A stretch of DNA of 64,000 bases, taken from positions 62,001 to 126,000 of the IMG/VR virus record IMGVR_UViG_3300038463_000730. One strand, written 5' to 3'. The position numbers and the translations under genes were made by a program. This document shows, in pieces, positions 1-64,000 of this stretch. Position 1 is the stretch's first letter. Every line of letters starts with the position of its first letter. A model generated the notes under the pieces. The model made no database searches and had not been told where the DNA came from. It saw only the letters and a program-made list of their open reading frames with translations.

Positions 1-129
1 ATCAATCCTCTTCTGTTCAAGCTCGTGTCAGAAGAATCGACTTCATACACGAAAGGTGACATAACGGGTAAATTGATTCATGTACAGTATGAACGCATCG
101 ACGATACATTGGAAGCGTTTACTCATTGA
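1..129 (+). CDS. 3' end of hypothetical protein (partial, enters window)
   Basis: Frame 1 is open from base 1 (INPLLFKLVSEES...DTLEAFTH) to TGA at 127-129, overlapping the next start (TTGA). Confidence 0.6.
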   Translation: MNPLLFKLVSEESTSYTKGDITGKLIHVQYERIDDTLEAFTH

Positions 130-572
130 GCACTGTGATGTTGATCGGCCAGGCTGCTGTTGGGTATGATACCGGCATGCTGACTATGAACGTGAAGCTA
201 TGCTCAGTAATCATCGTGACCGATTCAATCTGTCAACTGATAGGTGAGCCGGATAACGTAACTATTCCAGGCCCACCGAGAACAATACTCGCTCATGGTG
301 ATGGTGGCGTCATTGCTGCGTTCTACGATGACGGTAGATTAGAACTGGTCGATACAGCAAGAGAAACCGGGCTTGCTTTGTATCGGCTAACGAAACAATT
401 CAAGATATCATCAATGAGTGAGAGCCCGGTTGTCATTCGTATCTCGATGGCTCAACACACCATCACGATCATGGATGACATGAAGCTAAGTTGGACTGGT
501 AACCAATCTCTAGAGTTAAAACTAGTACAAGATTACATGAAGCATTTTGCTAACGCGGAGGTGATGGCATGA
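126..572 (+). CDS. hypothetical protein
   Basis: 148-aa ORF, coupled by TTGA and ATGA overlaps on both sides. Confidence 0.7.
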   Translation: MSTVMLIGQAAVGYDTGMLTMNVKLCSVIIVTDSICQLIGEPDNVTIPGPPRTILAHGDGGVIAAFYDDGRLELVDTARETGLALYRLTKQFKISSMSESPVVIRISMAQHTITIMDDMKLSWTGNQSLELKLVQDYMKHFANAEVMA

Positions 573-1000
573 GCGCAAGTGAAACAGATGCGGCAAACGA
601 GGAAATCAAAGCTCTTCAGGCTCGGGTCATAGACTTGGAGACAAAGTATTCCTATGCGATCGAACAGATTCATGATCTAGGTGTTCGGTGCAAACTTAAC
701 CGAGACAATGATCATCCTTCGTTCAAGATCGATCCTGAACATGTCTTCAAAGTAGAAGAGGCGCTTACGAAGATCTATAAGGGACCGACCAGCCCGTCTC
801 GGTTCCGGCTTAGTCCAGAGGCCGAAGCGAAGGCCGGTGCATTCATTACGAAACATAACGAGTTGCACCGGGGTAAATACCAAGGCGCGATCGGCGGAGC
901 GCTAACATTTACTTTCACCGATACAAGCATCGGCCAGATCCAAAACGTCGAATGCTATTGTGGCGATAAAGAGTGCATCAACGCCGATGAGGTATGGTAA
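569..1000 (+). CDS. hypothetical protein (N-terminal coiled coil, C-terminal CxCG)
   Basis: 143-aa ORF with GGAGGTG RBS; GAIGGALTFTFTDTSIG...ECYCG tail. Confidence 0.75.
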   Translation: MSASETDAANEEIKALQARVIDLETKYSYAIEQIHDLGVRCKLNRDNDHPSFKIDPEHVFKVEEALTKIYKGPTSPSRFRLSPEAEAKAGAFITKHNELHRGKYQGAIGGALTFTFTDTSIGQIQNVECYCGDKECINADEVW

Positions 1001-1299
1001 TGGCTGCTAGAAAAACAGCCAAGCCTGAGAAACGGTATGTTGTAATATGTATGCATGATGGTGGATTGCGCCAGGTCTATACACAGAAGTCTTACGATTA
1101 CGCTATCGCCATTGCCGGGCTCTATTGGATGAGCCGTGACCTGATGTTCGATCCGAATTCAAAAGAAGTATTTTTAGTGGACCCAAAATACTTCGATCCT
1201 GACGATCTCGTTCTAACTCGTAAGAGAGGCAAAATCGCTTACGTATCTTACAGCGATACTCAGATCTGGATTGTTCAGGAAGGTAACCACTGCCTATGA
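1000..1299 (+). CDS. hypothetical protein
   Basis: TAATG overlap favours a start at 1000 rather than 994. Confidence 0.7.
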   Translation: MAARKTAKPEKRYVVICMHDGGLRQVYTQKSYDYAIAIAGLYWMSRDLMFDPNSKEVFLVDPKYFDPDDLVLTRKRGKIAYVSYSDTQIWIVQEGNHCL

Positions 1300-1724
1300 A
1301 GGCTACGTTTCATCCCAACGGTTTCTTCGTTCGTGTACTGCACCAGTTCAGTAACGGGATGCGACTTCGTCTACACACATGGCCCGCAGATCGCTCGGAC
1401 AGATCGGATCCACATGACCATCGCACGTGGTTCATATCACTCCCACTCTGTGGCAGATTCATTGAACATCGTTATCGGGAGGTTCCGGGCTCGATACCTA
1501 TTTACAAATGTCGCGTTACAACTGGAGCTGAACGATTGGATGTTCATCGTGATGGGCAGTCCGGTCTTGAACGTATCGAGACGAAAATTCGGTATCCCGG
1601 TATTCCGTATTATTGTTCGAAGGAAGTGATTCACTCGTACAGCCCAGCACGGAAGCGATTCGCTGCATCACTTGTGTTGTTTGGACCAACGATCGGAAAG
1701 ATACCGAAGGCTTGGATTATTTGA
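1296..1724 (+). CDS. cupin-fold metalloprotein (cysteine-dioxygenase-like)
   Basis: RLRLHTW...PHDHRTWFISLPLCGRFIEHRY...IHSY...SLVLFG: HxH plus distal His cupin motif. Confidence 0.7.
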   Translation: MKATFHPNGFFVRVLHQFSNGMRLRLHTWPADRSDRSDPHDHRTWFISLPLCGRFIEHRYREVPGSIPIYKCRVTTGAERLDVHRDGQSGLERIETKIRYPGIPYYCSKEVIHSYSPARKRFAASLVLFGPTIGKIPKAWII

Positions 1725-2029
1725 AACTTATTAGTTTTTCAATGCTTAGAAGGCTAGTTCGCGCACGTCTTAATGCATCATCAAATGAGATAGTATCTCA
1801 ACATTACAATGTCTCATTGAGCTAAATGTAATTGACGTGCTGTTGCCATGAATTTTGGCATGCTCCATCAGTCTATTTGTTGGTACGAACAATTGAATAG
1901 TTTCGTTAACTACGCTGGTCCCAAGCATAGTTACACAATATTCGCACTTTAAACATCCATAAAGTTTATATGGAGCGGGTAGCCAACTTCACTTAATTCT
2001 AACAAGCAACCTTTGCATCTTAACATCAT
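1717..2029 (-). pseudogene. frameshifted Zn-ribbon protein remnant
   Basis: Three consecutive frames read MMLRCKGCLLE.. / ..KLYGCLKCEYC.. / ..FDDALRRARTSLLSIEKLISFK*; adding two bases would give one ORF of about 104 aa. Confidence 0.4.
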
Positions 2030-2063
2030 ACCTATACGATGTTATTCTTCGTTTTGGAGCAGA

Positions 2064-2678
2064 TCATTCCGCATCCACATGGTGTAATTTGTACACAGCC
2101 GCAATCCAATCCAAGAACTCTTTTTGCGTTCGGTCTAGCTTGGCTTTGTTACAGTGAATACAGCATGGAACAACGTTATTTAGATTGTGTGGAAGCTTAC
2201 TATCGATCCGGTCGAGCCCATTGTATGTGAAGTAACCGGCCTCGATTCTTTCAGTTGTGTACCTGCTTTTACTCTTCCGTGTTTTATACACATTAGCTGT
2301 GTTACATAACACAGCACCGCAGTAATAGCACGGTAACTGAGATAGCCGCATGAAATCTTCGAACAACAAATCTCCGTCTGCATACCCTTTTCGATAGTGA
2401 ACAAAGGCCGTAACAATTCTTGGATGACGGACTTCATTTAATTTTGAATTGGCGTTCGAGGCAGATGGTATCTGTTTGATTGCGTTTTCGCGACGCATAC
2501 AGCCGCAACTACGCACCTCGCCCGCACGTAGTTTGTTGATGGAAGCTATTTTGGTCCCACCGCAGTCACATTGACACAAACATGTCTTGTTGCCGTGTTT
2601 GTCTTTGCCTGTAATCGTGAGTAATATCAATCGCCCAAACCGCTGGTTGATGGATTCTTCTATAGGCGTATGTTTCAT
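2064..2678 (-). CDS. HNH homing endonuclease
   Basis: N-terminal RFGRL..CQCDCG..L..G..RSCGC DNA-binding module; PCYYCG...NGLDRIDSKLPHNLNNVVPCCIHCNKAK HNH core. Confidence 0.9.
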   Translation of the reverse strand: MKHTPIEESINQRFGRLILLTITGKDKHGNKTCLCQCDCGGTKIASINKLRAGEVRSCGCMRRENAIKQIPSASNANSKLNEVRHPRIVTAFVHYRKGYADGDLLFEDFMRLSQLPCYYCGAVLCNTANVYKTRKSKSRYTTERIEAGYFTYNGLDRIDSKLPHNLNNVVPCCIHCNKAKLDRTQKEFLDWIAAVYKLHHVDAE

Positions 2679-2680
2679 CG

Positions 2681-3067
2681 TTATCTATAGGGGTTTTGTC
2701 TGCACGACCAACAAACCATAGTGGATTTGTCATCCTGGTTCGGCTCCGCATACTGGTAGAACTCATCGCAGCGCTGGCACTTCATGCCTGGCATACGATG
2801 GTACAACTTGACTATCCGGTCATCCTCGATGTAGCAAACATCACTGTCGATGAACCGGGATTCAAGGTTAAGCTTCTTCATGTTATGCTGGTAAACTCGG
2901 ATCGAATCCTGAATCAGGTCATCTTGAGGCACATAAACAAAATAGCCGCCATCATATGTGGCGACTATTTCAAACTTTACTAGTCTGTCGAAGTTGGTAG
3001 CGGCGCGGTCAACAATAACGTTGTCTCGGATCTTTACAACAACTTCATCAGCTATTTTGAAGTCCAT
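2681..3067 (-). CDS. hypothetical protein with C-terminal Zn ribbon
   Basis: CQRC-x17-CWSC. Confidence 0.75.
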   Translation of the reverse strand: MDFKIADEVVVKIRDNVIVDRAATNFDRLVKFEIVATYDGGYFVYVPQDDLIQDSIRVYQHNMKKLNLESRFIDSDVCYIEDDRIVKLYHRMPGMKCQRCDEFYQYAEPNQDDKSTMVCWSCRQNPYR

Positions 3068-3081
3068 TGTTGTATGCCGAT

Positions 3082-3261
3082 TTATTGACGGGTTACCGGA
3101 GTATCCTCTGAGTTCTCAAACTCGTACTTGCCCGATACCGAACGGTGTTTACCGTCATGCCCGTCTACCAGGCTACAAAGATAGTAGCCGTTGACCGTTG
3201 AACACATCGAGTGTAGCTCCGAGCATACAGAGCACTCGAACTTCGGGTAGCCTGGCCCCAT
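3082..3261 (-). CDS. small Cys/His Zn-binding protein (may extend to 3305 through a frameshift)
   Basis: MGPGYPKFECSVC...CSLVDGHDGKH; the 123-aa track ORF overlaps the upstream gene and is over-extended. Confidence 0.5.
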   Translation of the reverse strand: MGPGYPKFECSVCSELHSMCSTVNGYYLCSLVDGHDGKHRSVSGKYEFENSEDTPVTRQ

Positions 3262-3304
3262 AGAATATGATACGGATTGCTTGCGTATCCGTCGCACACA
3301 GGCA

Positions 3305-3820
3305 TTATTCCGCCTGAACGGGTGCCTGGTAGACGTACACCGACAAACCCTGATCAAGGAAGTGCTTCGTAGCAAGCGCCTCGAAGTTCGGGATGTCGAA
3401 GATCTCCGACGACACATGGATCGTCGCGCGCTCGTACTTGGCGAGTTCGGCAATCTTCTTCATGGCCTTCTCAATCGGTGGCTCTTTGCCCTTGCCGCCA
3501 TCCACATACGCTTCCTTCGGAACAGAGTTGTTCTCGTCGAACAGAAGTGTGTTGATGATCCACACGTCGCTCTGAACAGCAACCTGCTGAATCTCACCGA
3601 TTTTGAAGCCGGTACGATTCGCAAACCAGGAGCGGAACTCCGTGCGTGGCTTGGACCACTTCGTGTTGAGAAGCTTGTTCGTCTGTGTCTCGAACTTAGC
3701 CTTGATGTCAACAGGGTTGAGGACAAAACGAAGCCCAGAGTTCTCAGGAGTGAGAAGTGTACTCTGGGTCTTGCGGAATTTGCCTTTCGGCGTAAACTTG
3801 TTTGCTGGAAGAATATTCAT
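3305..3820 (-). CDS. macrodomain (Appr-1-p processing / Poa1p-like) homolog, degenerate
   Basis: KWSKPRTEFRSWF...FKIGEIQQVAVQSDVWIIN...IEKAMKKIAELAK...ATIHV...GLSVYVY follows the stand-alone macrodomain pattern, but the Gly-rich loops are missing. Confidence 0.65.
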   Translation of the reverse strand: MNILPANKFTPKGKFRKTQSTLLTPENSGLRFVLNPVDIKAKFETQTNKLLNTKWSKPRTEFRSWFANRTGFKIGEIQQVAVQSDVWIINTLLFDENNSVPKEAYVDGGKGKEPPIEKAMKKIAELAKYERATIHVSSEIFDIPNFEALATKHFLDQGLSVYVYQAPVQAE

Positions 3821-3847
3821 ACCAGCATATATAACGGCTGTTCGGAG

Positions 3848-4468
3848 TTAGTAACCAGGCAGTACATCTTTGTTAAGATCGTCCCAAATCTTATCCCAGA
3901 CACCGATGACCTGTTTTTCGGTCATGAGGGCTGTGTCGAGACAGCGGGCATCGAATCCGGCCCGAACACCAGCGCGAAGATTCTCGGGCCGGTCGTCCAC
4001 GTAGATTGCTCCATGGAACGCTTTGTTCATGGATAAGAACGATTGGTAGTACAGCATCGAAGGTTTCCGCTGTCCAACATCACAGCTCATGTGATGAAGG
4101 CAGCGGTTGATGTCTGGTCCTAGCACGTTCGGAATGTTCGAATAGTGCTCGTGTCCGATGTTGGAAAGGATCGCGATCCTAACTCCCGAATCAAGAAACT
4201 TCTTGAGGTAACCGAGCGATATTTGGTGAGGCGTGATTGCGTCGAACCAAGCCTGCAATACCTCCGTGCTATCCTCCGGTTTGATACCGAAGTGATAGTG
4301 AAGCTCGTTCCTCATGGTCGTGTGCCCGAGGTCTTGAAACGGTTGGATTCGATTCAAAAATAGCCAGGCGTCATCCGCTTCGACGCCGTGATTATCCTTC
4401 AGCTTTGCGAGCAATTTCGTAAAGTCAACATTACAAAGTACATTCCCAATATCTAAACAAAGATGCAT
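3848..4468 (-). CDS. HAD-superfamily phosphatase (YihX-like)
   Basis: Motif I LDIGNVL, motif II LSN, motif III RKP, motif IV YVDDRPEN. Confidence 0.9.
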   Translation of the reverse strand: MHLCLDIGNVLCNVDFTKLLAKLKDNHGVEADDAWLFLNRIQPFQDLGHTTMRNELHYHFGIKPEDSTEVLQAWFDAITPHQISLGYLKKFLDSGVRIAILSNIGHEHYSNIPNVLGPDINRCLHHMSCDVGQRKPSMLYYQSFLSMNKAFHGAIYVDDRPENLRAGVRAGFDARCLDTALMTEKQVIGVWDKIWDDLNKDVLPGY

Positions 4469-4475
4469 GTGTTCC

Positions 4476-5486
4476 TTAAATAAGTTCTTCTATATATTCG
4501 TGTAAATGTTTGATTTCTTGATTACGACGAATTGTAAATGGGGAATATCGAGAGGCCAATGTGTTAATCTGTTCGTAACTAGTTCGAGTCCGTAGCTTTT
4601 CTCCGATACCAAAATACTCGACAGCGTGACTGTTCACTACGGCCTCAGCACTCTCTAGATTCGGGAATACCAGCGAGAACTTGTTCGAATAATAGGCGTC
4701 CGAAACAAACGAAGTCTCACCTTCATGTATTGCCAAATAACAAGATCGTAAATCTTCCTCATAATGTTCATCATGGATATCACGGTGGACTAGTCCTTGA
4801 AAAGTTTCGTACGAATGTGGGCTATAAATCGATCCTCCCAATTGCTGTATCTGTTGAACAAGGGGCTTATCCAATCTAGAAAACACCCCAAGAAAGCCAG
4901 GATTTGGCTTCGGCTGTTCCGGTCCATAATCTCTGCTGATTTGCGAAGTATCGACATGATACGGCCTTACCCATTCAAATCCATTGGAGACATCGGGACC
5001 GATCGCGACATCTCCAAGATATGAATTGATTAGACGCCGCTCGGCGTTCTCAATCTGAAACTGATACCGATGAAAATTCTTCTGCCGAAACAGGACATGG
5101 CGATAATGCTGGCCAATCGCCAAGGCGTTCTTAAGTGCCGTAGACGCTGCGAAATAGAAGAGAAACGGACTGACGATCCAGTATGGAATGTCAATCTCCA
5201 GCGCTGCATAGCTAGAAAAGAATTCAAAGTCACTTATGATCAGGTCCGGATTGTATGTTGCTACTTCGTCTGTATATCGCTGCAACATTTTGTTGACAAC
5301 TGGTCCCGATCGATTCTTGCCATAATAATCAAATAGCGAATCAAGGGTATAATCGGCAGCAATACCGTTAAGATAGCCATTATAACCTGCAACCCGGACC
5401 TCGATTGTATTTGGTACGTACTGTAGAAAACGGTACAACTGTAAATACGAGTCAAACCCCTTATTTGCTGCGTACAGGATCTTCAT
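4476..5486 (-). CDS. GT-B glycosyltransferase homolog (MJ1255/VC2487-like)
   Basis: MKILYA start, NPDLIISDFEFFSSYAA, GETSFVSDAYY...EAVVNSHAVEYFGIG. Confidence 0.7.
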   Translation of the reverse strand: MKILYAANKGFDSYLQLYRFLQYVPNTIEVRVAGYNGYLNGIAADYTLDSLFDYYGKNRSGPVVNKMLQRYTDEVATYNPDLIISDFEFFSSYAALEIDIPYWIVSPFLFYFAASTALKNALAIGQHYRHVLFRQKNFHRYQFQIENAERRLINSYLGDVAIGPDVSNGFEWVRPYHVDTSQISRDYGPEQPKPNPGFLGVFSRLDKPLVQQIQQLGGSIYSPHSYETFQGLVHRDIHDEHYEEDLRSCYLAIHEGETSFVSDAYYSNKFSLVFPNLESAEAVVNSHAVEYFGIGEKLRTRTSYEQINTLASRYSPFTIRRNQEIKHLHEYIEELI

Positions 5487-6111
5487 TCGTAGTCAATTTT
5501 GAAATATCCACACCCGTCCCGAGTTTCTTCGCCATCTCGATGAGCTTGAAGAATAGGTCTTTTGTCATTCGTACATCGTTAGCGGCTCGGTGGGCTTTCT
5601 CTTTCTTTATCTCAAGGTCTTTAACCAACCCACCTAGGTGATAGCTCTGCCTTCCTATACCATTCACGTAATCCAAAAAGATCGCAATTTGCATCGTGTC
5701 GAGATACATTCGGCCGAATGGATACGTTTCGGCCTGGCCTTGACGAGCCCAGAGCTGAAGGAGGAAGCCCCGGTCGAAGTTGACGTTCTGCCCAACTAGA
5801 AAACGCTCCATCGCCGTGACGCAGTCCTCCATGAGGAACTGCTCGATCTGTACGAGAGCCTTCATAGGCTTCTGGTAGACAATCGTTTCTTTCGTCTCTT
5901 CATCCACAAAAAAGCCACGACGTAAATCTTCAATCTTATGACCATTGATTCGAAGAGCCGCTTCCTCGATCACATCGAAATTTGTCGGTTGAATGTAGAA
6001 TGTCTTCTGAACATCGTCATTGATTCGAGCCAACGATAGCTCGATGATTTCATTTACTCGTTCATCCAAGCCGGTGGTCTCAACGTCTGTTACGTATAAG
6101 GTAGGTGTCAT
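5461..6111 (-). CDS. DEDDh 3'-5' exonuclease (DnaQ-like)
   Basis: ExoI DVETTG, ExoII GQNVNFD, ExoIII AHRAANDV. Confidence 0.92.
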   Translation of the reverse strand: MTPTLYVTDVETTGLDERVNEIIELSLARINDDVQKTFYIQPTNFDVIEEAALRINGHKIEDLRRGFFVDEETKETIVYQKPMKALVQIEQFLMEDCVTAMERFLVGQNVNFDRGFLLQLWARQGQAETYPFGRMYLDTMQIAIFLDYVNGIGRQSYHLGGLVKDLEIKKEKAHRAANDVRMTKDLFFKLIEMAKKLGTGVDISKLTTNEDPVRSK

Positions 6112-6122
6112 AGGCTCCTAGA

Positions 6123-6140
6123 CCGATCCCGAAGGCTCGG
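6123..6140 (-). promoter_or_regulatory. C(UUCG)G tetraloop hairpin just upstream of the exonuclease RBS
   Basis: Minus strand reads CCGA-G-CC-TTCG-GG-A-TCGG, then TCTAGGAGCCT-ATG. Confidence 0.4.
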
Positions 6141-6161
6141 CTCGACAACCAACCGTACGAT

Positions 6162-6515
6162 CTATTTTATCTTGTCTTTTAATTGTAAACGAAAGTTGTT
6201 GAAGCTTTTCCATCCAGATTTGTAATAAGCCATAATGAATCGTATTCCATCGGCTCCGCGTAAAAACTCTCGTTCCTTCTGGCTTAGCTTGACACCTTCG
6301 ATTAGTTCGACGTTCTTTGAATCAACAAAGATTTTCCAGTTCTCACCTTTATTAGGCAACGATACTCGTTTGACCCTAACCATCGTGAGAGCAACATCTT
6401 CCTCTTCTTTGTACAGCTCTTGATCAATGTTGTTGAATGGATGCCGTGGCCCCTGATCCCGAAAGCTATCTTCTCCGCTGCTAATCGGTATGTATTCTGA
6501 AGTCTTTGTTTTCAC
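6162..6515 (-). CDS. hypothetical protein
   Basis: 117-aa ORF coupled by a GTGA overlap. Confidence 0.7.
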   Translation of the reverse strand: MKTKTSEYIPISSGEDSFRDQGPRHPFNNIDQELYKEEEDVALTMVRVKRVSLPNKGENWKIFVDSKNVELIEGVKLSQKEREFLRGADGIRFIMAYYKSGWKSFNNFRLQLKDKIK

Positions 6516-6961
6516 TTTAGTTCCTCAATATATCTAACAAATCCAGCATTGAACAAAGCTCCGGCTCTTCGTTCACGAACTTTGGCTACACATTCTGACC
6601 CAGACCACCCATGTAATTCACGAAGAGCCAGTGCAACAACCAATCCTGAACGATTACGACCTTGAGAACATGTCACGAGTGTACTGATATTGTTTCGAGC
6701 AGCATCGGCAACGGTTTGCGCAGCAAGAAGAGCGGTTGGAATATCCTCCGATAGAATCGTCTTCTGATCATCCGTCATCGGCGCTTCGTGAACACGAAAA
6801 GATCGGTTCCGGAACCGTTCCCAGTTAGCCTGGCCCTCACGATAACAGAGTACAAGTAGACCGACTTTACCTACCAGGACCGGATTGAGTACTGATTCGG
6901 GCTCACGTCCTTGCCAGATAAACTCATCGATTTGATCGCGGTTGTTCGGTATGTGGATCAT
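6512..6961 (-). CDS. dual-specificity / protein-tyrosine phosphatase family protein
   Basis: CX5R active site LVTCSQGRNRSG, followed by VRERRAGALFNAGF. Confidence 0.88.
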   Translation of the reverse strand: MIHIPNNRDQIDEFIWQGREPESVLNPVLVGKVGLLVLCYREGQANWERFRNRSFRVHEAPMTDDQKTILSEDIPTALLAAQTVADAARNNISTLVTCSQGRNRSGLVVALALRELHGWSGSECVAKVRERRAGALFNAGFVRYIEELK

Positions 6962-8169
6962 TTTAACATCGCTTCAGCTGCAACTGTTCCCATCACCGAA
7001 GCTGCCAACAATCCGACGACTCCCGCGCTCTCTCCAGCAACGTACATGTCATCAATCTCGGTGGACAACGTGTTACCAATCAACACCTTCGGTGGCATCG
7101 GTAAGATGGTCGGGATATGGAAATAACCCTTTGTCAAGATCTCTGGAACAACATGGCCAAACTGTGTTAATGCACCGGCTAACCAGTTGTATTCCGGGAT
7201 GACCGATATTTTACTTTTGTTACTCAATAACGTGCTGACTCGTTCTTTCAGGATACGATCGTTTGCCAGTACGAATGCTAGTTTACCTAGTCTGTTGGTT
7301 TGCTCGAAGCCGTTTCCATCGAATTTGCGGAACCCGATGAACTGAAACGACGCCTTATCTGTTTTCCATCGATTCTCATTCGAGCGAAACGCAGAGATCG
7401 CTAAGTCAAGATGGTCTTCCGGAATAATCGTGCCGGACCAAGAGACCGGGCCGATCTCTAGTTCACCGTTTGAAATAGTTACATTTGACTTATTGAAGTC
7501 TTTCAGATACGAAGCTGAAATTTCGATGTGAATACCATACGTGGCTGTATCGTTGCTATCAATGATTCCGAATGTCTTGTAGATCTCCGAGGCCCATCGC
7601 CAACCACTTCGACCTACCGCGATCAACAGTTTCTTTACGTTGTATTCTCCATCCTGAGTTTGGATGAGAAACGTGGATTTTTGTTTATGTATTTTGTAGA
7701 CTTCGTTATCAAAGCTGAAGTTTACGTTACCACAATGCTCAATATCATCTGCGATGTTCTTCGAGATGGCGTGTATGTCCCGTGGATAGAGCTGAATGTA
7801 ATCATTCAGGTGATAATCGAAGCCGTGCTTCTTTAGCCTTTTTTCCAGGTTAATATAGAGTGGTTTATCTTTGTGTGTTTTTAGTTCGACTACGTTGTTT
7901 AACGTGTTGAACACAGCAGTAGCGGCGGCTTTCGCCTTCCGCGTACCAGTAAGCTTAGAAACTTTATTGATATCATTCAGGTATAGCTTACCATCAGAAT
8001 TTGGAAAGACACCGAAAAATCCTTCCAATTGGCGACGACGTTTCCCGTGCGGACGCCCGAGGTCGAACACGACGGTCTTAACGTTCTTGTTCTCCTTCGC
8101 TATTTTACGCGCCGCAAAGATTCCTGCCGGACCACCGCCGATGATTCCGACATCATAAAGGTTACTCAT
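6958..8169 (-). CDS. FAD-dependent oxidoreductase (uncharacterised flavoprotein family)
   Basis: DVGIIGGGPAG Rossmann motif, SDGKL, IAVGRSG, MYVAGESAG. Confidence 0.88.
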   Translation of the reverse strand: MSNLYDVGIIGGGPAGIFAARKIAKENKNVKTVVFDLGRPHGKRRRQLEGFFGVFPNSDGKLYLNDINKVSKLTGTRKAKAAATAVFNTLNNVVELKTHKDKPLYINLEKRLKKHGFDYHLNDYIQLYPRDIHAISKNIADDIEHCGNVNFSFDNEVYKIHKQKSTFLIQTQDGEYNVKKLLIAVGRSGWRWASEIYKTFGIIDSNDTATYGIHIEISASYLKDFNKSNVTISNGELEIGPVSWSGTIIPEDHLDLAISAFRSNENRWKTDKASFQFIGFRKFDGNGFEQTNRLGKLAFVLANDRILKERVSTLLSNKSKISVIPEYNWLAGALTQFGHVVPEILTKGYFHIPTILPMPPKVLIGNTLSTEIDDMYVAGESAGVVGLLAASVMGTVAAEAMLK

Positions 8170-8192
8170 CGCATCGTAATATAACGACTTTA

Positions 8193-8837
8193 CTACAATT
8201 TTACGTTCATACTCAGTAATGTATCGATCATGTCATAGTACTCGGTTGAATAGAATGGCTTTTTACCCTGCTGGAATTGCGCAAGGGCATCGTTCATGTG
8301 AGCCTCCGGACCAGTAAACGGCCACATGTAATAGTAATCCGGTCCACTGAATTGACCGGCGTAAAATGAAATCGATTGATCGTACTTAATCTTATAGTTG
8401 AACATTTGGTTCATTCGATAAATTGCGTAGACCGAGAATGTATAGGCTTTCAGCTCGAAGTGCATTCGAAAGAACGCCGGGATCGGTGCGAGGAACAATA
8501 AGCAAAGGAGCCCGATCCACCAATGAAAGAAAAATAACGGGATCGATGCGATTGCAAGTATCTGAGGAAGAATGTAGAGCAGCCCAAAAAGTGGTAGCGT
8601 GAGCTTGGAAGCATCCTTAATGTGAATCAACTCATGGCACAGAACAAGTTTCGATGAGATCGGATGTGTTCTAGTATAGCTTTGACTAGGGAAATAAATC
8701 GTACTACCCAGGGTAGTCACATACTCCGTCATGAAGGTTGGATTGAAAAACATCAACTTAGCCAGTATCTTCATCAAGGTTGATTGGTCCTTGTAAGCGA
8801 CACTGTAGTTAGGGATCGTCGTCATCGCGGCCTCCAT
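8193..8837 (-). CDS. membrane-associated HExxH zincin-like protein
   Basis: TTLGSTIYFP...LCHELIH, two hydrophobic helices, distal Glu in RMHFELKAY. Confidence 0.65.
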   Translation of the reverse strand: MEAAMTTIPNYSVAYKDQSTLMKILAKLMFFNPTFMTEYVTTLGSTIYFPSQSYTRTHPISSKLVLCHELIHIKDASKLTLPLFGLLYILPQILAIASIPLFFFHWWIGLLCLLFLAPIPAFFRMHFELKAYTFSVYAIYRMNQMFNYKIKYDQSISFYAGQFSGPDYYYMWPFTGPEAHMNDALAQFQQGKKPFYSTEYYDMIDTLLSMNVKL

Positions 8838-8903
8838 TTCGGCACGTATTATTTCATAGTCAGTCCATGTATTTTGATGTGATAGTATTGCGTAGATCCG
8901 AGC

Positions 8904-10412
8904 TTAACCCGTGATGCCGCCCCAAATATTGTTCAAATAGTTGTACGTGTTTGTGAAGTCACTTGCGGTATGTATTTTGTTGTAGATCAGGATGTGAGTA
9001 ATATTCAAAGCACCGTTTGCACAATTGCTATTGAAACCGCCGCTCCACCAGTAAGGCTCGCCTCCTCCAAAACCACTAAAAGATAAGGGATATGGAGTTG
9101 TTACCGGTGCATCAATATTCGGAACTCCTACATTTATCGTTAGTGATGTATAGGCGTTGGTCGGACCATTTCCGGCACCTGGAAAGTTTCCGAAAGTGCC
9201 TCCTCCAGCCTCGCCATCTGGGTGTCCGTAAATTCGCAATTGTGGTGGATATGGAGAACCGTTTGGTGGAGTAAAATACCCATACATATCGTCTACGTTG
9301 AGAAAGTTAGGGCTCGGTATGCTGGGAGCACCGGTATCGATTGAGAACGCTGCTAAATTGAATGCACTACCTACTCCGGGCGTGAACTGATTTAGTGGAA
9401 ACGAAGCTCTGCCAGAAGAATATGGAAGCGTACTTGGTTCTCCGAATGGAAATCCAGGTAAAGCAGGCGGAGGCGTGCCCCACGTAATGAAATTGTACGG
9501 TACGGCTCCACCAGCGCTAGCAAAATAATAGACGTTCAACTCTACTTGAGTACCGCTTGCGCCACCGGTCATCATGATTTGGCCTCCCTCCCCACCTCCA
9601 CCGGGAAAACCAGTGGAAGGTTGTGTACTGGACCACAAAAAATACAGAGTGAATTGACTCGTTAGACCACCAAGCGGAAATGATGTTGTAAGAGCCATGT
9701 TAGTACCGGAAATTAAAACATTCCCTCCAGAAACAGAAGGAAATCCTGGAACGACTTGGGTAACAAGAGGGTAGTTGTATGGATTGTTTCCAAATCCTCC
9801 CACACCGTAAGCCCAGCCATTATCCAGACTGTTGACAAGAATCGGTGCAACTAGTCTTTGAACAGTAAAGTCTATCGAACCGTTGTTTACGTCCGGGCCA
9901 CTAAACGGAGTTGGTCCGATAATATTGTAGTTGAAAAATGTTATCTGATTTGAGGCCGGAACGGATTGAATAGTCCATGTGGCATTTTGCGAAGCCGTAC
10001 CGGCTCCCGTGATGGTGATCGATGCTCCGACAGCATTCGGTGAGAACACGGCGCCGGTTGCTGTTAGTGTCACGATTGAATACTGATAGTACTGATTACC
10101 GCTTCCAGTGTGTCCATTTGGCGTATTGATGTACGGACCAGTTACTAACGACGCCCCAGTACCGGATGGGTTGATTAGAAACCCATCTCCACCGGTTACG
10201 GGTGGAATTAGGTCCGGCCCCGAAACCTGATTTTTCCATTTCTTAACAGCTTGAATACCAGATGTATAACCTGGTACGGTCGTTACCCTGTCAGCACGCC
10301 ATTCACCAACAACATCTGCTCCGGCCCCGCCGCCTCCGCCACCTCCACCACTGGTTGTTGTTGAGGATGTGATTACGCTTTCCGGATATATGGCCTTGCC
10401 CATTCCAAACAT
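8904..10412 (-). CDS. virion protein with LamG/concanavalin-like beta-sandwich
   Basis: WRAD...WKNQVSG N-terminus and ITHILIYNKIH...YNYLNNIWG C-terminus, typical of phage LamG-like domains; G/T/P/N-rich. Confidence 0.6.
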   Translation of the reverse strand: MFGMGKAIYPESVITSSTTTSGGGGGGGGAGADVVGEWRADRVTTVPGYTSGIQAVKKWKNQVSGPDLIPPVTGGDGFLINPSGTGASLVTGPYINTPNGHTGSGNQYYQYSIVTLTATGAVFSPNAVGASITITGAGTASQNATWTIQSVPASNQITFFNYNIIGPTPFSGPDVNNGSIDFTVQRLVAPILVNSLDNGWAYGVGGFGNNPYNYPLVTQVVPGFPSVSGGNVLISGTNMALTTSFPLGGLTSQFTLYFLWSSTQPSTGFPGGGGEGGQIMMTGGASGTQVELNVYYFASAGGAVPYNFITWGTPPPALPGFPFGEPSTLPYSSGRASFPLNQFTPGVGSAFNLAAFSIDTGAPSIPSPNFLNVDDMYGYFTPPNGSPYPPQLRIYGHPDGEAGGGTFGNFPGAGNGPTNAYTSLTINVGVPNIDAPVTTPYPLSFSGFGGGEPYWWSGGFNSNCANGALNITHILIYNKIHTASDFTNTYNYLNNIWGGITG

Positions 10413-10413
10413 G

Positions 10414-11283
10414 TTACATCCTTGTCAGATCTTGTAGCCAAGCGCCCCACGCCACCGGGTTGCCACCCGTTCCGGTAAAGTTACGAACTTGAATTTGTAC
10501 CTGCCCACTTGTAAATATAGCTTGCGCAGAATAACTCGTGCTTGATCCGATATAAATCGGATTTATCAACGGGTACCCGGGAGGGGTCGGAATCGATCCG
10601 GGTGGCGCAGGAAACGTGATCGATGTTGCGTTGGCGTGGAAATCAAGATGCGTAGAAAATTCGTTACCAGCACCATCTTGGCCAACGATCGCTACCTGCC
10701 AACGTCCCGGTCCTTGTGGAGTACGTGCTAATATTGTGTGCCATGCGCTATCTGTCGTTGTAATCGTTCCAGCAGCCGATGATGCCGGGTACCCTGTACC
10801 ATAAGCCATGATCGTTTCGGTTGCGCCGATTTCAAGTTTGTTTCCTGCACCACCGTACTCGTTACTAGGGATACCACCTAGTCCACCAGTAATTGCCGTG
10901 ATACTTTCAGGAAACCAATACTGTCCTGCTTGACTCCATGCCAACACATAACCATCTGTCGGAACGGCATTTAGAATACTCCTGCCTTGAAGACCAATAA
11001 CAAGTTGGCTAACGCTGTTTCCAGATAGGTCTCCACCAAACACTACTGATCCGAACGGAGATTCGGTCCAACTAGTGTTTAACAGACTAGACCCTAGCTG
11101 CCATAGTGTCTGTTCATTTTGAGTATAGACAAGCATTCCTTCTTTTCTATTAAGCATCGGAATGCTATCACGATCGGTAGTATTGGTTCGAATCTGAAAT
11201 CCGCCGTATCCATCGATGTCATCGTACATCGGGAACTGGCCATTGTTTTGTGGCTTAATCTTGCTTATCAGAGGTATTGGCAT
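10414..11283 (-). CDS. virion/tail-fibre-associated protein
   Basis: True start MPIPLISKIKPQNNGQFP at a TAATG overlap; RDSIPMLNRKEGMLVY motif; one GGDLSG...GYVLAW shaft repeat. Confidence 0.7.
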   Translation of the reverse strand: MPIPLISKIKPQNNGQFPMYDDIDGYGGFQIRTNTTDRDSIPMLNRKEGMLVYTQNEQTLWQLGSSLLNTSWTESPFGSVVFGGDLSGNSVSQLVIGLQGRSILNAVPTDGYVLAWSQAGQYWFPESITAITGGLGGIPSNEYGGAGNKLEIGATETIMAYGTGYPASSAAGTITTTDSAWHTILARTPQGPGRWQVAIVGQDGAGNEFSTHLDFHANATSITFPAPPGSIPTPPGYPLINPIYIGSSTSYSAQAIFTSGQVQIQVRNFTGTGGNPVAWGAWLQDLTRM

Positions 11284-12308
11284 TATTCCACCGTCACCGT
11301 TGTTGCACCGAGCCCGACGTTGTCGCTGACCCACAGTTGATATGTATCGACGTAACCGAAAGCGTTGGTAACCGAGATGCTGTTCGATACTAACGAAAAG
11401 CCTCCCGCGAATCCTCCGACGATGAACGTTGGAGTTCCGTAAGCAGTACGACACGCAAAGTAAATATGCTGGGTTCCACTGGCTGTAGTTGTAAATTGAG
11501 TTGAGCGCGTGTTGGTTAAGAACTGTCCAGACAAACTTTGGATGAATGCTGCCGTGTTGCCACCAGCTACGCCGGGACCGTAAAATGTTCGCTGAACCCA
11601 TTCATAGGTTGTTTGTGATGATTTCGTAACGACTCCTCCGTTTGAGGTCAGCGTGAATGTTACCGTTCCACCAAACACAAACTGATCATACGTATGAATA
11701 CTAGAGAAAGATGTTGGTGTCAGAATAACATTCTGTGGTGGGTTACCGGCATTATCGGTCAACACAGCCGTTACGGGAGACGTAGAATACGATGCAGCAA
11801 ACGCCGGATGAACTACCGGTTGGCCAACTTCGGCAAACGTGCCACCAGATAATGACACGACATAGGCAGGTAAAATCATGTCTTGAGTCAACCTACTGAA
11901 CACCGGATTCCCAGCCGGGTTCTCAATCACGGCGGCATATAACTGATTGATAACCGGAGGAAGAGAAGTAGATAGAGAAGTTACGTATTGATTTTTTGTC
12001 GCATCCCACGTCAATGCCGCTTTATCTATCGGTGTCATCGGCGAGATCGGATTACCGTAGAGGCCAACTACTATCGGGTTTGGATAGGTTCCAGCCAGGT
12101 CGCCACCAGCGAGCCCGGTTGCAATTACGTTACCAGTTCCGATGATTGGAGTCGTGATAGTATAGTCGATTGTAGCTGGTAGACTCAGTTCACTAGGTGT
12201 GTAACTGGAGAACTCGGCTGTAAAATCTGGCGTATTTAGAGATGTCCAGTAGACGTGCATCGATGGATTTGCCACCAAAGCAGCCCACATAATGTATTGT
12301 GTAGTCAT
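11283..12308 (-). CDS. virion/tail-fibre-associated protein
   Basis: AGGDLAGTYPNPIV repeat shared with the 1956-aa fibre; beta-rich C-terminus. Confidence 0.7.
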   Translation of the reverse strand: MTTQYIMWAALVANPSMHVYWTSLNTPDFTAEFSSYTPSELSLPATIDYTITTPIIGTGNVIATGLAGGDLAGTYPNPIVVGLYGNPISPMTPIDKAALTWDATKNQYVTSLSTSLPPVINQLYAAVIENPAGNPVFSRLTQDMILPAYVVSLSGGTFAEVGQPVVHPAFAASYSTSPVTAVLTDNAGNPPQNVILTPTSFSSIHTYDQFVFGGTVTFTLTSNGGVVTKSSQTTYEWVQRTFYGPGVAGGNTAAFIQSLSGQFLTNTRSTQFTTTASGTQHIYFACRTAYGTPTFIVGGFAGGFSLVSNSISVTNAFGYVDTYQLWVSDNVGLGATTVTVE

Positions 12309-12384
12309 GATCCTGAACTAAATACGTGTTTATTAGTTACGCTTCGTTCCTTCTGCATATCCACGTATTTCATAAGGAAAACAT
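12309..12384. promoter_or_regulatory. divergent promoter region with 9-bp inverted repeat
   Basis: AAATACGTG (12320-12328) / CACGTATTT (12362-12370); the same element lies 11-14 nt before each divergent ATG; AAGGA RBS on the plus strand. Confidence 0.55.
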
Positions 12385-15300
12385 ATGGCAACGGTCTACC
12401 CAAATCAGTTAGACACCTTGTTAAGTCTCACAGGAAGTGTTCAAGGTGTTCGAGATAGCGTAACTCCAATAAGCGCTACAAATATCAACACGCTAGCTAG
12501 CGCGATGATTCAACTCGAAACCGTTCTAGGTAACGCACATGGACTAGGCGGTGCGCCCCAAAGTATTTACGGCACAGTCGCAAATCGGCTAAATATACTG
12601 GAACAGATCGTCAACCAGGAAAGTGGAGCTGGTAACGTCGTCGTGTTCGGATCTGCCGAAATTGGTCAGACAATCATCTGGAACGGCTCGGTATGGACGC
12701 CTGGAACGAACTTCATCAACCAGAACATCCAAACGTCTGGTGAGTTAGTCTCCGGCCCGGCACTCAGCACGGCCAACACGACCGGTTTGTCTCAGCTCAC
12801 AGGAAAGCTGATTCTTAACGCGATCACACCGTTGAAAATATCCGACCCTAATCAAGGTATCATCTACTTTGATCAGACAGCTGCCCAGTTCTTAGTTTCA
12901 CAAAACGGCGGCTCATACATCCCACTTGTAGCAGGTGGAGGTGGTAATGCGGGTGGAGACCTAGCAGGCCTGTATCCGAACCCTTCTGTAGTTCGACTCT
13001 CCGGCGCAAACGTTCCGATCGGGTCCAGCTTAACCACCGGAAACGTTCTCCAGGTAGACGGGTACAGCTCTCTTACGTACGGGCCAATCAATCTTGGTGG
13101 TGGCGATGGATATGTCGTAGGTATTCTTCCGGCTGAAAATCAGGGAGCACAGACACTAGGTGGTGACCTGTCCGGCACGACCGAAGCGGCATTCGTACTT
13201 GGGCTTCGCGGTATCCCTATCTCGCCAACCAGCCCAAATGCTGACCAAGTGCTTACGTACAACGGAACGTACTGGATTCCATCAGATATCCCGGTTCCAA
13301 CAATCTACCTTTCAGGAGATGTTGTTGGTCCTAACACGGCAACGGTCGTTGAGAACATTAACGGGGCATCTGTACCACCGGCAGGCGGACTTATTACTGG
13401 CAACGTTCTTCAAGTTACCGGATTCGGTAGTTTGGGATACGGCCCGCTCGATTTGAGTGGCGGCTCAGACTATATTACTGGTGTCCTCCCGGCAGCAAAC
13501 CAAGACGCACAATCCATGTTTGGTGATGTCCATGGCAGCACGAACAGTTCGACTGTTATTGCTATCCAAAACATTCCAGTTAACAGCGGCAGTGTTTCGG
13601 TTGGACAAGCGATGTTCGGAACATCATTCAACGAATGGGGTCCGGCAACAATTTCTGGTGACATTATCTCTAGCAACGTGACACCAGGTTTGCTCACGGT
13701 TGGATATTTGCAGGGCAACTATGTACCGGCTGGAGCACTAGTAGAGGGACAGTTTTTTGTTGCAACATCGACGAACAGCTGGGCACCTACTACAATTTCT
13801 GGAGATATCAGCCCTAGTAACACGACCCCTGGTCAGCTTTCTGTTACAGGTATCCAAGGTTACTCGTTCTCGTCCTTTGCTCCCACCAAAGGGCAATTCG
13901 TCGTCGCTACAACGGGCGCAGGTTATGGACCAGTTACAATCAGCGGTGACGTTTCGGAATCTGGCACGATTCCTGGCAAACTTACTGTCTCCGGTATCAC
14001 GGGTGTCACGATCAGCGGTTCTCCGTTAGCGGGTAACGCGATCGTCGCCACGTCCGGAACGGCAGCAAGTTGGTCCAATGTTACGAACATTGGCGGCGTT
14101 ACGATTAGCGGTACTCCGTCAGCCAATCAGGTCATCGTCGCAACATCTAGTACGGCAGCATCGTGGCAAATAAACAGCCCGACCATCAACGGTGTAACGA
14201 TCAGTGGTACTCCGACAACCGGGCAGGTATTGGTTGCACTTACCAGCACGACTGCTGATTGGCAAACCTTCGGTGGAGCGTTCGCTGCGGGCGGAGATTT
14301 GTCCGGCACCTCGTCGTCACAGACTGTTATCAAGATACAGGGCACACCGGTTGTCAACACGGCTCCGACATCAAATCAGTTACTTCAGTACAATGGAACA
14401 AACTGGACACCTACAACAATTACATTGGCTGGTGATGTCACGGGTGGTCTAGCTGCTACCACGGTAACAAAGATTCAGGGACATTCCGTTCTATCGACAG
14501 CACCGTCTACTGGACAGGTTCTAGAATGGAATGGTTCGGCCTGGTCACCATCGAATGTTACAGAGATCCAGGGCTTCCCGGTTTCATCCGCAACACCACA
14601 AAATCAATACACATTGATATGGGATGCAGCAGACGGATACTGGAAGCCAGAGAGTCCGCTCGGCGGACCGCCATCAGGCCCGGCAAGCGGAGACCTCAGT
14701 GGATTCTATCCATATCCGATCGTCACCGGACTTGACGGTTACCAAATTGCATTCGGCGATCTAGGCCCAGACGAACAAGGATGGGTTGTTACATGGTCGT
14801 ATATCGATGGGTACTTCATTCTCGCGACACCGTCAAGCGGACCTCCATCCGGAATGGCCGGTGGAGATCTGTCAAGTGCCTATCCTAATCCGACTGTATC
14901 AAAGATAAATGGCAGCTCCGTTCCAGCCGGTGGTGCGCTAATAACTGGTAACGTTCTACAGGTTACCGGTACATCCGCTCTTGGATATGCTCCGATCAAT
15001 TTGGCCGGTGGTGCAAATTACATCACCGGTCTACTGCCTACTGCTAGCCAAGCTCAACAGACAATGGGTGGTGACCTGACCGGCACGACCGGTAGTGCAA
15101 CGGTCGCCTCGATCCAAGGACACGTTTTCACAACGAGTGGAACGAGCCCTGGTTATTTCATCATCGCGAACTCAACGTTCGGATACCAACCAGTTCAAAT
15201 TACTGGTGATGTTGCGGCTTCTGTTTCGACAATCGGAAAACTATCCGTCAATGCACTTAAAGGAATCACGCTCGGTGGAACGACTCCATCTGCTGGATAC

Positions 15301-18255
15301 ATCCTAACCTCGACATCAAGTACCACGGCAGATTGGGTCAGCCCATCGTCTTTGGGAGGAAGCTTCACAGCCGGTGGAGACTTGAGTGGTAGTAACACGA
15401 GCCAAACGGTTATTGGTCTTCGTAGTCACTCTGTTTCTGCTACAGCTCCGACAACAAATCAAGCATTGATATGGAGCGGTTCGGCATGGACACCGACAAC
15501 GATCACTCTAGCTGGTGATGTTACTGGTGGAACGGGAGCAACAACCGTTACAGCCCTGCGTGGCAACACAATTCAACCTGGCACATTGTCATCTGTTAAC
15601 GATGGTTACGCACTAACTTGGGTTAATGCTGCGTCACAATGGCAACCAAAAGCGATAGTCACTTCGACTATTGATGGTGTATTGGTCAGCGGTGTACCGA
15701 CATTTGGTCAAGTTCTAACCGCAACATCGGCAACAACAGCAGACTGGGAGACTCCAGCATCGGGTGGTCCGGCCGGTGGTGACCTAACAAGCAATTATCC
15801 AAATCCAACAATAGCCAAGATACAGGGTAACGCTGTTCTTACAGGAACACTTGGCCCGGCTCAAGATGGCTATCTTCTCACGTGGGTCAGTGCGTTTAGC
15901 GAATGGCGTGCCGAGCCACCTCCTGGTTCGTTCGTTCCAAGTGGAACGGGCCTCGTACATATCGTCAGCGGAGTAGAGCAACCGGCAGCGTCACTTATTG
16001 TAAATGCTGATGTCGATCCATCTGCTGCGATTGCGTATAGCAAACTTAGTTTGACAGGGGATATCGTAAATAGCGATATCTCTTCTAGTGCCGCAATTGC
16101 GTACAGCAAACTAAATCTAACAGGCGACATCGTTAACACAGATATCGCTACTGCCGCAGCGATTGCAGGAACGAAGATCAATCCAGCTTTCGGTTCACAG
16201 AATATCAGCACGACCGGAACGATCAGTACTGGTTCGGCAACGTTCACAGCGATTAAAGACAGTGGACTCGGCACGGGTGTCGTTCACTCGGACAGCTTTG
16301 GTAACCTAAGCAGTTTTGCTGTCAACCTTTCTGGCAGTGATGTTACGAGCACATTGCCAGTAGAAAATCAGGCTCATCAGATAATGGGTCAGGATGTCAC
16401 CGGAACAACGGCAGCTGCAACGGTTGTCGCGCTTCAGACCAATCCAATTCAATCTGGGATACTCAGTTCGATTCAGGATGGTTATGTACTGACATGGAAC
16501 GGAACGGTGTGGTTGGCTTTGGCTCTTCCGGAGACAAGCGGACCTCCATCCGGACCAGCCGGTGGCGATTTGACCGGTACATATCCTAACCCGACCGTTC
16601 AAGCGATCCAAGGCAATATGATCGAGCCAGGATTATTAACCATTACGCAAGATGGTTATGTTTTGACCTGGAACCACATCGCAAATCAATGGCAACCACA
16701 AGCCATCACAGCTGGTTCAGTCACGTTGGCCGGAGATGTATCGGGACCAGCTACATCGAATACAGTTCACAGCATCAATGGCAGTTCGGTTCCGACCGGT
16801 GGTTCACTCACAATCGGAACATTACTTCAGGTTGTCGGTAGCTCGGCACTATCTTATGCAGCGCTCAATCTTGCCAACTCGAACTCTGTAACCGGCGTTC
16901 TACCAGCAGGTAATCAAGCTGCACAGACATTGACCGGTGACGTTACCGGTTCGACTGCTGCCGATACAATCTCGGCAATCCAGGGTAACCCGGTTCTACT
17001 CGGTACACTCGGGTCTGCCCAAGATGGTTACGTAGCTACATGGAATGGCACTGATATTGTCATGCTACCAGTAACAGCAACTTCTGTTACGATGGGTGGT
17101 GATATCACGGGACCATCAGAAACTAGTACGATATCTAGCATTCAATCGAATCCTGTAGCTTTTGGTACACTCGGACCAGCTCAAGATGGTTATGTTGCGA
17201 CATGGAACGGGACTGAGTTCGTTATGCTTCCGGCGAATGGACCGGAGCCAATCACGACAACCATTTTGAACAATGTTTCTGCTAATGGTGCGTACGGAAC
17301 TCCTCCAACAAACTGGAACGCGAGCTATACGTCTGGCGCAAACTCCGTTATCATCTATGCCGATGCCGGTGGTTATACTGCAAGTGTAGGCGAAGGGCTT
17401 ACACTTACTCTATTCATTGATGGTAGCCCGGTCGTTGCTTCATCTGGATTCTTCAATCAAAGTGGAATTCATGGAGCGTTCCCAAGCATTGCGTTCGGAA
17501 CGACTCTTACAGCCGGAACTCATACGTTCTCGCTTCAAATGACCGGTACTGGAGCGAGTGCCGATGTAAATGACTTTGCATCGATCACGATTACCGAATT
17601 CGTTGGTGGCGGTGTAACGGCTGAATCAGTCTTGTTGGCTGGTGATGTTTACGGTTATTCAAATGCAAATACAGTAAACCGAATCAACGGAGCGAATGTT
17701 CCGGCTGCTGGTTCGCTAACGACTGGTAATCTGTTGCAGGTTATCGGGCCATCCACTCTTACGTACGGCGCTCTCAATTTGGCAGGTGGCTCGAATTTCG
17801 TATCTGGAGTTTTGCCGAACACAAATCAGCAAGCTCAGACTGTCGGTGGAGATCTTAGCGGGACAACGAATGCTGCAACCGTTGCCGCACTTAGTGGCAA
17901 CCTACTTAATCTCGGTACTCTCGGGCCAAGCCAAGACGGATACGTTGTTACATGGAATAGCACCGATAATGCGCTCGAAGCCCTACCGTTGATCACCGGT
18001 AGTGCAACGTTGTTCGGTGACGTAACAGGCCCGATCGCTACAACATTGTTGTCTCAGATTCAAGGTAACCCGATCGACATCGGAATACTCGGACCTAGCG
18101 AAGATGGATACGCTTTGATTTGGAGTAATACTGACTCTATGTTTATCATGGCGCCAGTTACTAACGAGGCATTAGAGCTAGATGGCGATGTTTCAGGCAC
18201 ACTTGAGAATAATACTGTCGGGTTCCGCAAAATGTTCTTATTGATGGGTGCGTAA
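12385..18255 (+). CDS. very long repetitive tail-fibre shaft protein (1956 aa)
   Basis: About 25 G-D-[LVI]-x-G...TV..IQG...P..GQ/DGYVLTWNG..W.P repeats; three 22-aa IVNxDxxxxAAIAYSKL repeats; MATVYPNQLD N-terminal anchor; ends FLLMGA. Confidence 0.8.
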   Translation: MATVYPNQLDTLLSLTGSVQGVRDSVTPISATNINTLASAMIQLETVLGNAHGLGGAPQSIYGTVANRLNILEQIVNQESGAGNVVVFGSAEIGQTIIWNGSVWTPGTNFINQNIQTSGELVSGPALSTANTTGLSQLTGKLILNAITPLKISDPNQGIIYFDQTAAQFLVSQNGGSYIPLVAGGGGNAGGDLAGLYPNPSVVRLSGANVPIGSSLTTGNVLQVDGYSSLTYGPINLGGGDGYVVGILPAENQGAQTLGGDLSGTTEAAFVLGLRGIPISPTSPNADQVLTYNGTYWIPSDIPVPTIYLSGDVVGPNTATVVENINGASVPPAGGLITGNVLQVTGFGSLGYGPLDLSGGSDYITGVLPAANQDAQSMFGDVHGSTNSSTVIAIQNIPVNSGSVSVGQAMFGTSFNEWGPATISGDIISSNVTPGLLTVGYLQGNYVPAGALVEGQFFVATSTNSWAPTTISGDISPSNTTPGQLSVTGIQGYSFSSFAPTKGQFVVATTGAGYGPVTISGDVSESGTIPGKLTVSGITGVTISGSPLAGNAIVATSGTAASWSNVTNIGGVTISGTPSANQVIVATSSTAASWQINSPTINGVTISGTPTTGQVLVALTSTTADWQTFGGAFAAGGDLSGTSSSQTVIKIQGTPVVNTAPTSNQLLQYNGTNWTPTTITLAGDVTGGLAATTVTKIQGHSVLSTAPSTGQVLEWNGSAWSPSNVTEIQGFPVSSATPQNQYTLIWDAADGYWKPESPLGGPPSGPASGDLSGFYPYPIVTGLDGYQIAFGDLGPDEQGWVVTWSYIDGYFILATPSSGPPSGMAGGDLSSAYPNPTVSKINGSSVPAGGALITGNVLQVTGTSALGYAPINLAGGANYITGLLPTASQAQQTMGGDLTGTTGSATVASIQGHVFTTSGTSPGYFIIANSTFGYQPVQITGDVAASVSTIGKLSVNALKGITLGGTTPSAGYILTSTSSTTADWVSPSSLGGSFTAGGDLSGSNTSQTVIGLRSHSVSATAPTTNQALIWSGSAWTPTTITLAGDVTGGTGATTVTALRGNTIQPGTLSSVNDGYALTWVNAASQWQPKAIVTSTIDGVLVSGVPTFGQVLTATSATTADWETPASGGPAGGDLTSNYPNPTIAKIQGNAVLTGTLGPAQDGYLLTWVSAFSEWRAEPPPGSFVPSGTGLVHIVSGVEQPAASLIVNADVDPSAAIAYSKLSLTGDIVNSDISSSAAIAYSKLNLTGDIVNTDIATAAAIAGTKINPAFGSQNISTTGTISTGSATFTAIKDSGLGTGVVHSDSFGNLSSFAVNLSGSDVTSTLPVENQAHQIMGQDVTGTTAAATVVALQTNPIQSGILSSIQDGYVLTWNGTVWLALALPETSGPPSGPAGGDLTGTYPNPTVQAIQGNMIEPGLLTITQDGYVLTWNHIANQWQPQAITAGSVTLAGDVSGPATSNTVHSINGSSVPTGGSLTIGTLLQVVGSSALSYAALNLANSNSVTGVLPAGNQAAQTLTGDVTGSTAADTISAIQGNPVLLGTLGSAQDGYVATWNGTDIVMLPVTATSVTMGGDITGPSETSTISSIQSNPVAFGTLGPAQDGYVATWNGTEFVMLPANGPEPITTTILNNVSANGAYGTPPTNWNASYTSGANSVIIYADAGGYTASVGEGLTLTLFIDGSPVVASSGFFNQSGIHGAFPSIAFGTTLTAGTHTFSLQMTGTGASADVNDFASITITEFVGGGVTAESVLLAGDVYGYSNANTVNRINGANVPAAGSLTTGNLLQVIGPSTLTYGALNLAGGSNFVSGVLPNTNQQAQTVGGDLSGTTNAATVAALSGNLLNLGTLGPSQDGYVVTWNSTDNALEALPLITGSATLFGDVTGPIATTLLSQIQGNPIDIGILGPSEDGYALIWSNTDSMFIMAPVTNEALELDGDVSGTLENNTVGFRKMFLLMGA
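15997..16180 (+). repeat. three tandem 66-bp (22-aa) coding repeats
   Basis: IVNADVDPSAAIAYSKLSLTGD / IVNSDISSSAAIAYSKLNLTGD / IVNTDIATAAAIAGTKI. Confidence 0.8.
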
Positions 18256-18264
18256 AGGAATACA

Positions 18265-20895
18265 ATGGGTGAGATTCAAAGAGTATTGGGGCAATCTACT
18301 CCGACAGCAACAACGCTGACGGATTTGTATACCGTTCCATCAAATTATGCTGCTGTTATCAGTTCAATCACAATCTGTAACTCGAATCCTTCGACAACAA
18401 TTCTGTTTAGAATATCGATCGCGCAAACCGGAGCATCGGATAACCTACAGCAATACATCTACTACGATTTGCCTCTGGCTCCGAACGACACATTCATCGC
18501 AACGATCGGTATTTCGTTGGCCGAGACAGATGTCATCCGAATCCAGAGTAACACGGCAAACGTATCGTTCAACGTTCTAGGAGTTGAGATTACTCCCGGT
18601 GTCATCCCGGGACCACCGGTAAATGCCGCTGGAGGAGACCTTGACGGATATTATCCAAACCCAAGTGTCGTCGCGATCGATGGCGTAGCCGTTACAGGTA
18701 TTCCGTCGAATGGGCAAATCCTTACCGCTTCTGGTTCATCTGCTGCAACGTGGCAAACGTTAACATTCCCTGTTGCGGCGGTTATTTTCGAAGCTACCGT
18801 TGCAAGTAGTCCGGAAAATCTTACCTCCGCACGAACGTTTAATCAGTCACCAACTACGACACCGTCTAGTTTCCAAGGAATCGTTAATCTAAGTACCGAC
18901 ACAACCGGTCTAACGGTAGGAGCTAATGGTAATTTCGCTACCATTACCGGTGGTGACCAAAACTTCATCACTGGAGATTACTGTACAATTTCTGGTGGCC
19001 TGCAAAATAGCAGCACGTTCGGTGACCATAGTTTTATTGGTGGCGGATTAAGTAACAACGTAAACTATCATTATGCGGTAGTGGTCGGTGGTCAAAGTAA
19101 CTCTTCCACTGGAGAGTGGGATTTCGTCGGTGGTGGTGGAGGGAACACGGCAGGATTCAACTATTCAGCTGTAGTTGGTGGTAACAATAACCTCACAGCT
19201 GGTAGTTATAACTTCATCGGCGCCGGATCTTCAATTGTTGTCGGATCTGGCGGTACGGGGCAATATTCTTCTATCGTAGGCGGAAGTTCCAATTTAATTG
19301 GAGCAGACTATTGTTTCATTGGTGGTGGTTCTGGAAACCAAATAGATGATTCAGCAACTAACACAGCAGTATACGGTGCAATAGCTGGTGGACAAGGAAA
19401 CGTCATTGACGCGAATGCCGGTCTATCCACAATCAGTGGAGGCTTCGAAAACACAATAACCGGCTCTGGACCTTGGGGTACAATAGGTGGCGGTAATAGT
19501 AACACTGTCGCTGGGAATTACGGATTTGTTGGTGGCGGAATCAATAATACCGTAAACGATCAATATGGCGCAATAACTGGCGGAAATAGCAACATTGTTT
19601 ACTATGGCGGCTTTGTTGGCGGTGGATCTAGCAACCTATCTGGTTCTACTTGGGGAGTGATAGCTGGCGGTTATGGTCACACCATTGCTGCCACGTCAGA
19701 CTACGGATTCATCGGTGGTGGATTATCCAACACAATCCTTGGAGGTGCCAGCACAAAATCAGCTATCGTTGGTGGAGAAATTAACTCGATCGGAGTAGCA
19801 TCGGGTGATTGTTTCATCGGTGGTGGTGACACGAACGTAATTGGAGATAATGCTGGATGGAACTTGATCGGTGGCGGACAGAATAACTCACTTGGAGTTA
19901 CAAGTGGAACGGGAGTTGGCTGGTCGGTTATTGCTGGAGGCTTTACCAATACGATTAGCGACACGTTCAGCTATAGTGCCATTGTTGGCGGTAGTACTAA
20001 CACGGTAGGCTCGAATTATAGTTCTGTTGGTGGTGGTTTTACCAACAATGTTCAAACAGATTATAGCGTTGTTGCCGGTGGTAGACAGAACACTGTTAGC
20101 AGTGCATACGGTGGGCAATATAACACTGTCAGCGGCGGATACTTCAATACATCGCAAGGCGGGTACTCAACAATAATTGGTGGCGCATTTAATACGTCAT
20201 ATTATTACTGTACTGTTGGTGGTTATAACAACTCAGCTAACGCGCAGTATGTTACACTGTTAGGTACTGGTCATACCGGTAGTGGAAGCTATTCTACAGC
20301 ACTCGGAGCATTTAACACTTGTAGCGGAGAAGCGTCTACTGTTATCAACAGTTTGAATGCCGCAAATGGTGAAAATTCATTTGCAGCAGGCTTCAATAGT
20401 AATGCGGAAAGAAATGGACAGTTTTCGCTCTCTTCTTCGGGTGGAAATATTACAGGTGGCCAAGGCGATGCTCAAAATGGTAACTTGGTGTATTCTGGTA
20501 AAACAGCTACACTTGGAACAGCATTCGTTCTAACAAGTTCATCAGCATTCAGCCCTGCTTCAGAAGAATTCGCTCTCGATACGGGCAAATACTACATCAT
20601 CACAATTAACATGGTTGGTTCAGCCAATAATGCGGCTGTTGGGCCGGTGTACAGCACAATTGTTGTCATGGCACACGTTGCTGCCGGAATCGCAATTATA
20701 GACAACACAGCTTCTTATGATGGACTTGTTGGTTATATTCCAGATCCACACGCAACGGGTTGGATATTTAGCGTCACAGTAGATGGAACGACAAATCTAC
20801 TACACATCAATGTTGACCCGAATGGTGATTCGACCAACACAATCAATGCTGTGGCAGATATCCGATGGGCAGAAGTCGCCGGGTTCTCTCAGTAA
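18265..20895 (+). CDS. tail fibre/adhesin with Gly-rich beta-roll (YadA-head-like) repeats, paralog 1
   Basis: N-terminal VLGQSTPTATTLTDLYTVP domain; about 14-aa xIxGGxxN repeats; conserved C-terminal domain ending ADIRWAEVAGFSQ. Confidence 0.75.
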   Translation: MGEIQRVLGQSTPTATTLTDLYTVPSNYAAVISSITICNSNPSTTILFRISIAQTGASDNLQQYIYYDLPLAPNDTFIATIGISLAETDVIRIQSNTANVSFNVLGVEITPGVIPGPPVNAAGGDLDGYYPNPSVVAIDGVAVTGIPSNGQILTASGSSAATWQTLTFPVAAVIFEATVASSPENLTSARTFNQSPTTTPSSFQGIVNLSTDTTGLTVGANGNFATITGGDQNFITGDYCTISGGLQNSSTFGDHSFIGGGLSNNVNYHYAVVVGGQSNSSTGEWDFVGGGGGNTAGFNYSAVVGGNNNLTAGSYNFIGAGSSIVVGSGGTGQYSSIVGGSSNLIGADYCFIGGGSGNQIDDSATNTAVYGAIAGGQGNVIDANAGLSTISGGFENTITGSGPWGTIGGGNSNTVAGNYGFVGGGINNTVNDQYGAITGGNSNIVYYGGFVGGGSSNLSGSTWGVIAGGYGHTIAATSDYGFIGGGLSNTILGGASTKSAIVGGEINSIGVASGDCFIGGGDTNVIGDNAGWNLIGGGQNNSLGVTSGTGVGWSVIAGGFTNTISDTFSYSAIVGGSTNTVGSNYSSVGGGFTNNVQTDYSVVAGGRQNTVSSAYGGQYNTVSGGYFNTSQGGYSTIIGGAFNTSYYYCTVGGYNNSANAQYVTLLGTGHTGSGSYSTALGAFNTCSGEASTVINSLNAANGENSFAAGFNSNAERNGQFSLSSSGGNITGGQGDAQNGNLVYSGKTATLGTAFVLTSSSAFSPASEEFALDTGKYYIITINMVGSANNAAVGPVYSTIVVMAHVAAGIAIIDNTASYDGLVGYIPDPHATGWIFSVTVDGTTNLLHINVDPNGDSTNTINAVADIRWAEVAGFSQ

Positions 20896-20903
20896 AGGAA
20901 ATA

Positions 20904-23795
20904 ATGAGCCAAGGTAATGCAAAACGTAGCGTAGTAACTGGAATTAACGGAGTAGCAGTCAGTGGTACACCGTCGAGCGGACAAGCACTTGTTGCTACAT
21001 CTTCCACTGCGGCTACCTGGCAGTCTATCGCGGTTGAGTTCGAGGCAACGCTAGCTAGCAGCCCTCAGAACATAACATCAGCACGAACGATCCATCAGTC
21101 ACCAACAACAGCACCATCGACATGGAAAGGGATCGTTAACCTCAGTTCAGACACGAGCGGAACGACACTTGGAGCTGATGGTAATTTCGTTACCATTGTA
21201 GGTGGAGATCAAAACACAATCCAAGATGACTATGGTTTTATAGGTGGCGGTTTAGAAAACTCTATTGCGTCTGGTTGCACATATGCGGTAATTGGCGGTG
21301 GTTCAGGTAACTCTATAACGGATAGCGGAATAGGTGATCATGGACTTATTTGTGGTGGATTCTCTAACACTGTAAATAACAACGGATCATCAACTGTAGT
21401 TGGTGGTCATGCTAACATCGTATCTGGAGCTAATTCTTCTATAGTTGGAGGATACAATAATACATTGTCTAATGACAATGCATTCATTGGTGGTGGCGCT
21501 AGCAATACCGTTACTGGAGAATACTCTGTCGTTGTCGGTGGAGATATTAATGATGCAGTTGGGAGCTACTCTTTCATCGGCGGTGGATACGCAGGTCTTA
21601 CCTATGCAAATTATTCAAGTATTCTTGGTGGAAACTCAAACTACATTTACAATCCATATTCTGCCATAGTTGGCGGTTTCAACAACACTATCTTCAGTCA
21701 ATTTAGCGTCGTTACAAACGGTCAGTGGAACTCGATAAGCCAAGCTACTCTGACCGGTACAACAGCTTCGGTTGCACTAAATTCTGACAGTAATCTAACG
21801 GCTGCTTCTGTCACAATCAGTGTGTCAGGCGCAACGGCAACGGTCACCGGTTTCACCGGGATCACCGCTGCTGTAATTGGCGAAACGATCACAATCACAG
21901 GTTCGCCCGTTTCTGAGAACAATGGAAACTGGATTATCATTGGAATTACCAATGGCGCAACAGTCGTGATACTATCATACGGTGCTTCTGGTAATGTCGG
22001 TACTGATATGAGTGGATCAGCCTCCGTAGTAGGCTTCGGTGTCCAGGTTTCTGGATTAGCAGGAAATGCCGTAGCAACGATGGTTGGCGGAGCGATTACA
22101 TTATCAAATTCCGGCTCAAACAATAACGGCACATTCTTTATTGTTAGCTTTATTGATTCGAACAATATCACGATAGCCACTGCATACCCGGCCGTAGAGG
22201 GTGGTACTTTACATTTTGAGTTCGCAGGAAGCCAGTTGACCACTATCAATGGTCAATACAATCAGATCGATGGTAGTTCATCTGGAGTTTTATCTGGTTC
22301 ATTCGGAGCTATCAGCGGAAACGCCTCTGTGATTGCGGGTGGTTCACAGAACATAGTAAACAGCAACTATACTTTCATTGGTGGTGGTGCGCAAAACATC
22401 AGCTATTCTGATAACAACTTCATCGGTGCCGGTTATCAGAATACTATTAGCGGAAACTCCGTTCCAGGATATGCAACAATCGTTGCCGGATCGGGTAACA
22501 CGATCGGTTATTCTTCTGGTCTGACGTTCATCGGCGGCGGTCAGGGCAATTTTATCGGTACGACCAGTTCAACAGGCTGGGGTTCCGTGGTTGGTGGTCA
22601 AGGTAACTCAGTCAACTCGAACTATGGTTTCGTCGGTGGTGGAGCGAGTAACAGTGTCGGGACGATGTTTAGTTTTATCGGTGCTGGCTCCAACAATATC
22701 ATCTCTTCTGATCCTTCAAATACTTTTTCTGAAAACTGTGTAATAACAGGTGGCGCTAATAACTCGATCAGTACGCTTTCACAAGGAGCAGCGATCGGTG
22801 GTGGATATAATAACACCATCCAAATTTCATCCGGCTACACTGTTATCGCTGGTGGAACCTCGAATACAATTCAAGGATATGCTGGATTCGCTACGATCAG
22901 TGGTGGCAGCTCAAACTCAGTAGATTCTTCATGGGGCGGTGTTGGGGCCGGAAACCTTAATTCATGTTCTGGAGGTTACAGTTACATTGGTGGCGGACAA
23001 AACAATGCGACTTACGGAAACTACAGCATTGTCGCCGGAGGATATCAGAGTAGTGCGGCTGGTGCGTATGCTACTGTTTCTGGAGGTTACCTTTGCGAAG
23101 CAAATGCAAACTGTTCTGTTTCTATAGGTGGACAAGCCGCTATCTCGAATGGCTCTAACGCTATTGCTGGTGGATATTATTGCGTCGCAAACGGAGACTT
23201 CTCCGTTGCCATTGGAGACAACAATACTTCAACCGGGATCGGTTCAGTCGCACTCGGCACTTCTTCGAATCCGGCACGGTTCGGTCAAATGTCACTGTCT
23301 TCATCAGGAAATAACGTTACACAGAACTATGTTGCCGGTGTCGGTGCCGGTGACACGCAGAATGGTAACGTTGTTTACGGTAATAGACAGCCAACAGTCG
23401 GATCAGCATTCGTATTGACTGATGGCAGTGGTTCGTATACCGGTGCCGAATTTGCTTTGTTGGGTAACTCGGTATCGAGCCTGAACCAGTATTATTCACT
23501 CAATATTCGAATCGTATTGTACGCGAACAACGCCGCTGTTGGTCCGGCAACATGGGTATATGAAGTTTTGGCTCACGTAGCCGGTGGCATCGCGATCATT
23601 GATCACCAAGCAGAAGTATTGGTACAACTTGGTTTCCCAAATGATCCGAACGGTACTGGTTGGCTCACATCGATCACGGTGGATGGCACGACCAATATCT
23701 TGCATATCAACGTTGATCCAAATGGTGACGTAACCAATACAATCAATGCATCAGCAGATATTAGATGGGTTGAGGTTTCAGGATTTGCTCAGTAA
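20904..23795 (+). CDS. tail fibre/adhesin with Gly-rich beta-roll repeats, paralog 2
   Basis: AAGGA RBS gives start MSQGNAK at 20904; same neck and repeats; ends ADIRWVEVSGFAQ. Confidence 0.75.
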   Translation: MSQGNAKRSVVTGINGVAVSGTPSSGQALVATSSTAATWQSIAVEFEATLASSPQNITSARTIHQSPTTAPSTWKGIVNLSSDTSGTTLGADGNFVTIVGGDQNTIQDDYGFIGGGLENSIASGCTYAVIGGGSGNSITDSGIGDHGLICGGFSNTVNNNGSSTVVGGHANIVSGANSSIVGGYNNTLSNDNAFIGGGASNTVTGEYSVVVGGDINDAVGSYSFIGGGYAGLTYANYSSILGGNSNYIYNPYSAIVGGFNNTIFSQFSVVTNGQWNSISQATLTGTTASVALNSDSNLTAASVTISVSGATATVTGFTGITAAVIGETITITGSPVSENNGNWIIIGITNGATVVILSYGASGNVGTDMSGSASVVGFGVQVSGLAGNAVATMVGGAITLSNSGSNNNGTFFIVSFIDSNNITIATAYPAVEGGTLHFEFAGSQLTTINGQYNQIDGSSSGVLSGSFGAISGNASVIAGGSQNIVNSNYTFIGGGAQNISYSDNNFIGAGYQNTISGNSVPGYATIVAGSGNTIGYSSGLTFIGGGQGNFIGTTSSTGWGSVVGGQGNSVNSNYGFVGGGASNSVGTMFSFIGAGSNNIISSDPSNTFSENCVITGGANNSISTLSQGAAIGGGYNNTIQISSGYTVIAGGTSNTIQGYAGFATISGGSSNSVDSSWGGVGAGNLNSCSGGYSYIGGGQNNATYGNYSIVAGGYQSSAAGAYATVSGGYLCEANANCSVSIGGQAAISNGSNAIAGGYYCVANGDFSVAIGDNNTSTGIGSVALGTSSNPARFGQMSLSSSGNNVTQNYVAGVGAGDTQNGNVVYGNRQPTVGSAFVLTDGSGSYTGAEFALLGNSVSSLNQYYSLNIRIVLYANNAAVGPATWVYEVLAHVAGGIAIIDHQAEVLVQLGFPNDPNGTGWLTSITVDGTTNILHINVDPNGDVTNTINASADIRWVEVSGFAQ

Positions 23796-23805
23796 TGGAG
23801 AATAA

Positions 23806-25659
23806 GTGAGTCAAAATAGCGCAAAAAATGCATCAGTTCCAGCCGGGCCAGCTGGTGGCGATCTTGGTGGTGATTATCCAGATCCATCAGTAAACGCAAT
23901 CAATGGAGTCGTCGTTACTGGTACTCCGACTGCTGGCCAAGTTCTTAAGGCAACATCTTCAAGCGCAGCAGATTGGCAAACGCTCGCTACAAATACATTG
24001 CCGATTACATTTCAGCCATCCGGCACAGCTCATAGTAATGTGTTTGTAACCGAGGCAGCTCTCAATACAGCTGTGTTAGCAACGTTCGGGGCTCAAACAG
24101 TCTACGTCGATTTGAACCAGTGCAGCGGCGCCTATACTACAACAACAGCACTTAATATTGGTGAGTTTCTAATCGGTGTACCGTTTGCAAACAACGGACT
24201 AACTCCAGTTTTAACCCTTGGTAACACGGTCACGATCTATAACTTTGGTAACAATACATACAACAATGACGCGGTCGAAATTCGTGACATTCGACTTAAA
24301 CAACAGAGTGGTCCTAACTTCGCTCCGTTGCAATTCTTACGATTGACTGGTGACACGGTCATTTACAGCAATGATTCGAGCGGGTTGTATAACGTTCCAC
24401 CGATAGGCGGAGGCAGCTATGCTGTATTGGAAGCTTTCGATCAATCAGTAATAGGAGAAGGTTTACCTGTTATAAATGTTGGTTCGGCTACCCTTAATAT
24501 CTACCTAAATGGCAGCTCCACATTGAATGCTGGCGCCTTGACAATATCAGGCGGAACAGTAAACATCTATGTTAATTCGGCTTCAGCAACGGTTGACACG
24601 AGTTATATCGGTATGTCAGGTATCGCGGTTTACTTCAATAGCTCGGTTGTTTTTAATGGTGGAGCATCGGGTGTAGCGAACATCATGGCCGGGAGACCGA
24701 CAAATCAATCGCCTATCACGGCAGCCGGTACACTTGAAGGCGTAGTTAATTTTGGAAGCGATACGACAGGAATAACAACTGGAGCTAGTGCCAATTTCGC
24801 CACAATTAGTGGCGGAGATCAAAATGTTGTTAGTGGCATCTATGGCGTTATTGGTGGCGGAATTCTAAATAACGTGTCTGGCCAATATAGTTCTGTTGTT
24901 GGTGGAGACTCAAATATCGCAAATGGTAACGAAGCGTTTGTTGGCGGAGGCGTTACCAACTATGCCAGTGGTCAATACTCTGTTGTATGCGGTGGCCAAG
25001 CCAACGTCGCCGGAGGTTACCAATCTGCCATTGGTGGTGGCTTTGGTAATATTGCAGATGGACAAGCATCAGCTTGTTTCGGTTATGGTAATAACGTAAC
25101 TTCTTATGCATTTGCTACAGGAAGCTATAATGATGTAAGTGGTGCATGGGGAGTAGCTCATGGCTACGGTTCCCTAGTTCCAAGATTTGGTCAATTCGGA
25201 CTAACATCGTCAGGTACTAACCTGTATAATATCGGTGACTCTCAATCTAACGTAATGACATTGGCTAACGTACAGTCTACTGTCGGTTCACCATTTTATT
25301 TGCTAACTGCCGGGTTTACAGAGTTTAGCGCTGTTAATCAAGTTGCCAGTGCCAATCAATATTACTCAATGAATATTCGAATAATCGCAATGGCTCGCAA
25401 CGCAGCGGTCGGGCCGGTAACATTCGTTTGGGAAGTGCTGATGCACACCGCTTCAGGTAACGTCGTAATCGACTCGGCTGTGCAAATGCTGGCTAGCCCG
25501 GCCCAGACTGATCCGTACGGAACAGGCTGGACATCATCGATCACGGCTCCAGGTGGGATGACATTACGAATCAGTATCGACCCAGGTGCAGACGCGACAA
25601 ATACGCTTAACGGTATGGCTGAATTAAAATGGGCCGAGATTTCTGGCTTTCAACAATAA
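23806..25659 (+). CDS. tail fibre/adhesin with Gly-rich beta-roll repeats, paralog 3
   Basis: GGAG RBS with GTG start; AGGDLGGDYPDP repeat; shorter repeat block; ends AELKWAEISGFQQ. Confidence 0.75.
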   Translation: MSQNSAKNASVPAGPAGGDLGGDYPDPSVNAINGVVVTGTPTAGQVLKATSSSAADWQTLATNTLPITFQPSGTAHSNVFVTEAALNTAVLATFGAQTVYVDLNQCSGAYTTTTALNIGEFLIGVPFANNGLTPVLTLGNTVTIYNFGNNTYNNDAVEIRDIRLKQQSGPNFAPLQFLRLTGDTVIYSNDSSGLYNVPPIGGGSYAVLEAFDQSVIGEGLPVINVGSATLNIYLNGSSTLNAGALTISGGTVNIYVNSASATVDTSYIGMSGIAVYFNSSVVFNGGASGVANIMAGRPTNQSPITAAGTLEGVVNFGSDTTGITTGASANFATISGGDQNVVSGIYGVIGGGILNNVSGQYSSVVGGDSNIANGNEAFVGGGVTNYASGQYSVVCGGQANVAGGYQSAIGGGFGNIADGQASACFGYGNNVTSYAFATGSYNDVSGAWGVAHGYGSLVPRFGQFGLTSSGTNLYNIGDSQSNVMTLANVQSTVGSPFYLLTAGFTEFSAVNQVASANQYYSMNIRIIAMARNAAVGPVTFVWEVLMHTASGNVVIDSAVQMLASPAQTDPYGTGWTSSITAPGGMTLRISIDPGADATNTLNGMAELKWAEISGFQQ

Positions 25660-25688
25660 TGCAATAACGAGATATATAAAGGAACATC

Positions 25689-25979
25689 ATGATTACAGTT
25701 ACATCGACAACCAACGCTCCCGGTACAACAATTCGGGTTCACTCTATCTGTTTGAACTTCACGTTGGCCGATTCCTTCGTAAACCTGTCCGTCAGATTGC
25801 TTGATGGATACGGGCAGCTCATTCGTCTGCCTCAGCCTGTACGTCAGATGACGCCAACTGAGACAAACGCACTGATGGCACTCGGAGCCAACGCAAGCGA
25901 AACACTATCACAGTTTGTCGCACGCGCAGCCGCTCCGTACATCGAAGCTGTCTACGGCATTACGTACACTACTGTATAA
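25689..25979 (+). CDS. small protein closing the fibre cassette (possible fibre chaperone/accessory)
   Basis: 96 aa with AAGGA RBS; role inferred from position only. Confidence 0.55.
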   Translation: MITVTSTTNAPGTTIRVHSICLNFTLADSFVNLSVRLLDGYGQLIRLPQPVRQMTPTETNALMALGANASETLSQFVARAAAPYIEAVYGITYTTV

Positions 25980-25988
25980 TCCGGGCCG

Positions 25989-26540
25989 TTACAGCATAAT
26001 CGTATAACGTTCGGCGCGATCGAGGACGGAGAGGACTTCCTTTTCCGTCTTTCCGCCTATGTAGACCGGGCCAGATTCGATCGATTTGAGTTGTGGCACG
26101 GACGGATTCGATCTAGGCGCGAGACCGGTGATTGGAAATGTTGCGTGCAAATTGATTGCAGGAGTCACGATCTGGTTCAGTACAGAGAAACCACGAAGCT
26201 GACTCGGTATGAATCCTGTTTGTGGACTGACCGAAAACGATTGAGATCCACCAAAGAAGATATTCGCCCGTGAAGGCGCCATACGTTGTGGCCTGATACT
26301 ACAATAGGCGTAGAACACTTTCGGGTAATCAAGGAATAGTTCGTTGATTAGATGATTGTCACGAACATAATTAGGCTCATCTTCGCGCCCGGTATAGTTC
26401 CAGCTTCGCTCGACAATCACGATACGTGACCCGTACATCTTTTTCAAATGCTCGAAGTCAAAGATACAATTCTGTATCTTCTTTTCTAGTTTTTTAGAAC
26501 GAATCAGTGCCTTCGGTTTCGCCGATTTTACCGATTTCAC
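25989..26540 (-). CDS. hypothetical protein
   Basis: 183-aa ORF, GTGA overlap. Confidence 0.65.
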   Translation of the reverse strand: MKSVKSAKPKALIRSKKLEKKIQNCIFDFEHLKKMYGSRIVIVERSWNYTGREDEPNYVRDNHLINELFLDYPKVFYAYCSIRPQRMAPSRANIFFGGSQSFSVSPQTGFIPSQLRGFSVLNQIVTPAINLHATFPITGLAPRSNPSVPQLKSIESGPVYIGGKTEKEVLSVLDRAERYTIML

Positions 26541-26710
26541 CGGACCGACTCCACAAGTTGCTTGAGTTGGTCGATCGTGATCTCAACCGAATTGGCAATC
26601 GTTTTCAGCGCATTCAGATGGTCTTTGGCCGAGATGGTTAGGATAATCTTGCCCGGCACAGGCGAATGACCGATTTCGATGTAGCTCTTGTCTTCAAACT
26701 GAATTTTCAT
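26537..26710 (-). CDS. small hypothetical protein (57 aa, not in ORF track)
   Basis: MKIQFEDKSYIEIGHSPVPGKIILTISAKDHLNALKTIANSVEITIDQLKQLVESVR*, coupled by ATGA/GTGA overlaps at both ends. Confidence 0.75.
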   Translation of the reverse strand: MKIQFEDKSYIEIGHSPVPGKIILTISAKDHLNALKTIANSVEITIDQLKQLVESVR

Positions 26711-27087
26711 CGACGGAGTCCCATTTTCTGCAACCGAGTTAAAGCGCTTCTTAGCTCAGGAAGCACTTCTTCTATCTGAGTCTGCGTATCCTTCTCGTGC
26801 TTTGCGGCAAGAATAGCGTTGTGCAGGTTTGTAAAATCAGAGTAACGCAGCCCAGAAAAGATAATTTTCTCTTCGAGTAAAGATAGAGGGAGTTTGATAC
26901 TTTGATGTGAAGCGTTGATAAATCCTTCAAAAAATTCCGGATCAATATCTTCACAATCGAGGAAGTCCAATTCTATAACGCTATGGTTTGCAATGTCTTC
27001 GTAGACACAGATAAACAGATCTCGGCCCTGTTGTTCAGTCGTCAGGGTTTTGGCAATTTTACGCGCGACCTCAAAATGATACGCCAT
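26707..27087 (-). CDS. STAS-like (DUF4325-type) domain protein
   Basis: LTTEQQGRDLF...VIELDFLDCEDIDPEFFEGFI...KIIFSGL. Confidence 0.55.
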   Translation of the reverse strand: MAYHFEVARKIAKTLTTEQQGRDLFICVYEDIANHSVIELDFLDCEDIDPEFFEGFINASHQSIKLPLSLLEEKIIFSGLRYSDFTNLHNAILAAKHEKDTQTQIEEVLPELRSALTRLQKMGLRR

Positions 27088-27089
27088 GA

Positions 27090-27914
27090 TCAGAACTTAA
27101 GTTCTCGTCCGATCGTATCGTCATTGCGTAAAGTCATGATTTCGACGTGGTCTTCGTGAATCATAATGGTATGCTCGAAGTGCGCCCCGATATCATCCGT
27201 CGTGATCGTCCAACCATCCCGGCCTACATGCGTTCGTGGAACACCGGCTGTCAGCATCGGCTCGATAGCCAGCGTCATCCCGGTTTGCATCACGACACCC
27301 TCTTCGATCCCGGCACGATTCGGAACGAACGGTGCAGCGTGTGGCTTATTCTCCTCCAGGCCATGTCCGCCGTATTCCGTAATGACTCCGAATCCGGCAT
27401 CACGAGCGTATCGGTAAATTGCGTTCCCAATCACGCCAATACGACGTCCAGGAGCTACCATCTGTATTCCTGCATAAAGCGAAAGACGAGCCACGGAAAC
27501 AAGCTTCCTTTCTTCTTCTTTCCTCGGTTGTCCGAAGATAGCCGTACAAGCAGAGTCAGCAATCGCCGCCATGAAGGTCGCCCCAAGATCGAATTTAACG
27601 ACGTCTCCCTCTTGAAGCCTATAATCTTTAGGAATCCCATGTACAATCTCCTTGTTAATAGAAATACAAACGGCTTCAGGAAAGCCTTTGTAGTTCTTAA
27701 AGGTAGGTGTACACTTGTTATCTAGGATGATCTGCTCAGCCTCACGACTGAGTTCGAGCATCGTTTTAGTTGTTCCGGACTCAACTCGTTTCAAAAGATG
27801 AGTCAAGGTATCGGCTACGACTTTTCCGGCGTGACGTTGATTCTGGATCCAATCCGCCCCTTTCAAAACGATAAGTGATGATTGGGGCGTTCGTGATTGG
27901 CTTACGACTTTCAT
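27090..27914 (-). CDS. map: type I methionine aminopeptidase
   Basis: CISINKEIVHGIP, KFDLGA...ADSA, YGGHG, AIEPM, AHFEHT: all metal ligands present. Confidence 0.95.
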   Translation of the reverse strand: MKVVSQSRTPQSSLIVLKGADWIQNQRHAGKVVADTLTHLLKRVESGTTKTMLELSREAEQIILDNKCTPTFKNYKGFPEAVCISINKEIVHGIPKDYRLQEGDVVKFDLGATFMAAIADSACTAIFGQPRKEEERKLVSVARLSLYAGIQMVAPGRRIGVIGNAIYRYARDAGFGVITEYGGHGLEENKPHAAPFVPNRAGIEEGVVMQTGMTLAIEPMLTAGVPRTHVGRDGWTITTDDIGAHFEHTIMIHEDHVEIMTLRNDDTIGRELKF

Positions 27915-27934
27915 GCCTAACCTGTGGTTCAGAC

Positions 27935-28654
27935 TTACGGAGTCGAGCTACGGGACACAACTCCACGACGTTTCTTCGCGATAATGATTCCGGTTGGCTC
28001 GGCCGCTGGTGCCTCGGCCTCGGCTGCCTGAGCCGCTTGCAATTCAGCAACTTCGGCCTGCAACTTTGCTTGCTTCGCAGCGCGCATTGCATCGACCAAT
28101 GCATTTGGTAGCTCGTGTTCGCTATCCAAATCCAATCCATCGCCCTGGCCATCATCTTCGCCAATTTGTGTATCGTCACCGACCGATTGCGTGAAATCAT
28201 GAGGACGATTCAGTTCCGTAGCGAACGTTTCTCCCGAGATCACGACCGAACCATTACGGTTCACAATCGGTGCTGGTCCGGCATTAGGTTTAGGTCCCTG
28301 AAGCAATCCGGCCTTACGAGCAGCCTCGATGATTGCTAAGCTCTTCGTATAGTCATCCTCTGATGAGCTAACCGTCATCGAACGAGTCGATTCATTTGAG
28401 ACACTCTTGATCGGCTGTGGACGTGATACTGGTTTTACCATTGTTTCGGCAACAGTCTTTCCAACTGAAAAATTGTGGATTTGCTCCACTGCGCCACTCG
28501 CATTTGACACGATCAATACATCGATCTTTGCTACAAGGGCATTAACCTCTCGAATCTGATCCTTACGGATACCGGCAAAGAACCCATTGGAAGCATCGAA
28601 CAAATATCGACGCAATGTGATCAGATTATTAAGCTCACTTAGTGGGATTGACAT
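27935..28654 (-). CDS. hypothetical protein, largely disordered C-terminus
   Basis: 239-aa ORF in the operon. Confidence 0.7.
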   Translation of the reverse strand: MSIPLSELNNLITLRRYLFDASNGFFAGIRKDQIREVNALVAKIDVLIVSNASGAVEQIHNFSVGKTVAETMVKPVSRPQPIKSVSNESTRSMTVSSSEDDYTKSLAIIEAARKAGLLQGPKPNAGPAPIVNRNGSVVISGETFATELNRPHDFTQSVGDDTQIGEDDGQGDGLDLDSEHELPNALVDAMRAAKQAKLQAEVAELQAAQAAEAEAPAAEPTGIIIAKKRRGVVSRSSTP

Positions 28655-28997
28655 TTACATTTCCTCTTACGATGGCGCCTTCTTGGCTAATTGAATCAGA
28701 TTTGGTTAGACCATACTGCATGAATAGCTGCATGATCAGGTTCTTATACTGCAACTCCGCAACCTCAGCATCGGAGGTTGCCTTATCAGCAATAGCCTTT
28801 GCTAAGTTACGTTTGTTGTTCTGACGCTCCAACATCTGAACCTCAGCATCACTCAATCTCGAAGGCAGATCGGTAGGCGTGACGGTTGGACTGGGCGCTG
28901 GCGGCGGGACGGTCGAAACTGTTGGGACGGGCGCCGGTACGACACTTGGTGTCGGTGCTGGCGCGCTTGGTGGAACACTCTGAACTGGATCACTCAT
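28635..28997 (-). CDS. hypothetical protein (Pro-rich N-terminus, coiled coil)
   Basis: 120-aa ORF with GGAG RBS. Confidence 0.75.
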   Translation of the reverse strand: MSDPVQSVPPSAPAPTPSVVPAPVPTVSTVPPPAPSPTVTPTDLPSRLSDAEVQMLERQNNKRNLAKAIADKATSDAEVAELQYKNLIMQLFMQYGLTKSDSISQEGAIVRGNVNVNPTK

Positions 28998-29040
28998 GTT
29001 GTTAACTCCGTTGAATCTTCATATAACGGAGTTAACAACA
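28997..29040 (-). promoter_or_regulatory. perfect 16-bp inverted repeat sequestering the RBS
   Basis: TGTTGTTAACTCCGTT (28997-29012) / AACGGAGTTAACAACA (29025-29040), 12-nt loop. Confidence 0.8.
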
Positions 29041-29054
29041 GTTGATACGAATTC

Positions 29055-30350
29055 TTACAAAATCGTAGCGGCTTCCGTTGCCAATGGTGATCTTTCACCC
29101 TTGCTGAATGTAACATGCCCTGACAATTCTGACTTTCTGAACTTCTCAACAACGTATGTTAATCCGTTATTTATTGCGTCTAGGTTTTGGGAGTCGATCT
29201 GCTCGATATCTCCCGTTAACACAATCTTTGTCCCATGACCGGCTCTCGTCAAAATAGTCTTTACTTCATCCTTAGAAAGGTTCTGGCATTCATCGATGAT
29301 AATCATCGCGTTCGGAATTGAACGACCACGAATGTACGTAAGAGCATTCATCTCGATACGTCCTTTTTCGCAGTACATGTCCATCATAACTTGCCATTTC
29401 TCTTTTGACTTCGAGCTGAACAAATACTCAAAGCTGTCCATCACGGCTCCCATCCATGGCTCAAGCTTTTCGCTCAATGAACCAGGAAGATAACCGATAT
29501 CATTCCCCATCGGTTGAATCGGGCGGTACACAATCAGCTTGTCGAACTTCTTGCGCTCTAGCACCATTTCTAGTGCCGCTCCGACGCTGATCAATGTCTT
29601 GCCCGAACCTGCCAAACCGATCAGGCTGACTAATGGTAGCTTCGGATCTAAAAGCATATTGATGGCGTACGATTGCTCACGGTTACGAGCCTCCAGACCC
29701 CATGGATTCTGGTTCTGAATGACGCGCAAACGGTCGCCGATGCGGCGTCCAATCGCGATGCCGAGGCCCGATTCATCGTTGATCTGAACACATTCATTTG
29801 GCTGAATCTGGAGCTTACTTCCTTGCAAGTCAAAGAAGCCCGTGTCTCGTAACGTAACACCCATCTTCGTATCGACGATAGTCTGGTAGCCAGTATACAG
29901 ATCGGTAAGGTTTGATGAACCCTTCTCGTAGTTTTGCGAACCCAATCCGATTGCTTTCGCACGGATTCGCAGGTTAATGTCGCGGCTTACCAATACGGTT
30001 TCGCGATCTTTGAATTTCAATCGATACGCTTGGGCACATGCCAAGATCTTGTTATCACCGTAGCTCGCGTCATCTCCAACACGTACAACGTGTGTCTTGG
30101 AGTCGATGCGAAGGTTGATATTTCCGTCCAAACGAATTGGCTTCGTGACGTTTGCTGTGGCGCAGATCGCGTCTAGCAAACGAATTGTCACACGAGCATT
30201 TTTGCCAGCGGCATTCGATAGCTTTTTAATCTTATCGAGTTCGTCTAGGACCGTGATCGGTATGATCACGTCCGACCCCTTGAATTCCTTGATGGCTTGT
30301 GGGTCATGTGCGAAAACAGATGTATCGATTACGTAATTTTTTCTAGGCAT
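29055..30350 (-). CDS. phoH: PIN-PhoH (PhoH2/YlaK-type) ATPase
   Basis: PIN: VIDTSVF, ELD, DNKIL, VSRDINLR; PhoH: GLAGSGKT, GYLPG, YIRGRS, IIDECQN, LTGDIEQID. Confidence 0.93.
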   Translation of the reverse strand: MPRKNYVIDTSVFAHDPQAIKEFKGSDVIIPITVLDELDKIKKLSNAAGKNARVTIRLLDAICATANVTKPIRLDGNINLRIDSKTHVVRVGDDASYGDNKILACAQAYRLKFKDRETVLVSRDINLRIRAKAIGLGSQNYEKGSSNLTDLYTGYQTIVDTKMGVTLRDTGFFDLQGSKLQIQPNECVQINDESGLGIAIGRRIGDRLRVIQNQNPWGLEARNREQSYAINMLLDPKLPLVSLIGLAGSGKTLISVGAALEMVLERKKFDKLIVYRPIQPMGNDIGYLPGSLSEKLEPWMGAVMDSFEYLFSSKSKEKWQVMMDMYCEKGRIEMNALTYIRGRSIPNAMIIIDECQNLSKDEVKTILTRAGHGTKIVLTGDIEQIDSQNLDAINNGLTYVVEKFRKSELSGHVTFSKGERSPLATEAATIL

Positions 30351-30368
30351 TAGTTTCCTGTCTGAAGA

Positions 30369-30752
30369 TTACTTCAGATCGGGGTTTCCATTAGGTTCTT
30401 CAAAAACAGAAGAACATGTGACGCGCATTTCTAAATAGATTTTCTTTCTCGGATCGACCTGTGAAGCGTCGATCTTTCGAACATATTTCGGTTTACTCCA
30501 TTCTGCGATCTTTTTTCGCGCTGAATATATCTCTAACGCACCATCGACGGACTCGACAATAATCAACTCTTGCTCAAGCAGTAATGCTCGCAGTTTGATC
30601 TTTGTTTCTACTGACAGTATCGATTCCTCAGGTGGCCAGAATTCCGGATGAATATCCATTGCTTCTAATATTGATCGAATGAATTCTGCTTTTTGCTCAC
30701 CTTCACATTGCTTTAAGTCAGCAGTGGAATCGAGTAAGACTGTATACGTCAT
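30369..30752 (-). CDS. hypothetical protein
   Basis: 127-aa ORF. Confidence 0.7.
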   Translation of the reverse strand: MTYTVLLDSTADLKQCEGEQKAEFIRSILEAMDIHPEFWPPEESILSVETKIKLRALLLEQELIIVESVDGALEIYSARKKIAEWSKPKYVRKIDASQVDPRKKIYLEMRVTCSSVFEEPNGNPDLK

Positions 30753-30788
30753 CTAAAAGGTATGTCAGAAAATGGATACGTAAGCCCG

Positions 30789-30815
30789 AAAAACAAAAAG
30801 CCCGCATAAGCGGGC
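30789..30815 (-). terminator. rho-independent terminator
   Basis: Minus strand GCCCGC-TTAT-GCGGGC followed by TTTTTGTTTTT, 4 nt after the stop of 30820..31164. Confidence 0.85.
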
Positions 30816-30819
30816 CGGT

Positions 30820-31164
30820 CTAAACCATAATACGATATCTTTTGCAATATAAGGCAGCTGGGCACTTCTCTTGCGAATACGAAGGGTATGTATTAAATTC
30901 ATGATCAAACAATGCTATGCCCCACTGTCCCGCTAAGAATGCAAAAATAGCTTTCCCATTACGATTAACTTTGTTGATACAGAATGTTGTCCCACAATCT
31001 TTACATGTATAGATTAGGTTGGCTACGGCCGAATCAATCGATCTTGATCTAGTATGCCATTGGTCTTCAGTTAGATGTTTGAGGCGTTTTAGTATTTTGT
31101 TTGCCTCAGCTATTATCCTAGGTTGCTCGGAGTCAAAGATAATGTTCCCACCATCAATACTCAT
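30820..31164 (-). CDS. hypothetical protein (CKDC motif)
   Basis: 114-aa ORF, ATGA overlap. Confidence 0.65.
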   Translation of the reverse strand: MSIDGGNIIFDSEQPRIIAEANKILKRLKHLTEDQWHTRSRSIDSAVANLIYTCKDCGTTFCINKVNRNGKAIFAFLAGQWGIALFDHEFNTYPSYSQEKCPAALYCKRYRIMV

Positions 31165-31571
31165 GCCATTACTTGGAGCTTCCTACAGACAACGATTGGG
31201 TCGATCCGATCTGTTCCCGTCAGCGCCATCAAGTGACGATCGAATCGGACCGTTTGAATCGTTCGACATCCGAGCCAAAGGCAATACGTTCCACTAGCTT
31301 CATTGATATCGAACCGCATCTTGCATTGTGGATCGGTACAGTCGATAGAAAAGGCGTCAACAAACGATGCTACTGGTAATAGCGTGCCATCTTTGAAATT
31401 TTGATGATGGCTCACATCATACCAGTCCCGGTCGAAGTGATGCCGGTAAGTCTTTTCCAACACTTAAGTCTTTTCCAACACTTCGCGACAATGCTGTTTC
31501 AACCTATTCGTTTCAGGGCTACCTTTAATCATGTAGCCAGCTACAACTACATCATTTGCCTCTATCGACAT
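31161..31571 (-). pseudogene. hypothetical gene interrupted by an in-frame TAA created by an 18-bp tandem duplication
   Basis: Starts at a TAATG overlap with nrdJ: MSIEAND...CREVLEKT*VLEKTYRHHFDRDW...; removing one repeat unit restores a 130-aa ORF. Confidence 0.7.
31447..31482. repeat. exact 18-bp tandem duplication
   Basis: (TAAGTCTTTTCCAACACT)x2. Confidence 0.95.
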
Positions 31572-34072
31572 TACCCGCATTTACTATAGCCGCAATTGAC
31601 ACACTTCAGGCATCCCTCCTGATAGATAATTGCGTCCTTCTGACAAGTCGGACAAACCTTGTCCGATGCGGACTTCGTCCCATCCGTAATGTACGATTTC
31701 AGGACTCGTCCCATGACTCGCGAGAAGCTGGTCATGTCGGAAAACTTGTCCTTCTGGAGTTGCTCCATAACGAATTGTGGCGGGCAACCATGACGAAGAG
31801 CCAGCGAAATGGTTCGCGTAAAAGCTCCGTAGTTAGCATTCTCGAAAACGCTCGCAATGTTCTTGATAACCATCTCGTCGTCATCTTGACCTACCACCAA
31901 GTTGTAGGATGTCACTCCATCAACCTTGCCATTCTTCACAATTCTACCGTGTTTGTACTTGTTCGGGATATCGACATACTTCGACAACCCTCCGAATACC
32001 TCGTACGGTCGTCCGTTCAGCATCCCGACAAAAATGGTCCAACCTTCGCCCTGTACTTTTGCCTTCTTGATATCGCAAGGAAGCTCGACCGGGCGTTTCG
32101 GAGCCATCATGATTTCGACATCGGTGGGCCTGATCATCGGATCTCGGGCTTGCTGTTTCTTGTGCTGATCTTCGCTGACCAATACACCGGAGCGACAACC
32201 ATCACGGTAAACTGTAAAGCCTTTGCATCCCTGCTCCCACGCCATCATGTAAACGTCCTTGACAACATCTACAGTCGTGTCAGCCGGAAGATTACATGTC
32301 TTCGAGATCGAGTGACAAATCCACTTTTGCGCCGCTCCCTGAAGTTTGGCCGAGGCAACCCAATCGATCTCGTTCGACGTCGCTCCGTAATAGGGTGATT
32401 TCGAAATATCGGTCTCACCTGTCACGTCCATCCACTGTTTCACTCCGGGATGGTAAACAGTAAACTCCTGCCACGAATCACCCATCGCATCAACGAAGTC
32501 CGTTCTGGCATTCTTGTCGTTCGGATTGATCTTCTTCCGACGAACATACGACAGAAGATACGGCGGTTCAATTCCGGAGGTTGTTTGGGTCAATGTACTG
32601 ACCGACCCAGCCGGAGCGGTCGTGGTCAGGGCGATATTCCGACGTCCATTCTTCTTGTAAAGCTCATAGACCTCCGGTGCAGCATCCCAAATACGCTGAA
32701 GGAACGGGTGGTCCTTTTCCAAAGCATGATCAAAGATCGGGAATGCTCCACGCTCGCCAGCCAGGATACACGTCGAACGATACGCATTGACCGCCAATCC
32801 CTTGTAAATCTCTTCTGTAACCCGGATCGACTCATCGGAGCCATAACGGATGCCGAGGGCTGCTAGGGCGTCTCCAAGCGCCGTAATGCCTAATCCTGTG
32901 CGTCTACCGCTCAAGCAGGCCTTCTTGATACGTTCCCAGAGTTCAACCTCCAGACGTTTGATATTGGCAGGCTCGGGATCTGCATGGATCTTGGCCAGAA
33001 TCCGATCGACACATTCGGTTTCCAAATCAATAATATCATCCATCAATCGTTGAGCCTGAACAACCACTTCACCGTACTTCTTGTAATCGAAACTTGCTTT
33101 GTCAGTAAACGGATGTTTCACGAACCCCATTAAATTAACCAGCAATAGACGACACGAGTCATCTGGTGAAAGAATAATCTCTCCGCACGGATTCGTGCTC
33201 GTGCTGCGGAAGCCGAAGTCCTTGTAGATATCGGCAGGGCTGTACTTCTCGGCTGTGGACCAGAACAAGATTCCGGGCTCGGCCGAGGCATGCGCGCATT
33301 CGATCAATTGATCCCAAACTTCACGGGCACGCACTTTTTTCGAAACCAATGGATCAGAAGAATCGACTGGCCAACGTTGTTCGTATTCCTGATCGTCTTT
33401 AACTGCCTGCATAAATTCATCCGAGACACGAACCGACACGTTCGCTCCGGTGACTTTCTTCTTGTTCTGTTTGATCTTGATGAATGTTAAGATCTCAGGA
33501 TGGTGAATCGAAATGGTCAGCATCAACGCGCCACGACGACCGTTCTGAGCGACCTCGCGACATGTAGCACTGTACCGTTCCATAAAGATACCGATGCCAT
33601 CGGTTGTCTTCGCGGCATTCTTGGTCGGAAGCCCTTTCGGGCGAATATTCGACAGGTCGAAACCGACTCCTCCACGACGTCGCATGATATGAGCTTGCTC
33701 TTGATCCGTTTGCATGATCCCGGCATAGCTATCAAGCGGTGAGTTCAGCACGAAACAGTTCGAGATCGACATAATCTGATACGGATTACCAATCCCGGCC
33801 ATAGGAGATCCCTGCGGCACAACATAGCGGAAATCCTTGAGTAGATCGTAGATCGCCTGCTTTGATAACGGATTGGCATAGTTCGACTCGATGCGATGGA
33901 ATTCACTCGCTAGACGCCAATGCATATCGTCCGGAGTCAATTCGTCATAGACGCCATCTTCCGCAGTCAATGCGTACTTATCAGGAAACAACTTTGCGGC
34001 GAATTCATCGCCTCCAAAGTAGGTTAGTGAGGCATCTAGGACTTGTTGATAATTGTATTTTGATTTTGTCAT
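31571..34072 (-). CDS. nrdJ: class II (adenosylcobalamin-dependent) ribonucleotide reductase
   Basis: SNCFV, GGVG, TNPCGEI, RRTGLG, TTAPAGS, SISKTCN, KGFTVYRDGCR; C-terminal TSCPD-like region and CPTC..EGCLKCVNCGYSKCG; no beta-subunit gene nearby. Confidence 0.92.
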   Translation of the reverse strand: MTKSKYNYQQVLDASLTYFGGDEFAAKLFPDKYALTAEDGVYDELTPDDMHWRLASEFHRIESNYANPLSKQAIYDLLKDFRYVVPQGSPMAGIGNPYQIMSISNCFVLNSPLDSYAGIMQTDQEQAHIMRRRGGVGFDLSNIRPKGLPTKNAAKTTDGIGIFMERYSATCREVAQNGRRGALMLTISIHHPEILTFIKIKQNKKKVTGANVSVRVSDEFMQAVKDDQEYEQRWPVDSSDPLVSKKVRAREVWDQLIECAHASAEPGILFWSTAEKYSPADIYKDFGFRSTSTNPCGEIILSPDDSCRLLLVNLMGFVKHPFTDKASFDYKKYGEVVVQAQRLMDDIIDLETECVDRILAKIHADPEPANIKRLEVELWERIKKACLSGRRTGLGITALGDALAALGIRYGSDESIRVTEEIYKGLAVNAYRSTCILAGERGAFPIFDHALEKDHPFLQRIWDAAPEVYELYKKNGRRNIALTTTAPAGSVSTLTQTTSGIEPPYLLSYVRRKKINPNDKNARTDFVDAMGDSWQEFTVYHPGVKQWMDVTGETDISKSPYYGATSNEIDWVASAKLQGAAQKWICHSISKTCNLPADTTVDVVKDVYMMAWEQGCKGFTVYRDGCRSGVLVSEDQHKKQQARDPMIRPTDVEIMMAPKRPVELPCDIKKAKVQGEGWTIFVGMLNGRPYEVFGGLSKYVDIPNKYKHGRIVKNGKVDGVTSYNLVVGQDDDEMVIKNIASVFENANYGAFTRTISLALRHGCPPQFVMEQLQKDKFSDMTSFSRVMGRVLKSYITDGTKSASDKVCPTCQKDAIIYQEGCLKCVNCGYSKCG

Positions 34073-34156
34073 TCTGAACCTTTAGATAAGAACTATCCCG
34101 TCACGACACGAGGTAGTATCGAGTAAGTTAGTGCCAATACACTGAGCGTTAGCTAG

Positions 34157-34780
34157 TTATAGTTTGATATTCTCCCGGATAACGCCAAGTGCCGAGTTGA
34201 TCGTCTTCATGCACGATGGCCGGGAGAGATTCTTACGTTTGCAGATCTTGTTTATCGACAAGGGCTTGTCCCCTGTAAAACCGAAAGCGAGTGACACGAC
34301 CTCGCGCTGATCTGTACTGAGATCCTTCATGGCGATCTCGACTGCCCGCTTGAGTTGGTCGTCCTCCAAGATTACATCCGGATTGAAACGCGGCTCGATC
34401 ATAATCGGCATAGTCGATTCTTTATGAGGAGGAGTATTCTTCGCGAACTTCAAAGGATACCGAATTGTTGTATGTAGATTAGCTGACCGACTAATCCTCG
34501 TGTCAATATATTTGTGGACCCACCAAAAGAAATTACCTTTGTTGGGATTGTAATTATTCATCGCTTTCAACAACGCCTCATAACCCTCCTGCATTAAGTC
34601 TTCGTGATTACTGAAACCTTTGTACTTGTTCGTACGCATCGTAACGAGGTACCGGAACTTCTCCATACATAGTGTTTCTAGCCTTTGTAGCTCAAATTTG
34701 CATTTTGGGTCTGACTTCGCTTTTTTTCTGAGTCGAACAAACTCAGACATTAATTGTTGGGCTTCCTGATGTGATATCAT
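34157..34780 (-). CDS. sigma-70-family RNA polymerase sigma factor
   Basis: Region 2 EDLMQEGYEALLKAMNNYNPNKG.F.WW; region 4 LSTDQREVVSLAFG...HTH. Confidence 0.9.
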   Translation of the reverse strand: MISHQEAQQLMSEFVRLRKKAKSDPKCKFELQRLETLCMEKFRYLVTMRTNKYKGFSNHEDLMQEGYEALLKAMNNYNPNKGNFFWWVHKYIDTRISRSANLHTTIRYPLKFAKNTPPHKESTMPIMIEPRFNPDVILEDDQLKRAVEIAMKDLSTDQREVVSLAFGFTGDKPLSINKICKRKNLSRPSCMKTINSALGVIRENIKL

Positions 34781-34799
34781 ATTTTCCTATCGTGAAATA

Positions 34800-34989
34800 T
34801 TGACACTAGAAATGCAAAAACTGCCAGACGGTTAAGCGTGGTGGCAGAATTAGATTGCACCATATGTTCGATATCCCGCGTTTGCGGGCTTATCGTCATT
34901 ATGCCAACTTTCTTGATAAACTTCATCTAATGTCAACGTGTATCTCTTTGTAACGTATAGTTAATAGCTCAATATTCCTATACTGCACG
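34800..34989 (-). ncRNA. candidate structured RNA (five-way junction plus abutting hairpin) upstream of the sigma factor
   Basis: 11-bp closing stem 34800-34810/34926-34936 enclosing four nearly abutting helices; the irregular pairs read as G-U on the minus strand; family not recognised. Confidence 0.55.
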
Positions 34990-35023
34990 ATACTTCCGCG
35001 ACACTTCCGTAACAGGCCCAAAA

Positions 35024-35185
35024 CTACTTGTTTATAAGCTTTTCAGAGCGTTTCGACTCCTCGTCTTCGAGGTTGTCGATGACTTGTTCGATGGTCGATT
35101 TGATGAGTTCGACATCATCCAGAGAAAGCAAAAACTTCAATACTTTGATCGAGCGCTTCAGTCCTTGTTTGGTGTCTCCGGCCAT
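35024..35185 (-). CDS. small hypothetical protein (53 aa, not in ORF track)
   Basis: MAGDTKQGLKRSIKVLKFLLSLDDVELIKSTIEQVIDNLEDEESKRSEKLINK*, starting 2 nt after the upstream stop. Confidence 0.65.
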   Translation of the reverse strand: MAGDTKQGLKRSIKVLKFLLSLDDVELIKSTIEQVIDNLEDEESKRSEKLINK

Positions 35186-35187
35186 GG

Positions 35188-35475
35188 CTATTTACCGTAG
35201 TTGTCCCGGGCCCAGCCACCGCCCACTAGCTGAAAAGATGTCTTACTGATTAGTCTGTCTGGCTTGGCAAAAACGGGCGAACCTAGCTCATGTTGCGTGC
35301 AATAGATGCAGTACGTAATCCCCTCTTCGTGGATAAATACGGCTTTGCAAGCCTCACACGTGTACTCCAACTTCTTTTCCTCGATACACTGAGGACAATT
35401 GATCATCCGTTCGTTCATCTTATGAACGGCTTCGAACACACCGTGTTCCTTACAAGAGTACTCGTATATCGGCAT
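35188..35475 (-). CDS. FmdB-family zinc-ribbon protein with an extra Zn ribbon
   Basis: MPIYEYSCKEHG.FE...CPQC...CEAC..CIYC...RLISKTSFQLVGGGW. Confidence 0.85.
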   Translation of the reverse strand: MPIYEYSCKEHGVFEAVHKMNERMINCPQCIEEKKLEYTCEACKAVFIHEEGITYCIYCTQHELGSPVFAKPDRLISKTSFQLVGGGWARDNYGK

Positions 35476-35501
35476 CAAACCTCTACTAATAGTCCTAAGT
35501 A

Positions 35502-35792
35502 TTAGTCCCTGCTGGTAACATTTTTGTTGTAGCGTTCTTCGCCAACCAAGTTGGCCCGATAGTTCACATCAGTGTTCATTCGGTGCTTCATATCTCGGAC
35601 GTCAGCCTTAACCTTGTTTTTGAGGTCTTGACCAGTAAGCTCAACAATACCCCGCCCGCTACCACCCGAAATAAGCCTCTGTGCCTCGGATCCACACGTC
35701 GGACAAACTGGTACAGGCGCCGTAATAGAATAGAAATCTTCAAACTCGTGGTTACATTCTTCATTCTTACATTTGTGTTCATAACTGGGCAT
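35502..35792 (-). CDS. FmdB-family zinc-ribbon protein
   Basis: MPSYEHKCKNEECNHEFE...CPTCGS..QRLIS. Confidence 0.85.
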   Translation of the reverse strand: MPSYEHKCKNEECNHEFEDFYSITAPVPVCPTCGSEAQRLISGGSGRGIVELTGQDLKNKVKADVRDMKHRMNTDVNYRANLVGEERYNKNVTSRD

Positions 35793-36183
35793 CACGTGCT
35801 TCCTTTGCTTTACGTTGTTTTATATAGAAAGATTCGGTAAGATTCTTCAGACCCTCTGCTGATTGCATGGCATTTTTGATCATCGGATCAGCCGTAACAC
35901 CAATCTTCGAGACTGGTATTTCGAACATAACACCATCCGATGTATGGTAGCACCAACGGCTTTCTTCCATATCAATCTTGGATGATGTACGTGGCTTAAA
36001 ATCTTGATCAAAGACAATTGATAACGTCTCATCACTTTGTACATAGCGTATGAAATGCACTAGCTCGACCGTTACATCAAGATGAGTCCCTAAATGATTC
36101 ACAAGGTCTCGACCGAGCTTCATGAAGTCATCGTACTTCTTGGTCTCGGTAATTGGTTTCATTTCTCCAACAGTGCGCAACAT
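35779..36183 (-). CDS. hypothetical protein
   Basis: 134-aa ORF in the operon. Confidence 0.65.
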   Translation of the reverse strand: MLRTVGEMKPITETKKYDDFMKLGRDLVNHLGTHLDVTVELVHFIRYVQSDETLSIVFDQDFKPRTSSKIDMEESRWCYHTSDGVMFEIPVSKIGVTADPMIKNAMQSAEGLKNLTESFYIKQRKAKEARDAQL

Positions 36184-36184
36184 A

Positions 36185-36367
36185 TCATTCCTTGAATAGA
36201 ACTAGTTTCTTATTGATTATACGGAATGATATATCTCCGGTCCAGTTTTGTTTGATGAACTGTTTGTAACGAGTATCCTGTACCTTGAAGACAATGTACA
36301 ATTCATCCGTGTTTTCGTCATATTCTACGCGCACGGCCTCAGCTACTTCTTCGAAATCTTCTTTCAT
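36185..36367 (-). CDS. small hypothetical protein
   Basis: Likely start MKEDFEEVAE, after the upstream stop. Confidence 0.6.
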   Translation of the reverse strand: MKEDFEEVAEAVRVEYDENTDELYIVFKVQDTRYKQFIKQNWTGDISFRIINKKLVLFKE

Positions 36368-36378
36368 CTGGTCCGTTT

Positions 36379-36873
36379 CTACATCATCACCATGTACGCT
36401 CGTGACTTCCGAACGCACTCATTGACTATCTGTATAGTCTGCTCCAACGTGACAAACCCTTTGTTGTCAATATACGTAGCCTCGAAACAGTCGCCAAGTT
36501 CCAGGGTTTTGAATAGTTCGCCAGGATTGATACCGCGACGCTTGCCAGGGAAATGCTTCATCATATCTGCTTGATAACAGACCTCAATGGATAGCTTCTG
36601 AACCATAGTCCAGTCTTGAAAGGGCTCGAACATGAATGCTGGTGACGAGAACACCTGGCTCTTTGTGTGACCGATGACTAACTTGATAGAGAAAACCTTC
36701 GTGTTCAACACAACGTACGTGAAGTTATCGTTGTCGTTTTTGGTCGTCAGGATTCGAGACCTATAAATCGTTTGCAGCAATTCATTTTCGTTATCAAGTT
36801 TTCCGGTAATATAGTCTTTTTGTCCATACGACGTGTTCGACCCCGGAGCAAGTGTATTAGGAAGAGTGATCAT
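36379..36873 (-). CDS. hypothetical protein
   Basis: Likely start MITLPNTLAPG; the track start overlaps the upstream gene too far. Confidence 0.6.
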   Translation of the reverse strand: MITLPNTLAPGSNTSYGQKDYITGKLDNENELLQTIYRSRILTTKNDNDNFTYVVLNTKVFSIKLVIGHTKSQVFSSPAFMFEPFQDWTMVQKLSIEVCYQADMMKHFPGKRRGINPGELFKTLELGDCFEATYIDNKGFVTLEQTIQIVNECVRKSRAYMVMM

Positions 36874-37306
36874 TGAAGTATCCCGCGTTTTTGTGCGCAC
36901 GATACGTCTCGTGCTGCATCCATCCACGTTCGGTCTGGTAGCCCCAGTCCCACGTTTCCCCGCTAACAAAGACCAACGACCAAACCTGGGGAGTGGTTAG
37001 CGTAAGTTTATGCGCGTCGGTATGATCATGCCGAACCAACGAGCCTGCCGTGACATACCTCTCCTTAATGTCCGACCAATAAGGTGACGCAGCCCAGTCC
37101 TCACGATAACCACCGCGCAGAATGAAACTAGTGAAGTTAAAAGGATGGTCATGCATGTGTTTATCTTGGTCGCTTTGTAAAATATGATGTAAATACACTT
37201 TGAACCACGGCGTCTTTAGTAATTGGTATCTACGAAAATGCAGGACACCAAGTTTACTACGAATCTCTTTTATTAGAAAGAGTTTATCAATCAGTCTCTT
37301 TAGCAT
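36857..37306 (-). CDS. cupin-fold protein
   Basis: VYLHHILQSDQDKHMHDHPFNFTSFILRGGYRE...AHKL...WSLVF..WGY; GAGG RBS before MLKRLIDK. Confidence 0.75.
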   Translation of the reverse strand: MLKRLIDKLFLIKEIRSKLGVLHFRRYQLLKTPWFKVYLHHILQSDQDKHMHDHPFNFTSFILRGGYREDWAASPYWSDIKERYVTAGSLVRHDHTDAHKLTLTTPQVWSLVFVSGETWDWGYQTERGWMQHETYRAHKNAGYFNDHSS

Positions 37307-37785
37307 GATTTCCTCGCCATCGAAGGTTCGTATTTGATACCGTTCTTTCCAGCCCACGTTTTGACAGCGTGACAAACGGCACAACGAACAACACACTTGC
37401 CTGATTCAATTTCGGCAATAATTCTTTCCTTAGACGATCTCAAATCAGATATGGTTGCTGTCTTCGGGCCGTTATGATCTATTTGAAGCGCAGCAGCATG
37501 CTTATTGTAACCACAATCAATACAGCCGCGTTCTGTTTTGTATTCAGCCAACCAAGATCTAACAACCTTGGCTGAACTGCGGCCTTGTGAAAGATGTGTG
37601 GCATATCTTTCAGGATTATCCTTGATTCTTATGTAACTACGCTTCCGTTGCGATTGCTTAATTGCCTTTGGTAACCTGAGTGCCGCAGCCTTGTTTCTGC
37701 ATTTCTTTGAACAATACTTAGCGTTGTAGCCTTTGTCTTTCGGCGTAAAATCGTGTCCGCAGTTTTGGCAAGGTAACTGATTCAC
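37300..37785 (-). CDS. HNH endonuclease
   Basis: CQNCG...YCSKKC Zn finger; GCIDCGY...LQIDH...CVVRCAVCHAVKT. Confidence 0.85.
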   Translation of the reverse strand: MNQLPCQNCGHDFTPKDKGYNAKYCSKKCRNKAAALRLPKAIKQSQRKRSYIRIKDNPERYATHLSQGRSSAKVVRSWLAEYKTERGCIDCGYNKHAAALQIDHNGPKTATISDLRSSKERIIAEIESGKCVVRCAVCHAVKTWAGKNGIKYEPSMARKSC

Positions 37786-39206
37786 ACTTCTCCTAGTTGC
37801 TTCAATCTATCTGAGATATCTTCGCTGTTGTCGTTGCCAACAATGTCCGCACCGTAGTCGTTTAGCAATGCACAGTTCGCAAAGTTTTTGAGCAATCGGC
37901 CCTTTACCATTTCTCCATCACGATTCTTGATGAAGTGAACCAACATATCATTGTGCATACCCTCATCGAGACGCTTCTCGATCTGCATAGCAATGTTCGC
38001 GTTCTGAATGATCAAAGCGGAACGTCCGATGCGGTGCTGACCGATGGCTTCTTGACCCGCGTCTTTTGACTTTGCCATACGGTTCAACTGGACAGCTGAA
38101 AGAACGCACACGTTGAAGATACGAGCGAACTCATGAAGCTTTTCGGAGATCTTCCCGAGCTTCAACCAGTCGTCCATTTCCCCTTCGTATTCCATCAACC
38201 CGAGGTAATCTACAACGACAACATCGGGAGTGAACTTAAGCTTCGTATCGTTGAAGATAAGCTCAAGTTGTTCGGCCGTAGCCCCACGCGGGATATCGAC
38301 GATCTCGAATTCAAACGGATAGTCTTTGACGAACTTCAGTCCTTGTTGAAGTTTAGCGAAATTGTCCTCGCGCACCGTTCCATCACGAATGCTCTTGTAC
38401 GGAACATCTGCTACTCTGGACAATACACGGTTCAGACATTGTTCGTACGGCATTTCAAGGGAGAAATACAGCACATTGCATCCCTTCTTATATTCCGCTG
38501 GAACATAAGCAGGATTGCCTTTCATGGTCTTCGGAATAAACTCAGGCTTGTTCGACTGAAGCCACATTTGAATGGCCATATTCATCAGCAACATCGACTT
38601 GCCCGAGCCTGATTCTCCGGCAACAAGAAACAGCTCGGCGGGACGCAGACCGTTGGTCTGGTAATCTATGAAGTTGTAGCCCGTCAGAATTCCACGGCCG
38701 AAATTCGGGTCAGTAATCTTCGCTCTGAGTCTGGTCTGAAATTCAGGGATCGAATCCTTCAGCGTTTTCTGGTCGTAAACTTTGTTCTTGTAGAGACCAC
38801 GAACTCGTTCGACCACATTCTGAATCGATTGAATGCTTTTCTTTACGTCCGTGCTGCTTAAGTCTTCCCCTCGAAGACCTTCGATCAGGCTTTTCGCGTA
38901 TCGTTCCTTTAGTAAATTGAGGTTGTGTTTGAACTCTCGATCGTTCAGCGCACTTTTATCAATTTCATCACAAGTCTGATCGATGTACTTTCCCAACGAA
39001 TCGTTGTTCTTGGCATAGACATCCTTCAAGACTTTTCGGGTCGGAACCTCTTTGTAAACTTTGATGTAGTCAATCACCAGTTTACCGAAGCGCCACAAAT
39101 CATTTGTGAATACGCGCTCTTCACATTCAGAAGAGAACTCCAAAGCGTATTTCTTGTTGTCGAGAATTACTTTAAGTACCGCAATATCAAGCTCTGTAAA
39201 CGTCAT
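37782..39206 (-). CDS. dnaB: DnaB-like replicative helicase
   Basis: AGESGSGKS, YFSLEM, VVDYLGLM, SAVQLNR, IKNRDG; start MTFTELD just after the dnaC stop. Confidence 0.92.
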   Translation of the reverse strand: MTFTELDIAVLKVILDNKKYALEFSSECEERVFTNDLWRFGKLVIDYIKVYKEVPTRKVLKDVYAKNNDSLGKYIDQTCDEIDKSALNDREFKHNLNLLKERYAKSLIEGLRGEDLSSTDVKKSIQSIQNVVERVRGLYKNKVYDQKTLKDSIPEFQTRLRAKITDPNFGRGILTGYNFIDYQTNGLRPAELFLVAGESGSGKSMLLMNMAIQMWLQSNKPEFIPKTMKGNPAYVPAEYKKGCNVLYFSLEMPYEQCLNRVLSRVADVPYKSIRDGTVREDNFAKLQQGLKFVKDYPFEFEIVDIPRGATAEQLELIFNDTKLKFTPDVVVVDYLGLMEYEGEMDDWLKLGKISEKLHEFARIFNVCVLSAVQLNRMAKSKDAGQEAIGQHRIGRSALIIQNANIAMQIEKRLDEGMHNDMLVHFIKNRDGEMVKGRLLKNFANCALLNDYGADIVGNDNSEDISDRLKQLGEV

Positions 39207-39207
39207 A

Positions 39208-39969
39208 TCAACCCTTCTTGCCGATCTTGCGGAAGTCGTCACCGATCACGATCACGTTTTTCACGTACCCCTTCATTAGTGAGGAGAGTGAATCCTTGAT
39301 AGAACCTTGAAAAGCCTCAGAAATGTTAGGACTGTTCGTACAGAAAAAGGTGGGGAGACGGTTCTGTGATCTTGTTCGAAACACGCCTTCCACTGTGCGT
39401 CCGAAAAGGTCCGAAGCCTGTTCAGAAGCCATAAATCGAGTGTCGAATTCATCAATGACAAGATAGTCAACATTGATCAGCTCCTTCCTGGCAATGTATT
39501 TATCATCGATCTCATTAGATAGTAGGATACTTACGATATCACTGAGAGTCGTATACAAACATAGAAAGCCCTTGATGCTGGCAATCTTGATTATATTCGT
39601 CACAGTCATAGTTTTGCCACAGCCATGTGTACCAGCCAGGCAGATGCTCATCCCCTTACTTGATACACCTTGTAAGTCGCTAGCAACCGAATCATAGATC
39701 TCTTTCAACCTAGGAGCGCCGCGGAAGTCATTCATTCCAAGGTCCCAATACTCAACCGGCACATTGCTCTCCGCATAACGACGGATTGCAATAGAACGAA
39801 TCGAGCAGGCTTCGCAGATACCGTCAGCGAGGTTGTCGGTTATGCGGGGTTTGCGACCACTGCACGTTGGGCACGCCTTGACGAGTTCGAAGATTCGTTC
39901 TTGGAGCTTGCGGGGCGGAATGCTGTTGAGACCCTCGCTCCTCGGTAGCCTGGGGGACATTGAATACAT
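39208..39969 (-). CDS. DnaC/IstB-like AAA+ helicase loader
   Basis: N-terminal CPTC..CEAC; Walker A GTHGCGKT; Walker B LVIDE; PTFFCTN; GDDFR. Confidence 0.88.
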   Translation of the reverse strand: MYSMSPRLPRSEGLNSIPPRKLQERIFELVKACPTCSGRKPRITDNLADGICEACSIRSIAIRRYAESNVPVEYWDLGMNDFRGAPRLKEIYDSVASDLQGVSSKGMSICLAGTHGCGKTMTVTNIIKIASIKGFLCLYTTLSDIVSILLSNEIDDKYIARKELINVDYLVIDEFDTRFMASEQASDLFGRTVEGVFRTRSQNRLPTFFCTNSPNISEAFQGSIKDSLSSLMKGYVKNVIVIGDDFRKIGKKG

Positions 39970-40324
39970 GATATTGCACCGGTTGAATCTGCCCCAACTC
40001 ATGGGACGTAGCTTGGTTGAAGAATGCTTCTCGTTCTTGCCTGTTGAGTTCTGTGCGCAACTCGGCAAGTTTCTTTATGTTATTTTGATCCCGAGGTAGC
40101 GCTCGTACATCTTCAAATTCCTTTTGGGCAATCGACGTGTGTCGATAACCAGGAAAAATCTTAATAGCGAGAACTGAATTCTCTGTGTTCTGAATAACGA
40201 AAAAGCTATCCTGAGCTTCAGTCTCAAGAACAGATTTATGATCTGACCAAGAACGAACAAATCCCTCCGCCGCCGTGCCATTATTGAAAAGCACTTTAAC
40301 ATAATTACCTGGTTCGGGATTCAT
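39824..40324 (-). CDS. hypothetical protein (Sm/SH3-like beta N-terminus, coiled coil)
   Basis: 166-aa ORF; its 3' end overlaps the helicase-loader gene. Confidence 0.65.
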   Translation of the reverse strand: MNPEPGNYVKVLFNNGTAAEGFVRSWSDHKSVLETEAQDSFFVIQNTENSVLAIKIFPGYRHTSIAQKEFEDVRALPRDQNNIKKLAELRTELNRQEREAFFNQATSHELGQIQPVQYHVFNVPQATEERGSQQHSAPQAPRTNLRTRQGVPNVQWSQTPHNRQPR

Positions 40325-40341
40325 TCGGCCTTCCTGGAAGG

Positions 40342-40956
40342 CTACTTAACCTTCTTCAGAGAAGATATATCGAACCCTACCTCGATCAGCTTATTAAACG
40401 GCTCCTCATACGACTCTTCACCGCCATCCAATGCGCCTTTCATAAAGGCCAAATCTCCGTACGTAACGACATTTTTAATCCCGAAATCTTCCAGGATCTT
40501 GATGATCGTCGGGGTCAAAATAGTAGACCGACTAATCTCCAAACTGCGCACCCGATTCATCTTGAACTCTGTTACGAAACTCTCGTTCGCCATGAATCCA
40601 ATGACGCGGAACTTGGCTTGGTTAACCTTCTTGTCGAAGACCCAATCGATGTATTCTTTGACGTTCGCGCCCCCGTTGTTCGGCGCCAACATCCGCACAA
40701 AACGCTTGGCCTGAAACGTCTCGTACGACTTCGACGGAACACGATCGAGCTTGAAAGTATACTTCACCCCAAAGTGCTTCTCGAAGCGATATACAAAGTA
40801 CCCAATGATCTGAGGCAACGACCACGTCTGAGGCTCAGACGTTTCGACGCCTTTCATCTTGGCGAAAAAATTGTCGTAGAGTTTGCTGCTCGTATCGATC
40901 AAATCTGCCTGAAGCAAAGCTTGCTGTTGCATTGGTGTCTTCTTTCTCGTGGCCAT
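40342..40956 (-). CDS. hypothetical protein, putative replication initiator/organiser
   Basis: VKEYIDWVF helical motif; lies upstream of the DnaC/DnaB pair (positional inference). Confidence 0.55.
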   Translation of the reverse strand: MATRKKTPMQQQALLQADLIDTSSKLYDNFFAKMKGVETSEPQTWSLPQIIGYFVYRFEKHFGVKYTFKLDRVPSKSYETFQAKRFVRMLAPNNGGANVKEYIDWVFDKKVNQAKFRVIGFMANESFVTEFKMNRVRSLEISRSTILTPTIIKILEDFGIKNVVTYGDLAFMKGALDGGEESYEEPFNKLIEVGFDISSLKKVK

Positions 40957-40985
40957 TATCGTTCCCCGCCCACACTGTAATACCT

Positions 40986-41023
40986 GATCCGGTCACGGTC
41001 TCGACACCGAGACGAACGGATCA
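40986..41023 (-). other. intergenic stem-loop without a U-tract
   Basis: TGATCCG/CGGATCA outer stem and GTCTCG-ACAC-CGAGAC inner stem, starting at the helicase stop. Confidence 0.45.
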
Positions 41024-42514
41024 TTTTCGCCTCTTTCTTTTCACCCAGGTCACTTCGAATCCGTCTTCCGATTCATAAATCTTTTTCCGGATCTTTGAAT
41101 GCTTGTCCAAAAATTTTACGTTATCGGCGAAGTCAACAATCGCTGCGACTTTCTTTCCAGGGTACTTCCGAATGACTCGACCAATTCTTTGGATCGCCTT
41201 AACCGTAGACTTTCCTCCACACGCCACGACGAGGCCGGATAGAGATGGGATATCGACACCGATGTCGAATATCTTACTCGCCAGGACACACTTTAGTTCG
41301 CCAGAGGCTAGGCGTTCTTTTACGCTATCTCGTGTTTTCTGATCGTTCGAACCGTTCAGGATTTCGCAGGGGATTTCGTCTTTGAGCAAATTGTAGAGAA
41401 TTTCACCGTGGGCCAAACTGTTAAACAATACGAGCGTCTGATAACCTTGCGCAACAATTGCCTTTGCCGCTTTTACGACGAGAGCATTTCGTTGTGGATT
41501 TTCTACGACATAGGCCTTGTATGTAGATTGATAGTTGTTTGGCGGTGGCTCATCAAGAGCCGGGACAGCCACAAATTTGATAATCGGTTTAGCGAGAAAA
41601 TCGCGAGCTATCAGATATGACGCCGGAATATCAACAATATAGCGACCCAAAATACCTTCGATAAGGAGATCGGCGTTATCGTCCCGCCAAGGCGAACCCG
41701 ACAACCCATATATACGTTCTGCCGAGTCGAAAGTTTTATAGATACTCTGGATTGTTTCACAGGCTGCCATATGACATTCGTCAATAATATGCAATTTGGC
41801 GTCCGCAACGAGCTTCTGGATCTCCTCGTCCCGCCCCTTAAGTTCAGTTTCTCCATCATCCGAATCAAGTAAGATCTCCGCATTCTTCATTCCAAACGCT
41901 TTGCCTACAGTCCAGATCGAAGCAATGTTGATATCTCCGATCGTACATTGTCCGTCGCCGATCAAACCAACTTTCTTGCCAAAAATAGACGTGAACAAAT
42001 CATGGAACTGGTAAAGAAGATCCTTGCCGATAACATAGATGATCGTTTTCTTACCATACGCAGCGGCCAACATCGCGGCAATTAAGCTCTTGCCACCACC
42101 CGTAGCTAGCTTGATAATTCCACGTTCATGTTTCTTGGCTTCCACGACCGCATCAACCTGATAGGGATACGGGACCTTGTTCAGTTGCTTTAACCTGGCT
42201 TCGATATCGATCGGTGTTGCCGGACCGAACGACTCTCGTTCATCAACGATGTCGAGTTTCTTGTGATGATCACGAAAGAAGTTCTCGATCCGAGGAATCA
42301 ACCCGGTAGGAAAGACCAACGTACTGGTCATGATCTTTCGCGTTCCATCCCAACGCTGGAAGTTTCCCTTCTTATCTTGCCACCCCCGAAACGCTTTCGT
42401 ATACTGCGCTCCCGGAACAACGAAAGAAAGATGCTGATCCAATACGGATAAGAATTCGAAATCTGTCTCTTCAATAATCTGGGAGAAGTTTCCCATTAAT
42501 CTGATCTTTGCCAT
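41021..42514 (-). CDS. superfamily 2 DExH helicase (UvsW/Rad25-like)
   Basis: PYQ, ATGGGKS, IDECH, GLSGSP, IGVDIP, IQRIGRVIR. Confidence 0.93.
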   Translation of the reverse strand: MAKIRLMGNFSQIIEETDFEFLSVLDQHLSFVVPGAQYTKAFRGWQDKKGNFQRWDGTRKIMTSTLVFPTGLIPRIENFFRDHHKKLDIVDERESFGPATPIDIEARLKQLNKVPYPYQVDAVVEAKKHERGIIKLATGGGKSLIAAMLAAAYGKKTIIYVIGKDLLYQFHDLFTSIFGKKVGLIGDGQCTIGDINIASIWTVGKAFGMKNAEILLDSDDGETELKGRDEEIQKLVADAKLHIIDECHMAACETIQSIYKTFDSAERIYGLSGSPWRDDNADLLIEGILGRYIVDIPASYLIARDFLAKPIIKFVAVPALDEPPPNNYQSTYKAYVVENPQRNALVVKAAKAIVAQGYQTLVLFNSLAHGEILYNLLKDEIPCEILNGSNDQKTRDSVKERLASGELKCVLASKIFDIGVDIPSLSGLVVACGGKSTVKAIQRIGRVIRKYPGKKVAAIVDFADNVKFLDKHSKIRKKIYESEDGFEVTWVKRKRRK

Positions 42515-42568
42515 ACCCTAATCTATATCGATTGGGTTGGAAAGCATCGTCATATCACCAGATATAGG

Positions 42569-42901
42569 TTATCCGTTTCGACCACGATTTCGTTGACTAT
42601 TCGCAAGCTTTATGTGAACGCGCCCGTGCTGTTTCGAGATCCATTGGATCTGCCTGGTAAATGCCTCGTGAGTCATCAAGGCTTCAACGGTGAAGTATTG
42701 CCTCTCAAGTTCTTTATTAGAGAAGAACGCATGGATTGTCCGATGACAATCCCGACATAGTGTTTTCGTAACCTTGCCTCCTCGCGTTTTAGGAACCATA
42801 TGATGATCAGTCGGATGGTAATTTGGCCGAACGCAGAGTGGGCACGGATCGGGATCAGCATTTTTTAGATCCGCAATCGTTGGTTTATTCTGGCTCGTCA
42901 T
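42569..42901 (-). CDS. small HNH protein (YisB-like)
   Basis: CPLC...TDHHMVPKTRGG...LCRDCHRTIH.FFSNKEL. Confidence 0.85.
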   Translation of the reverse strand: MTSQNKPTIADLKNADPDPCPLCVRPNYHPTDHHMVPKTRGGKVTKTLCRDCHRTIHAFFSNKELERQYFTVEALMTHEAFTRQIQWISKQHGRVHIKLANSQRNRGRNG

Positions 42902-43964
42902 CCGAGACTTCTATATCAATTGGTGGAATCGTAATTGGTTGCGGTGCCGGAACGGGCGCCGGAACGTTGAGTGGCTTCGACGGAGTCACGGGTCGCGATA
43001 ACGGGCCATAGCTCGGTGGTAATCCGGCCTTCATCTTTGCTGCTGCCATTGCTGGCGGCACGGGCGTGATATGAGACTGGGAAGCCCGAAGCTTAGCCTG
43101 GTGTGCTGCAACCAACGATTGTGCCTTGGCAAGCTCCTCAGGCGTCGGAATGGGCTGGTTCGGGTCAAGTGACTCGGTAACCGGTTCATCTACTCGATCC
43201 TGATCTAGGTCCCCAAGATCATGCATATCACTAATAGCCTCGAAGACCTTCGGCCCAGCACCGTCCCAAGCATAGAGTGATGGGTATGATCCACGATAGC
43301 GTTTGATGAATGTTCGCATGTCCTCCGTGCTGAACAGACCCTTCACATTATGATAACCTTTGCCATAGGCAGACCCGATTGGGTAGATAGGCTTTACAGC
43401 GTCGGTATAGGCCTTCGCCATGTCTTTCATTCCCTTGTCCATCAAGTCCGCTGCCTGAAGCATCGGTTGATTCTGCTCGGTCCAGTAAAGTTGGGGAAAT
43501 ACGGCATCGCAGTAGCGACCAAATTGGCCGTACGGAAATGTTCCGTGAAAGTTGTAGAAGGCGAACGTGCTGTAACCTAAGAACTTGTCTTTCCCGATCT
43601 TCTTACGAAGTTGTGATAGATAGAGTTCCGCGTCACTTTGAAACCCTTCCCATTCGGATTCCCCGTCAATGATATGACCATCGACTCCTTCTTCGAATAA
43701 CGAATGGATATGGTGAGTTTCAGGAGCCCACGTCGTAGGCTTTGAATAGTTCCACGTAAGGACGAGAAGCCCAGCATCATGTGCCTGCTTGATCATATCT
43801 GGAGCAATCTTGCTGCTCCATTGATTGTTTCGGTACGCATCTCCGCTTTTGACAGCGAGCCACGACACCCCGGCAAGAGAAGCTTTCTTTACGATCGCTT
43901 CCCACGATCCGCTTTCACACGCAGAAATCTTCCAAATGAAAAGTCCGATACCGTCTAAATTCAT
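42885..43964 (-). CDS. GH25-like TIM-barrel muramidase, candidate endolysin, with Pro-rich tail
   Basis: GVSWLAVKSGD, HDAGLLVLTWNY, IIDGE (DxE), PQLYW. Confidence 0.7.
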   Translation of the reverse strand: MNLDGIGLFIWKISACESGSWEAIVKKASLAGVSWLAVKSGDAYRNNQWSSKIAPDMIKQAHDAGLLVLTWNYSKPTTWAPETHHIHSLFEEGVDGHIIDGESEWEGFQSDAELYLSQLRKKIGKDKFLGYSTFAFYNFHGTFPYGQFGRYCDAVFPQLYWTEQNQPMLQAADLMDKGMKDMAKAYTDAVKPIYPIGSAYGKGYHNVKGLFSTEDMRTFIKRYRGSYPSLYAWDGAGPKVFEAISDMHDLGDLDQDRVDEPVTESLDPNQPIPTPEELAKAQSLVAAHQAKLRASQSHITPVPPAMAAAKMKAGLPPSYGPLSRPVTPSKPLNVPAPVPAPQPITIPPIDIEVSDDEPE

Positions 43965-44001
43965 ACCAACCTATATAACGAACCGTTGCTTCCGTTACTC
44001 G

Positions 44002-44241
44002 CTACTTGAAGTAACGTGAGGAAAATCGTTTAGGTGGAGGATTGTATGAATTCGACCAAATTCCAGGGTCGTCCCATCGAAGATTCGAGATATCTTCAGC
44101 TCTCAACGACGCTAATGCTTCCCGAACCTCTTTTGGCAAACTACCCACAAGCTGTCCCGGCCCAAACGAAGAGCCTCTTCGAGTAAACCTTGGAATATGT
44201 AACCTACCCATCGCAATTTCGAGCGCATCTTTCGGACTCAT
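44002..44241 (-). CDS. small hypothetical protein
   Basis: 79-aa ORF, ATGA overlap. Confidence 0.55.
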   Translation of the reverse strand: MSPKDALEIAMGRLHIPRFTRRGSSFGPGQLVGSLPKEVREALASLRAEDISNLRWDDPGIWSNSYNPPPKRFSSRYFK

Positions 44242-44933
44242 TTCAATACTCGCAATCTTCGATCAACGAACAACTTGGCTAAGAAATACGCCATCTCGAT
44301 TTCTTTGTTCATTTGTTCGGCCAGTTGAGCAAGTCTTCCCTTTGCTTGGTCATCGTAGGTTGGGCCATCGACCGGAGCCTGAGGAGGACTCATGGGAAAA
44401 TTCTTACTTGGCCATGTCTTCGGAGCGATCGGGCTGCCAGGATATACACCAGGATAGCCACCCTTAATTGTAGCAATCTTACGCATCATTTCTTCCATGC
44501 GTTTCTGCTTATCAAACGTACTCGGATCATAACCAACTCGACGAGAATAGGGCGAGGTCGATACACCGGAACTACCCCAATAGTCCTGACGTTCCCGATC
44601 GCGTTCACGTTCACGTTTCATCAGTTCTTCCAAAGGTTTGAAAATAAAGTCTTCATCATTGTCCCCTTCATACTGGAGGGGAACCTTTAGGCTTTCCTCG
44701 TACTCTGCTTTGGCCTTCTCATAGACCTGCTTACGATATTCTCGTTCTTTCGCTTCTTTACTTCGAATGAGTTGCTTTTCATCCGAAGAAATGAATAAAT
44801 CAAGATAAGCCTTGAGTTCCTCATTCGAGGCGCAACGACCTGTAAAGATCGCCATGGCAATCTCGGTCATTCGAGCTTGTTTGTCCGAGACTACCGACTC
44901 AACCTCTTCGACGTTTTCTTTCTTATCAGTCAT
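44238..44933 (-). CDS. hypothetical protein, paralog of 44941..45360
   Basis: Shared IFxxRC..N..L...L..FISS.EK and LAQL....KE.E...FLAK.FVDRRL.VLK. Confidence 0.75.
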   Translation of the reverse strand: MTDKKENVEEVESVVSDKQARMTEIAMAIFTGRCASNEELKAYLDLFISSDEKQLIRSKEAKEREYRKQVYEKAKAEYEESLKVPLQYEGDNDEDFIFKPLEELMKRERERDRERQDYWGSSGVSTSPYSRRVGYDPSTFDKQKRMEEMMRKIATIKGGYPGVYPGSPIAPKTWPSKNFPMSPPQAPVDGPTYDDQAKGRLAQLAEQMNKEIEMAYFLAKLFVDRRLRVLK

Positions 44934-44940
44934 CTTTTCC

Positions 44941-45360
44941 TTACTTCAGGACCTTCAAACGGCGGTCCACGAATCTCTTTGCTAAAAAGAAAGATAACTC
45001 GACCTCTTTATCGACAAGAGTCCCTAGCTGAGCTAATGCAGATTTTTCACGTTCCTCGTACGTGTCCTCCGAAAACGGGTCATTCGTGTACATGTAACTC
45101 TTTGCACTTGTCCAAGGATCATTTGGGTCGTCAGTACCGACCCAACTAGGCGCCATACTATGATAGGAATTAGCAGTATGGCTTTGGTACTGACGATTCA
45201 ATTCCTCAGCTTTGATTACCTCAGCTTTCTCTTCAGAAGAAATGAACCAACCTAGAAAATCATCAAGGTCTTTGTTTTGACCACAACGCTCGGCAAATAT
45301 CTGCTTCGCTAGCTGCGTTACCTGAGCTGATTTCGAGACTGCCTCATCGTCTTTTGTCAT
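44941..45360 (-). CDS. hypothetical protein, paralog of 44238..44933
   Basis: Same two conserved blocks flanking a shorter middle. Confidence 0.75.
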   Translation of the reverse strand: MTKDDEAVSKSAQVTQLAKQIFAERCGQNKDLDDFLGWFISSEEKAEVIKAEELNRQYQSHTANSYHSMAPSWVGTDDPNDPWTSAKSYMYTNDPFSEDTYEEREKSALAQLGTLVDKEVELSFFLAKRFVDRRLKVLK

Positions 45361-45362
45361 AC

Positions 45363-46718
45363 TTATCCTTTTCGTTTATCAATTACGTTATTCATCAGCT
45401 TACCAAATGATGAACGATTAGCTGCAACCTTCTCACGAATCTTTTGAGCTTCGTTAATAGTGTCATGAACGCCTGTGTCTAGATTCAATGTCAGATTACG
45501 AGCTGCGTCTTTTGTTCGGACGTTTTCGCTCAACGATTTGGATTCGTTCTTTAGTTGGGTGACACGTGACTCAGGAAGCCCGAGTCCGGCAAACCAACTG
45601 TAGATCTTGACTTCATCCGTACCATCTTCGATCGTATAGATACCCTTGAAAACGCCTTTCGGGTTTCCACACTGCTCGTTCACCATCGCCAACGCATAAT
45701 TCGTATGCATTGATGGAATCCGATCCCATACTGCCTTGGGAGCAGTCAAAATCACTCCGACATAACGCGATTGCGTCAAATCGAATCCTCCAGCTAACAA
45801 GTTTCCGTTCAGATTTTCCATAACAGCCTCAGCCAGAGCCGTTTCACCAACATAATTCTTGACAACCATCTCACCGTATACCGACAAACCTTCTCCATCC
45901 GTAAGCAACTTTCCCCACTCCATCGGATCCAAACCTTTTACGTCCGAAGGCATCGAACTAAGCGTGTTGAACATATCGACCGGCTCAACAATCGCACGGT
46001 TTGCTACCTTGTAGAAATCCAACTGGCTAACGTTCGAATAGATCGATTCGATCTTCGCATTATCCACTACGATTAGATTGTTGATCTTTTTCGTTTGTGC
46101 AAATTTCGAAAGCTTGGCCAGAGTCTCCAGAGCATTGTGTTTTGTCTGGGCGTCCTCGGCATTCATCGGTAGCGCCGCCATAACAGCGAGCGGCTTCCCC
46201 GTGCTGCTGAGAATATCGACCATAGTCTCGCAAGAACCAGCTCCAGAACCGCCACCCAAACTGATACATAGTAGGTTGACTTGTGCAGAATCCAGTTTCG
46301 CCGAAATAAGCTCGGCAATCGAATCTTTATGTGCTTCGGCAGCAGCATGACCAATCGAAAGTTCTTTGGCGGCTCCACCAAGACCGTAGTCTAATAAGAG
46401 TTTATTAGATTCTGGGACATCGATGAACTTCAAATCCTGTGTAGCCGTGTTGATAACGATCGTGTCATAACCGTTCTTGTAAAACGCCTCGGCTAGTCTT
46501 GATCCGGCTTGGCCAGAGCCAACCACTCCTATTCTGATCGATCGCGTTTTCTTTTCTACTACTTTGGCTGCCATATCTGCTTTCTGAGCAAGCTTAGCCT
46601 TCAATGCTGCTAGTTTGGTTGGGTCGAGTGCTTCACTATCTGTGTTTGTTTTGTCTTTTAAGTCGTCCACTAATTCCTCACGAATGTTTTCTGTTGTTAC
46701 TGACTTCGCACTCATCAT
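45363..46718 (-). CDS. tubulin/FtsZ-family GTPase (PhuZ/TubZ-like)
   Basis: GSGQAGSRLA, INTA..D, GGAAK, signature GGGSGAG, VVDN, T7-loop-like LDPME; start uncertain (46718, 46715 or 46574). Confidence 0.9.
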   Translation of the reverse strand: MMSAKSVTTENIREELVDDLKDKTNTDSEALDPTKLAALKAKLAQKADMAAKVVEKKTRSIRIGVVGSGQAGSRLAEAFYKNGYDTIVINTATQDLKFIDVPESNKLLLDYGLGGAAKELSIGHAAAEAHKDSIAELISAKLDSAQVNLLCISLGGGSGAGSCETMVDILSSTGKPLAVMAALPMNAEDAQTKHNALETLAKLSKFAQTKKINNLIVVDNAKIESIYSNVSQLDFYKVANRAIVEPVDMFNTLSSMPSDVKGLDPMEWGKLLTDGEGLSVYGEMVVKNYVGETALAEAVMENLNGNLLAGGFDLTQSRYVGVILTAPKAVWDRIPSMHTNYALAMVNEQCGNPKGVFKGIYTIEDGTDEVKIYSWFAGLGLPESRVTQLKNESKSLSENVRTKDAARNLTLNLDTGVHDTINEAQKIREKVAANRSSFGKLMNNVIDKRKG

Positions 46719-46732
46719 ATATCGCTTAATTC

Positions 46733-47695
46733 TCAGAGATTTAGGTAGAATTTGTTGTTTTGATACCACTCAATTGTGTTGGCAATTCCGTTCCGGAATT
46801 TGATTCCAGGGGTCCATCCCAGGTTCTTAATTTTCGTTGTATCGACAGCATATCTAAAGTCATGGCCGGGGCGATCTTTGACAAACGAGATCAAATCATG
46901 TCCCGCTCCCATTACTTTGCAAACCTCATGAACAACCTCAATATTGGAGAACTCCTGGCAAGCCGATACGTTGTACGTTTCGTTCGGCGGAGCTGACTTC
47001 ATGATCGTCAAAATGGCTGCACAGTTATCGAACACGTGGGTCCAATCACGCAACTGCAACCCTTGCCCGTAAACAGGGATCGGTGTCTTATCCATGATGC
47101 ACTTGACAATCTTGGGAATGAACTTCTCCGGCGTCTGGCGTGGTCCGTAATTGTTTGACGGTCTAACAATGTTAAAGGGTAAATCAAATGTTGCCGAGGC
47201 CGCTCGCACGAGCAGTTCGCCGGATGCCTTCGATGCTGAATACGGATTCCGAGGACCAAGTGGGTTGTCTTCGCTCCACGGCGCCTCGCCATCAGCAAGT
47301 TGACCATAGACCTCATCCGTGCTGATGTAGATCAGTCTACCAACCTTGTGTTTGACACATGCGTTGATGACATTCTGGGTGCCTAGAATGTTGTTCTTAA
47401 CGAAGATGTTCGGGTTCTCAATCGATGTATCAACGAATGTTTCGGCAGCACCGTGGATGACTATATCTGGATTTTCAATAGAAAATACGTTGTCCATAAT
47501 ATGGTCGTCGCAAACATCCACAATATAGAATTGGTGATTCTTGTTTGCGTAGACTGAGTTGAGGTGATTCTTTCGAGATACCCGATCAATACTAGTGAAA
47601 GTGTACGGATGCTTTTCGTAAATAGCCTTGCGTAGAAAATTCGAAAAGATGAAACCAAGCGAACCGGTGACCAATACTTTTTGTCTATCACTCAT
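46733..47695 (-). CDS. rfbB: dTDP-glucose 4,6-dehydratase
   Basis: VTGSLGFI, HGAAETFVD.SI, ISTDEVYG, PYSASK, SNNYGPRQ.PEK.IP, RDW, DRPGHDFRYA. Confidence 0.92.
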   Translation of the reverse strand: MSDRQKVLVTGSLGFIFSNFLRKAIYEKHPYTFTSIDRVSRKNHLNSVYANKNHQFYIVDVCDDHIMDNVFSIENPDIVIHGAAETFVDTSIENPNIFVKNNILGTQNVINACVKHKVGRLIYISTDEVYGQLADGEAPWSEDNPLGPRNPYSASKASGELLVRAASATFDLPFNIVRPSNNYGPRQTPEKFIPKIVKCIMDKTPIPVYGQGLQLRDWTHVFDNCAAILTIMKSAPPNETYNVSACQEFSNIEVVHEVCKVMGAGHDLISFVKDRPGHDFRYAVDTTKIKNLGWTPGIKFRNGIANTIEWYQNNKFYLNL

Positions 47696-47702
47696 ATCTT
47701 CC

Positions 47703-48032
47703 TTACATCCTGCTGAAAATTCTAAGCACTATGTCCAGCTGTTCATACAGTTTGTCGTACGTATCACAATAGATTTGCATGACAGATGACTCCTGCCATC
47801 CTTTTCCAGTAAACACATTGATCACGATGACATGCTCACCATAGTATCCAACGTCGATTGTATATCGGCCATTATGAACAGCCATCATGTCTTGCGACAG
47901 ATATTGATCTTCCATCCGTTTCGATTCGTCGATGTTCATGTTAGAATAGAACACCTCCACGAAACCTCTAAGGTCAATAGGTCTTGAATAGCTGTACGGA
48001 ACGGTCATGTCGTATGGGTTGGCACGAAACAT
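47703..48032 (-). CDS. hypothetical protein
   Basis: 109-aa ORF, TAATG overlap. Confidence 0.65.
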   Translation of the reverse strand: MFRANPYDMTVPYSYSRPIDLRGFVEVFYSNMNIDESKRMEDQYLSQDMMAVHNGRYTIDVGYYGEHVIVINVFTGKGWQESSVMQIYCDTYDKLYEQLDIVLRIFSRM

Positions 48033-48367
48033 TACTTCTTTTTTGGATACGTAACGTTCGCCACTGTAATACAGATCGATTTCTCAACATCCGGGCTACA
48101 ACAACCATCGCCGCACCCGCTGTAAGCTTCGGCTTCAGCCGTGAAGCAGATATCTTTTGTTCCAAACAATTTGGATAGTTTCGTTAGATGCTCAAACGTA
48201 ACCGTTTCGTCAAGACTGAACTCAAGACACTTCTGTTTCTCCATCCACTTTATGCCAGAGCTGTTTATGTAGCGAGCAAAAATACCCTCTAATTCTACGC
48301 TAAGTTGATGTTGAATTGTTCGTTGAGGCGACAATGTTTTCGTGGCTGGTTTTTTCTTGGAGGCCAT
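48032..48367 (-). CDS. hypothetical protein
   Basis: Likely start MASKKKP; YSGCGDGC motif. Confidence 0.65.
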   Translation of the reverse strand: MASKKKPATKTLSPQRTIQHQLSVELEGIFARYINSSGIKWMEKQKCLEFSLDETVTFEHLTKLSKLFGTKDICFTAEAEAYSGCGDGCCSPDVEKSICITVANVTYPKKK

Positions 48368-49178
48368 AGTTCGGATCCTTTTCATATGATTCACTATCGA
48401 CAATGTATTTATCTGCCCATTTGCTACGAAAATGTTTCACGTTGGATGACATGAATAAACGGTTTACCGGATTCTTGAGAAGCGTAACGGATTCGGCATG
48501 CAGGATATTAGTAGCCCCACAATAGATGACATTCTTAGCTGTCGCCTTCCTGATGGCCAGGCACAGATCAATATCCTCAAACGCCCACTGATATTTCTCG
48601 TCCATACCCCCGATACCACTCTTATTTTGAGTCCAAACATTACGATAGTCTCCGGCTCGTGTCATCAACACGGCTCCCGTTACGGACTGGAAGTAGCGAT
48701 TCTGTTTGGCATGATCATCTACCGTCTCACCGGCACGAAAATGCCACGGCATCCCACCCTTATGCGTAGGAAAATAGACTCCAGCATGTTGCAGTTTCTT
48801 CGGTTCATTGGTAAACATCAGTCGAGCCCCGACGACGCACGTTCGGTCATCAAGGCAATCAAGCATCGCCTGAATTGACCCGGTGTCTTGTAGAACAACA
48901 TCGTTGTTCAATAGCATGACGACATCGTTGTCTTCCGGAGCGGCTTGGTTGAAGATGTAGTTCATGCCTTCGGCGAAGTTCTGACGGTTGTTAGGATACT
49001 CATAGACACGGACATTAGGGCCCCAGGTCCGGGCTTCCTGAACCGTGCCATCTTCCGAACCGTTGTCTTTGATATGCCAGGTATGCTCGATACCTTCCAG
49101 AGCAGGCATGAGCGAGACCTTGAGGGTTCGTAACATACTGAGCCCGTTCCATGTCAGTGTCATCAGATGTAGCATCAT
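48300..49178 (-). CDS. GT2-family glycosyltransferase (rhamnosyltransferase-like)
   Basis: DNGSEDGT, NFAEGMN, LLNND, QHAG, VTGAVLM, FEDIDLC, HAES. Confidence 0.9.
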   Translation of the reverse strand: MMLHLMTLTWNGLSMLRTLKVSLMPALEGIEHTWHIKDNGSEDGTVQEARTWGPNVRVYEYPNNRQNFAEGMNYIFNQAAPEDNDVVMLLNNDVVLQDTGSIQAMLDCLDDRTCVVGARLMFTNEPKKLQHAGVYFPTHKGGMPWHFRAGETVDDHAKQNRYFQSVTGAVLMTRAGDYRNVWTQNKSGIGGMDEKYQWAFEDIDLCLAIRKATAKNVIYCGATNILHAESVTLLKNPVNRLFMSSNVKHFRSKWADKYIVDSESYEKDPNYGLQEKTSHENIVASTNNSTST

Positions 49179-49618
49179 TGTCCTTTTATCCAAGAGAGTT
49201 CCGAAGTTAGATCATTTCTCTTAGCCTGTAACTGTTCCATTTCATTTCGATAGATATCCTTTAGTTCTTCACGCTGGTTATCTATATCGAGGATCTTCTT
49301 TTCAAGTGCCGCGACACGCTCGGCACCACGTAACTTGTTCTCTTCGTAATACTCTTGCATCAACAACATATCTTCGTTTCCATCCTCGTCACGAGGAGGA
49401 AGAACGGTTACACATACATTACGATCCTTCACCACCATCCGGACTTCCGGGCGATGACCCGAGGCATAGATGATATCACCCGCGCGAGTCCGGCCAACCT
49501 TCTTAGCCGTGCTCATCAAAGCATGAAGGTCTTGCTCGGCGTGCCACGCTGCATGATCAGGTAGCCATCGACTAGCGAATTGTTCTACCGCATGATTAGT
49601 TAAGGTAAACTGTTTCAT
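49175..49618 (-). CDS. hypothetical protein (LTNHA..F..R N-terminus, C-terminal coiled coil)
   Basis: 147-aa ORF; N-terminal half resembles small RelE-like folds (weak). Confidence 0.6.
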   Translation of the reverse strand: MKQFTLTNHAVEQFASRWLPDHAAWHAEQDLHALMSTAKKVGRTRAGDIIYASGHRPEVRMVVKDRNVCVTVLPPRDEDGNEDMLLMQEYYEENKLRGAERVAALEKKILDIDNQREELKDIYRNEMEQLQAKRNDLTSELSWIKGQ

Positions 49619-49619
49619 G

Positions 49620-50627
49620 TTACAACCCCACAGTTAGTGTTCCAAGGAACAACCAATTAGCTCCAGTATCGAACCCGAGTGTAGGACCGAGATACAGGTT
49701 CTTCATCAACGGGAAATGCTGTCCGATGTTGTAACTAACCGGTGTCACAAGTAAGGCCAGATTACGGTTAACCACCGCATAACCAATACCAACATCCAAG
49801 AAAGTCCAATCCGGCGTCGTCTTCGACTCCCCGTAGGACATAAGTGAAACTGCCAACGATGGCACAACGTCAAAGTTATGAGCTGGTAGTGCGAGGCCAC
49901 CGCTGATACCCATGTAGAGACGTGGGTTCCAGAAAGACCACGAAGCAGCGGGAACTTGTTGTTCAAATCTTGAGGAGTCGATCGGAACGGCATATGTTTT
50001 CCCATCTGAGTCGATCATCATCTTGTTGTAGACATAGTCGCGATCATTCGCATCTTTGCCAATCACCGTAACCACGGTATACTTGCGTGGATAAACCTGG
50101 TAATCCCATGGAGTCGGGCTCCATGAAGAAAAAGATACTTGGCCGATCGGAATCGGAACCCCACCATCGGATACATCTTCATTAAGTTTAAGCTCTGGAG
50201 CTGTCTTGGCGTAGCCATAAGGGTCCGGACACGCCACAGACTTTCCATCACAGATAATCGACGGAGGAGGACCGGCATCGACATTTGTATCGGTACCGGT
50301 TGACTTGGCGTTCGTAACATTTTGACCAATTGTCGAAACCGAAACAACATTGATGCCATCTACTTTTGCCCCAAGCCCGTTTAGGTTATCCTGGATAGTT
50401 TTCAAGTTGACATCGTTTGCCGTAGCAAGACTAGCTATGTCCGCTTTTGTAGCGTAGCTGTCCTGGGCACGAATGACGTTGTTTGCTAACTGCTGAGTAG
50501 CGACGTTTTGATCCTGAATTGCTTTCTGTTGCTTGGCCAGATCAGTTTGCTTGACGATGATGAACACGATGCCTGCACTTAACAGGATCGCGATCAGATA
50601 AATTAACGCTCGTTCTTTTAGGCTCAT
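49620..50627 (-). CDS. membrane protein: N-terminal TM anchor, coiled coil, C-terminal amphipathic beta strands
   Basis: LIYLIAILLSAGIVFIIV; C-terminal alternating strands ending WLFLGTLTVGL. Confidence 0.7.
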   Translation of the reverse strand: MSLKERALIYLIAILLSAGIVFIIVKQTDLAKQQKAIQDQNVATQQLANNVIRAQDSYATKADIASLATANDVNLKTIQDNLNGLGAKVDGINVVSVSTIGQNVTNAKSTGTDTNVDAGPPPSIICDGKSVACPDPYGYAKTAPELKLNEDVSDGGVPIPIGQVSFSSWSPTPWDYQVYPRKYTVVTVIGKDANDRDYVYNKMMIDSDGKTYAVPIDSSRFEQQVPAASWSFWNPRLYMGISGGLALPAHNFDVVPSLAVSLMSYGESKTTPDWTFLDVGIGYAVVNRNLALLVTPVSYNIGQHFPLMKNLYLGPTLGFDTGANWLFLGTLTVGL

Positions 50628-51454
50628 ACTGCACCCCATTTAATGTGAAGATTGGCATCCCAAACTAGTTTGTCTGCCCATTTCTTTGTGAAGATCTGGC
50701 GTGCCTTCGTATACAAAGAAGCTGTATCGAGCGCCTTACTTGTCATCTTGCCGAAATGGGTGACCGGCACAGGAACAGTAGACATCGCTATTCCAGCGCT
50801 CATGGCTCGCATAGACAGGTCGGTGTCCTCAAAGTAAGCAAGGCCGAACTCACTAGAGAACGGCCCTTCATCACCAGGCAGGACCAACTTGTCGAAGACC
50901 TTCTTCGAACCTACCAAACACCAGCCAGACAAGTAGTCTACCAACGTGCCATCACCAAACACTCCGTCCTCTCGAACGAAGTTCAGAGCGGGGTTGAGGT
51001 GACCTACGGTTGGTCCGGCCAGTTCCCCTCGCATCGCTGCCTGAAACAGCGGCACGGTCCAGTTGTGGTGGTCCGAGCGAACTCGAATATCATTGTTTAG
51101 GAACAGGACATTCGGAGCTGAAGCCAACTTGTAGCCGCGATTGCATGCTTGAGCAAAACCGCGGTTCTCCGGAAGCCGGTGGTAGACAGGAGGATTGGCT
51201 GTCGCGATGAGCTTCAATTGACCAAGTTGGTCGTTGTTTATTTCTCGCCGATCTCGTCTATAACAAGCTTCCTCGTATTCACTCATCAAATCTTGATGAA
51301 ACGATGTCAGCTTCTCTTGCGTCTCGTCCGTGCTTCCGTTGTCCACGACAATGATTTCGTTGTCGGAACCAAGCCGGACAAGATCACGGAGGCAATCGCG
51401 AGTGAAATTGTATTTGTTCCAAACCGGAATGACGATGCTTAGGTTAAAATCCAT
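50624..51454 (-). CDS. GT2-family glycosyltransferase
   Basis: SIVIPVWN, VVDNGSTD, NRGFAQACN, FLNND, YFEDTDLS. Confidence 0.92.
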   Translation of the reverse strand: MDFNLSIVIPVWNKYNFTRDCLRDLVRLGSDNEIIVVDNGSTDETQEKLTSFHQDLMSEYEEACYRRDRREINNDQLGQLKLIATANPPVYHRLPENRGFAQACNRGYKLASAPNVLFLNNDIRVRSDHHNWTVPLFQAAMRGELAGPTVGHLNPALNFVREDGVFGDGTLVDYLSGWCLVGSKKVFDKLVLPGDEGPFSSEFGLAYFEDTDLSMRAMSAGIAMSTVPVPVTHFGKMTSKALDTASLYTKARQIFTKKWADKLVWDANLHIKWGAV

Positions 51455-51496
51455 AACCCGTCATGAACGAACGAGTGCCCGTATCGTCACGAACGA

Positions 51497-52582
51497 TTAG
51501 ACGCACAATTTCATGATTTTATCGGTAACGATTCGCCAATCGTATTGCTCGATAATTTGCGCGCTTGCTGCATTGTGATTCTTTTTGATCTCAGTGAAAT
51601 TCTCGTACAAATGACGCAGCTTCGAAACCGCATCGTCTACCGATGGGTAGAAATAACTCGTATTGATTTTTGACTCCCAATACAGAGCTTTTCTCGGAGC
51701 GTAATCTTCCTTGCCATCGATCAAGATCGAGTTATCCAGGCTCAAATAATCAAGCTGCCCGCCGAAGTTCGGCGCGACCACGACCAGGCCCGCGGCCAGG
51801 GCTTCGAGCCCAGGGAAGAAGAATCCTTCGGCGTGTGTCATCGTGAACAAAGCATCGCAGCTACGGTACAAGTCCTGAATGTCAGTGATAAACTCATTGA
51901 CGATCCGAACCTCAGCCTTTTTGTACGTCTGCCGAAACGTATCGTAAATGTCGTTGAACGAAACCTCAAACTGTTGCTCTGGTTTCTTATTCACAACCTT
52001 TAGGACGAGACAGACATCCTCATTTTTATCGAAGGCCTTTCCGAAAACCTCCAACAAGCCTGGAAGATTTTTCCTTACATGTGGCTGAGCGATATTGGCA
52101 AGGATCCTGAATTTACCCTTGGTCTTTAACGGATACGGTTTTGCATTTCGATATCGGTCCAGATCAATTCCATGAGGAACCATGGTCATGATGTTTTCCG
52201 GGACACCCGACTCACGAAAGATCTCGTACGCATATCGAGATGGCGGAATTAACCGGTCACAGTATTTGTAGAACTTGGTGAAACCTTCTGGTAGGGCGTT
52301 CTTACCTTTGAACTCGAAACACCAGATAGCTAGCCTGTTCTTCGCTCCATTAGCCAAGTAACGAGGAAAATTACCAGGAGCAGTATAGGTAAGCTGCGCA
52401 TCGTACTGGCCCGTTGGAACCTGTTTCAAAAAAGGCTTCAGATCTTCCGGAAGAGTCTTCTCTCCATCGGTACTAACCAGCTCTACATCGTGTTCCTTGC
52501 GGACTAATTCACGACTGATACTTTGTGCTACATGTGCCCAAGAATGGTTCTTACCGAGATAGCCTTGCCACTTTATTCTCAT
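51497..52582 (-). CDS. GT4-family (GT-B) glycosyltransferase
   Basis: VPHGID, RKNL, EGFFFPGLEALAAG (EX7E), GGQLDY. Confidence 0.92.
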   Translation of the reverse strand: MRIKWQGYLGKNHSWAHVAQSISRELVRKEHDVELVSTDGEKTLPEDLKPFLKQVPTGQYDAQLTYTAPGNFPRYLANGAKNRLAIWCFEFKGKNALPEGFTKFYKYCDRLIPPSRYAYEIFRESGVPENIMTMVPHGIDLDRYRNAKPYPLKTKGKFRILANIAQPHVRKNLPGLLEVFGKAFDKNEDVCLVLKVVNKKPEQQFEVSFNDIYDTFRQTYKKAEVRIVNEFITDIQDLYRSCDALFTMTHAEGFFFPGLEALAAGLVVVAPNFGGQLDYLSLDNSILIDGKEDYAPRKALYWESKINTSYFYPSVDDAVSKLRHLYENFTEIKKNHNAASAQIIEQYDWRIVTDKIMKLCV

Positions 52583-52606
52583 GCACGAACATATATCAGT
52601 TCCAGA

Positions 52607-53302
52607 TCAGGTCCACATCGTTCCTCGAACTTTGATCAAACGAATCAACATTTCATCTTCCATGTTCTTCATCTGATCACGCGCCTGTGACCAATCCTGA
52701 ACGAGCTTATGTCGCTCCTGAGATGTCGTAGCTTTCTCGCTCAAGTCGAACAAGCCATCGACACGATCCTCTTCGGTATGACGATCTAGTGTCCACCATC
52801 GATACAACGCCATAACCTCATCATAGGCGTCTTGTTGAGACCGAGCACCCATCGCATCGATCTCTTCCTCCGTGTGGTATTCACGAAGACTCGATGGTTT
52901 CTCTTTCTCTACGAAATCTCGCAGAATGGCAAAGTTCGCCAAAAGCATCCGGCCATCCGAGTCAATCCATCCGAATCGATAAGAATGTCGGGATGATTTA
53001 GTTTCACGGATATCGACGATGTGAAATTTGTAAGAGGGCAACGTGTGACACTGGACCCAATACCAAACGCGACCCATTCGATAGCCAATGCGACGAATCG
53101 GTCGGAATAATTTCGGAAGTGTTTTATTGAAGAACCATCGCACTGGAAATCGAACACGAACTTCTTTTTCCCAGTCTTCCCAACAGTACTCACTCGGGCT
53201 GATGAACGGATCAAAGTCTCGCATCTGCAACGCATTGCTATCGTGGCCAAGTGCTTTCGGCAACGGGAGCGCGAAATGTTTCTTAAAGAACCGAGACAGC
53301 AT
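52607..53302 (-). CDS. hypothetical protein
   Basis: 231-aa Trp-rich ORF. Confidence 0.7.
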   Translation of the reverse strand: MLSRFFKKHFALPLPKALGHDSNALQMRDFDPFISPSEYCWEDWEKEVRVRFPVRWFFNKTLPKLFRPIRRIGYRMGRVWYWVQCHTLPSYKFHIVDIRETKSSRHSYRFGWIDSDGRMLLANFAILRDFVEKEKPSSLREYHTEEEIDAMGARSQQDAYDEVMALYRWWTLDRHTEEDRVDGLFDLSEKATTSQERHKLVQDWSQARDQMKNMEDEMLIRLIKVRGTMWT

Positions 53303-53337
53303 AAAAGCTAACCGAGACTAAAACGGTCGTATCGTCA

Positions 53338-56300
53338 TTACGGCAGTCCGAGAATATTCGCGAGCTGTGTCGAATTGAGCAACAGAACATTGTTGTTGAA
53401 TCCGGCCTTCTTCAGTAGAACGGTCACCTGAACCTTCGTATTCAACGTCTGAAGAATATTGTCTTCCTGAAGATGCGTAAAGTTCAACGTTAAGAGTCCG
53501 GTCGTGTAATCGATGTATACACCGATCGTGTCGTCTACAATGACTCCGGAGTAACCGTCTGTCGAGATTCCGGCCAAGTTTGGATAGAACGATTGCAACG
53601 ATACACTGAACCGGCACTGATTCAATTCCAACCCTGATGGATTACGAATGAATGTTCCGTCAGCGAATCGCATCGCCGGATAACCAAGACGAGTCGTACC
53701 GTTGCCATAGAAATCGGATACACAATCAGTGAAAATGTTGATCGTGTGTTCTTTGGCAAAGTCGATCGGTGGTATCTCAAGAACGATGGTTCCAACCTCG
53801 TAGTCAACTTTGAAGTAGTCACCATTCGGTACTACTAGTTGACCACCAACAACTATGTTTGATGGGGCAAAGAAGTCGTTCCGCCCCGGATCCACCGGAG
53901 TAGTAACCGGATATTGAACGAAGCCGTTCTCCGGTGGCAGAGGCGGAGGAGGAGGCGACGTCAAGTACGAGAACGTAGCCGGAACCGCTTTTGCGTTCGA
54001 TGTGCAGGCTACCAAGCTTGGCTGCCATGTCAACTGTCGAACTACCGTGTACGGGATCGGCGAGGCAACGAAATTGTAGCTTGCCAACGATGAATCATCC
54101 GTCATCAAATCTGGAGTCTGGTGTAAGATCGAATTACGATTTCCAGCTGTGCCGGTGTAGTAATCGTCATAACGTTCGTCATACTCTTCCAATGTCAATT
54201 CGACAATCTGGAATGTTGTCCCGACAATATTGCCAGGCTGACCGATGGAGTAACCATCGGCATAACTACTGATTGCGTTTACGTCTTGCAAATCGATAAT
54301 GAAATTGCTATTCACATCAGCTCGCATGAACGCGCGAATGTAGTTATCATCGACGATTGTTTTTTCGATCGCGATTGTGTGCAGATCAATTACTGATCCA
54401 ATCACGAATGTTCCGCTGTTTGTCGGATTGCTGACATCAGTCAACACAATCGGGTAGCCGGTGATATTCGGAATAGAAGTAAAGTCGAACGCGATGTCGT
54501 TCAATGTTGCGACAGATGCAGTATATCCATCTGTCAGCGCAACAGCAGCCGGTGCCAACATACCAACACCGCTGTATCCGTCAATCGTGAACTGAATAAC
54601 ATTCGAGGTAACGAATGGAGTCGTGTTAACTAGATACTGTTGGTACGTAGGTGAGGATACGAGTGACTGCCCGAGTAACACGGATCCAGCGACCGAGGCG
54701 TCCTCCTGGGTAACCGTTCCGTCGCCATCGACGTCCCCGTAAATCTCGGTGAACAACTGAGCCGAACCGACTCGATAGGTAGGAGAAGATGTTGGTGTCG
54801 TATTGACAGTGAACTTCGCATTTGTAAAGCTGCCGTTCAAAAGCGCTGTCACGAGCGCAACGTTATTGTACCCGTCAAGTGGATTGTTATCTACCTTGAT
54901 CAGTACTTTGTTCTTGTAGATACCGAAGTGGTAAAGCAAGAACGAAGATGGTATCGGATGGCCACCGAGCGTGGCCTGGCTGGAGTTCAATACCTTGACG
55001 TTGAAGTCCTGGATCGTTCCAACAATGAACGGTTCGGTTGTCTCCTGAAGCGCGGTAACGGTCTGGTCGAGCATCAAACTCAACTTCGGCACATACTGCT
55101 GCTTAGAGAACACTGGTTGACCGGTCGTCTGATTGTCCTGCTTGTTCGTCTGACTCAATACAGCTTGCATGACAGCTGTGTATTGCTGTGTAGTCGTGAA
55201 CGGTATGTTCCGTACGATGTTATCGATCGTAGCGCCGGTATTCGGATCGCTCGTTGTCTTTGGCAGAACCATTCCTTGCCCGGCATCGTAACCCTGACCG
55301 TCTGTAATCTTTGCTGCATCGTTGTAGATGCGGTACCACAACGTCTCGCCAGGAATATCTGTCCAACTTGTACCGTTGAACAACGTGTCCCTAGTATTGC
55401 TATTGGTTGGCTGGCCGGTTGGCATGACGAAATCGAACTGTTCACTCGTTGCACCGGAACGTTTCAATGTAAAAGCATAGTACGAACCAACAGTCAATGC
55501 TCCAGAGCCAACCGTCGTATTACTCAATACAAAATCTACCGGCTGTAGATATCCGTCCAATGTGATGCCGGTTGCCTGAAGTGAATTGAAACTGTAGCTA
55601 ATCTGTGCAAGGATGATGTTCGATGGGTCGTAGTCAATTGCAAGCTGAGGAACGATCTGACTTGAGTTCGAAACAGATGATTGCAACTGATAGAGTGTCA
55701 AAACAAGATTGTCATCAAAAGTATTGCTTGTTGACGTTAACTGCGGGGCACCGGGTGCTGGGTTTTGGTTCCAAATACCACCAGCCAACAGCACAGTTAT
55801 TTTCTGAATGTTGTTTGTTGTTGCCTGGAACTTAACTCCAAGCTGTGTCGTTACATCATTTGATAGAAGAGGACGTAGCTGAGTATACCCGGTCGAGATA
55901 TTGAGACTCGTAATATCGTAGCCCTGGCAACAAGCTGATAGCAATACACCGAGAGTAACGTAAGCTGGATCTAGATATAAATCGCGAAAGAATAGATTGG
56001 GCGATTGGTCTTGGGCAACACCAAGAATGTCACGAGAGATCGTGAACGCCGGGGCCTCGTCGATGATCAACGTCCCACCAAGATTAAACGACGTTCCGAC
56101 AATGCCACGCATATCGTTGAACAGAACGGATAGAACGTTGGCAAAATGCTTCGTACTAACCTGGACCTCATTGTTCCTGAAATAGAACGTCTCGTATTGT
56201 AAGTTACCTGCGAAGTCTAACCCGAACACGGCTACCTTGATCGCTCGGCGATCGAATGCCGCAGAGTTGGTCATGTTCAATCGTAACTGGACACCATTAA

Positions 56301-56547
56301 TCAGATCACTCGGCTGTGTTGCCGTGACAATCGGTTTGCCATCCAAGTTACCAACGACACTATCCGTGTTGAGTAGGATGTTGGGCGTGAGAGTGTTGAG
56401 CAGTACACCGGACCCGAAATGGTTGTTGACTACCGCAGTTACGGCTCCATCGTTGTGAGCCTGTTCCACCGTCATATTCTGAGCAGAGACCTGCTGAGAA
56501 TCAAACCATATGTTTTCTAACGTACTTACTGGTTGTCTTTGGGTCAT
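53338..56547 (-). CDS. large virion (baseplate/tail) protein with split dockerin-like Ca-binding repeats
   Basis: WFDSQQVSAQNMTVEQ N-terminus; GDVDGDGTVTQEDA and ADVNSNFIIDLQDV; follows the baseplate genes. Confidence 0.7.
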   Translation of the reverse strand: MTQRQPVSTLENIWFDSQQVSAQNMTVEQAHNDGAVTAVVNNHFGSGVLLNTLTPNILLNTDSVVGNLDGKPIVTATQPSDLINGVQLRLNMTNSAAFDRRAIKVAVFGLDFAGNLQYETFYFRNNEVQVSTKHFANVLSVLFNDMRGIVGTSFNLGGTLIIDEAPAFTISRDILGVAQDQSPNLFFRDLYLDPAYVTLGVLLSACCQGYDITSLNISTGYTQLRPLLSNDVTTQLGVKFQATTNNIQKITVLLAGGIWNQNPAPGAPQLTSTSNTFDDNLVLTLYQLQSSVSNSSQIVPQLAIDYDPSNIILAQISYSFNSLQATGITLDGYLQPVDFVLSNTTVGSGALTVGSYYAFTLKRSGATSEQFDFVMPTGQPTNSNTRDTLFNGTSWTDIPGETLWYRIYNDAAKITDGQGYDAGQGMVLPKTTSDPNTGATIDNIVRNIPFTTTQQYTAVMQAVLSQTNKQDNQTTGQPVFSKQQYVPKLSLMLDQTVTALQETTEPFIVGTIQDFNVKVLNSSQATLGGHPIPSSFLLYHFGIYKNKVLIKVDNNPLDGYNNVALVTALLNGSFTNAKFTVNTTPTSSPTYRVGSAQLFTEIYGDVDGDGTVTQEDASVAGSVLLGQSLVSSPTYQQYLVNTTPFVTSNVIQFTIDGYSGVGMLAPAAVALTDGYTASVATLNDIAFDFTSIPNITGYPIVLTDVSNPTNSGTFVIGSVIDLHTIAIEKTIVDDNYIRAFMRADVNSNFIIDLQDVNAISSYADGYSIGQPGNIVGTTFQIVELTLEEYDERYDDYYTGTAGNRNSILHQTPDLMTDDSSLASYNFVASPIPYTVVRQLTWQPSLVACTSNAKAVPATFSYLTSPPPPPLPPENGFVQYPVTTPVDPGRNDFFAPSNIVVGGQLVVPNGDYFKVDYEVGTIVLEIPPIDFAKEHTINIFTDCVSDFYGNGTTRLGYPAMRFADGTFIRNPSGLELNQCRFSVSLQSFYPNLAGISTDGYSGVIVDDTIGVYIDYTTGLLTLNFTHLQEDNILQTLNTKVQVTVLLKKAGFNNNVLLLNSTQLANILGLP

Positions 56548-56550
56548 TGT

Positions 56551-59500
56551 TTAGGGTTCCTCATATGTAATCGTAGCTCGCGAAACGGCTGGCTTTAGGG
56601 TATTTATCAGTGTTTCTAGAACAGATTGCACATCTTTGCTTCCACTAACAATGCCAAATGAATCAATGATATTGATCGAAAAATCGAAGATGCCGAAATT
56701 CTCGTTTTTGAGCAAAGCGTAGTTTGTATTTAGCTTCTGCACGGTATTGAAATCCAGCAAATAGGTCGTATAAAGGTCCGTTGTGACCGGGAATGTCGCG
56801 GCAACGTTCGCGTTATAGTTGACATCAATCGGTACGCCGAACGCTATGAATGGCTGTCTCATGATATCGCTAATGCGTAAATTATCGATTAAACAGTTAC
56901 CAATATTCTTCCCATTATAGTCTGATCCAATATTGAACTGGTTTACTTGATCAGTTGTTTTGATCGATGTAAAGATGGCGCTCTGGCCAACGAAAGACTG
57001 GCCAAAAACGATATTCTGACCGAATAGCAATCCCTGACCGTACAACACGTTTCCATGCTCAAACCCATCTACAAAGAGGTGGATCTGGTCATTCGTGCCG
57101 CCTGAGTTGACGGTCCAAGTTGCCTTGACGCGGTGCCATGTTCCGGCTTGCCAGAAAATAGGAGTCCTGACCTGATAGTCATTGCCAGCTCCACGAATAT
57201 CGAACGTCAAATACCCGTACGGGTCCTTGTAGATGCTGAGTCGATCGCCTTTCAATCCGTTCGGAATGTAAGTTACGATCACAGGAGTCTGCTCATTTGG
57301 CAGCGGGTCGGACAGATTGATTGTCTGCAAGTCAGAACTGACCGAACCTTGTCCACCGTAGTAGTTGTAGCTCTGATTTCCGTACTGAAGAGTGACCGAC
57401 ACAACCGTTCCGATCAATCCGGCAACCTGCACGGTCGCACGGTTCGTGCTGCTAACCTGTTCCGTTATGATACCTGAGGCATCGAAATAGAATCGGTAGA
57501 CTGGGTCGTTGTATGTATCGATGAACGGATTGGCCCAGAACTCGATCGAGCCTGGAGTTCTGGTGTTCAGAAGGCCGAGGTTGTCCACGGTCATCGGTTG
57601 TTTATCCAAGATCACGCTCTGACCGAAATTCGGATTCACACTGGAACCATACTGAAGCAACGAACGATCTGCGTTGATGTAGAACGGAGCCGAGTTGGCA
57701 GCCGTGGCATCATTCATTGTCAACAACGTGAGTGTGTTTTTCGAAATCGGCGGAGGATTGATCGAGTTGAACAGTTGGGTGACCGAGCCAGTCATCGGGT
57801 TGACCGCTTCACCGACACGGGTATCGGACAACATGATCGAATCGATCCGTACCTGGTCAACAATCGCATTGATCTGGTGGCTTCCAGACAAGTCCGAACC
57901 AATATAGGTTGACTTCATCAACGGATCGAACTTTGCAGCAAGATACGTTGCATAGGTGAACTGATACGTTCCCTGTGTCAACAGGTACGGTTGTCCAGGT
58001 GTTGGTGCGTTTTCGAAGAAGAACGTTCCGTTCTGAAGTCCGTTTCGAACAGTGGTTGTGTTGAGGATTTCGTATGGAATAGCGTTTGGGTATGCCGGTG
58101 GACTAGCCTTTGTTCCAAGGAATGTTGCTGGGAATGGCGTAGCAACGGTCAAGTTGTTATTGTCCTGCACAGATACAATTTTGTAGTATCCAGCGGCAGC
58201 ACCAGCATTCATCCCTGGAAAAATGTGAATGTAATTTCCAACATCAATCGGAGTAAACAATGCATTAGTATCAGTAAAGGTTGTCTGCCCGATCGTTCCT
58301 TCTGGAGTATTGCCCCAGAAGACCTGGTAGCTGTATTGGATGACAGGATAGTTTGGGCTCGATTCCGACACGGTCAAGTAATCTGTTTCGAACACAGTCA
58401 ACACGAATGCATTCTGATTCAGGTTGATCGGATTGTACTCGGCTGTGATCGAACTGACGCAGAGGAACATCGTTCCGGTATCGAGTGTCTCTTCACCAGT
58501 GAAGGTGAGTGGCACGGATTCATAACCCGTCGATGTTAATCCATCGATCGTAACGGTTACAGGGAATGTGACATTCGTTCCAGCCAGCCGTACTGATAGT
58601 TTCCGGCCCGGATCTCCACGTCCAACGTTCGAACAGCTTGTGTACCCATCGAAGTTTGTTGCGGTCCACAAATAGTAACCGTCATTAACCGACTGCGATG
58701 GATAGACTGCGGTCTCGGTCATGAGAAACTTCGTAATCTTGACATCCGACAAACTCACCGGAGGTGGCAACACGGTCTGCAAGAAATTCTGACAGTTGCC
58801 CCAAGCGTAGTAACGCTGGGTCACGTATTTGAAGTTCAATCCGAGCGGCTTGATCAGTAATGTATCTCCGGCCTCGGCGCCATTCGATAGAATAATCTGG
58901 TTGTAGCCATCACTTTCCGTAATCTCGTAATACGGAAACAATGCGCGGGGTCCAGGGATCTCCGTTTCAACTCCAGAGCGCAGAACCGTAACAGCAATGT
59001 TTTTGTAAAGATCAATTCTGGTCTTTACATCAATCGTGAGCTGGTTCACAGAGTAGTTTACCGATGTCAAACTCAATGGCATCGAGGCACTCAAAGTCAG
59101 TTGGTTACCATTTACGTTAGTAATGGTGTAGTATGTATCGAAGCCAATCTCCTGAATGTACAGTTTATCATTGACCTCAATTCCAGCGGCATCGAAGCTC
59201 TGTCCTGCCGTTACGATGGCCGAGCCAGCAATCGTGACCATGTCATCGCCTGCTGTGATGGGGCGCGTAATGACTGAGACAATTTCCTCCGGGTTCGGCG
59301 TGCGGAACCGCTGTCCGAAATTGATCGGAATCTTCGTTCCATAACGAATGAGATTCGGAACCTCCAACCCGTCGATAAACAGGTGGATCTCGTCCTGGCT
59401 TGACTGAGAGTTCAAGGTCCACGATGTTGCAACGAAGTGAGGTTGGTTCGATATCCAATTGCTTACGTCCGCGCTGACCTGGTATTGAGCCCGATTGTTA

Positions 59501-62500
59501 TCGATGACGCGGAAGTTGAGGTACCCTGCCGGGTCCTTGTAAATCGAGATTCGGTTACGATCCGGGACATCTCCCACATCGAGCAAGTAGTGGAAGTAGT
59601 CAGCAACGAAACAAAATCCCTGATGAACCGATGTATCGTTGAACACGGCTCGGTTACCAGCGCTGGTAATAGAAGCGTACCCATCACTCGGGTACATATA
59701 CTTCGCATCAAACAACTCACCATCGGTTGTCATCGTGATAGAGTACGCAAGATCGGTATCGTTGACCACGTCAACGTACCAGCGATTATAGCTACCGTAG
59801 CCATCAGGGCACAGGTAGATGAACACGCCTTCTTTATGTTTGTTCGGTTTACCAAGTGGCGAAATTGGTCCACGTTTCGAAACAGTGAAGAACTGATTTC
59901 CAAGTGTATCTGTCTTGTAAACAGGGTGAACTTCGCCCGCACCAATAAAGACCCGGCTCTCGTTGACGAATGCCCCGTTTGCACGAATGATGAATGTCAG
60001 TTCTGAATCATTGTCGATTCCGTTCCATTGAGGAAGAATCCACGATGAGAACGTTCCTTCATCGATACTGATACGCGAACATGTTGGAACGACGACGTTC
60101 TGTCCCGGCCCCTGCAAGAGCAGTCCGTTGTCGTACTTGGCAGGCAACACTTGCGGGTTGTTGTTGACCTGTGGAGGCTCGGGATACAGGAATGCGCTAC
60201 CGAGTGACCATAGCTCGAAGATGCTTTCTTCAATCTGTGGCGGCACCTGTGTGATGGTCTGAACCATGTTAGTCATCGCACCGATCGTCGGTCCCTTCGG
60301 GAGCGACCCCATCGCCGCAATTAAACAGTTACGATAGTTCTCGCGGTCAAACGTATCATCGAATACGCTGAGCAATGGAATGTTGATCAGGGTTCCGAAG
60401 TTCTTCAGCAACGCATCACGCAATGCTCCAACCTTGTACGTAACGTAGTATTGGTCGCCTGCCGATATCGAAGCTGAGTTACGGAAGTCTAGATAGTTGT
60501 CTCCGTACTCGTAGTCAACGATGATCTGATCTGCCAGGTAAGTGTAGTCGAGGTAGTAACCGCCCTTGTCGTAGTCCAGCACGACACGGGAACCTGATGT
60601 AATTGTTGCCGTTACGGTCACGATCACGTTGTCACCGTTCTGCGGAGAACCGGTTCCGGCCAGTGTCAACACAATCGGATTGCCAATAGCATACGAACTG
60701 TAACCTAGTACAGCGTTGTCAGATAGCCTGGTCAACGTGAACGTCAACGAGATGTTCGGAGACAAGTAAGTCAGATCGAACCCAGTGTTCAAGAAGTATT
60801 GGCTACCTACCTTGTTGACCACTTGCAAACTCGATACAACCAACGGGCTCATATTGACCGAGTGATCAAGGAACGTTGTTGCCGAAGCGAAATTGATCGG
60901 GCTAGGATTAAACAGAAGGTCGTTGAACTCGAAGGCTGAGCGCATAGCTCCGACCGAGCTGGAGATACCTGGAGTAAACACGGCGTTCATGAAGACACCG
61001 ACTGCTCCACCGACCAAGAAGTATGGGAAAAGCGGATTGTTGTTCAGAATCTTCTCGTCTGACAAGTCGAACGTCGATGGAAGAATCGAACCATCGGTAA
61101 AGCTTGTATACGTAAAGGTCTCGTTCGCCGGTTGAGACATACTGATCTTGTAATAGATATTGAGTGGCGCGATAACATGTGGGAACTGTGGAATTATCTC
61201 TGGCCCACGGTACGAAACAGTCCCTATATCTTGGCTCTGGTCCGTGGTAACGGCGACATAAATAACACCGTCAACATAATCAACCATGTACTGGCCAACA
61301 GCTGTCAATCGAACAAGATTGTTTACCTGTGTATCATCCGCATCGAAATAGACTTCGCGCTGGAAGACCGATGACATCGATGGAACCAAACTCGTGTTGA
61401 CAGATGACCCGATACAGTCTTCCGTAGCCGAAATGATATTGTTGTTTTGCAGATCGATCTGGAAAATAGTCTGACCGTTGTTTATCGTTTGATTGATAAA
61501 CAGTGTTTCATTTAGGATTTGCTGAAACGCGGCGCGTTCTTCAGTCTGGGTCGGAATATCGGGTGGTGAAGGGAAGGTGAAGAAGACGAGGTCATTCTCC
61601 CAGCGAGTAACGGTGTAGGCCTGGCCCTGTGTTTCGTTGAAGATACGGAACACATCCGTGACCGGGCTATTCTGGACACGCAATGCATTCAAGTTTGGAA
61701 TAATCTGGTTGTTGATATTCTCAGCCAACACCTCAACGTGAACGTCAGCAACGTAGTCAATGTTCGGCACGAACACATCTTCAAAAGCAAATGCGATGTT
61801 CGCGCCCGTTCCGATCAACTGACTTGTTGGGAGCGCTACCAAATCAGCCGTATCGGTCGCGTAGACGTAATCGATAAGAGGTTGGAACGTATAGAGATAG
61901 TTGTACGTGGCTAACGGAGGGAAGGGACCGGTGCCATTGTTTGAACGGTCTGCACCATAGACGTAAACTGTTCCAGTGGTGTAATCGACCGAGTACTCTC
62001 CTGGATTGGAAGGAAGTTCTTGAAACGAAAACTGTAGTTCGGTCTTGAACGCCGGGTGAACGGCCGAGAGCGCCGGATTGGCATTTGGATCAAGGAACTG
62101 AACGCCTTTCAATGTCAGCGCATTTCCATTCTGATCAACAATTGGAGAATTTTTGAGGTTGAAAATGTTCTCGATCGATGGAACGACTTCTCGTACCGAT
62201 GGAATCACTTTCGTTACCGTTACAGAGACCGGGTTGACGTTTCTCCCTAGATTCTTGTACTCATAGTTCGCTACGATGTACGCAATGTTCGTAATGCTAA
62301 AGTTCGCATCTGTCAAAACGATATCGTTCAAACGAAACTGATTGCTGGCTAACGTTGCATACGGCGACGCATCCTGCGTATCGTATCTGGCATCAAGAAC
62401 TTGGTATCCCAAACCAGCTAGGTTGTACTGGTAGAACGTGCTACCATTTGGCAGAAGCCCATTGTAGAAGAACGTCAAACTTGTCAGTACAATTACGTTC

Positions 62501-63246
62501 GGGTTTTGAACGGTCAAAATCAAATCATTGGTATTGAATGTACCGACCTGATCGGTTGACCCGGCTTCAAGTCGTTCATCAACAATGCTGATCTGTCGTA
62601 ACGAAACAAGTGACGTATCGAAATCGGAAATGGTTATCGCGTTGTTTGCCGTGTACCCGGTTGGGTTTGGCGCGACACGGAGAACTTCGTACGTTCCTTC
62701 TTGACCAAGGCGATCGTACGGGCCTGTTCCACGAGTATGAACCTCATCCACGATGCTCTTCGTCAGGTAGTTCTCGTTCCCCATCTGGAGAATTGAGTAG
62801 TAGGCCTGAGACAAAAAGAACGCGGCAGTCTGGAGGTAGTTGTAGATGACCGACCCAGGCTCTAGGTTGTAGATGTTGTTTCTTAGATAGTTCGTAAAAT
62901 TGGTGAAGACCGGGTTGGCAGGATCATCCGGGCCCAGTACGAGAGTCGAGTTGTTACGCCCGTCCTCGATGAGGAACTGGGTCGCATTGATATCAGAGAA
63001 TCGAGTTGTGGATGTCGAGACGAACGTTACCGTGTACACACCAAGAGGCGTGAGCGGCTGGACCGTAAGCGTCAGTGTCGGACCACTGATACTTGCGAAA
63101 AGTACCGTAGGTACCGGCACAGTTGTTGACTGTGGCGCAATCTGAATGTTTGCAATACCGATCTCTGGATTGAGGTCAGCTGAAAACTTGCACACAATTT
63201 GTGTGCTCGATGGCGTCGTAAGCTGAATGAGCCTTAGATTTCCCAT
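56551..63246 (-). CDS. giant baseplate-wedge-like virion protein with LamG-type domains (2231 aa)
   Basis: Central ALLKNFGTLI...DRENYRNCLIAAMGSLPKGPT (tail-protein-I-like); two GT/SxxxWxxP...HxVxxTW...IHLFxDG...IDxxRI LamG-like units; ends LKPAVSRATITY. Confidence 0.7.
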   Translation of the reverse strand: MGNLRLIQLTTPSSTQIVCKFSADLNPEIGIANIQIAPQSTTVPVPTVLFASISGPTLTLTVQPLTPLGVYTVTFVSTSTTRFSDINATQFLIEDGRNNSTLVLGPDDPANPVFTNFTNYLRNNIYNLEPGSVIYNYLQTAAFFLSQAYYSILQMGNENYLTKSIVDEVHTRGTGPYDRLGQEGTYEVLRVAPNPTGYTANNAITISDFDTSLVSLRQISIVDERLEAGSTDQVGTFNTNDLILTVQNPNVIVLTSLTFFYNGLLPNGSTFYQYNLAGLGYQVLDARYDTQDASPYATLASNQFRLNDIVLTDANFSITNIAYIVANYEYKNLGRNVNPVSVTVTKVIPSVREVVPSIENIFNLKNSPIVDQNGNALTLKGVQFLDPNANPALSAVHPAFKTELQFSFQELPSNPGEYSVDYTTGTVYVYGADRSNNGTGPFPPLATYNYLYTFQPLIDYVYATDTADLVALPTSQLIGTGANIAFAFEDVFVPNIDYVADVHVEVLAENINNQIIPNLNALRVQNSPVTDVFRIFNETQGQAYTVTRWENDLVFFTFPSPPDIPTQTEERAAFQQILNETLFINQTINNGQTIFQIDLQNNNIISATEDCIGSSVNTSLVPSMSSVFQREVYFDADDTQVNNLVRLTAVGQYMVDYVDGVIYVAVTTDQSQDIGTVSYRGPEIIPQFPHVIAPLNIYYKISMSQPANETFTYTSFTDGSILPSTFDLSDEKILNNNPLFPYFLVGGAVGVFMNAVFTPGISSSVGAMRSAFEFNDLLFNPSPINFASATTFLDHSVNMSPLVVSSLQVVNKVGSQYFLNTGFDLTYLSPNISLTFTLTRLSDNAVLGYSSYAIGNPIVLTLAGTGSPQNGDNVIVTVTATITSGSRVVLDYDKGGYYLDYTYLADQIIVDYEYGDNYLDFRNSASISAGDQYYVTYKVGALRDALLKNFGTLINIPLLSVFDDTFDRENYRNCLIAAMGSLPKGPTIGAMTNMVQTITQVPPQIEESIFELWSLGSAFLYPEPPQVNNNPQVLPAKYDNGLLLQGPGQNVVVPTCSRISIDEGTFSSWILPQWNGIDNDSELTFIIRANGAFVNESRVFIGAGEVHPVYKTDTLGNQFFTVSKRGPISPLGKPNKHKEGVFIYLCPDGYGSYNRWYVDVVNDTDLAYSITMTTDGELFDAKYMYPSDGYASITSAGNRAVFNDTSVHQGFCFVADYFHYLLDVGDVPDRNRISIYKDPAGYLNFRVIDNNRAQYQVSADVSNWISNQPHFVATSWTLNSQSSQDEIHLFIDGLEVPNLIRYGTKIPINFGQRFRTPNPEEIVSVITRPITAGDDMVTIAGSAIVTAGQSFDAAGIEVNDKLYIQEIGFDTYYTITNVNGNQLTLSASMPLSLTSVNYSVNQLTIDVKTRIDLYKNIAVTVLRSGVETEIPGPRALFPYYEITESDGYNQIILSNGAEAGDTLLIKPLGLNFKYVTQRYYAWGNCQNFLQTVLPPPVSLSDVKITKFLMTETAVYPSQSVNDGYYLWTATNFDGYTSCSNVGRGDPGRKLSVRLAGTNVTFPVTVTIDGLTSTGYESVPLTFTGEETLDTGTMFLCVSSITAEYNPINLNQNAFVLTVFETDYLTVSESSPNYPVIQYSYQVFWGNTPEGTIGQTTFTDTNALFTPIDVGNYIHIFPGMNAGAAAGYYKIVSVQDNNNLTVATPFPATFLGTKASPPAYPNAIPYEILNTTTVRNGLQNGTFFFENAPTPGQPYLLTQGTYQFTYATYLAAKFDPLMKSTYIGSDLSGSHQINAIVDQVRIDSIMLSDTRVGEAVNPMTGSVTQLFNSINPPPISKNTLTLLTMNDATAANSAPFYINADRSLLQYGSSVNPNFGQSVILDKQPMTVDNLGLLNTRTPGSIEFWANPFIDTYNDPVYRFYFDASGIITEQVSSTNRATVQVAGLIGTVVSVTLQYGNQSYNYYGGQGSVSSDLQTINLSDPLPNEQTPVIVTYIPNGLKGDRLSIYKDPYGYLTFDIRGAGNDYQVRTPIFWQAGTWHRVKATWTVNSGGTNDQIHLFVDGFEHGNVLYGQGLLFGQNIVFGQSFVGQSAIFTSIKTTDQVNQFNIGSDYNGKNIGNCLIDNLRISDIMRQPFIAFGVPIDVNYNANVAATFPVTTDLYTTYLLDFNTVQKLNTNYALLKNENFGIFDFSINIIDSFGIVSGSKDVQSVLETLINTLKPAVSRATITYEEP

Positions 63247-63270
63247 ACAATGATATCCTAATAACCACGA

Positions 63271-64000
63271 TTAGGATGAACCTGAAGGCACGACCGACAC
63301 ACTATTTGCAACGAAATATTGATTTTCTTGCGCTGTCAATGTCAGAACTTGACCTACAACCCCATCCAAATTAAATGCTGTAACCTGAACGCTGCTAACT
63401 CCAGCAACTCCCTGGGCGACAGCTACCAATGACGATGAACTTAACGTACCTCCAAGTGTATTTGTATTTATAGCAGCAGTTACGGCATTGTTCACGTTTT
63501 GTAGCACGACAGCTGAACCATTAGCATATGTCGAATTAACAACTATTGCCAATGTGATATCAACAAGCAATTCGGTAGCAGCTTTAATCAAAACATCTGC
63601 ACTAATCGGGCGATTTGGTTCCAATGCAACAGTGGATGTTCCGATCAATCCATTGTAATTGAAGTTGATCGTTATTCTCTCGTTTGGTTGAGGTCCGAGG
63701 TAGTTATACGTGGCCAAATATCGTGAGCTGACAACCGGCTGATTCATAGTCGCAACAGTCAATTTCCCAGTGCTGGTCGTATTGAAACCGCTGCTTACAT
63801 AGATCTGATCGATCAGTGCCCAGCCTTTGTTTCCATAGACTGTTCCATTTCGAGTGAAATAGAGGTTCTCCTGGTCACCAATTGTCGCGATATAGAACGT
63901 CGCCTGCAATGTCTGACCAAGTACGATCGGTGTATTCTGGTTGTTTGTTGTTGCTGGCAACCTGATCTGAAGAGGCCCGAGCGCCGGATTCTCGATTGCT
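63271..64000 (-). CDS. baseplate J-like protein, C-terminal part (partial)
   Basis: Frame stays open beyond the window edge; RPISADVLIKAA...VDITLAIVV...VNNAVTAAIN..LGGTL..S.LV.VAQGVAGV matches the baseplate-J C-terminal pattern. Confidence 0.7.
   Translation of the reverse strand, partial: AIENPALGPLQIRLPATTNNQNTPIVLGQTLQATFYIATIGDQENLYFTRNGTVYGNKGWALIDQIYVSSGFNTTSTGKLTVATMNQPVVSSRYLATYNYLGPQPNERITINFNYNGLIGTSTVALEPNRPISADVLIKAATELLVDITLAIVVNSTYANGSAVVLQNVNNAVTAAINTNTLGGTLSSSSLVAVAQGVAGVSSVQVTAFNLDGVVGQVLTLTAQENQYFVANSVSVVPSGSS

What the first reader, a model, noticed from the sequence alone, without database searches (positions are those of the whole stretch)
34800..34989. Unrecognised multi-helix RNA in the leader of the phage sigma factor
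The longest non-coding gap outside the 1725-2063 remnant folds on the minus strand. The closing stem is UUGACAUUAGA/UCUAGUGUCAA (34936-34926/34810-34800). It encloses UUUAUC/GAUAAG, CCCGC-AAAC-GCGGG, AUAU-CGAAC-AUAU and a long arm GUGCAA/UUGCAU plus CUGCCA/UGGCAG plus ACG/CGU, joined by linkers of 0-1 nt. A further hairpin (CGUG/CACG, GUAUAG/CUAUAC, AAUA/UAUU) abuts it at 34937-34989. The irregular pairs are G-U on the minus strand but A-C on the plus strand, as expected for a selected RNA. It ends 19 nt before the sigma ATG. Inference: a new riboswitch or leader timing the sigma-nrdJ operon, or a stand-alone small RNA.
Basis: partly seen in the sequence, partly recalled or inferred. Interest (0 to 1): 0.75.

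Follow-up and report, generated by a model that had tools for sequence, protein, structure and literature searches.

The report
Phage sigma-gene leader with probable attenuator
The 243-base gap in front of a giant phage's sigma-factor gene is a conserved control region that most likely combines a start signal used elsewhere in this genome, a tiny leader reading frame and a terminator-like hairpin, not a new riboswitch, and this rests on only two informative sequences.

Summary
As one closed multi-helix RNA they are only weakly supported. The hand-picked 137-nt core folds with z = -3.45, the whole gap with z = -2.0. An 11-bp closing stem turns up in 36% of shuffles. In the only informative relative (L003), 7 of 15 changed pairs are broken.

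The gap is nevertheless under selection. It is 81% identical to L003, while 56% of four-fold sites in sigma differ. About 100 other relatives have a ~90-nt gap with a different, near-invariant motif.

The 5' part of the proposed RNA contains TGACGATA followed after 27 nt by ATG. That geometry occurs 9 times in this genome (about 0.8 expected), mostly at starts of real genes that lack a Shine-Dalgarno.

In the leader it opens a 28-codon ORF. The ORF runs through a conserved terminator-like hairpin plus U tract (34847-34810) and stops on the sigma ATG.

The only other sigma leader with TGACGATA (L056) is also the only other one with a terminator spanned by a short ORF.

Best reading, at confidence 0.4: promoter-like start signal, leader ORF and attenuator. 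There is no Rfam match and no RNA data.

The parts
35024..35185 (-). Upstream 53-aa ORF, conserved across the phage family. It marks the 5' border of the gap.
   Evidence: (tblastn in 102 loci).
34937..34989 (-). Block A. About 87% identical to L003. It contains a degenerate copy (34980-34971) of the family motif TATCAATAAT.
   Evidence: Alignments. PWM score 2.1 bits, rank 133 in the genome. Pairs broken in L003 and the CGUG arm deleted.
34926..34936 (-). It starts with a conserved GTTGACA. It is also the TTG start of a possible first uORF (34936-34850).
   Evidence: 3 of 4 changed pairs kept, one two-sided. Helix length within chance. uORF1 frame kept in L003.
34889..34920 (-). Block B. 30 of 32 positions identical to L003. 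It contains TGACGATA.
   Evidence: The UUUAUC/GAUAAG stem is unstable alone.
34891..34898 (-). TGACGATA, the genome's start-site signal, followed after exactly 27 nt by the ATG at 34863.
   Evidence: 4 matches of TGACGATA-N27/28-ATG in the window against 0.17 expected. 9 in the genome, reversed control 0. 12 of 25 sites touch the 8.4% non-coding DNA, P = 2e-7. Conserved in L003, with GTG then ATG after N27.
34875..34888 (-). P3 hairpin, CCCGC-AAAC-GCGGG.
   Evidence: L003 has CUUC-AAAA-GAAG. Two two-sided compensatory changes and one broken outer pair.
34777..34863 (-). Leader ORF of 28 codons. It starts at the signal's ATG, has no Shine-Dalgarno, runs through the hairpin and U tract, and its TGA overlaps the sigma ATG (ATGA).
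   Evidence: In L003 the frame opens at the same place but stops in the hairpin loop after 17 codons. In L056 a 14-codon ORF likewise spans the terminator.
34821..34847 (-). P5, the terminator-like hairpin (CUGCCA..ACG..CGU..UGGCAG), -9.2 kcal/mol.
   Evidence: L003 keeps a hairpin (-11.4 kcal/mol) with a different inner sequence, 39 against 40 nt from the ATG. One two-sided change and one broken pair in the outer stem.
34810..34820 (-). U tract UUUUUGCAUUU directly after P5.
   Evidence: Conserved in L003. P4 changes G-U to A-U.
34800..34810 (-). 3' arm of P1. It overlaps the best genomic remnant of the family motif (GTGTCAATATTTCACGATA, 34806-34788).
   Evidence: PWM 9.2 bits; only 14 sites in the genome score as high.
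34785..34788 (-). Shine-Dalgarno AGGA of sigma.
   Evidence: AGGAA and AAGGA are the most enriched 5-mers upstream of starts in this genome.
34157..34780 (-). Sigma-70 family gene, 207 aa.
   Evidence: Pfam Sigma70_r2 and phrog_351. 719 homologues.

Best explanation
The gap is the lineage-specific control region of the phage sigma gene.

Proposed layout:
- A promoter-like start-site signal, TGACGATA at 34898-34891, is used at fixed geometry by at least five other genes of this phage. It sets the start at or just before the ATG at 34863.
- That ATG opens a 28-codon leader ORF.
- The ORF is read straight through a terminator-like hairpin and U tract (34847-34810).
- The ORF ends on the sigma start codon.

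Inferred mechanism:
- A ribosome following the polymerase through the leader ORF keeps the hairpin from forming. Transcription and translation then run on into sigma and the ribonucleotide reductase gene.
- Without that ribosome, a short RNA ends at about 34815.

Shown: the signal and its geometry, the ORF, conservation of the hairpin, and selection on the gap.

Inferred: the RNA start, termination at the hairpin, and the coupling.
For: Selection on the gap:
- It is 81% identical to L003.
- 4-fold sites in sigma differ at 56% and 2-fold sites at 37%.

The start-site signal:
- TGACGATA-N27/28-ATG occurs 4 times in the window against 0.17 expected.
- It occurs 9 times in the genome, with 0 for the reversed control.
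- The ATGs at 27087, 51454 and 53302 open ORFs of 126, 276 and 231 aa without a Shine-Dalgarno. The Pfam GT2 domain starts at residue 6 of the 276-aa ORF.
- The leader's ATG at 34863 has exactly this geometry. L003 has GTG-ATG at the same place.

The hairpin:
- The hairpin plus U tract is kept in L003 at the same distance from the sigma ATG, although its inner sequence has changed.
- Among 82 distinct sigma leaders only window, L003 and L056 carry TGACGATA. The same three are the only ones with a terminator-like hairpin.
- In all three a short ORF spans the hairpin.

Other:
- The ORF stop and the sigma start overlap as ATGA.
- The phage uses canonical intrinsic terminators, for example 30816-30799.
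Against: - No transcript data. No RNA run holds the locus, so the RNA start and end are unknown.
- The hairpin is weak, and hairpins passing my filter occur at 0.65 per kb even in coding DNA.
- The leader peptide is not conserved. In L003 it stops inside the hairpin loop, so the ATGA coupling is not conserved.
- The -10 region of the TGACGATA sites is not conserved (my reading), so 'promoter' is only one reading of the signal.
- P3 keeps pairing through two compensatory changes, yet would lie upstream of a leaderless RNA start.
- Only two independent lineages carry the architecture.
Confidence: 0.4

Rival explanations
1. One closed multi-helix RNA (34936-34800, plus the hairpin at 34937-34989) in the sigma 5' UTR acts as a riboswitch or protein-binding leader.
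For: - Core z = -3.45.
- L003 folds with the same closing stem, z = -2.47.
- P1 keeps 3 of 4 changed pairs, including G-C to A-U. P3 has two compensatory changes.
- alifold z = -2.8.
- A second long-range helix, block B with block C, reaches the Shine-Dalgarno region. It lies only 4 kcal/mol above P1 in both sequences, as a switch would need.
Against: - No Rfam hit.
- A stem as long as P1 occurs in 36% of shuffles.
- Block B to block C pairing is matched by 32 of 1000 shuffles and is far from the best genome-wide partner.
- The AUAU and upstream hairpins are broken in L003.
- The centre is about 45% identical with 18-nt and 5-nt indels.
- The 5' arm and block B coincide with a start-site signal that probably lies upstream of the RNA start.
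Confidence: 0.12
2. A stand-alone short RNA. The TGACGATA signal drives a transcript of about 50-80 nt that ends at the terminator. This would resemble lambda 6S RNA from pR' to tR'. Sigma would then be expressed only by read-through, using a phage antiterminator or a changed polymerase, or from its own weak promoter in block C.
For: - Signal followed by hairpin and U tract in window, L003 and L056.
- Conservation pattern typical of small RNA genes: conserved ends and variable stems with kept pairing.
- Block C holds the best remnant of the family's sigma-specific motif.
Against: - No RNA evidence.
- Only 40 nt lie between the U tract and the ATG.
- No sigma-70-type promoter in the gap.
- No antiterminator gene was identified.
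- No significant trans target.
Confidence: 0.15
3. Mostly a relic. The extra ~150 nt is a decayed copy of a gene junction (end of one gene, intergenic signal, first codons of the next). It was left by duplication or recombination. Only its promoter signal is functional and the hairpins are incidental.
For: - About 100 relatives have only ~90 nt here.
- Window 34916-34830 resembles the junction at G000:47708-47794: nhmmer E = 0.069, a shared 15-mer, and matching peptide ends FKKLGIM and M.SNSAT in the same order.
- Tandem Zn-ribbon genes lie just upstream.
- The centre evolves at about the neutral rate.
Against: - The E-value is borderline, and the hit vanishes with the two-sequence profile.
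- Blocks A, B and C are about 87-94% identical at a divergence where silent sites are near saturation.
- The hairpin position and U tract are kept.
- L056 carries the same architecture without sequence similarity.
Confidence: 0.18
4. A DNA-level operator array. The repeated TnTCAA-type boxes (34980, 34936 inverted, 34918, 34805) descend from the family motif TATCAATAAT. They would bind a regulator, and the closing stem is just two inverted boxes.
For: - The family motif is near-invariant, lies ~50 nt before sigma and occurs about once per genome.
- The window boxes score 6-11 bits.
- The P1 arms contain TTGACA and TGTCAA.
Against: - The boxes are weak; 41 to 242 sites in the genome score as well on the 10-nt box.
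- L003 has lost 2 nt inside the best box.
- This does not explain the compensatory changes in P1, P3 and P5.
Confidence: 0.08

Closest known systems
Translation-coupled transcription attenuators such as the E. coli pyrBI leader (from my own knowledge)
   Same: A short leader ORF reads through an intrinsic terminator that lies just upstream of the regulated gene. A ribosome on the ORF would prevent the terminator hairpin from forming.
   Different: No regulatory codons or pause-site logic are evident. The leader may be leaderless and signal-defined. The peptide and its stop position are not conserved. Termination is untested.
Lambda late-gene control: pR' - 6S RNA - tR' with Q antitermination, and nut sites (boxA plus boxB hairpin) (from my own knowledge)
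   Same: A phage promoter is followed closely by a terminator in front of the gene set that drives the next stage. A conserved linear box (TGACGATA) is followed 2 nt later by a small A-loop hairpin whose stem covaries.
   Different: No Q- or N-like gene was identified. TGACGATA also precedes at least five ordinary genes at a fixed 35 nt from their ATG. That fits a start signal better than a nut site.
Promoter-stem-loop cassettes (PeSLs) of T4-type phages (from my own knowledge, not checked in the library)
   Same: A repeated intergenic module of promoter signal plus stem-loop lies at gene junctions. There is possible homology between the leader and another junction of the same genome.
   Different: The repeats here are short signals, not long near-identical cassettes. 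blastn and nhmmer find no second copy of the element.
   Same: Position in a 5' leader, with alternative long-range pairings of similar energy.
   Different: No Rfam match at any threshold. No conserved multi-helix core. The lineage is restricted to two sequences.

Membership tests
Known riboswitch or other Rfam family | Covariance-model match at or near the gathering score | tested here: not met
   0 hits at gathering over the whole window. At E up to 10 on 34700-35100 only two chance-level hits, SNORD24 (16.6 bits against 41) and Rev13. No tRNA or tmRNA.
Structured cis-regulatory RNA in general | Structure conserved with covariation across homologues | tested here: inconclusive
   Only one informative homologue. 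8 of 15 changed pairs kept, 4 of them two-sided. alifold z = -2.8, SCI not significant.
Intrinsic terminator or attenuator | G+C-containing hairpin directly followed by a U tract | tested here: met
   34847-34821 (-9.2 kcal/mol) followed by UUUUUGCAUUU. L003 has -11.4 kcal/mol followed by GCUUUUGCAUUUUU. The simple scanner missed it because of its 15-nt interrupted loop.
Intrinsic terminator or attenuator | Lies between the transcription start and the regulated gene | not testable with these tools
   The start is inferred from the TGACGATA-N27-ATG geometry only. No RNA run holds the locus.
Intrinsic terminator or attenuator | Leader ORF or alternative pairing that can prevent the terminator | tested here: met
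   ORF 34863-34777 spans the hairpin. The L003 ORF ends in its loop and the L056 ORF spans its terminator. No convincing antiterminator helix was found; only UGGCA/UGCCA, 5 bp, from reading the sequence.
Intrinsic terminator or attenuator | Termination actually occurs and is regulated | not testable with these tools
   Needs in vitro transcription or 3'-end mapping.
Small protein gene (49-aa ORF 34926-34777) | ORF and start conserved in relatives | tested here: not met
   In L003 the ATG is AAG and the frame is interrupted. No homologues by tblastx.
MITE or other mobile insertion | Terminal inverted repeats together with several copies in the genome | tested here: not met
   11-bp inverted ends are present, but there is no second copy in the 434,688-bp genome or in 125 related loci. 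No clear target duplication.
Sigma-70-type promoter | TTGACA-N16-18-TATAAT-like pair | tested here: not met
   No site on the sense strand in 33900-35600. The TTGACA at 34936 has no -10 at 16-18 nt, from reading the sequence.

The most novel reading that the evidence does not exclude
TGACGATA-N27-ATG and CGATATAT-N7-9-ATG are a previously undescribed pair of promoter elements of an uncultivated ~435-kb peat phage, and they start leaderless mRNAs. The sigma gene is gated by a self-contained timing device. The signal makes a short RNA that terminates unless a ribosome on the leader ORF, or a phage antiterminator, carries the polymerase through. This would be a megaphage analogue of lambda Q/tR' control. 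It arose twice in the sigma-gene family, replacing the otherwise near-invariant TATCAATAAT element.
Probability: 0.15. Interest if true: 0.6.

Novelty: new variant of a known kind. Interest (0 to 1): 0.35.

Why it matters
Sigma factors of huge phages presumably switch the infection programme, yet nothing is known about how their own expression is timed.

If the reading is right, this lineage swapped the family's usual upstream element for a start signal, a leader ORF and a terminator. That would give a testable handle on gene timing in uncultivated megaphages.

The two fixed-distance start signals would also help to annotate gene starts and transcription units in this genome. Gene callers currently misplace the sigma start.

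If it is only a relic plus an ordinary promoter, the finding is routine.

Tried and rejected
- Rfam at gathering and at E up to 10 gave nothing. ARAGORN gave nothing.
- The phage GenBank collection had no match by blastn.
- Pattern scan of IMG/VR with block B: 0 hits.
- More members of the lineage:
  - The sigma search gave one relative at 91% and then nothing above 70%.
  - Cluster mates P0124, L128 and L129 and the JGI loci L126 and L127 are identical to the window.
  - The 53-aa ORF search gave only itself and the 69% lineage.
- Sequencing runs: only peat DNA runs hold the locus, and no RNA run is shown to hold it. Laying four partial holders gave identical low-depth pieces and no variants.
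- A second copy in the genome or related loci: none.
- Coding homology of the gap by tblastx: none beyond L003.
- The 49-aa ORF was rejected.
- uORF1 (TTG 34936 to TAA 34850, stop 2 nt before the hairpin, frame kept by an in-frame 18-nt indel in L003) was kept only as a weak option.
  - dN/dS is about 1 by my count.
  - Its Shine-Dalgarno is weak.
- Block B as a small-RNA seed against the sigma ribosome-binding site: not exceptional.
- Hairpins inside the N27 spacer as a class feature: not significant, P = 0.2.
- TGACGATA-N27-ATG in three related genomes: absent.
- Homology of blocks to the nearest outgroups L005 and L006: within shuffle range.
- Literature: two searches found nothing on leaders of phage sigma genes.

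Full report
**Setting**

The window is bases 62001-126000 of a 434,688-bp virus record from peat metagenomes.

On the minus strand a tight gene array runs through two Zn-ribbon genes and a 53-aa ORF (35185-35024). A 243-nt gap follows (35023-34781). Then come a sigma-70 family gene (34780-34157) and a class II-like ribonucleotide reductase gene (34072-31571).

**Checking the observation**

- The 137-nt core folds to -42.1 kcal/mol, z = -3.45. Its ends were picked to fit the stem.
- The full gap gives z = -2.0 on the sense strand and -1.84 on the antisense strand.
- A contiguous helix of 11 or more pairs appears in 362 of 1000 shuffles of the gap, so the closing stem alone is not remarkable.
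- UUUAUC/GAUAAG is not stable by itself.
- Rfam finds nothing, at gathering scores or at E up to 10. There is no tRNA or tmRNA.

**Relatives**

The sigma protein has 719 homologues, many on contigs of 350-480 kb. I fetched about 125 loci.

- In 102 of them the 53-aa ORF precedes sigma. The gap is about 90 nt in nearly all, and 243 and 240 nt only in the window and in L003, whose sigma is 91% identical.
- Most relatives carry a near-invariant motif, gTATCAATAAT-N3-GTAT, about 50 nt before the sigma ATG.
- That motif occurs about once per genome.
- It is absent from this genome. Weak remnants remain at 34806-34788 (9.2 bits, rank 14 in the genome) and at 34980-34971.
- So this lineage replaced the usual upstream element with about 150 extra bases.
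- All other loci of the lineage proved identical to the window. The comparison therefore rests on L003 alone.

**Selection**

Between the window and L003, 56% of four-fold sites and 37% of two-fold sites in sigma differ. The gap is nevertheless 81% identical. By my count on the alignments:

- Block A (34989-34937) is about 87% identical.
- Block B (34920-34889) is 94% identical.
- The last 40 nt are about 85-90% identical.
- The centre (34888-34861) is 45% identical, and the loops carry indels of 18 and 5 nt.

The region is functional, but its core is not conserved like an aptamer.

**Structure test**

Changes from the window to L003:

| Helix | Outcome |
|---|---|
| P1 | 3 of 4 changed pairs kept, including G-C to A-U |
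| P3 | 2 two-sided changes kept, 1 pair broken |
| P4 | G-U becomes A-U |
| P5 outer stem | A-U becomes G-C; one pair broken |
| AUAU hairpin | 2 of 3 changed pairs broken |
| Hairpin at 34937-34989 | 2 pairs broken, and one arm deleted |

Overall, 8 changed pairs are kept and 7 are broken.

RNAalifold on the MAFFT pair gives z = -2.8 and an unremarkable SCI. My structure-guided alignment gives z = -7.2 but is biased.

RNAalifold prefers a different closure: block B paired with the 20 nt before the Shine-Dalgarno. That closure is only 4 kcal/mol above P1 in both sequences and is not exceptional against shuffles.

**What the 5' part is**

A k-mer census of upstream regions of the genome showed two enriched signals.

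*TGACGATA*
- 12 of its 25 copies touch the 8.4% of the genome that is non-coding, P = 2e-7.
- 9 copies are followed after 27-28 nt by ATG; the reversed control gives 0.
- In the window there are 4 such matches against 0.17 expected.
- At 27087, 51454 and 53302 that ATG opens ORFs of 126, 276 and 231 aa without a Shine-Dalgarno. In two cases the signal sits right after the previous stop codon.

*CGATATAT-N7-9-ATG* behaves alike, with 11 places against a control of 1.

The leader's block B contains TGACGATA (34898-34891), and exactly 27 nt later lies ATG 34863. L003 has GTG-ATG at the same spot.

The geometry fits a promoter-like element with the RNA starting at or near the ATG. That is an inference, because the -10 region of these sites is not conserved.

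**The leader ORF and the hairpin**

- ATG 34863 opens a 28-codon ORF.
- The ORF passes through the hairpin at 34847-34821 (-9.2 kcal/mol) and the U tract at 34820-34810.
- Its TGA overlaps the sigma ATG.
- L003 keeps a hairpin (-11.4 kcal/mol, different inner sequence) and a U tract 39 nt before its ATG. Its ORF stops in the hairpin loop.
- Of 82 distinct sigma leaders, only window, L003 and L056 (with its twin L053) have a terminator-like hairpin. Only these three contain TGACGATA.
- In L056 a 14-codon ORF spans a clean terminator and ends 9 nt before sigma.
- Caveat: hairpins that pass my filter occur at 1.5 per kb in intergenic DNA and 0.65 per kb in coding DNA.
- The phage does use canonical terminators.

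**Interpretation**

The most likely reading is start signal, then leader ORF across a terminator, then sigma. This is a translation-coupled attenuator or coupling device, at confidence 0.4.

The rivals are:
- a short terminated RNA that needs antitermination;
- a relic of a gene junction, given the similarity to G000:47708-47794 at E = 0.069;
- an operator array.

The 49-aa ORF is spurious. There is no second copy of the element, so it is not a MITE. No RNA data exist.

Noticed in passing
window 27085-27123, 51452-51489, 53300-53337 (minus strand); six more places in G000: TGACGATA-N27/28-ATG is a fixed-distance start signal in front of genes that lack a Shine-Dalgarno. There are 9 places in the genome (reversed control 0), often directly after the previous stop codon. 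It may mark leaderless mRNAs.
   Followed up: partly
G000, e.g. 16171, 168121, 291079, 348081, 348714, 401103: CGATATAT(A/G)-N7-9-ATG is a second fixed-distance signal, with 11 places against 1 for the reversed control. It looks like a -10-type element placed so that the RNA would start at the ATG.
   Followed up: partly
L004-L125, about 50 nt before the sigma ATG: The motif gTATCAATAAT-N3-GTAT is near-invariant in 71 distinct relatives down to 55% sigma identity. It occurs about once per 350-450-kb genome. It is a sigma-gene-specific cis element of unknown role.
   Followed up: partly
L056 1430-1500 (twin L053/L137): An independent lineage has TGACGATA, a 14-codon ORF and a clean terminator (CGCGGG-CTAT-CCCGCG-TTTTTT) 23 nt before sigma. 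It lacks the family motif.
   Followed up: yes
G000:47708-47794, outside the window (L130 1208-1294): A gene junction resembles the centre of the leader. They share the 15-mer TCTAATTCTGCCACC, with nhmmer E = 0.069. This is a possible source of the extra 150 nt.
   Followed up: partly
L003 1157-3555: The relative's ribonucleotide reductase carries an intein with an HNH domain (1289 aa against 833 aa in the window).
   Followed up: no
window 34780 / 34750 / 34411: Public gene calls start sigma at internal ATGs (197 aa in Logan, 84 aa in JGI). Residues 1-10 are conserved across the family, so the 207-aa start is the real one.
   Followed up: partly
G000 about 51,090-51,120 and 416,540-416,580: The repeat GGGGGATATTAGGGGGAGGGATT lies next to a palindromic TGACGATATCGTCA at two places 365 kb apart.
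   Followed up: no
window 30799-30816 (minus strand): A canonical intrinsic terminator (GGCCCGC-TTAT-GCGGGCT followed by TTTTTGTTTTT) lies downstream of the sigma and reductase genes.
   Followed up: no

What the first reader, a model, noticed from the sequence alone, without database searches (positions are those of the whole stretch)
46733..52582. Phage glycosylation cluster (GT4, GT2, GT2, RmlB) downstream of the baseplate genes
Three intact GTs and a dTDP-glucose 4,6-dehydratase suggest assembly of a 6-deoxyhexose-containing oligosaccharide. The GTs have no obvious TM segments, and no flippase or GtrA/B-type genes are visible. That argues against O-antigen conversion and for a cytoplasmic acceptor, either virion proteins (see the DGY finding) or DNA.
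Basis: partly seen in the sequence, partly recalled or inferred. Interest (0 to 1): 0.6.

Follow-up and report, generated by a model that had tools for sequence, protein, structure and literature searches.

The report
Conserved glycosylation operon of huge phages
A 435-kb phage from peat carries, just after its baseplate genes, a conserved operon of three sugar-transferases, a membrane-anchored protein and a rhamnose-pathway enzyme; more than 70 related huge phages share it, it probably puts sugars on phage proteins, and what it actually modifies is untested.

Summary
On the minus strand, 52582 to 46733 encodes a GT4, a GT2, a second GT2 and an RmlB-type 4,6-dehydratase, directly after T4 gp25-like and gp6-like baseplate genes and two giant beta-rich proteins. 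One is a 335-aa membrane-anchored protein (MEM) kept between the two GT2 genes in 66 of 83 related loci. The order GIANT-p1069-GT4-GT2-MEM-GT2-RmlB-tubulin recurs in huge phages of about 420-480 kb. A promoter-like motif sits 15 nt before GT4 here and at -14 to -16 in 37 of 83 relatives, and shows no such peak before the internal genes, so GT4 to RmlB looks like one transcription unit. Elsewhere the genome encodes an RmlA-like enzyme and a plant/Mimivirus-type bifunctional 3,5-epimerase/4-reductase. This explains the missing RmlC and points to NDP-L-rhamnose. I found no ThyA-family enzyme and no C5-methyltransferase (the TET search was uninformative), no initiating phosphoglycosyltransferase, and no polytopic membrane protein among 1170 ORFs of 84 loci. 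GT content varies between relatives (GT2 pair lost at least 3 times; GT11/GT10 fucosyltransferase-family expansions). Best reading is cytoplasmic glycosylation of phage, probably virion, proteins (about 0.4). Host-envelope remodelling is the main rival (about 0.3). DNA is unlikely. The acceptor remains unproven.

The parts
51497..52582 (-). GT4-family (GT-B, retaining-type) glycosyltransferase; first gene of the unit and the one GT present in all 83 related loci (it was the query used to find them)
   Evidence: PF13439, PF00534 and PF13692 over cut-off. phrog_2170 E 8e-34. E252-x7-E260 motif conserved in 83 and 79 of 83 relatives. More than 500 homologues, the best 120 at about 45-55% identity, many on 420-480 kb contigs.
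52589..52597 (-). Promoter-like motif TGATATATG in the 24-nt gap before GT4; the GATATAT core starts 15 nt before the ATG
   Evidence: GATATA[TG] lies within 45 nt upstream of 34 genes (3.4 expected), mostly 13-19 nt from the start codon. The same motif sits at -14 to -16 of GT4 in 37 of 83 relatives. There is no comparable positional peak before GT2a, MEM, GT2b or RmlB. The sequence is shown. Function as a promoter is inferred.
50624..51454 (-). GT2a: soluble GT-A (GT2) glycosyltransferase
   Evidence: PF00535 61.2 bits. DNGSxD, NND122 and ED210xD212 motifs conserved in about 80 of 85 relatives. No TM segment. The only annotated phage hit is a 'rhamnosyltransferase' at 29% identity.
49620..50627 (-). 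MEM: 335-aa protein with an N-terminal TM helix, a long helix, a Cys pair, beta domains and a C-terminal Gly/aromatic-rich six-stranded small barrel; role unknown
   Evidence: KD peak 2.96 at residues 7-35. 47% identical to the syntenic gene in L007. Present in 66 of 83 loci. AF2 pLDDT 76. C-terminal domain Z 9.9 to a designed six-strand barrel. Atlas structural leads are outer-membrane barrels with TM below 0.5. Profile search: 656 representative clusters, and the 150 best listed are about 330 aa except for fragments. No Pfam, PHROG or NCBIfam hit.
49175..49618 (-). p147: lineage-specific small gene inserted between MEM and GT2b
   Evidence: 70% identical protein at the same place in the closest relative L094. 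Absent from 83 other loci. No family hit.
48300..49178 (-). GT2b: second soluble GT2 glycosyltransferase (ATG at 49178 overlaps the p147 stop by 4 nt; the TTG at 49193 is the longest ORF)
   Evidence: PF00535 34.5 bits. 55% identical to the syntenic L007 gene. NND98 and [ED]D207xD209 conserved in 66-71 of 71.
48032..48403 (-). p123: ORFan; the longest ORF overlaps the GT2b 3' end by 104 nt, so the real start is uncertain
   Evidence: No relatives in 83 loci. No family hit. Coding status not established.
47703..48032 (-). p109: ORFan between GT2b and RmlB
   Evidence: No relatives in 83 loci. No family hit.
46733..47695 (-). RmlB-type NDP-glucose 4,6-dehydratase; last gene of the cassette
   Evidence: TIGR01181 345.3 bits (cut-off 365.1). 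Nine best PDB hits are all RmlB. T126-D127-E128 and Y152-K156 conserved in relatives, with a clade-specific NAD motif TG[ST]CGFIF. Median 60% identity to relatives against about 40% to the best cultured-phage RmlB genes.
52607..53302 (-). p231: conserved protein of unknown function between p1069 and GT4 (detected in about a quarter of related loci)
   Evidence: 38% identical to the syntenic L007 gene. Cluster 13 in 22 loci. No significant family.
53338..56547 (-). p1069: multi-domain beta-sandwich protein, probably a peripheral baseplate or fibre component, with dockerin-like Ca-binding repeats in the family consensus
   Evidence: In 80 of 83 loci directly before GT4. AF2 pLDDT 75.5. Best Foldseek hits are phi812 baseplate chains at E 2e-5, then CBM-like and reelin-like sandwiches. 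Consensus YGDVNGDGIID.
56551..63246 (-). GIANT: 2231-aa T/N/S-rich protein with two ConA-lectin/Laminin_G_3-like modules, directly after the gp6-like wedge gene
   Evidence: PF13385 E 8.5e-6, below cut-off. Sequence repeats seen. Syntenic in 75 of 83 loci.
63271..64000 (-). 3' part of the T4 gp6-like baseplate wedge gene (continues to genome position 129086)
   Evidence: phrog_6 E 5.5e-32. The next gene upstream is a gp25-like baseplate protein, phrog_2669 E 6.8e-7.
45363..46769 (-). Tubulin/FtsZ-family GTPase, always the next conserved gene after RmlB
   Evidence: PF00091 57 bits, TIGR00065 E 2e-20. Syntenic in 65 of 83 loci.

Best explanation
The interval is a self-contained, vertically inherited glycosylation operon (GT4, GT2a, MEM, GT2b, RmlB, plus lineage-specific small ORFs). 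It sits at the distal end of the baseplate/fibre module of a huge myovirus-like phage.

Proposed mechanism:
1. An RmlA-like nucleotidylyltransferase, encoded elsewhere in this genome (host-supplied in some relatives), makes NDP-glucose.
2. The RmlB-type dehydratase of the cassette makes NDP-4-keto-6-deoxyglucose.
3. A plant/Mimivirus-type bifunctional 3,5-epimerase/4-reductase finishes NDP-L-rhamnose without an RmlC.
4. Three soluble Leloir transferases (one retaining-type GT4, two inverting-type GT2) build a short rhamnose-containing glycan step by step in the cytoplasm.

The most likely acceptor is a phage-made protein. My best guess is the neighbouring giant baseplate/fibre proteins or other virion proteins, glycosylated before assembly as in mycobacteriophages and giant viruses. 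GT content varies from strain to strain, so the surface glycan would differ between relatives.

Shown: gene identities, motifs, synteny, the unit-delimiting motif, the pathway complement, and the absence of export or DNA-hydroxylation genes. Inferred: the identity of the sugar, the order of the GTs, the acceptor, and the role of MEM.
For: - Gene identities and catalytic motifs.
- Position directly after gp25-like and gp6-like baseplate genes and two giant beta-rich proteins, same strand, with gaps of -4 to 42 nt apart from the uncertain p123 start.
- The same order in 54 of 75 informative related loci. GT4 is present in all 83, though it was the query.
- RmlB is clade-specific: 60% median identity, like tubulin (64%) and UvsW (58%). 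Composition is normal for the genome, so the cluster is an old resident and not a recent moron.
- A promoter-like motif sits at -15 of GT4 here and at -14 to -16 in 37 of 83 relatives, with no comparable positional peak before internal genes.
- RmlA-like and NRS/ER-type genes: 4qqr E 1e-34 and Mimivirus 7jid E 3e-24, against bacterial RmlD at 7e-4.
- None of 1170 ORFs in 84 loci has more than 2 hydrophobic segments. There is no Wzx/Wzy-like ORF and no Bac_transf in the genome.
- No ThyA-family enzyme and no C5-methyltransferase.
- GT repertoire is labile. The GT2 pair was lost at least 3 times. GT11, GT10, methyltransferase and extra GT2 genes are gained in a subclade, matched in relative G004 by Gmd plus further dehydratase-family genes about 23-26 kb from its GT4. 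This resembles giant-virus glycan islands.
- Precedent: mycobacteriophage capsid and tail-tube glycosylation by phage GTs next to structural genes (PMC12363180, citing Freeman 2023).
Against: - There is no direct evidence for any acceptor.
- The operon has its own promoter-like motif, so co-regulation with baseplate genes is not shown. No RNA data exist.
- The only non-enzyme conserved in the unit, MEM, looks like an envelope protein (TM helix, Cys pair, outer-membrane-barrel-like leads), which points towards the cell envelope.
- The GTs have no detectable sequence relation to the mycobacteriophage virion GTs.
- GT4, GT2, GT11 and GT10 plus rhamnose or fucose is also the typical toolkit of O-antigen synthesis.
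- Gene order in huge phages is often conserved without functional linkage.
- Relatives G001 and G003 carry RmlB as the sole sugar-nucleotide enzyme, so the final sugar there depends on the host.
Confidence: 0.4

Rival explanations
1. Host-envelope remodelling. The soluble GTs extend a host Und-PP- or lipid-linked intermediate (O-antigen, capsule, or a glycan later transferred to envelope proteins), and the host's own initiating enzyme, flippase and ligase are used. MEM, anchored in the inner membrane and reaching the outer membrane, organises or exploits this. The purpose would be superinfection exclusion, or masking of receptors during a long infection.
For: - MEM is co-transcribed by the motif evidence and conserved in 66 of 83 loci. 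It has a TM anchor, a conserved Cys pair and outer-membrane-barrel-like structural leads.
- A small EamA-type 4-5 TM protein elsewhere in the genome could be a lipid-linked sugar flippase of the ArnE/F kind (own knowledge).
- GT4, GT2, GT11 and GT10 plus rhamnose or fucose is the classical O-antigen toolkit.
- Iyer et al. 2021 read jumbo-phage sugar clusters as surface-polysaccharide modification (PMC7824862).
Against: - No initiating phosphoglycosyltransferase, Wzx, Wzy, ABC-2 permease, GtrA or GtrC in the genome, nor in 84 loci of up to 21 kb. Even the subclade-B islands with seven or more GT genes lack them.
- MEM and the GT2 pair are lost independently of each other.
- The cassette is core-like and tied to the baseplate module, not placed among early or moron genes.
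- The EamA gene lies about 266 kb away and its substrate is unknown.
Confidence: 0.3
2. DNA hypermodification. The GTs glycosylate a hydroxylated base in phage DNA to evade restriction, as in T4, RB69/DLP3 or the TET-GT gene clusters.
For: - Phage GTs of LPS or teichoic-acid ancestry have been repurposed for DNA, and such clusters can lie next to structural genes (bioRxiv 10.1101/2023.12.21.572611).
- Poly-arabinosylated 5-hydroxycytosine exists (PMC13326640).
- In 33 relatives an Fpg/Nei DNA glycosylase gene sits between GT2a and MEM.
Against: - No ThyA-family hydroxymethylase or 5hoC synthase and no C5 cytosine methyltransferase in a genome rated 100% complete. The TET/JBP search found nothing, but its control was silent.
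- Up to about nine GTs plus a methyltransferase in relatives is far beyond known DNA glycans.
- The Fpg/Nei gene is absent here and lies in a hotspot for homing-endonuclease insertions.
Confidence: 0.07
3. MEM itself, or another non-virion phage protein, is the acceptor. The operon would make a phage-encoded membrane glycoprotein that acts in lysis (a one-piece spanin-like bridge), in DNA entry, or in exclusion of other phages.
For: - MEM lies inside the unit between the two GT2 genes.
- Its linker is variable and rich in S/T/P in several relatives.
- Endolysin-type genes (Glucosaminidase, GH25) lie a few genes downstream in relatives.
Against: - If the bulk of MEM is periplasmic, cytoplasmic GTs cannot reach it without a lipid-linked route.
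- Subclade B keeps the GTs without MEM in the flank examined.
- At least six loci keep MEM without the GT2 pair.
Confidence: 0.12

Closest known systems
Mycobacteriophage virion glycosylation (Che8 gp110, Corndog gp38, Myrna; Freeman et al. 2023, as cited in PMC12363180 and PMC12582341)
   Same: Phage-encoded soluble GTs lie beside structural genes and glycosylate virion proteins in the cytoplasm. GT content differs between phage clusters.
   Different: No sequence relation was detected. The host here is probably a diderm, which is a lead only. This phage also carries its own NDP-sugar enzymes and a membrane-anchored protein in the unit. The genes sit next to baseplate genes, not capsid or tail-tube genes. 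The acceptor here is unproven.
Giant-virus glycosylation gene clusters (Mimivirus R141/L780 UDP-L-rhamnose pathway and fibril glycans; chlorovirus capsid glycans; review PMC9614988)
   Same: The virus encodes a 4,6-dehydratase plus a bifunctional 3,5-epimerase/4-reductase. The ER-like protein matches Mimivirus 7jid at E 3e-24 and Arabidopsis 4qqr at E 1e-34. Soluble GTs, a methyltransferase fused to a GT in a relative, and clade-variable glycan gene islands are also shared.
   Different: This is a bacterial virus. Its dehydratase is closer to bacterial RmlB (E 5e-71) than to Mimivirus 6vlo (E 3e-44). The nucleotide carrier (dTDP or UDP) is unknown.
Bacterial O-antigen / rhamnan loci (rmlBDAC plus WbbL-type GT2 and GT4 transferases)
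   Same: The enzyme families are the same and the GTs are soluble. GT content varies between strains, including GT11 and GT10 family (fucosyltransferase-type) genes in relatives.
   Different: No initiating transferase, flippase, polymerase, ABC exporter or chain-length regulator. RmlC and RmlD are replaced by one NRS/ER-type enzyme.
Temperate-phage gtrABC seroconversion cassettes
   Same: A phage-borne GT2 is linked to surface glycans. GT2a has a faint N-terminal match to phrog_841, GtrB-like (E 1.2e-3).
   Different: No GtrA, no GtrC, and neither GT2 has C-terminal TM helices.
Phage DNA glycosylation systems (T4 alpha/beta-GT on 5hmC; RB69/DLP3 arabinosyl-5hoC; MT-TET-GT clusters)
   Same: Phage-encoded GTs, sometimes several in a row, sometimes with sugar-nucleotide enzymes.
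   Different: The defining base-hydroxylating enzymes were not found.
rmlBACD operon of phAPEC8-like coliphages (e.g. ESCO13)
   Same: A phage-encoded RmlB, about 40% identical.
   Different: There it is a full classical four-gene rml operon beside RNR and PhoH genes, with no GTs nearby. Here RmlB is alone in a GT operon beside baseplate genes.

Membership tests
dTDP-glucose 4,6-dehydratase (RmlB, TIGR01181 equivalog) | Full-length score above the curated equivalog cut-off | tested here: not met
   345.3 bits against a cut-off of 365.1, full-length alignment 6-317 of 321. A near miss. The next family, LegB, scores only 133.7.
dTDP-glucose 4,6-dehydratase (RmlB, TIGR01181 equivalog) | Dehydratase-specific Thr-Asp-Glu plus the SDR Tyr-x3-Lys catalytic residues | tested here: met
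   STDEVYG (T126, D127, E128) and YSASK (Y152, K156) align with those of PDB RmlBs. They are conserved in 56-64 of 64 relatives.
dTDP-glucose 4,6-dehydratase (RmlB, TIGR01181 equivalog) | Canonical TGGAGFIGS NAD-binding motif | tested here: inconclusive
   The window has TGSLGFIFS and the clade consensus is TG[ST]CGFIF[SG]. The third Gly is replaced by Phe. The change is conserved, so it is probably functional, but it is untested.
dTDP-glucose 4,6-dehydratase (RmlB, TIGR01181 equivalog) | Activity on, and preference for, dTDP-glucose over UDP-glucose | not testable with these tools
   Needs an enzyme assay.
Glycosyltransferase family 4 (GT-B, retaining) | Pfam Glyco_transf_4 / Glycos_transf_1 domains over cut-off, and the EX7E motif | tested here: met
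   PF13439 37.7 bits, PF00534 30.1 bits, PF13692 30.3 bits. E252-x7-E260 conserved in 83 and 79 of 83.
Glycosyltransferase family 2 (GT-A, inverting) | Pfam Glycos_transf_2 over cut-off, and DxD-type metal/donor motifs | tested here: met
   GT2a 61.2 bits, GT2b 34.5 bits. The NND and [ED]DxD motifs are conserved.
gtrABC O-antigen glucosylation cassette | GtrA 4-TM flippase, GtrB with C-terminal TM helices, polytopic GtrC | tested here: not met
   No TM segment in either GT2. No polytopic ORF in the window cluster or in 84 loci. One unrelated EamA-type small protein lies about 266 kb away.
Wzx/Wzy- or ABC-dependent surface polysaccharide locus | Initiating phosphoglycosyltransferase and export/polymerase membrane proteins encoded with the GTs | tested here: not met
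   PF02397 is absent from the genome. No ORF with more than 2 hydrophobic segments among 1170 ORFs. No large Wzx/Wzy-like ORF in the genome. Use of host enzymes cannot be excluded.
Phage DNA glycosylation systems | Source of a hydroxylated pyrimidine: a ThyA-family hydroxymethylase or 5hoC synthase, or a C5-methyltransferase plus a TET/JBP dioxygenase | tested here: not met
   PF00303: 0 hits. PF00145: 0 hits. PF12851: 0 hits, but its control genomes were silent, so that part is inconclusive.
Mycobacteriophage-type virion glycosylation | Phage GT genes adjacent to virion structural genes | tested here: met
   The cassette follows the gp25-like and gp6-like genes, GIANT and p1069.
Mycobacteriophage-type virion glycosylation | Homology of the GTs to the demonstrated virion GTs (Che8 gp110, Corndog gp38, Myrna) | tested here: not met
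   tblastn of the three GTs against 50,697 phage records listed no Mycobacterium phage. GT4 hits Streptomyces and Rhodococcus phage GTs at 21-25% identity.
Mycobacteriophage-type virion glycosylation | Glycans detected on virion proteins | not testable with these tools
   Needs virions and mass spectrometry.
Eukaryote/giant-virus NRS/ER (UGER) bifunctional 3,5-epimerase/4-reductase (genome 264572-265471, outside the window) | Closer to NRS/ER and Mimivirus L780 than to bacterial RmlD, with no separate RmlC | tested here: met
   4qqr E 9.9e-35, 7jid E 2.9e-24, bacterial RmlD 8g22 E 6.7e-4. TIGR01214 rmlD scores only 57 bits against a cut-off of 224. PF00908 has 0 hits. JGI names some homologues '3,5-epimerase/4-reductase'. 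Activity is untested.

The most novel reading that the evidence does not exclude
A whole clade of about 420-480 kb huge phages runs an autonomous, giant-virus-like protein glycosylation system. A promoter-delimited operon anchored by one universal GT4 makes strain-variable rhamnose- or fucose-containing glycans, using a plant/Mimivirus-type rhamnose pathway. These glycans decorate the giant lectin-domain baseplate/fibre proteins. The uncharacterised MEM family (656 representative clusters) would be a new envelope-spanning or virion-borne partner of that system. Virion glycan coats would then be a convergent hallmark of very large viruses of bacteria as well as of eukaryotes.
Probability: 0.3. 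Interest if true: 0.75.

Novelty: new variant of a known kind. Interest (0 to 1): 0.55.

Why it matters
Virus-encoded protein glycosylation is established for giant eukaryotic viruses and, among phages, essentially only for mycobacteriophages. This report describes a sharply defined cassette that is widespread in one clade (83 related loci examined here) and evolutionarily old, in uncultured huge phages. It gives a concrete pathway prediction (NDP-L-rhamnose through an RmlB-type dehydratase and an NRS/ER-type enzyme), a candidate regulatory motif, and a list of candidate acceptors.

If the acceptor is the virion, huge phages would carry variable glycan coats on their host-recognition apparatus. 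That bears on adsorption, on recognition by hosts and grazers, and on the convergence between giant viruses and huge phages. If the acceptor is the host envelope, this would be a new, export-gene-free way for lytic phages to rewrite the cell surface.

Either way, the operon is small enough (about 5 kb of core genes) to be synthesised and tested in a laboratory strain.

Tried and rejected
- DNA similarity to 50,697 GenBank phages: none.
- Single-sequence scan of IMG/VR with GT4: nothing. The alignment-based scan then worked.
- Sequence search of PDB with the three GTs, GIANT, p1069 and the 196-aa neighbour of RmlA: nothing informative.
- PHROGs and Pfam on GIANT, p1069, MEM, p231, p147, p123 and p109: no significant family.
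- MEM fold searches (Foldseek against PDB and BFVD, VIA-wide, Atlas) gave only a designed six-strand barrel (Z 9.9) and weak outer-membrane-barrel leads. No function can be assigned.
- The profile search found a large family; the 150 best listed members are about 330 aa except for fragments, and the library holds no names.
- The T4 late promoter TATAAATA is not enriched.
- The sigma-70 and terminator consensus scan is not above shuffles.
- RmlC (PF00908) is absent. I rejected the idea that the sugar must therefore be a D-configured 6-deoxyhexose, once the reductase proved to be NRS/ER-type.
- RNA evidence: the only RNA runs offered hold none of the sequence.
- I considered and rejected the IMG/VR 'provirus' label as evidence of lysogeny. 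A relative has direct terminal repeats. I did not search for integration genes.

Full report
**Setting**

The window is positions 62001-126000 of a single 434,688-bp IMG/VR virus record. CheckV rates it 100% complete. Near-identical DNA occurs only in peat metagenomes: three samples from two studies hold most of the stretch, and three more studies hold parts of it. No RNA run holds it. No GenBank phage matches at DNA level.

**The observation**

All genes from about 26 kb to the window end lie on the minus strand. In the direction of transcription the region reads as follows.

| Gene | Coordinates | Main evidence |
|---|---|---|
| gp25-like baseplate protein | outside window | phrog_2669 |
| gp6-like baseplate wedge | 63271 to beyond the window end | phrog_6, E 5.5e-32 |
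| GIANT, 2231 aa | 56551-63246 | two ConA-lectin-like modules |
| p1069 | 53338-56547 | see below |
| p231 | 52607-53302 | no family |
| GT4 | 51497-52582 | |
| GT2a | 50624-51454 | |
| MEM | 49620-50627 | see below |
| p147 | 49175-49618 | |
| GT2b | 48300-49178 | |
| p123 | 48032-48403 | no family |
| p109 | 47703-48032 | no family |
| RmlB-like | 46733-47695 | |
| tubulin/FtsZ-like | 45363-46769 | |
| four further ORFs, then an HNH gene and a UvsW helicase | 42885-45360; 42569-42901; 41021-42514 | |

- Pfam, PHROGs and NCBIfam confirm the three GTs.
- The dehydratase scores 345 bits on TIGR01181, just under the equivalog cut-off of 365. Its nine best PDB matches are all RmlB enzymes. It keeps the Thr-Asp-Glu and Tyr-x3-Lys catalytic residues. 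Its NAD motif is unusual and clade-specific.
- The three GTs are the only GT2 or GT1 Pfam matches in the genome.
- None of the GTs has a TM segment.
- Gaps between successive genes run from -4 to 42 nt, apart from the uncertain start of p123. GC and GC3 are ordinary for the genome.

One correction: the interval also holds four further ORFs, and one of them, MEM, is conserved.

**Comparative evidence**

GT4 has more than 500 homologues, the best 120 at about 45-55% identity. Many lie on contigs of 420-480 kb. I collected 83 related loci: three from NCBI/ENA assemblies and 80 from IMG/VR.

- tblastn and all-against-all clustering show the order GIANT, p1069, (p231), GT4, GT2a, MEM, GT2b, RmlB, tubulin, UvsW on one strand. 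It is complete in 54 of 75 loci with enough flank.
- Homing endonucleases, a TnpB and, in 33 loci, an Fpg/Nei glycosylase are inserted between the conserved genes.
- p123 and p109 are unique to this phage. p147 is shared only with the closest relative.
- Median identity to the window is 60% for RmlB, 64% for tubulin and 58% for UvsW, against about 40% between this RmlB and the best cultured-phage RmlB genes. RmlB is thus a long-standing, vertically inherited gene of the clade.
- The donor, metal and catalytic motifs of all three GTs are conserved.

The GT content is labile.
- On a GT4 tree, the GT2 pair was lost at least three times while GT4, MEM and RmlB stayed.
- A second layout arose at least twice. 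It reads GT4, GT2a, GT2b, c19, GT2a, several GT11, GT10, Glyco_trans_1_2, a methyltransferase and a further GT2, with no MEM in the flank examined.
- In relative G004 with this layout, Gmd and two more dehydratase-family genes lie about 23-26 kb from its GT4.
- In another relative, GT2a is fused to a methyltransferase.

**Transcription unit**

A de novo k-mer search of upstream regions found GATATA[TG].

- It lies within 45 nt upstream of 34 genes, where 3.4 are expected. Most copies sit 13-19 nt before the start codon.
- One copy sits 15 nt before GT4. The next copies on this strand are before the HNH gene and UvsW. None precedes GT2a, MEM, GT2b or RmlB.
- In the relatives the motif peaks at -14 to -16 of GT4 (37 of 83). 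It is also enriched before tubulin and UvsW. It shows no comparable positional peak before GT2a, MEM, GT2b, RmlB, p231 or GIANT.

I infer a conserved transcription unit running from GT4 to RmlB that includes MEM. That the motif is a promoter is an inference, and its temporal class is unknown. Consensus sigma-70, terminator and T4-late scans were uninformative.

**The sugar**

- The genome encodes an RmlA-like nucleotidylyltransferase (TIGR01208, 195 bits). Next to it is a 299-aa SDR.
- This SDR is not a classical RmlD: TIGR01214 gives 57 bits against a cut-off of 224. Its best solved relatives are the Arabidopsis NRS/ER 3,5-epimerase/4-reductase (E 1e-34) and the Mimivirus UDP-L-rhamnose synthase (E 3e-24). 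Bacterial RmlD reaches only E 7e-4. Homologues occur on other huge contigs, and JGI names some of them '3,5-epimerase/4-reductase'.
- This explains why RmlC (PF00908) is absent. It predicts NDP-L-rhamnose made by a three-enzyme route of the giant-virus or plant type.
- A Gmd above its equivalog cut-off, and a LegC/PseC/Per-type aminotransferase, lie 6 kb further on. They hint at a second, GDP-linked deoxy-amino sugar.
- Two complete relatives carry RmlB as their only enzyme of this kind and have no nucleotidylyltransferase. The cassette can therefore lean on host enzymes.

**The acceptor: DNA**

The known routes to a glycosylatable base need either a ThyA-family enzyme or a C5-methyltransferase plus a TET enzyme (PMC13326640; bioRxiv 10.1101/2023.12.21.572611).
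- PF00303 and PF00145 have no hits.
- PF12851 has none either, but its control was silent.

**The acceptor: a self-contained surface-polysaccharide system**

- No Bac_transf in the genome.
- No large polytopic ORF in the genome.
- None of 1170 ORFs in 84 loci has more than two hydrophobic segments, even in the GT-rich layout.

The genome also has a 136-aa EamA-type protein with 4-5 TM segments.

**The acceptor: phage proteins**

- The cassette has a fixed position at the end of the baseplate/fibre module.
- p1069 models as a chain of beta-sandwich modules. Its best Foldseek matches are phi812 baseplate chains (E 2e-5), followed by carbohydrate-binding-type folds.
- The cassette behaves like a core gene set of the clade.
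- Its variable GT content resembles giant-virus glycan islands.
- There are precedents in mycobacteriophages and giant viruses (PMC9614988, listed).

**MEM**

MEM is the main unexplained part.
- It has a strongly hydrophobic N-terminal helix, a long helix, a conserved Cys pair, beta domains, and a Gly/aromatic-rich C-terminal six-stranded barrel.
- Structure-based leads are outer-membrane barrels, but all have TM below 0.5.
- The family has 656 representative clusters. The 150 best listed are about 330 aa except for fragments, and no named relative was found.
- It could be an envelope-spanning protein (spanin-like, or an exclusion factor), a virion-borne membrane-insertion protein, or the acceptor.
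- Because it is co-transcribed by the motif evidence, it keeps the envelope hypothesis alive.

**Verdict**

| Hypothesis | Probability |
|---|---|
| Glycosylation of phage, probably virion, proteins | about 0.4 |
| Host-envelope remodelling | about 0.3 |
| MEM or another non-virion phage protein as acceptor | about 0.1 |
| DNA | below 0.1 |

The enzymology is well supported, at about 0.75: a rhamnose-type 6-deoxyhexose and three Leloir GTs acting in the cytoplasm. The acceptor is not established.

I found no paper describing this cassette. Jumbo-phage reviews mention sugar clusters only in general terms, and a different large-phage lineage is reported to have core GTs of unknown role (PMC7824862, PMC12619734).

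I file it as a new variant of a known kind, virus-encoded glycosylation islands. It is of moderate to good interest because it is sharply defined, widespread and directly testable.

Noticed in passing
genome C1:264572-266232 (L005:8572-10232, minus strand), outside the window: An RmlA-like nucleotidylyltransferase lies next to an SDR whose best solved relatives are Arabidopsis NRS/ER and the Mimivirus UDP-L-rhamnose synthase, not bacterial RmlD. This is a eukaryote/giant-virus-type rhamnose finishing enzyme in a bacteriophage, and it is widespread on other huge contigs.
   Followed up: partly
genome C1:271909-274111 (L005:15909-18111, minus strand): GDP-mannose 4,6-dehydratase (430.8 bits, above its equivalog cut-off) is followed by a LegC/PseC/perosamine-synthase-type aminotransferase. 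They suggest a second, GDP-linked amino-deoxy sugar pathway. The flanking 272-aa and 280-aa ORFs have no family.
   Followed up: partly
genome C1:380062-380472 (L092:1062-1472, minus strand): A 136-aa protein with 4-5 TM segments matches the EamA/DMT family (E 2e-11) and sits in a tidy gene array. It is the only candidate small flippase or transporter seen in the genome.
   Followed up: partly
whole genome; in the window before 6162-6515, 25689-25979, 41021-42514, 42569-42901 and 51497-52582: The motif GATATA[TG] sits 13-19 nt before the start codon of 34 genes, ten times the expected number. Its position is conserved in relatives before GT4, tubulin and UvsW. It may be a promoter giving leaderless or very short-leader mRNAs.
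   Followed up: partly
window 53338-56547 (p1069) and relatives: The family consensus carries two dockerin-like Ca-binding repeats (YGDVNGDGIID..DL.LL). A JGI relative has a faint Dockerin_1 hit.
   Followed up: partly
related loci, e.g. L037:11841-12680, L009:15444-16322: An Fpg/Nei-type DNA glycosylase gene sits between GT2a and MEM in 33 relatives, often beside LAGLIDADG or HNH-like homing endonuclease genes. It is absent from the window, where p147 occupies a nearby slot.
   Followed up: partly
window 45363-46769: A tubulin/FtsZ-family GTPase with a TubZ-like C-terminal domain always follows RmlB in the clade. No check was made for a phage-nucleus shell protein.
   Followed up: no
whole record: IMG/VR labels the 434,688-bp record a 'provirus' cut from a 502,994-bp contig. 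A 451,956-bp relative has direct terminal repeats, and several relatives are rated complete. The provirus label may be a trimming artefact.
   Followed up: no
genome C1:269328-270131 (L005:13328-14131, minus strand): A Thg1-like tRNA-His guanylyltransferase gene (PF04446, E 1e-20) lies between the two sugar-nucleotide gene groups. No tRNA genes occur in the window itself.
   Followed up: no
window 12385-25659, plus strand: Four consecutive large Gly/Ser/Thr-rich proteins (1956, 876, 976 and 617 aa) with no family hits look like a tail-fibre set on the opposite strand. They are further candidate glycan acceptors.
   Followed up: no
window 42885-43964: A 359-aa protein has an N-terminal TIM-barrel-like region (faint GDPD hit) and a Pro/Ala-rich tail. 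It is conserved in a few relatives and preceded by CGTTATATAG. It may be a cell-wall hydrolase; relatives have Glucosaminidase or GH25 genes near this position.
   Followed up: no

What the first reader, a model, noticed from the sequence alone, without database searches (positions are those of the whole stretch)
49620..50627. Single protein with an inner-membrane-type anchor, coiled coil and outer-membrane beta-barrel-like C-terminus
The N-terminal TM helix has no obvious lipobox and is followed by a Q/N-rich coiled coil and a Cys pair. About six amphipathic strands follow (LYMGISGGL, VVPSLAVSL, FLDVGIGY, LLVTPVSYNI, LYLGPTLGF, WLFLGTLTVGL). Known unimolecular spanins use an outer-membrane lipoprotein N-terminus and a C-terminal TM, so this would be the reverse arrangement. 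Inference: a new envelope-bridging spanin type or an oligomeric outer-membrane pore, which also implies a diderm host.
Basis: inference. Interest (0 to 1): 0.6.

Follow-up and report, generated by a model that had tools for sequence, protein, structure and literature searches.

The report
Huge-phage protein predicted to bridge both membranes
A conserved gene of uncultured huge phages encodes a protein with an inner-membrane helix at one end and a tiny outer-membrane-type six-strand beta-barrel at the other, an arrangement not seen in any described family; it may tether or fuse the two membranes, but its function is untested.

Summary
Window 49620-50639 (-) is a real, conserved gene of 339 aa (335 aa from the likelier start at 50627). 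It lies in a 434.7-kb phage genome from peat.

- **N-terminus:** one strongly hydrophobic helix and no lipobox, followed by a short Q/N-rich helix.
- **Middle:** an alpha/beta domain modelled with high confidence that has no match in the PDB. About half of the family carries a Cys pair here.
- **C-terminus:** a 6-strand meander. Across 155 relatives, bulky hydrophobic positions alternate with Gly/Ser/Ala/Thr, the strands carry almost no charge, and aromatics sit at the strand ends. The chain ends in a G-x-x-V-G-[L/F] motif that resembles a BAM beta-signal.
- **Family:** no Pfam or PHROG hit, and no relative among cultured phages or bacterial genomes. The family is nevertheless large: 660 representative clusters, several on contigs of 340-503 kb.
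- **Context:** in 32 of 34 loci the gene sits in a fixed block of tail fibres, GT4, GT2, target, GT2, NDP-sugar dehydratase and tubulin. A GH25 muramidase follows 2-7 genes after the target in 18 loci. A second clade lacks this block.

My best reading is a single-chain inner-to-outer-membrane tether that may work like a spanin (about 0.3). An oligomeric pore is not supported. No experiment or localisation predictor was available.

The parts
49620..50639 (-). Target ORF of 339 aa (P0001). The likelier start is M5 at 50627, giving 335 aa. The stop codon is at 49620-49622.
   Evidence: 22 word-search homologues; 660 representative clusters by profile search
50553..50609 (-). Residues 11-29: a strongly hydrophobic N-terminal helix, read as an inner-membrane signal-anchor. 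It has no lipobox and no polar c-region, and the conserved FIIVKQ motif lies at its end.
   Evidence: KD 2.96; conserved in 149 of 155 relatives; modelled as one helix 7-43
50454..50552 (-). Residues 30-62: a Q/N-rich juxtamembrane helix or possible short coiled coil. R57 is invariant, and Q38, I41, L51 and I55 are nearly invariant.
   Evidence: weak profile hit to GCN4-fusion coiled coils, E 0.04
49944..50453 (-). Residues 63-232: an extracytoplasmic alpha/beta domain of two short helices and about ten strands. It contains the Cys pair C130 (50250-50252) and C137 (50229-50231) and the conserved DPYGY, VPxGxVxF, PW and PRxY motifs. No known fold matches it.
   Evidence: domain model pLDDT 89.7, pTM 0.78; best PDB Z 5.5 and no Foldseek hit at E<=0.001; Cys statistics
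49623..49943 (-). Residues 233-339: a six-strand antiparallel meander modelled as a closed narrow barrel. One face is bulky hydrophobic and the other is Gly/Ser/Thr/Ala. Aromatics sit at the strand ends. The three loops on the far side are short (4-5 residues) and the two turns on the near side are longer (7 and 11 residues).
   Evidence: sub-threshold OMP_b-brl_2 hits in 5 of 77 relatives
49623..49640 (-). Residues 334-339: the C-terminal hexapeptide. The family consensus is G-L-[R/K/S]-V-G-[L/F], which matches the GxxPhixPhi core of the BAM beta-signal. This window has T at position 334.
   Evidence: column statistics over 155 sequences: last residue L 122, F 26, M 5, I 2; V337 106; G334 98
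50624..51454 (-). Upstream GT2 glycosyltransferase, translationally coupled to the target by an ATGA overlap.
   Evidence: PF00535, E 1.6e-16; present in 22 of 34 loci
51497..52582 (-). GT4 / GT-B glycosyltransferase.
   Evidence: PF13439 and PF00534; phrog_2170, E 8e-34; present in 29 of 34 loci
48300..49193 (-). Downstream GT2 glycosyltransferase. A 147-aa soluble coiled-coil ORF at 49175-49618, found only in this window among the 34 loci compared, separates it from the target.
   Evidence: PF00535, E 2.5e-8; present in 25 of 34 loci
46733..47695 (-). NDP-sugar 4,6-dehydratase/epimerase.
   Evidence: PF16363, E 9.5e-60; present in 32 of 34 loci
53338..63246 (-). Two giant fibre-like proteins of 1069 aa and 2231 aa (the larger has a weak Laminin_G_3 hit). 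They lie just downstream of a baseplate-J-like gene (63271-63960) and head the conserved block.
   Evidence: present in 27 and 23 of 34 loci
42885..43964 (-). A 359-aa protein in the slot between tubulin and the UvsW helicase. In 18 related loci a GH25 muramidase occupies this slot, so this may be a replacement wall hydrolase. That is unproven.

Best explanation
The gene encodes a single polypeptide that most likely spans the whole envelope of a diderm host. None of the steps below is shown by experiment.

**Proposed topology and assembly (inferred).**
1. The N-terminal 19-22-residue hydrophobic helix stays in the inner membrane as an uncleaved type-II signal-anchor.
2. The rest of the chain is exported. 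It comprises a short Q/N-rich helix, a family-specific alpha/beta domain often stapled by a disulfide, and a 107-residue C-terminal domain.
3. The C-terminal domain is inserted into the outer membrane by the host BAM machinery through its GxxVG[L/F] terminus.
4. It folds there as a very narrow, pore-less, glycine-lined six-strand beta-barrel that serves as an anchor, not a channel.

**Proposed function (more speculative).** The result is a covalent tether between the inner and outer membrane. The most likely use for a phage is a spanin-like one. Once the wall is degraded, the tethers are free to cluster or collapse and to disrupt or fuse the outer membrane in the last step of lysis.
For: - **N-terminal helix.** KD 2.96, conserved in 149 of 155 relatives, no lipobox, and conservation runs to its last residues, FIIVKQ.
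- **Exported location.** A Cys pair occurs in the middle domain of 83 of 155 relatives, which fits an oxidising compartment.
- **Strand chemistry of the C-domain.** Over 155 sequences, L/I/V/F fractions of 0.85-0.98 alternate with Gly/Ser/Thr/Ala. Gly244, 248, 270, 284, 286 and 318 are each at 0.75-0.97. Charged residues make up 1% of the hydrophobic face, and 6% of all strand positions against 17% in the middle-domain strands. Aromatics sit at strand ends at 234, 237, 242, 269, 278, 287, 303 and 316.
- **C-terminus.** The consensus is G-L-[RKS]-V-G-[L/F], and the last residue is L or F in 148 of 155.
- **Model.** The C-domain has pLDDT about 90.
- **Structural neighbours.** The best PDB match is the designed n=6, S=8 barrel BBn6 (Z 9.6, rmsd 2.7 A over 85 residues). 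Designed transmembrane barrels, OmpW, PagL, NspA and OmpA follow at Z 4.9-5.6. In the ESM Atlas every named neighbour is an outer-membrane barrel family: OmpA_membrane/OMP_b-brl TM 0.51, OMP_b-brl_2 0.55, DUF5020, CopB, DUF481 and IAT_beta.
- **Sequence hint.** OMP_b-brl_2 is the commonest Pfam hit among 77 C-domains: 5 members, best E 0.0013.
- **Spread.** The family has 660 representative clusters with one fixed architecture and occurs in two different gene contexts, as expected of a core function.
- **Neighbourhood.** It is the only consistently membrane-bound product in the conserved block. A GH25 muramidase follows 2-7 genes after the target, co-directionally, in 18 of 34 loci.
- **No rival spanin found.** A crude scan of the 434.7-kb genome found no canonical two-component spanin pair.
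Against: - There is no experimental or predictor-based localisation. SignalP, DeepTMHMM and beta-barrel predictors were not available.
- Six strands is below the minimum of eight known for natural outer-membrane barrels. The closest solved structure, BBn6, is a soluble design.
- The positive-inside rule is ambiguous: a mean of 1.4 K/R before the helix against 2.3 in the 15 residues after it.
- The window protein itself hits no Pfam OMP family, and the hits in relatives are below threshold.
- The gene is embedded between glycosyltransferases, not between holin and endolysin.
- The periplasmic part has little coiled coil, unlike Rz-type spanins.
- There is no independent evidence that the host is diderm.
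- The compact domains may be too short to span a typical periplasm unless the linkers are extended.
Confidence: 0.3

Rival explanations
1. The protein is the membrane component of the phage glycan cassette (GT4, GT2, target, GT2, NDP-sugar 4,6-dehydratase). It would anchor, guide, export or receive a phage-made deoxy-sugar glycan at the envelope. That could mean modifying host surface polysaccharide, or maturing the glycosylated tail fibres encoded just upstream.
For: - The target is sandwiched between glycosyltransferases and the dehydratase in most of the 32 clade-1 loci, down to 33% identity. Counts out of all 34 loci compared: GT4 29, upstream GT2 22, downstream GT2 25, dehydratase 32.
- Its start is translationally coupled to the upstream GT2 by an ATGA overlap.
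- Two other divergent members also have a GT close by: GT8 in L013 and GT2 in L010.
- It is the only membrane protein in the cassette.
Against: - It shows no similarity to Wzx, Wzy, Wzz, OPX, ABC-transporter or phosphoglycosyl-transferase families.
- The GTs are small soluble types and no flippase is present.
- Clade-2 members (P0171, P0019) lie among dUTPase, IF3, peptide deformylase and thioredoxin genes, with no GT in the DNA available.
- The same syntenic block also carries unrelated genes (tubulin, helicases), so adjacency is weak evidence.
Confidence: 0.2
2. The protein is an inner-membrane-anchored periplasmic protein whose C-terminal barrel is not in the outer membrane. The small hydrophobic barrel would be soluble, bind a lipid or another hydrophobic ligand, or dock on a host envelope protein. 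Possible roles include superinfection exclusion, envelope remodelling or interference with a host machine such as BAM or Lpt.
For: - The best solved match is a soluble designed 6-strand barrel.
- Soluble 8-strand barrels of lipid- or ligand-binding proteins and the LptG jellyroll score about as well as outer-membrane proteins: LpqH, Rv0813, Rv2717c, TbpB/NHBA barrels and LptG, at Z 4.3-5.6.
- No natural 6-strand outer-membrane barrel is known.
Against: - Both faces of the strands are apolar or small and almost free of charge. That would be unusual for a water-exposed 107-residue domain.
- The conserved terminal GxxVG[L/F] motif and the aromatic belts are left unexplained.
- All named Atlas neighbours are outer-membrane barrels.
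Confidence: 0.2
3. The N-terminal helix is a cleaved Sec signal. The mature product would be an ordinary, if tiny, outer-membrane protein with an N-terminal periplasmic domain, like an OmpA in reverse order. It would not bridge the envelope.
For: - Small residues sit in the middle of the hydrophobic run (SAG at 21-23 here; AAA, VGA or IGS in relatives) and could serve as a signal-peptidase site.
- The N-terminal region is basic (K8, R10).
Against: - The hydrophobic run is 19-22 residues long and continues for 6-8 strongly hydrophobic, conserved residues (IVFIIV/FIIV) past any candidate site.
- It is followed at once by K-Q, with no polar c-region.
- It is modelled as one continuous helix running on to residue 43.
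Confidence: 0.12
4. The protein forms an oligomeric outer-membrane pore. Two to four protomers would pool their six strands into a barrel of 12-24 strands, as in TolC or YadA, held together by an N-terminal coiled coil.
For: - The Q/N-rich heptad-like segment could oligomerise.
- A monomer model cannot tell an intra-chain strand 1 to strand 6 pairing from an inter-chain one.
Against: - The inward-facing positions are dominated by highly conserved glycines. This is expected for a lumen too narrow for side chains, not for a wide water-filled channel.
- The monomer closes confidently into an n=6 barrel.
Confidence: 0.05

Closest known systems
Unimolecular spanin gp11 of phage T1
   Same: One phage-encoded polypeptide is proposed to be anchored in both the inner and the outer membrane. 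Its periplasmic part is largely beta rather than coiled coil.
   Different: gp11 is anchored to the outer membrane by an N-terminal lipoylated Cys and to the inner membrane by a C-terminal TM helix. Here the order is reversed and the outer-membrane anchor would be a beta-barrel, not a lipid. There is no sequence or family similarity, and the gene is not in a lysis cassette.
Two-component spanins (lambda Rz/Rz1; T4 PseT.3/PseT.2)
   Same: Like the i-spanin Rz, this protein has an N-terminal type-II TM anchor with charged residues after it, an exported domain and periplasmic Cys residues. T4 shows that spanin genes can lie far from the other lysis genes (established knowledge).
   Different: Rz is almost all coiled coil and needs a separate lipoprotein partner. 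I found no embedded or adjacent lipoprotein ORF here. Only about 30 residues are helical beyond the TM.
Small 8-stranded outer-membrane barrels (OmpA TM domain, OmpX, OmpW, PagL, NspA; Pfam OMP_b-brl and OMP_b-brl_2)
   Same: Shared features are the dyad repeat, the aromatic belts, a C-terminal GxxPhixPhi terminus, an even strand number and a meander topology. Structural similarity reaches Z 4.9-5.4 and TM 0.51-0.55, and there are sub-threshold Pfam hits.
   Different: This domain has six strands, not eight or more. Its interior is glycine-lined rather than polar. The loops on the far side are very short. It has an uncleaved-looking N-terminal anchor instead of a signal peptide. No family hit passes threshold.
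BBn6 (PDB 9XZT), a de novo designed n=6, S=8 beta-barrel
   Same: It is the best structural match to the C-domain model (Z 9.6, rmsd 2.7 A, 85 of 90 residues). Its authors report that this fold is rarely if ever seen in natural proteins (PMC12478100).
   Different: BBn6 is a soluble design with a packed hydrophobic core and a polar surface. The phage domain has the opposite surface chemistry.
OmpM/SlpA-type outer-membrane tethers of Terrabacteria, and VirB10 of type IV secretion
   Same: OmpM/SlpA have the layout N-terminal anchor, helical stalk, C-terminal outer-membrane barrel. VirB10 is a protein known to contact both membranes through an N-terminal inner-membrane helix (established knowledge, not tested here).
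   Different: OmpM/SlpA anchor to peptidoglycan through an SLH domain and have large barrels. VirB10 enters the outer membrane with helices and is part of a large machine. I detected no homology to either.

Membership tests
Unimolecular spanin (T1 gp11 type) | N-terminal lipoprotein signal with a lipobox Cys as the outer-membrane anchor | tested here: not met
   There is no lipobox. Only 4 of 155 relatives have a chance lipobox-like string.
Unimolecular spanin (T1 gp11 type) | C-terminal TM helix as the inner-membrane anchor | tested here: not met
   The only TM helix is N-terminal (residues 11-29). The C-terminus is beta.
Spanins in general | Gene located in or next to the holin/endolysin cassette | tested here: inconclusive
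   Not adjacent. The flanking genes are glycosyltransferases. A GH25 gene lies 2-7 genes after the target in 18 of 34 related loci, and in this window a different 359-aa protein fills that slot. No holin-like gene is nearby. T4 shows that linkage is not obligatory.
Spanins in general | Required for outer-membrane disruption; complements Rz/Rz1 defects | not testable with these tools
   This needs genetics in a cultured system. No cultured phage carries the gene.
i-spanin (Rz-like) | Type-II N-terminal TM followed by a long, mostly coiled-coil periplasmic domain, with a partner o-spanin lipoprotein gene embedded, overlapping or adjacent | tested here: not met
   The TM is present, but only about 30 helical residues follow before an alpha/beta domain and a barrel. 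The embedded and adjacent ORFs lack a signal or lipobox.
Outer-membrane beta-barrel proteins (BAM substrates) | Amphipathic dyad-repeat strands with a lipid-facing hydrophobic surface and aromatic belts | tested here: met
   Column statistics over 155 sequences.
Outer-membrane beta-barrel proteins (BAM substrates) | C-terminal beta-signal (GxxPhixPhi, with the last residue hydrophobic or aromatic) | tested here: met
   The family consensus is G334-L-[RKS]-V-G-[L/F]339. The last residue is L in 122, F in 26, M in 5 and I in 2 of 155. The window protein has T334. The terminal residue is mostly aliphatic rather than aromatic.
Outer-membrane beta-barrel proteins (BAM substrates) | An even number of strands, eight or more in every known natural monomeric barrel | tested here: not met
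   There are six strands.
Outer-membrane beta-barrel proteins (BAM substrates) | Cleavable Sec signal peptide | tested here: inconclusive
   By inspection it looks like a signal-anchor: a 19-22-residue hydrophobic run, no c-region, and conservation to its end. No signal-peptide predictor was available.
Outer-membrane beta-barrel proteins (BAM substrates) | Significant match to a curated OMP family model | tested here: not met
   The window protein has no hit. OMP_b-brl_2 appears in 5 of 77 relatives' C-domains, best E 0.0013, below the cut-off. Neither PF13568 nor PF13505 rings in the genome.
Polysaccharide export/co-polymerase proteins (Wzz/PCP, Wza/OPX) | Match to the PCP or OPX family models; two TM helices (PCP) or a lipoprotein N-terminus (OPX) | tested here: not met
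   No Pfam hit of that kind appears for the protein or for 21 relatives. There is one TM helix and no lipobox.
Trimeric autotransporter adhesins | Cleaved signal, coiled-coil stalk and a 4-strand YadA-type C-terminal anchor that trimerises | tested here: not met
   There is no YadA_anchor hit. The domain has six strands, not four. The trimer job gave no verdict and is not used as evidence.

The most novel reading that the evidence does not exclude
The C-terminal domain is a genuine six-strand transmembrane beta-barrel. That would make it the smallest natural outer-membrane barrel and a natural example of a fold so far validated only by de novo design. A whole lineage of huge phages would use it, together with an inner-membrane helix in the same chain, as a new class of envelope-spanning protein: a third, 'reverse' type of spanin.
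Probability: 0.25. Interest if true: 0.85.

Novelty: new variant of a known kind. Interest (0 to 1): 0.6.

Why it matters
- **Barrel biology.** If the topology is right, the accepted lower limit for natural outer-membrane barrels falls from eight strands to six. It would also show BAM handling a substrate that remains tethered to the inner membrane.
- **Phage lysis.** It would add a third architecture to the phage proteins that couple the two membranes. It could also explain how a large, uncultured lineage of 340-500-kb phages breaches the outer membrane without recognisable spanins.
- **Host assignment.** The family would become a marker for a diderm host in that lineage.
- **If the reading is wrong.** This is still a large protein family (660 clusters at 50% identity) with a fixed three-part architecture and a middle domain of unknown fold. 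It sits in one of the most conserved gene blocks of these phages, so it deserves a name and an experiment.

Tried and rejected
**Family and homology searches**
- Pfam and PHROG scans of the protein gave nothing.
- A Pfam scan of 21 full-length relatives gave only noise: DUF16, DUF3139 and similar.
- tblastn of the protein and two divergent relatives against 50,697 deposited phage genomes gave no match, and megablast of the region gave none either.
- A profile search against PDB sequences returned only weak coiled-coil noise.
- The word search with the C-domain profile found only fragments of the same family. No stand-alone barrel proteins and no bacterial OMP relatives appeared.

**Related-locus scans**
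- The search for related loci with the 21-sequence alignment failed for lack of conserved words.
- Single-protein scans found nothing for P0019 and P0171.
- The P0001 scan returned two false positives. They are an SbcC/Rad50-like coiled-coil protein sharing the word NLKTIQDN, and I discarded them.
- An 8-sequence alignment then worked on viral contigs. It found nothing in 185,579 bacterial and archaeal species genomes.

**Leads that did not hold**
- DUF6549 and DUF6808 came up in Atlas and BFVD as Flavobacterium and Cellulophaga phage proteins. No literature mentions them, PF20186 does not ring in this genome, and I could not fetch the sequences.

**Fold and complex searches**
- The whole model gave only weak Foldseek rows, including fHbp, TbpB and lysenin. 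I rejected them as noise at TM 0.1-0.17.
- The middle domain has no convincing PDB match.
- Complex prediction with three copies of the C-domain returned 'no answer' (score 0.01). It is reported only here and counts neither for nor against oligomerisation.

**Lysis genes in the 434.7-kb genome**
- Phage_lysozyme, Amidase_2, Peptidase_M15_4 and GH25 gave no match.
- There are two weak SLT hits far from the window.
- A crude lipobox and TM scan found no convincing i-/o-spanin pair.

**Host identification (unresolved)**
- The higher-GC ends of the record carry short phage-like ORFs, not host genes.
- Shine-Dalgarno use is intermediate: 32% against a 10.5% background.
- No OMP or OmpA family genes are present.
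- The related NCBI assembly is not mentioned in the searchable literature.
- The DNA occurs in peat metagenomes from several studies, with no RNA holder.
Full report
**1. What is there**

Window 49620-50639 on the minus strand is an open frame of 339 aa. The second Met, M5 at 50627, is the likelier start. Its ATG overlaps the stop codon of the upstream glycosyltransferase as ATGA. Most relatives begin at that position, and the public collection holds the 335-aa form. The next gene starts one base after the stop, so the gene sits in a tight co-directional array.

The window is bases 62001-126000 of a 434,688-bp virus record. Near-identical DNA is present in peat metagenomes from several studies. 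The window has no tRNA gene. It encodes baseplate, giant fibre, helicase and tubulin-like proteins, so this is a huge tailed phage.

**2. The observation checks out**

- *Hydrophobic helix.* Residues 11-29 are the only strongly hydrophobic 19-mer (Kyte-Doolittle 2.96).
- *No lipobox.* None is present.
- *Q/N-rich segment.* Residues 30-62 are rich in Gln and Asn and have a heptad-like spacing. AlphaFold2 extends the helix only to residue 43 with falling confidence, so a coiled coil is plausible but short and unproven.
- *Cys pair.* C130 and C137 lie in a conserved C-x6-C-P-D-P-Y-G-Y stretch. Two or more Cys occur there in 83 of 155 relatives, and 58 relatives have none.

**3. It is a large, uniform, unnamed family**

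Pfam and PHROGs give nothing. The word search found 22 relatives at 35-80% identity. A profile search of 1.84 billion representatives found 660 proteins at E<=0.001, and 210 of them at E<=1e-30. The full-length hits among the 150 listed are about 300-357 aa and match end to end, and the shorter ones match only part of the profile and look like fragments.

No deposited phage genome has it. No bacterial or archaeal species genome was found to have it. Known carrier contigs reach 340-503 kb. The ESM Atlas places its nearest clusters almost wholly in Uroviricota.

**4. Three-part structure**

The full-length model has mean pLDDT 79, with about 90 over the last 110 residues.

*Middle domain.* Residues 58-238 were modelled alone with 78 sequences and reached pLDDT 89.7 and pTM 0.78. 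The domain has two short helices on an antiparallel sheet of about ten strands. Its best PDB match is Z 5.5, and Foldseek finds nothing at E<=0.001. Both are within the tools' stated noise range, so I treat it as a fold without a recognised relative.

*C-terminal domain.* Residues 233-339 are a six-strand up-and-down meander that closes into a barrel.
- Its best PDB match by a clear margin is BBn6 (9XZT): Z 9.6, rmsd 2.7 A, 85 of 90 residues.
- BBn6 is a de novo designed soluble barrel with n=6 and S=8. Its authors found almost no natural counterpart to it (PMC12478100).
- The next matches are designed transmembrane barrels, a Thermus outer-membrane protein, OmpW, PagL, OmpA and NspA at Z 4.9-5.6. 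Some soluble barrels and the LptG jellyroll score at the same level.
- In the ESM Atlas, every named structural neighbour of residues 228-339 is an outer-membrane barrel family.

**5. Is the C-domain membrane-embedded?**

The coordinates of the model are not available to me, so I used the family alignment of 155 sequences.
- *Alternation.* Positions 241, 243, 262, 264, 266, 280, 283, 298, 301, 317, 321, 335, 337 and 339 are 85-100% L/I/V/M/F. Positions 244, 248, 270, 284, 286, 318, 334 and 338 are 87-100% Gly/Ala/Ser/Thr, mostly Gly.
- *Charge.* Charged residues make up 6% of C-domain strand positions against 17% in the middle domain. They make up only 1% of the hydrophobic face.
- *Aromatics.* Tyr, Trp and Phe concentrate at strand ends (234, 237, 242, 269, 278, 287, 303, 316).
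- *Terminus.* The chain ends in G-L-[R/K/S]-V-G-[L/F], which matches the GxxPhixPhi core of the BAM beta-signal. That motif is established knowledge and was not tested functionally here.
- *Weak sequence link.* Among 77 C-domains scanned separately, the commonest Pfam hit is OMP_b-brl_2 (5 members, best E 0.0013, below threshold).

A barrel of only six long strands has room inside for little more than glycine. That explains the conserved inward glycines and argues for a closed, pore-less anchor rather than a wide oligomeric channel.

The counter-arguments are real. No natural 6-strand outer-membrane barrel is known. The best solved match is soluble. No curated OMP model is matched significantly. 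I had no localisation or beta-barrel predictor.

**6. Anchor or signal peptide?**

The uncharged run is 19-22 residues long. It is conserved to its last residues (FIIVKQ), has no polar c-region and is modelled as one helix, so I read it as a type-II signal-anchor.

Two cautions apply. Small residues in mid-helix could be a peptidase site. The positive-inside count is ambiguous (1.4 K/R before the helix, 2.3 after), although lambda Rz shows the same ambiguity (my own knowledge). The frequent Cys pair and the OMP-like domain favour an exported C-terminal part.

**7. Context**

I compared 34 loci: the window, 6 loci from exact-protein look-ups and 27 from IMG/VR.

*Clade 1.* Thirty-two loci share one block: giant fibre, 1-kb fibre, (231-aa protein), GT4, GT2, target, GT2, NDP-sugar 4,6-dehydratase, tubulin, a few small genes, UvsW helicase, two conserved unknown proteins, IstB-like ATPase and DnaB.
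- The slot between tubulin and UvsW holds a GH25 muramidase in 18 loci (PF01183, E 1.9e-21 for L015).
- In the window and two relatives that slot holds a different protein, at 42885-43964 in the window. Its only hit is a weak GDPD (glycerophosphodiester phosphodiesterase) match, E 0.002.
- Homing endonucleases and an Fpg/Nei-like gene are often inserted just upstream of the target.
- The target is the only consistently membrane-bound product in the block.

*Clade 2.* Three divergent members lie instead between a dUTPase and IF3, peptide deformylase and thioredoxin genes.

So the link to glycosyltransferases is strong within one clade but not universal. The link to a wall hydrolase is loose.

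*Rest of the genome.* It shows no Phage_lysozyme, Amidase_2, M15_4 or GH25 match. It has two weak SLT hits, one of them in a 227-aa protein with an N-terminal TM helix. It has no obvious two-component spanin.

**8. Explanation and rivals**

| Reading | Probability |
|---|---|
| Single-chain tether from inner to outer membrane (helix in the inner membrane, six-strand barrel in the outer), used in a spanin-like way at lysis | about 0.3 |
| Membrane component of the conserved glycan cassette | 0.2 |
| Inner-membrane-anchored periplasmic protein whose barrel is not in the outer membrane | 0.2 |
| Ordinary small OMP made from a cleaved precursor | 0.12 |
| Oligomeric pore | 0.05 |

The topology alone, without the function, I put at about 0.5. 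The trimer prediction returned no verdict and is not counted either way.

**9. Comparison with known systems**

- *Spanins.* The protein works like, but is not a member of, the spanins. It fails the defining features of T1 gp11 (lipobox, C-terminal TM) and of Rz (long coiled coil, lipoprotein partner).
- *Outer-membrane proteins.* It resembles small OMPs in strand chemistry and terminus. It fails on strand number, signal peptide and family-model match.
- *PCP, OPX and autotransporter families.* It shows no similarity to them.
- *Layout analogues.* The N-terminal anchor, stalk and C-terminal barrel recall OmpM/SlpA tethers. The two-membrane contact recalls VirB10. Both are analogies from my own knowledge and not detected homology.

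**10. Verdict**

The feature is real, strongly conserved and undescribed, and its architecture is unusual. Neither the spanin role nor the diderm host is shown, and the oligomeric pore is unlikely. I score interest at 0.6. The finding is computational only, but it makes clear, cheap and decisive experiments possible.

Noticed in passing
window 45363-46769 (-): A tubulin/TubZ-like gene (PF00091, E 4e-15; TubZ-like_C weak; phrog PhuZ weak). It is conserved just downstream of the dehydratase gene in 31 of 34 related loci, so it is a core gene of this huge-phage lineage.
   Followed up: partly
window 42885-43964 (-); L014 11646-12449; L015 11496-12290: The slot between tubulin and the UvsW helicase holds a GH25 muramidase in 18 related loci. 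In this window, L002 and L019 it holds an unrelated 264-359-aa protein whose only hit is a weak GDPD match (E 0.002). This may be a non-orthologous replacement of the endolysin.
   Followed up: partly
window 44941-45360 and 44238-44933 (-): Two adjacent ORFs of 139 and 231 aa are tandem paralogues. They share N-terminal and C-terminal motifs (ending ...FVDRRL[KR]VLK). They have no family hit and fell in a cluster of their own among the 34 loci compared.
   Followed up: no
window 50624-50627: The ATG of the target (M5) overlaps the TGA of the upstream GT2 gene as ATGA, which suggests translational coupling. The downstream 147-aa gene starts one base after the target's stop.
   Followed up: yes
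L020-L044, just upstream of the target homologue: Mobile or unrelated genes are repeatedly inserted right next to the target in relatives: a LAGLIDADG-type endonuclease on the opposite strand, other homing-endonuclease-like ORFs, and an Fpg/Nei-like glycosylase (starting MPEGVEV) in 16 loci.
   Followed up: partly
genome G000 C1 307371-308054 (-), outside the window: A 227-aa ORF with an N-terminal hydrophobic helix and a weak SLT (lytic transglycosylase) match, E 0.002. It is a candidate signal-anchored endolysin. A second weak SLT hit lies in a 714-aa ORF at about 197.6 kb.
   Followed up: partly
genome G000 C1 390467-390799 (-), outside the window: A 110-aa ORF with a prepilin-type N-terminus (FTLIELMIV). 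Two other small TM proteins, at 60729-61049 and 364225-364518, share a similar A..KW motif after the helix.
   Followed up: no
genome G000 C1 1-30000 and 390000-434688: The ends of the record have 50-57% GC against 44-51% in the core, and the record is flagged 'provirus'. Their ORFs are short and phage-like, so no host flank could be recognised.
   Followed up: partly
window 12385-25659 (+): A run of four very large co-directional ORFs of 1956, 876, 976 and 617 aa on the opposite strand from the target block. I did not examine them.
   Followed up: no
L011, L012 (IMG/VR contigs of 230 and 416 kb): A 586-aa SbcC/Rad50-like coiled-coil ATPase shares the exact word NLKTIQDN with the target's Q/N-rich segment. 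This is a chance hit, but it shows that the segment is coiled-coil-like in composition.
   Followed up: yes
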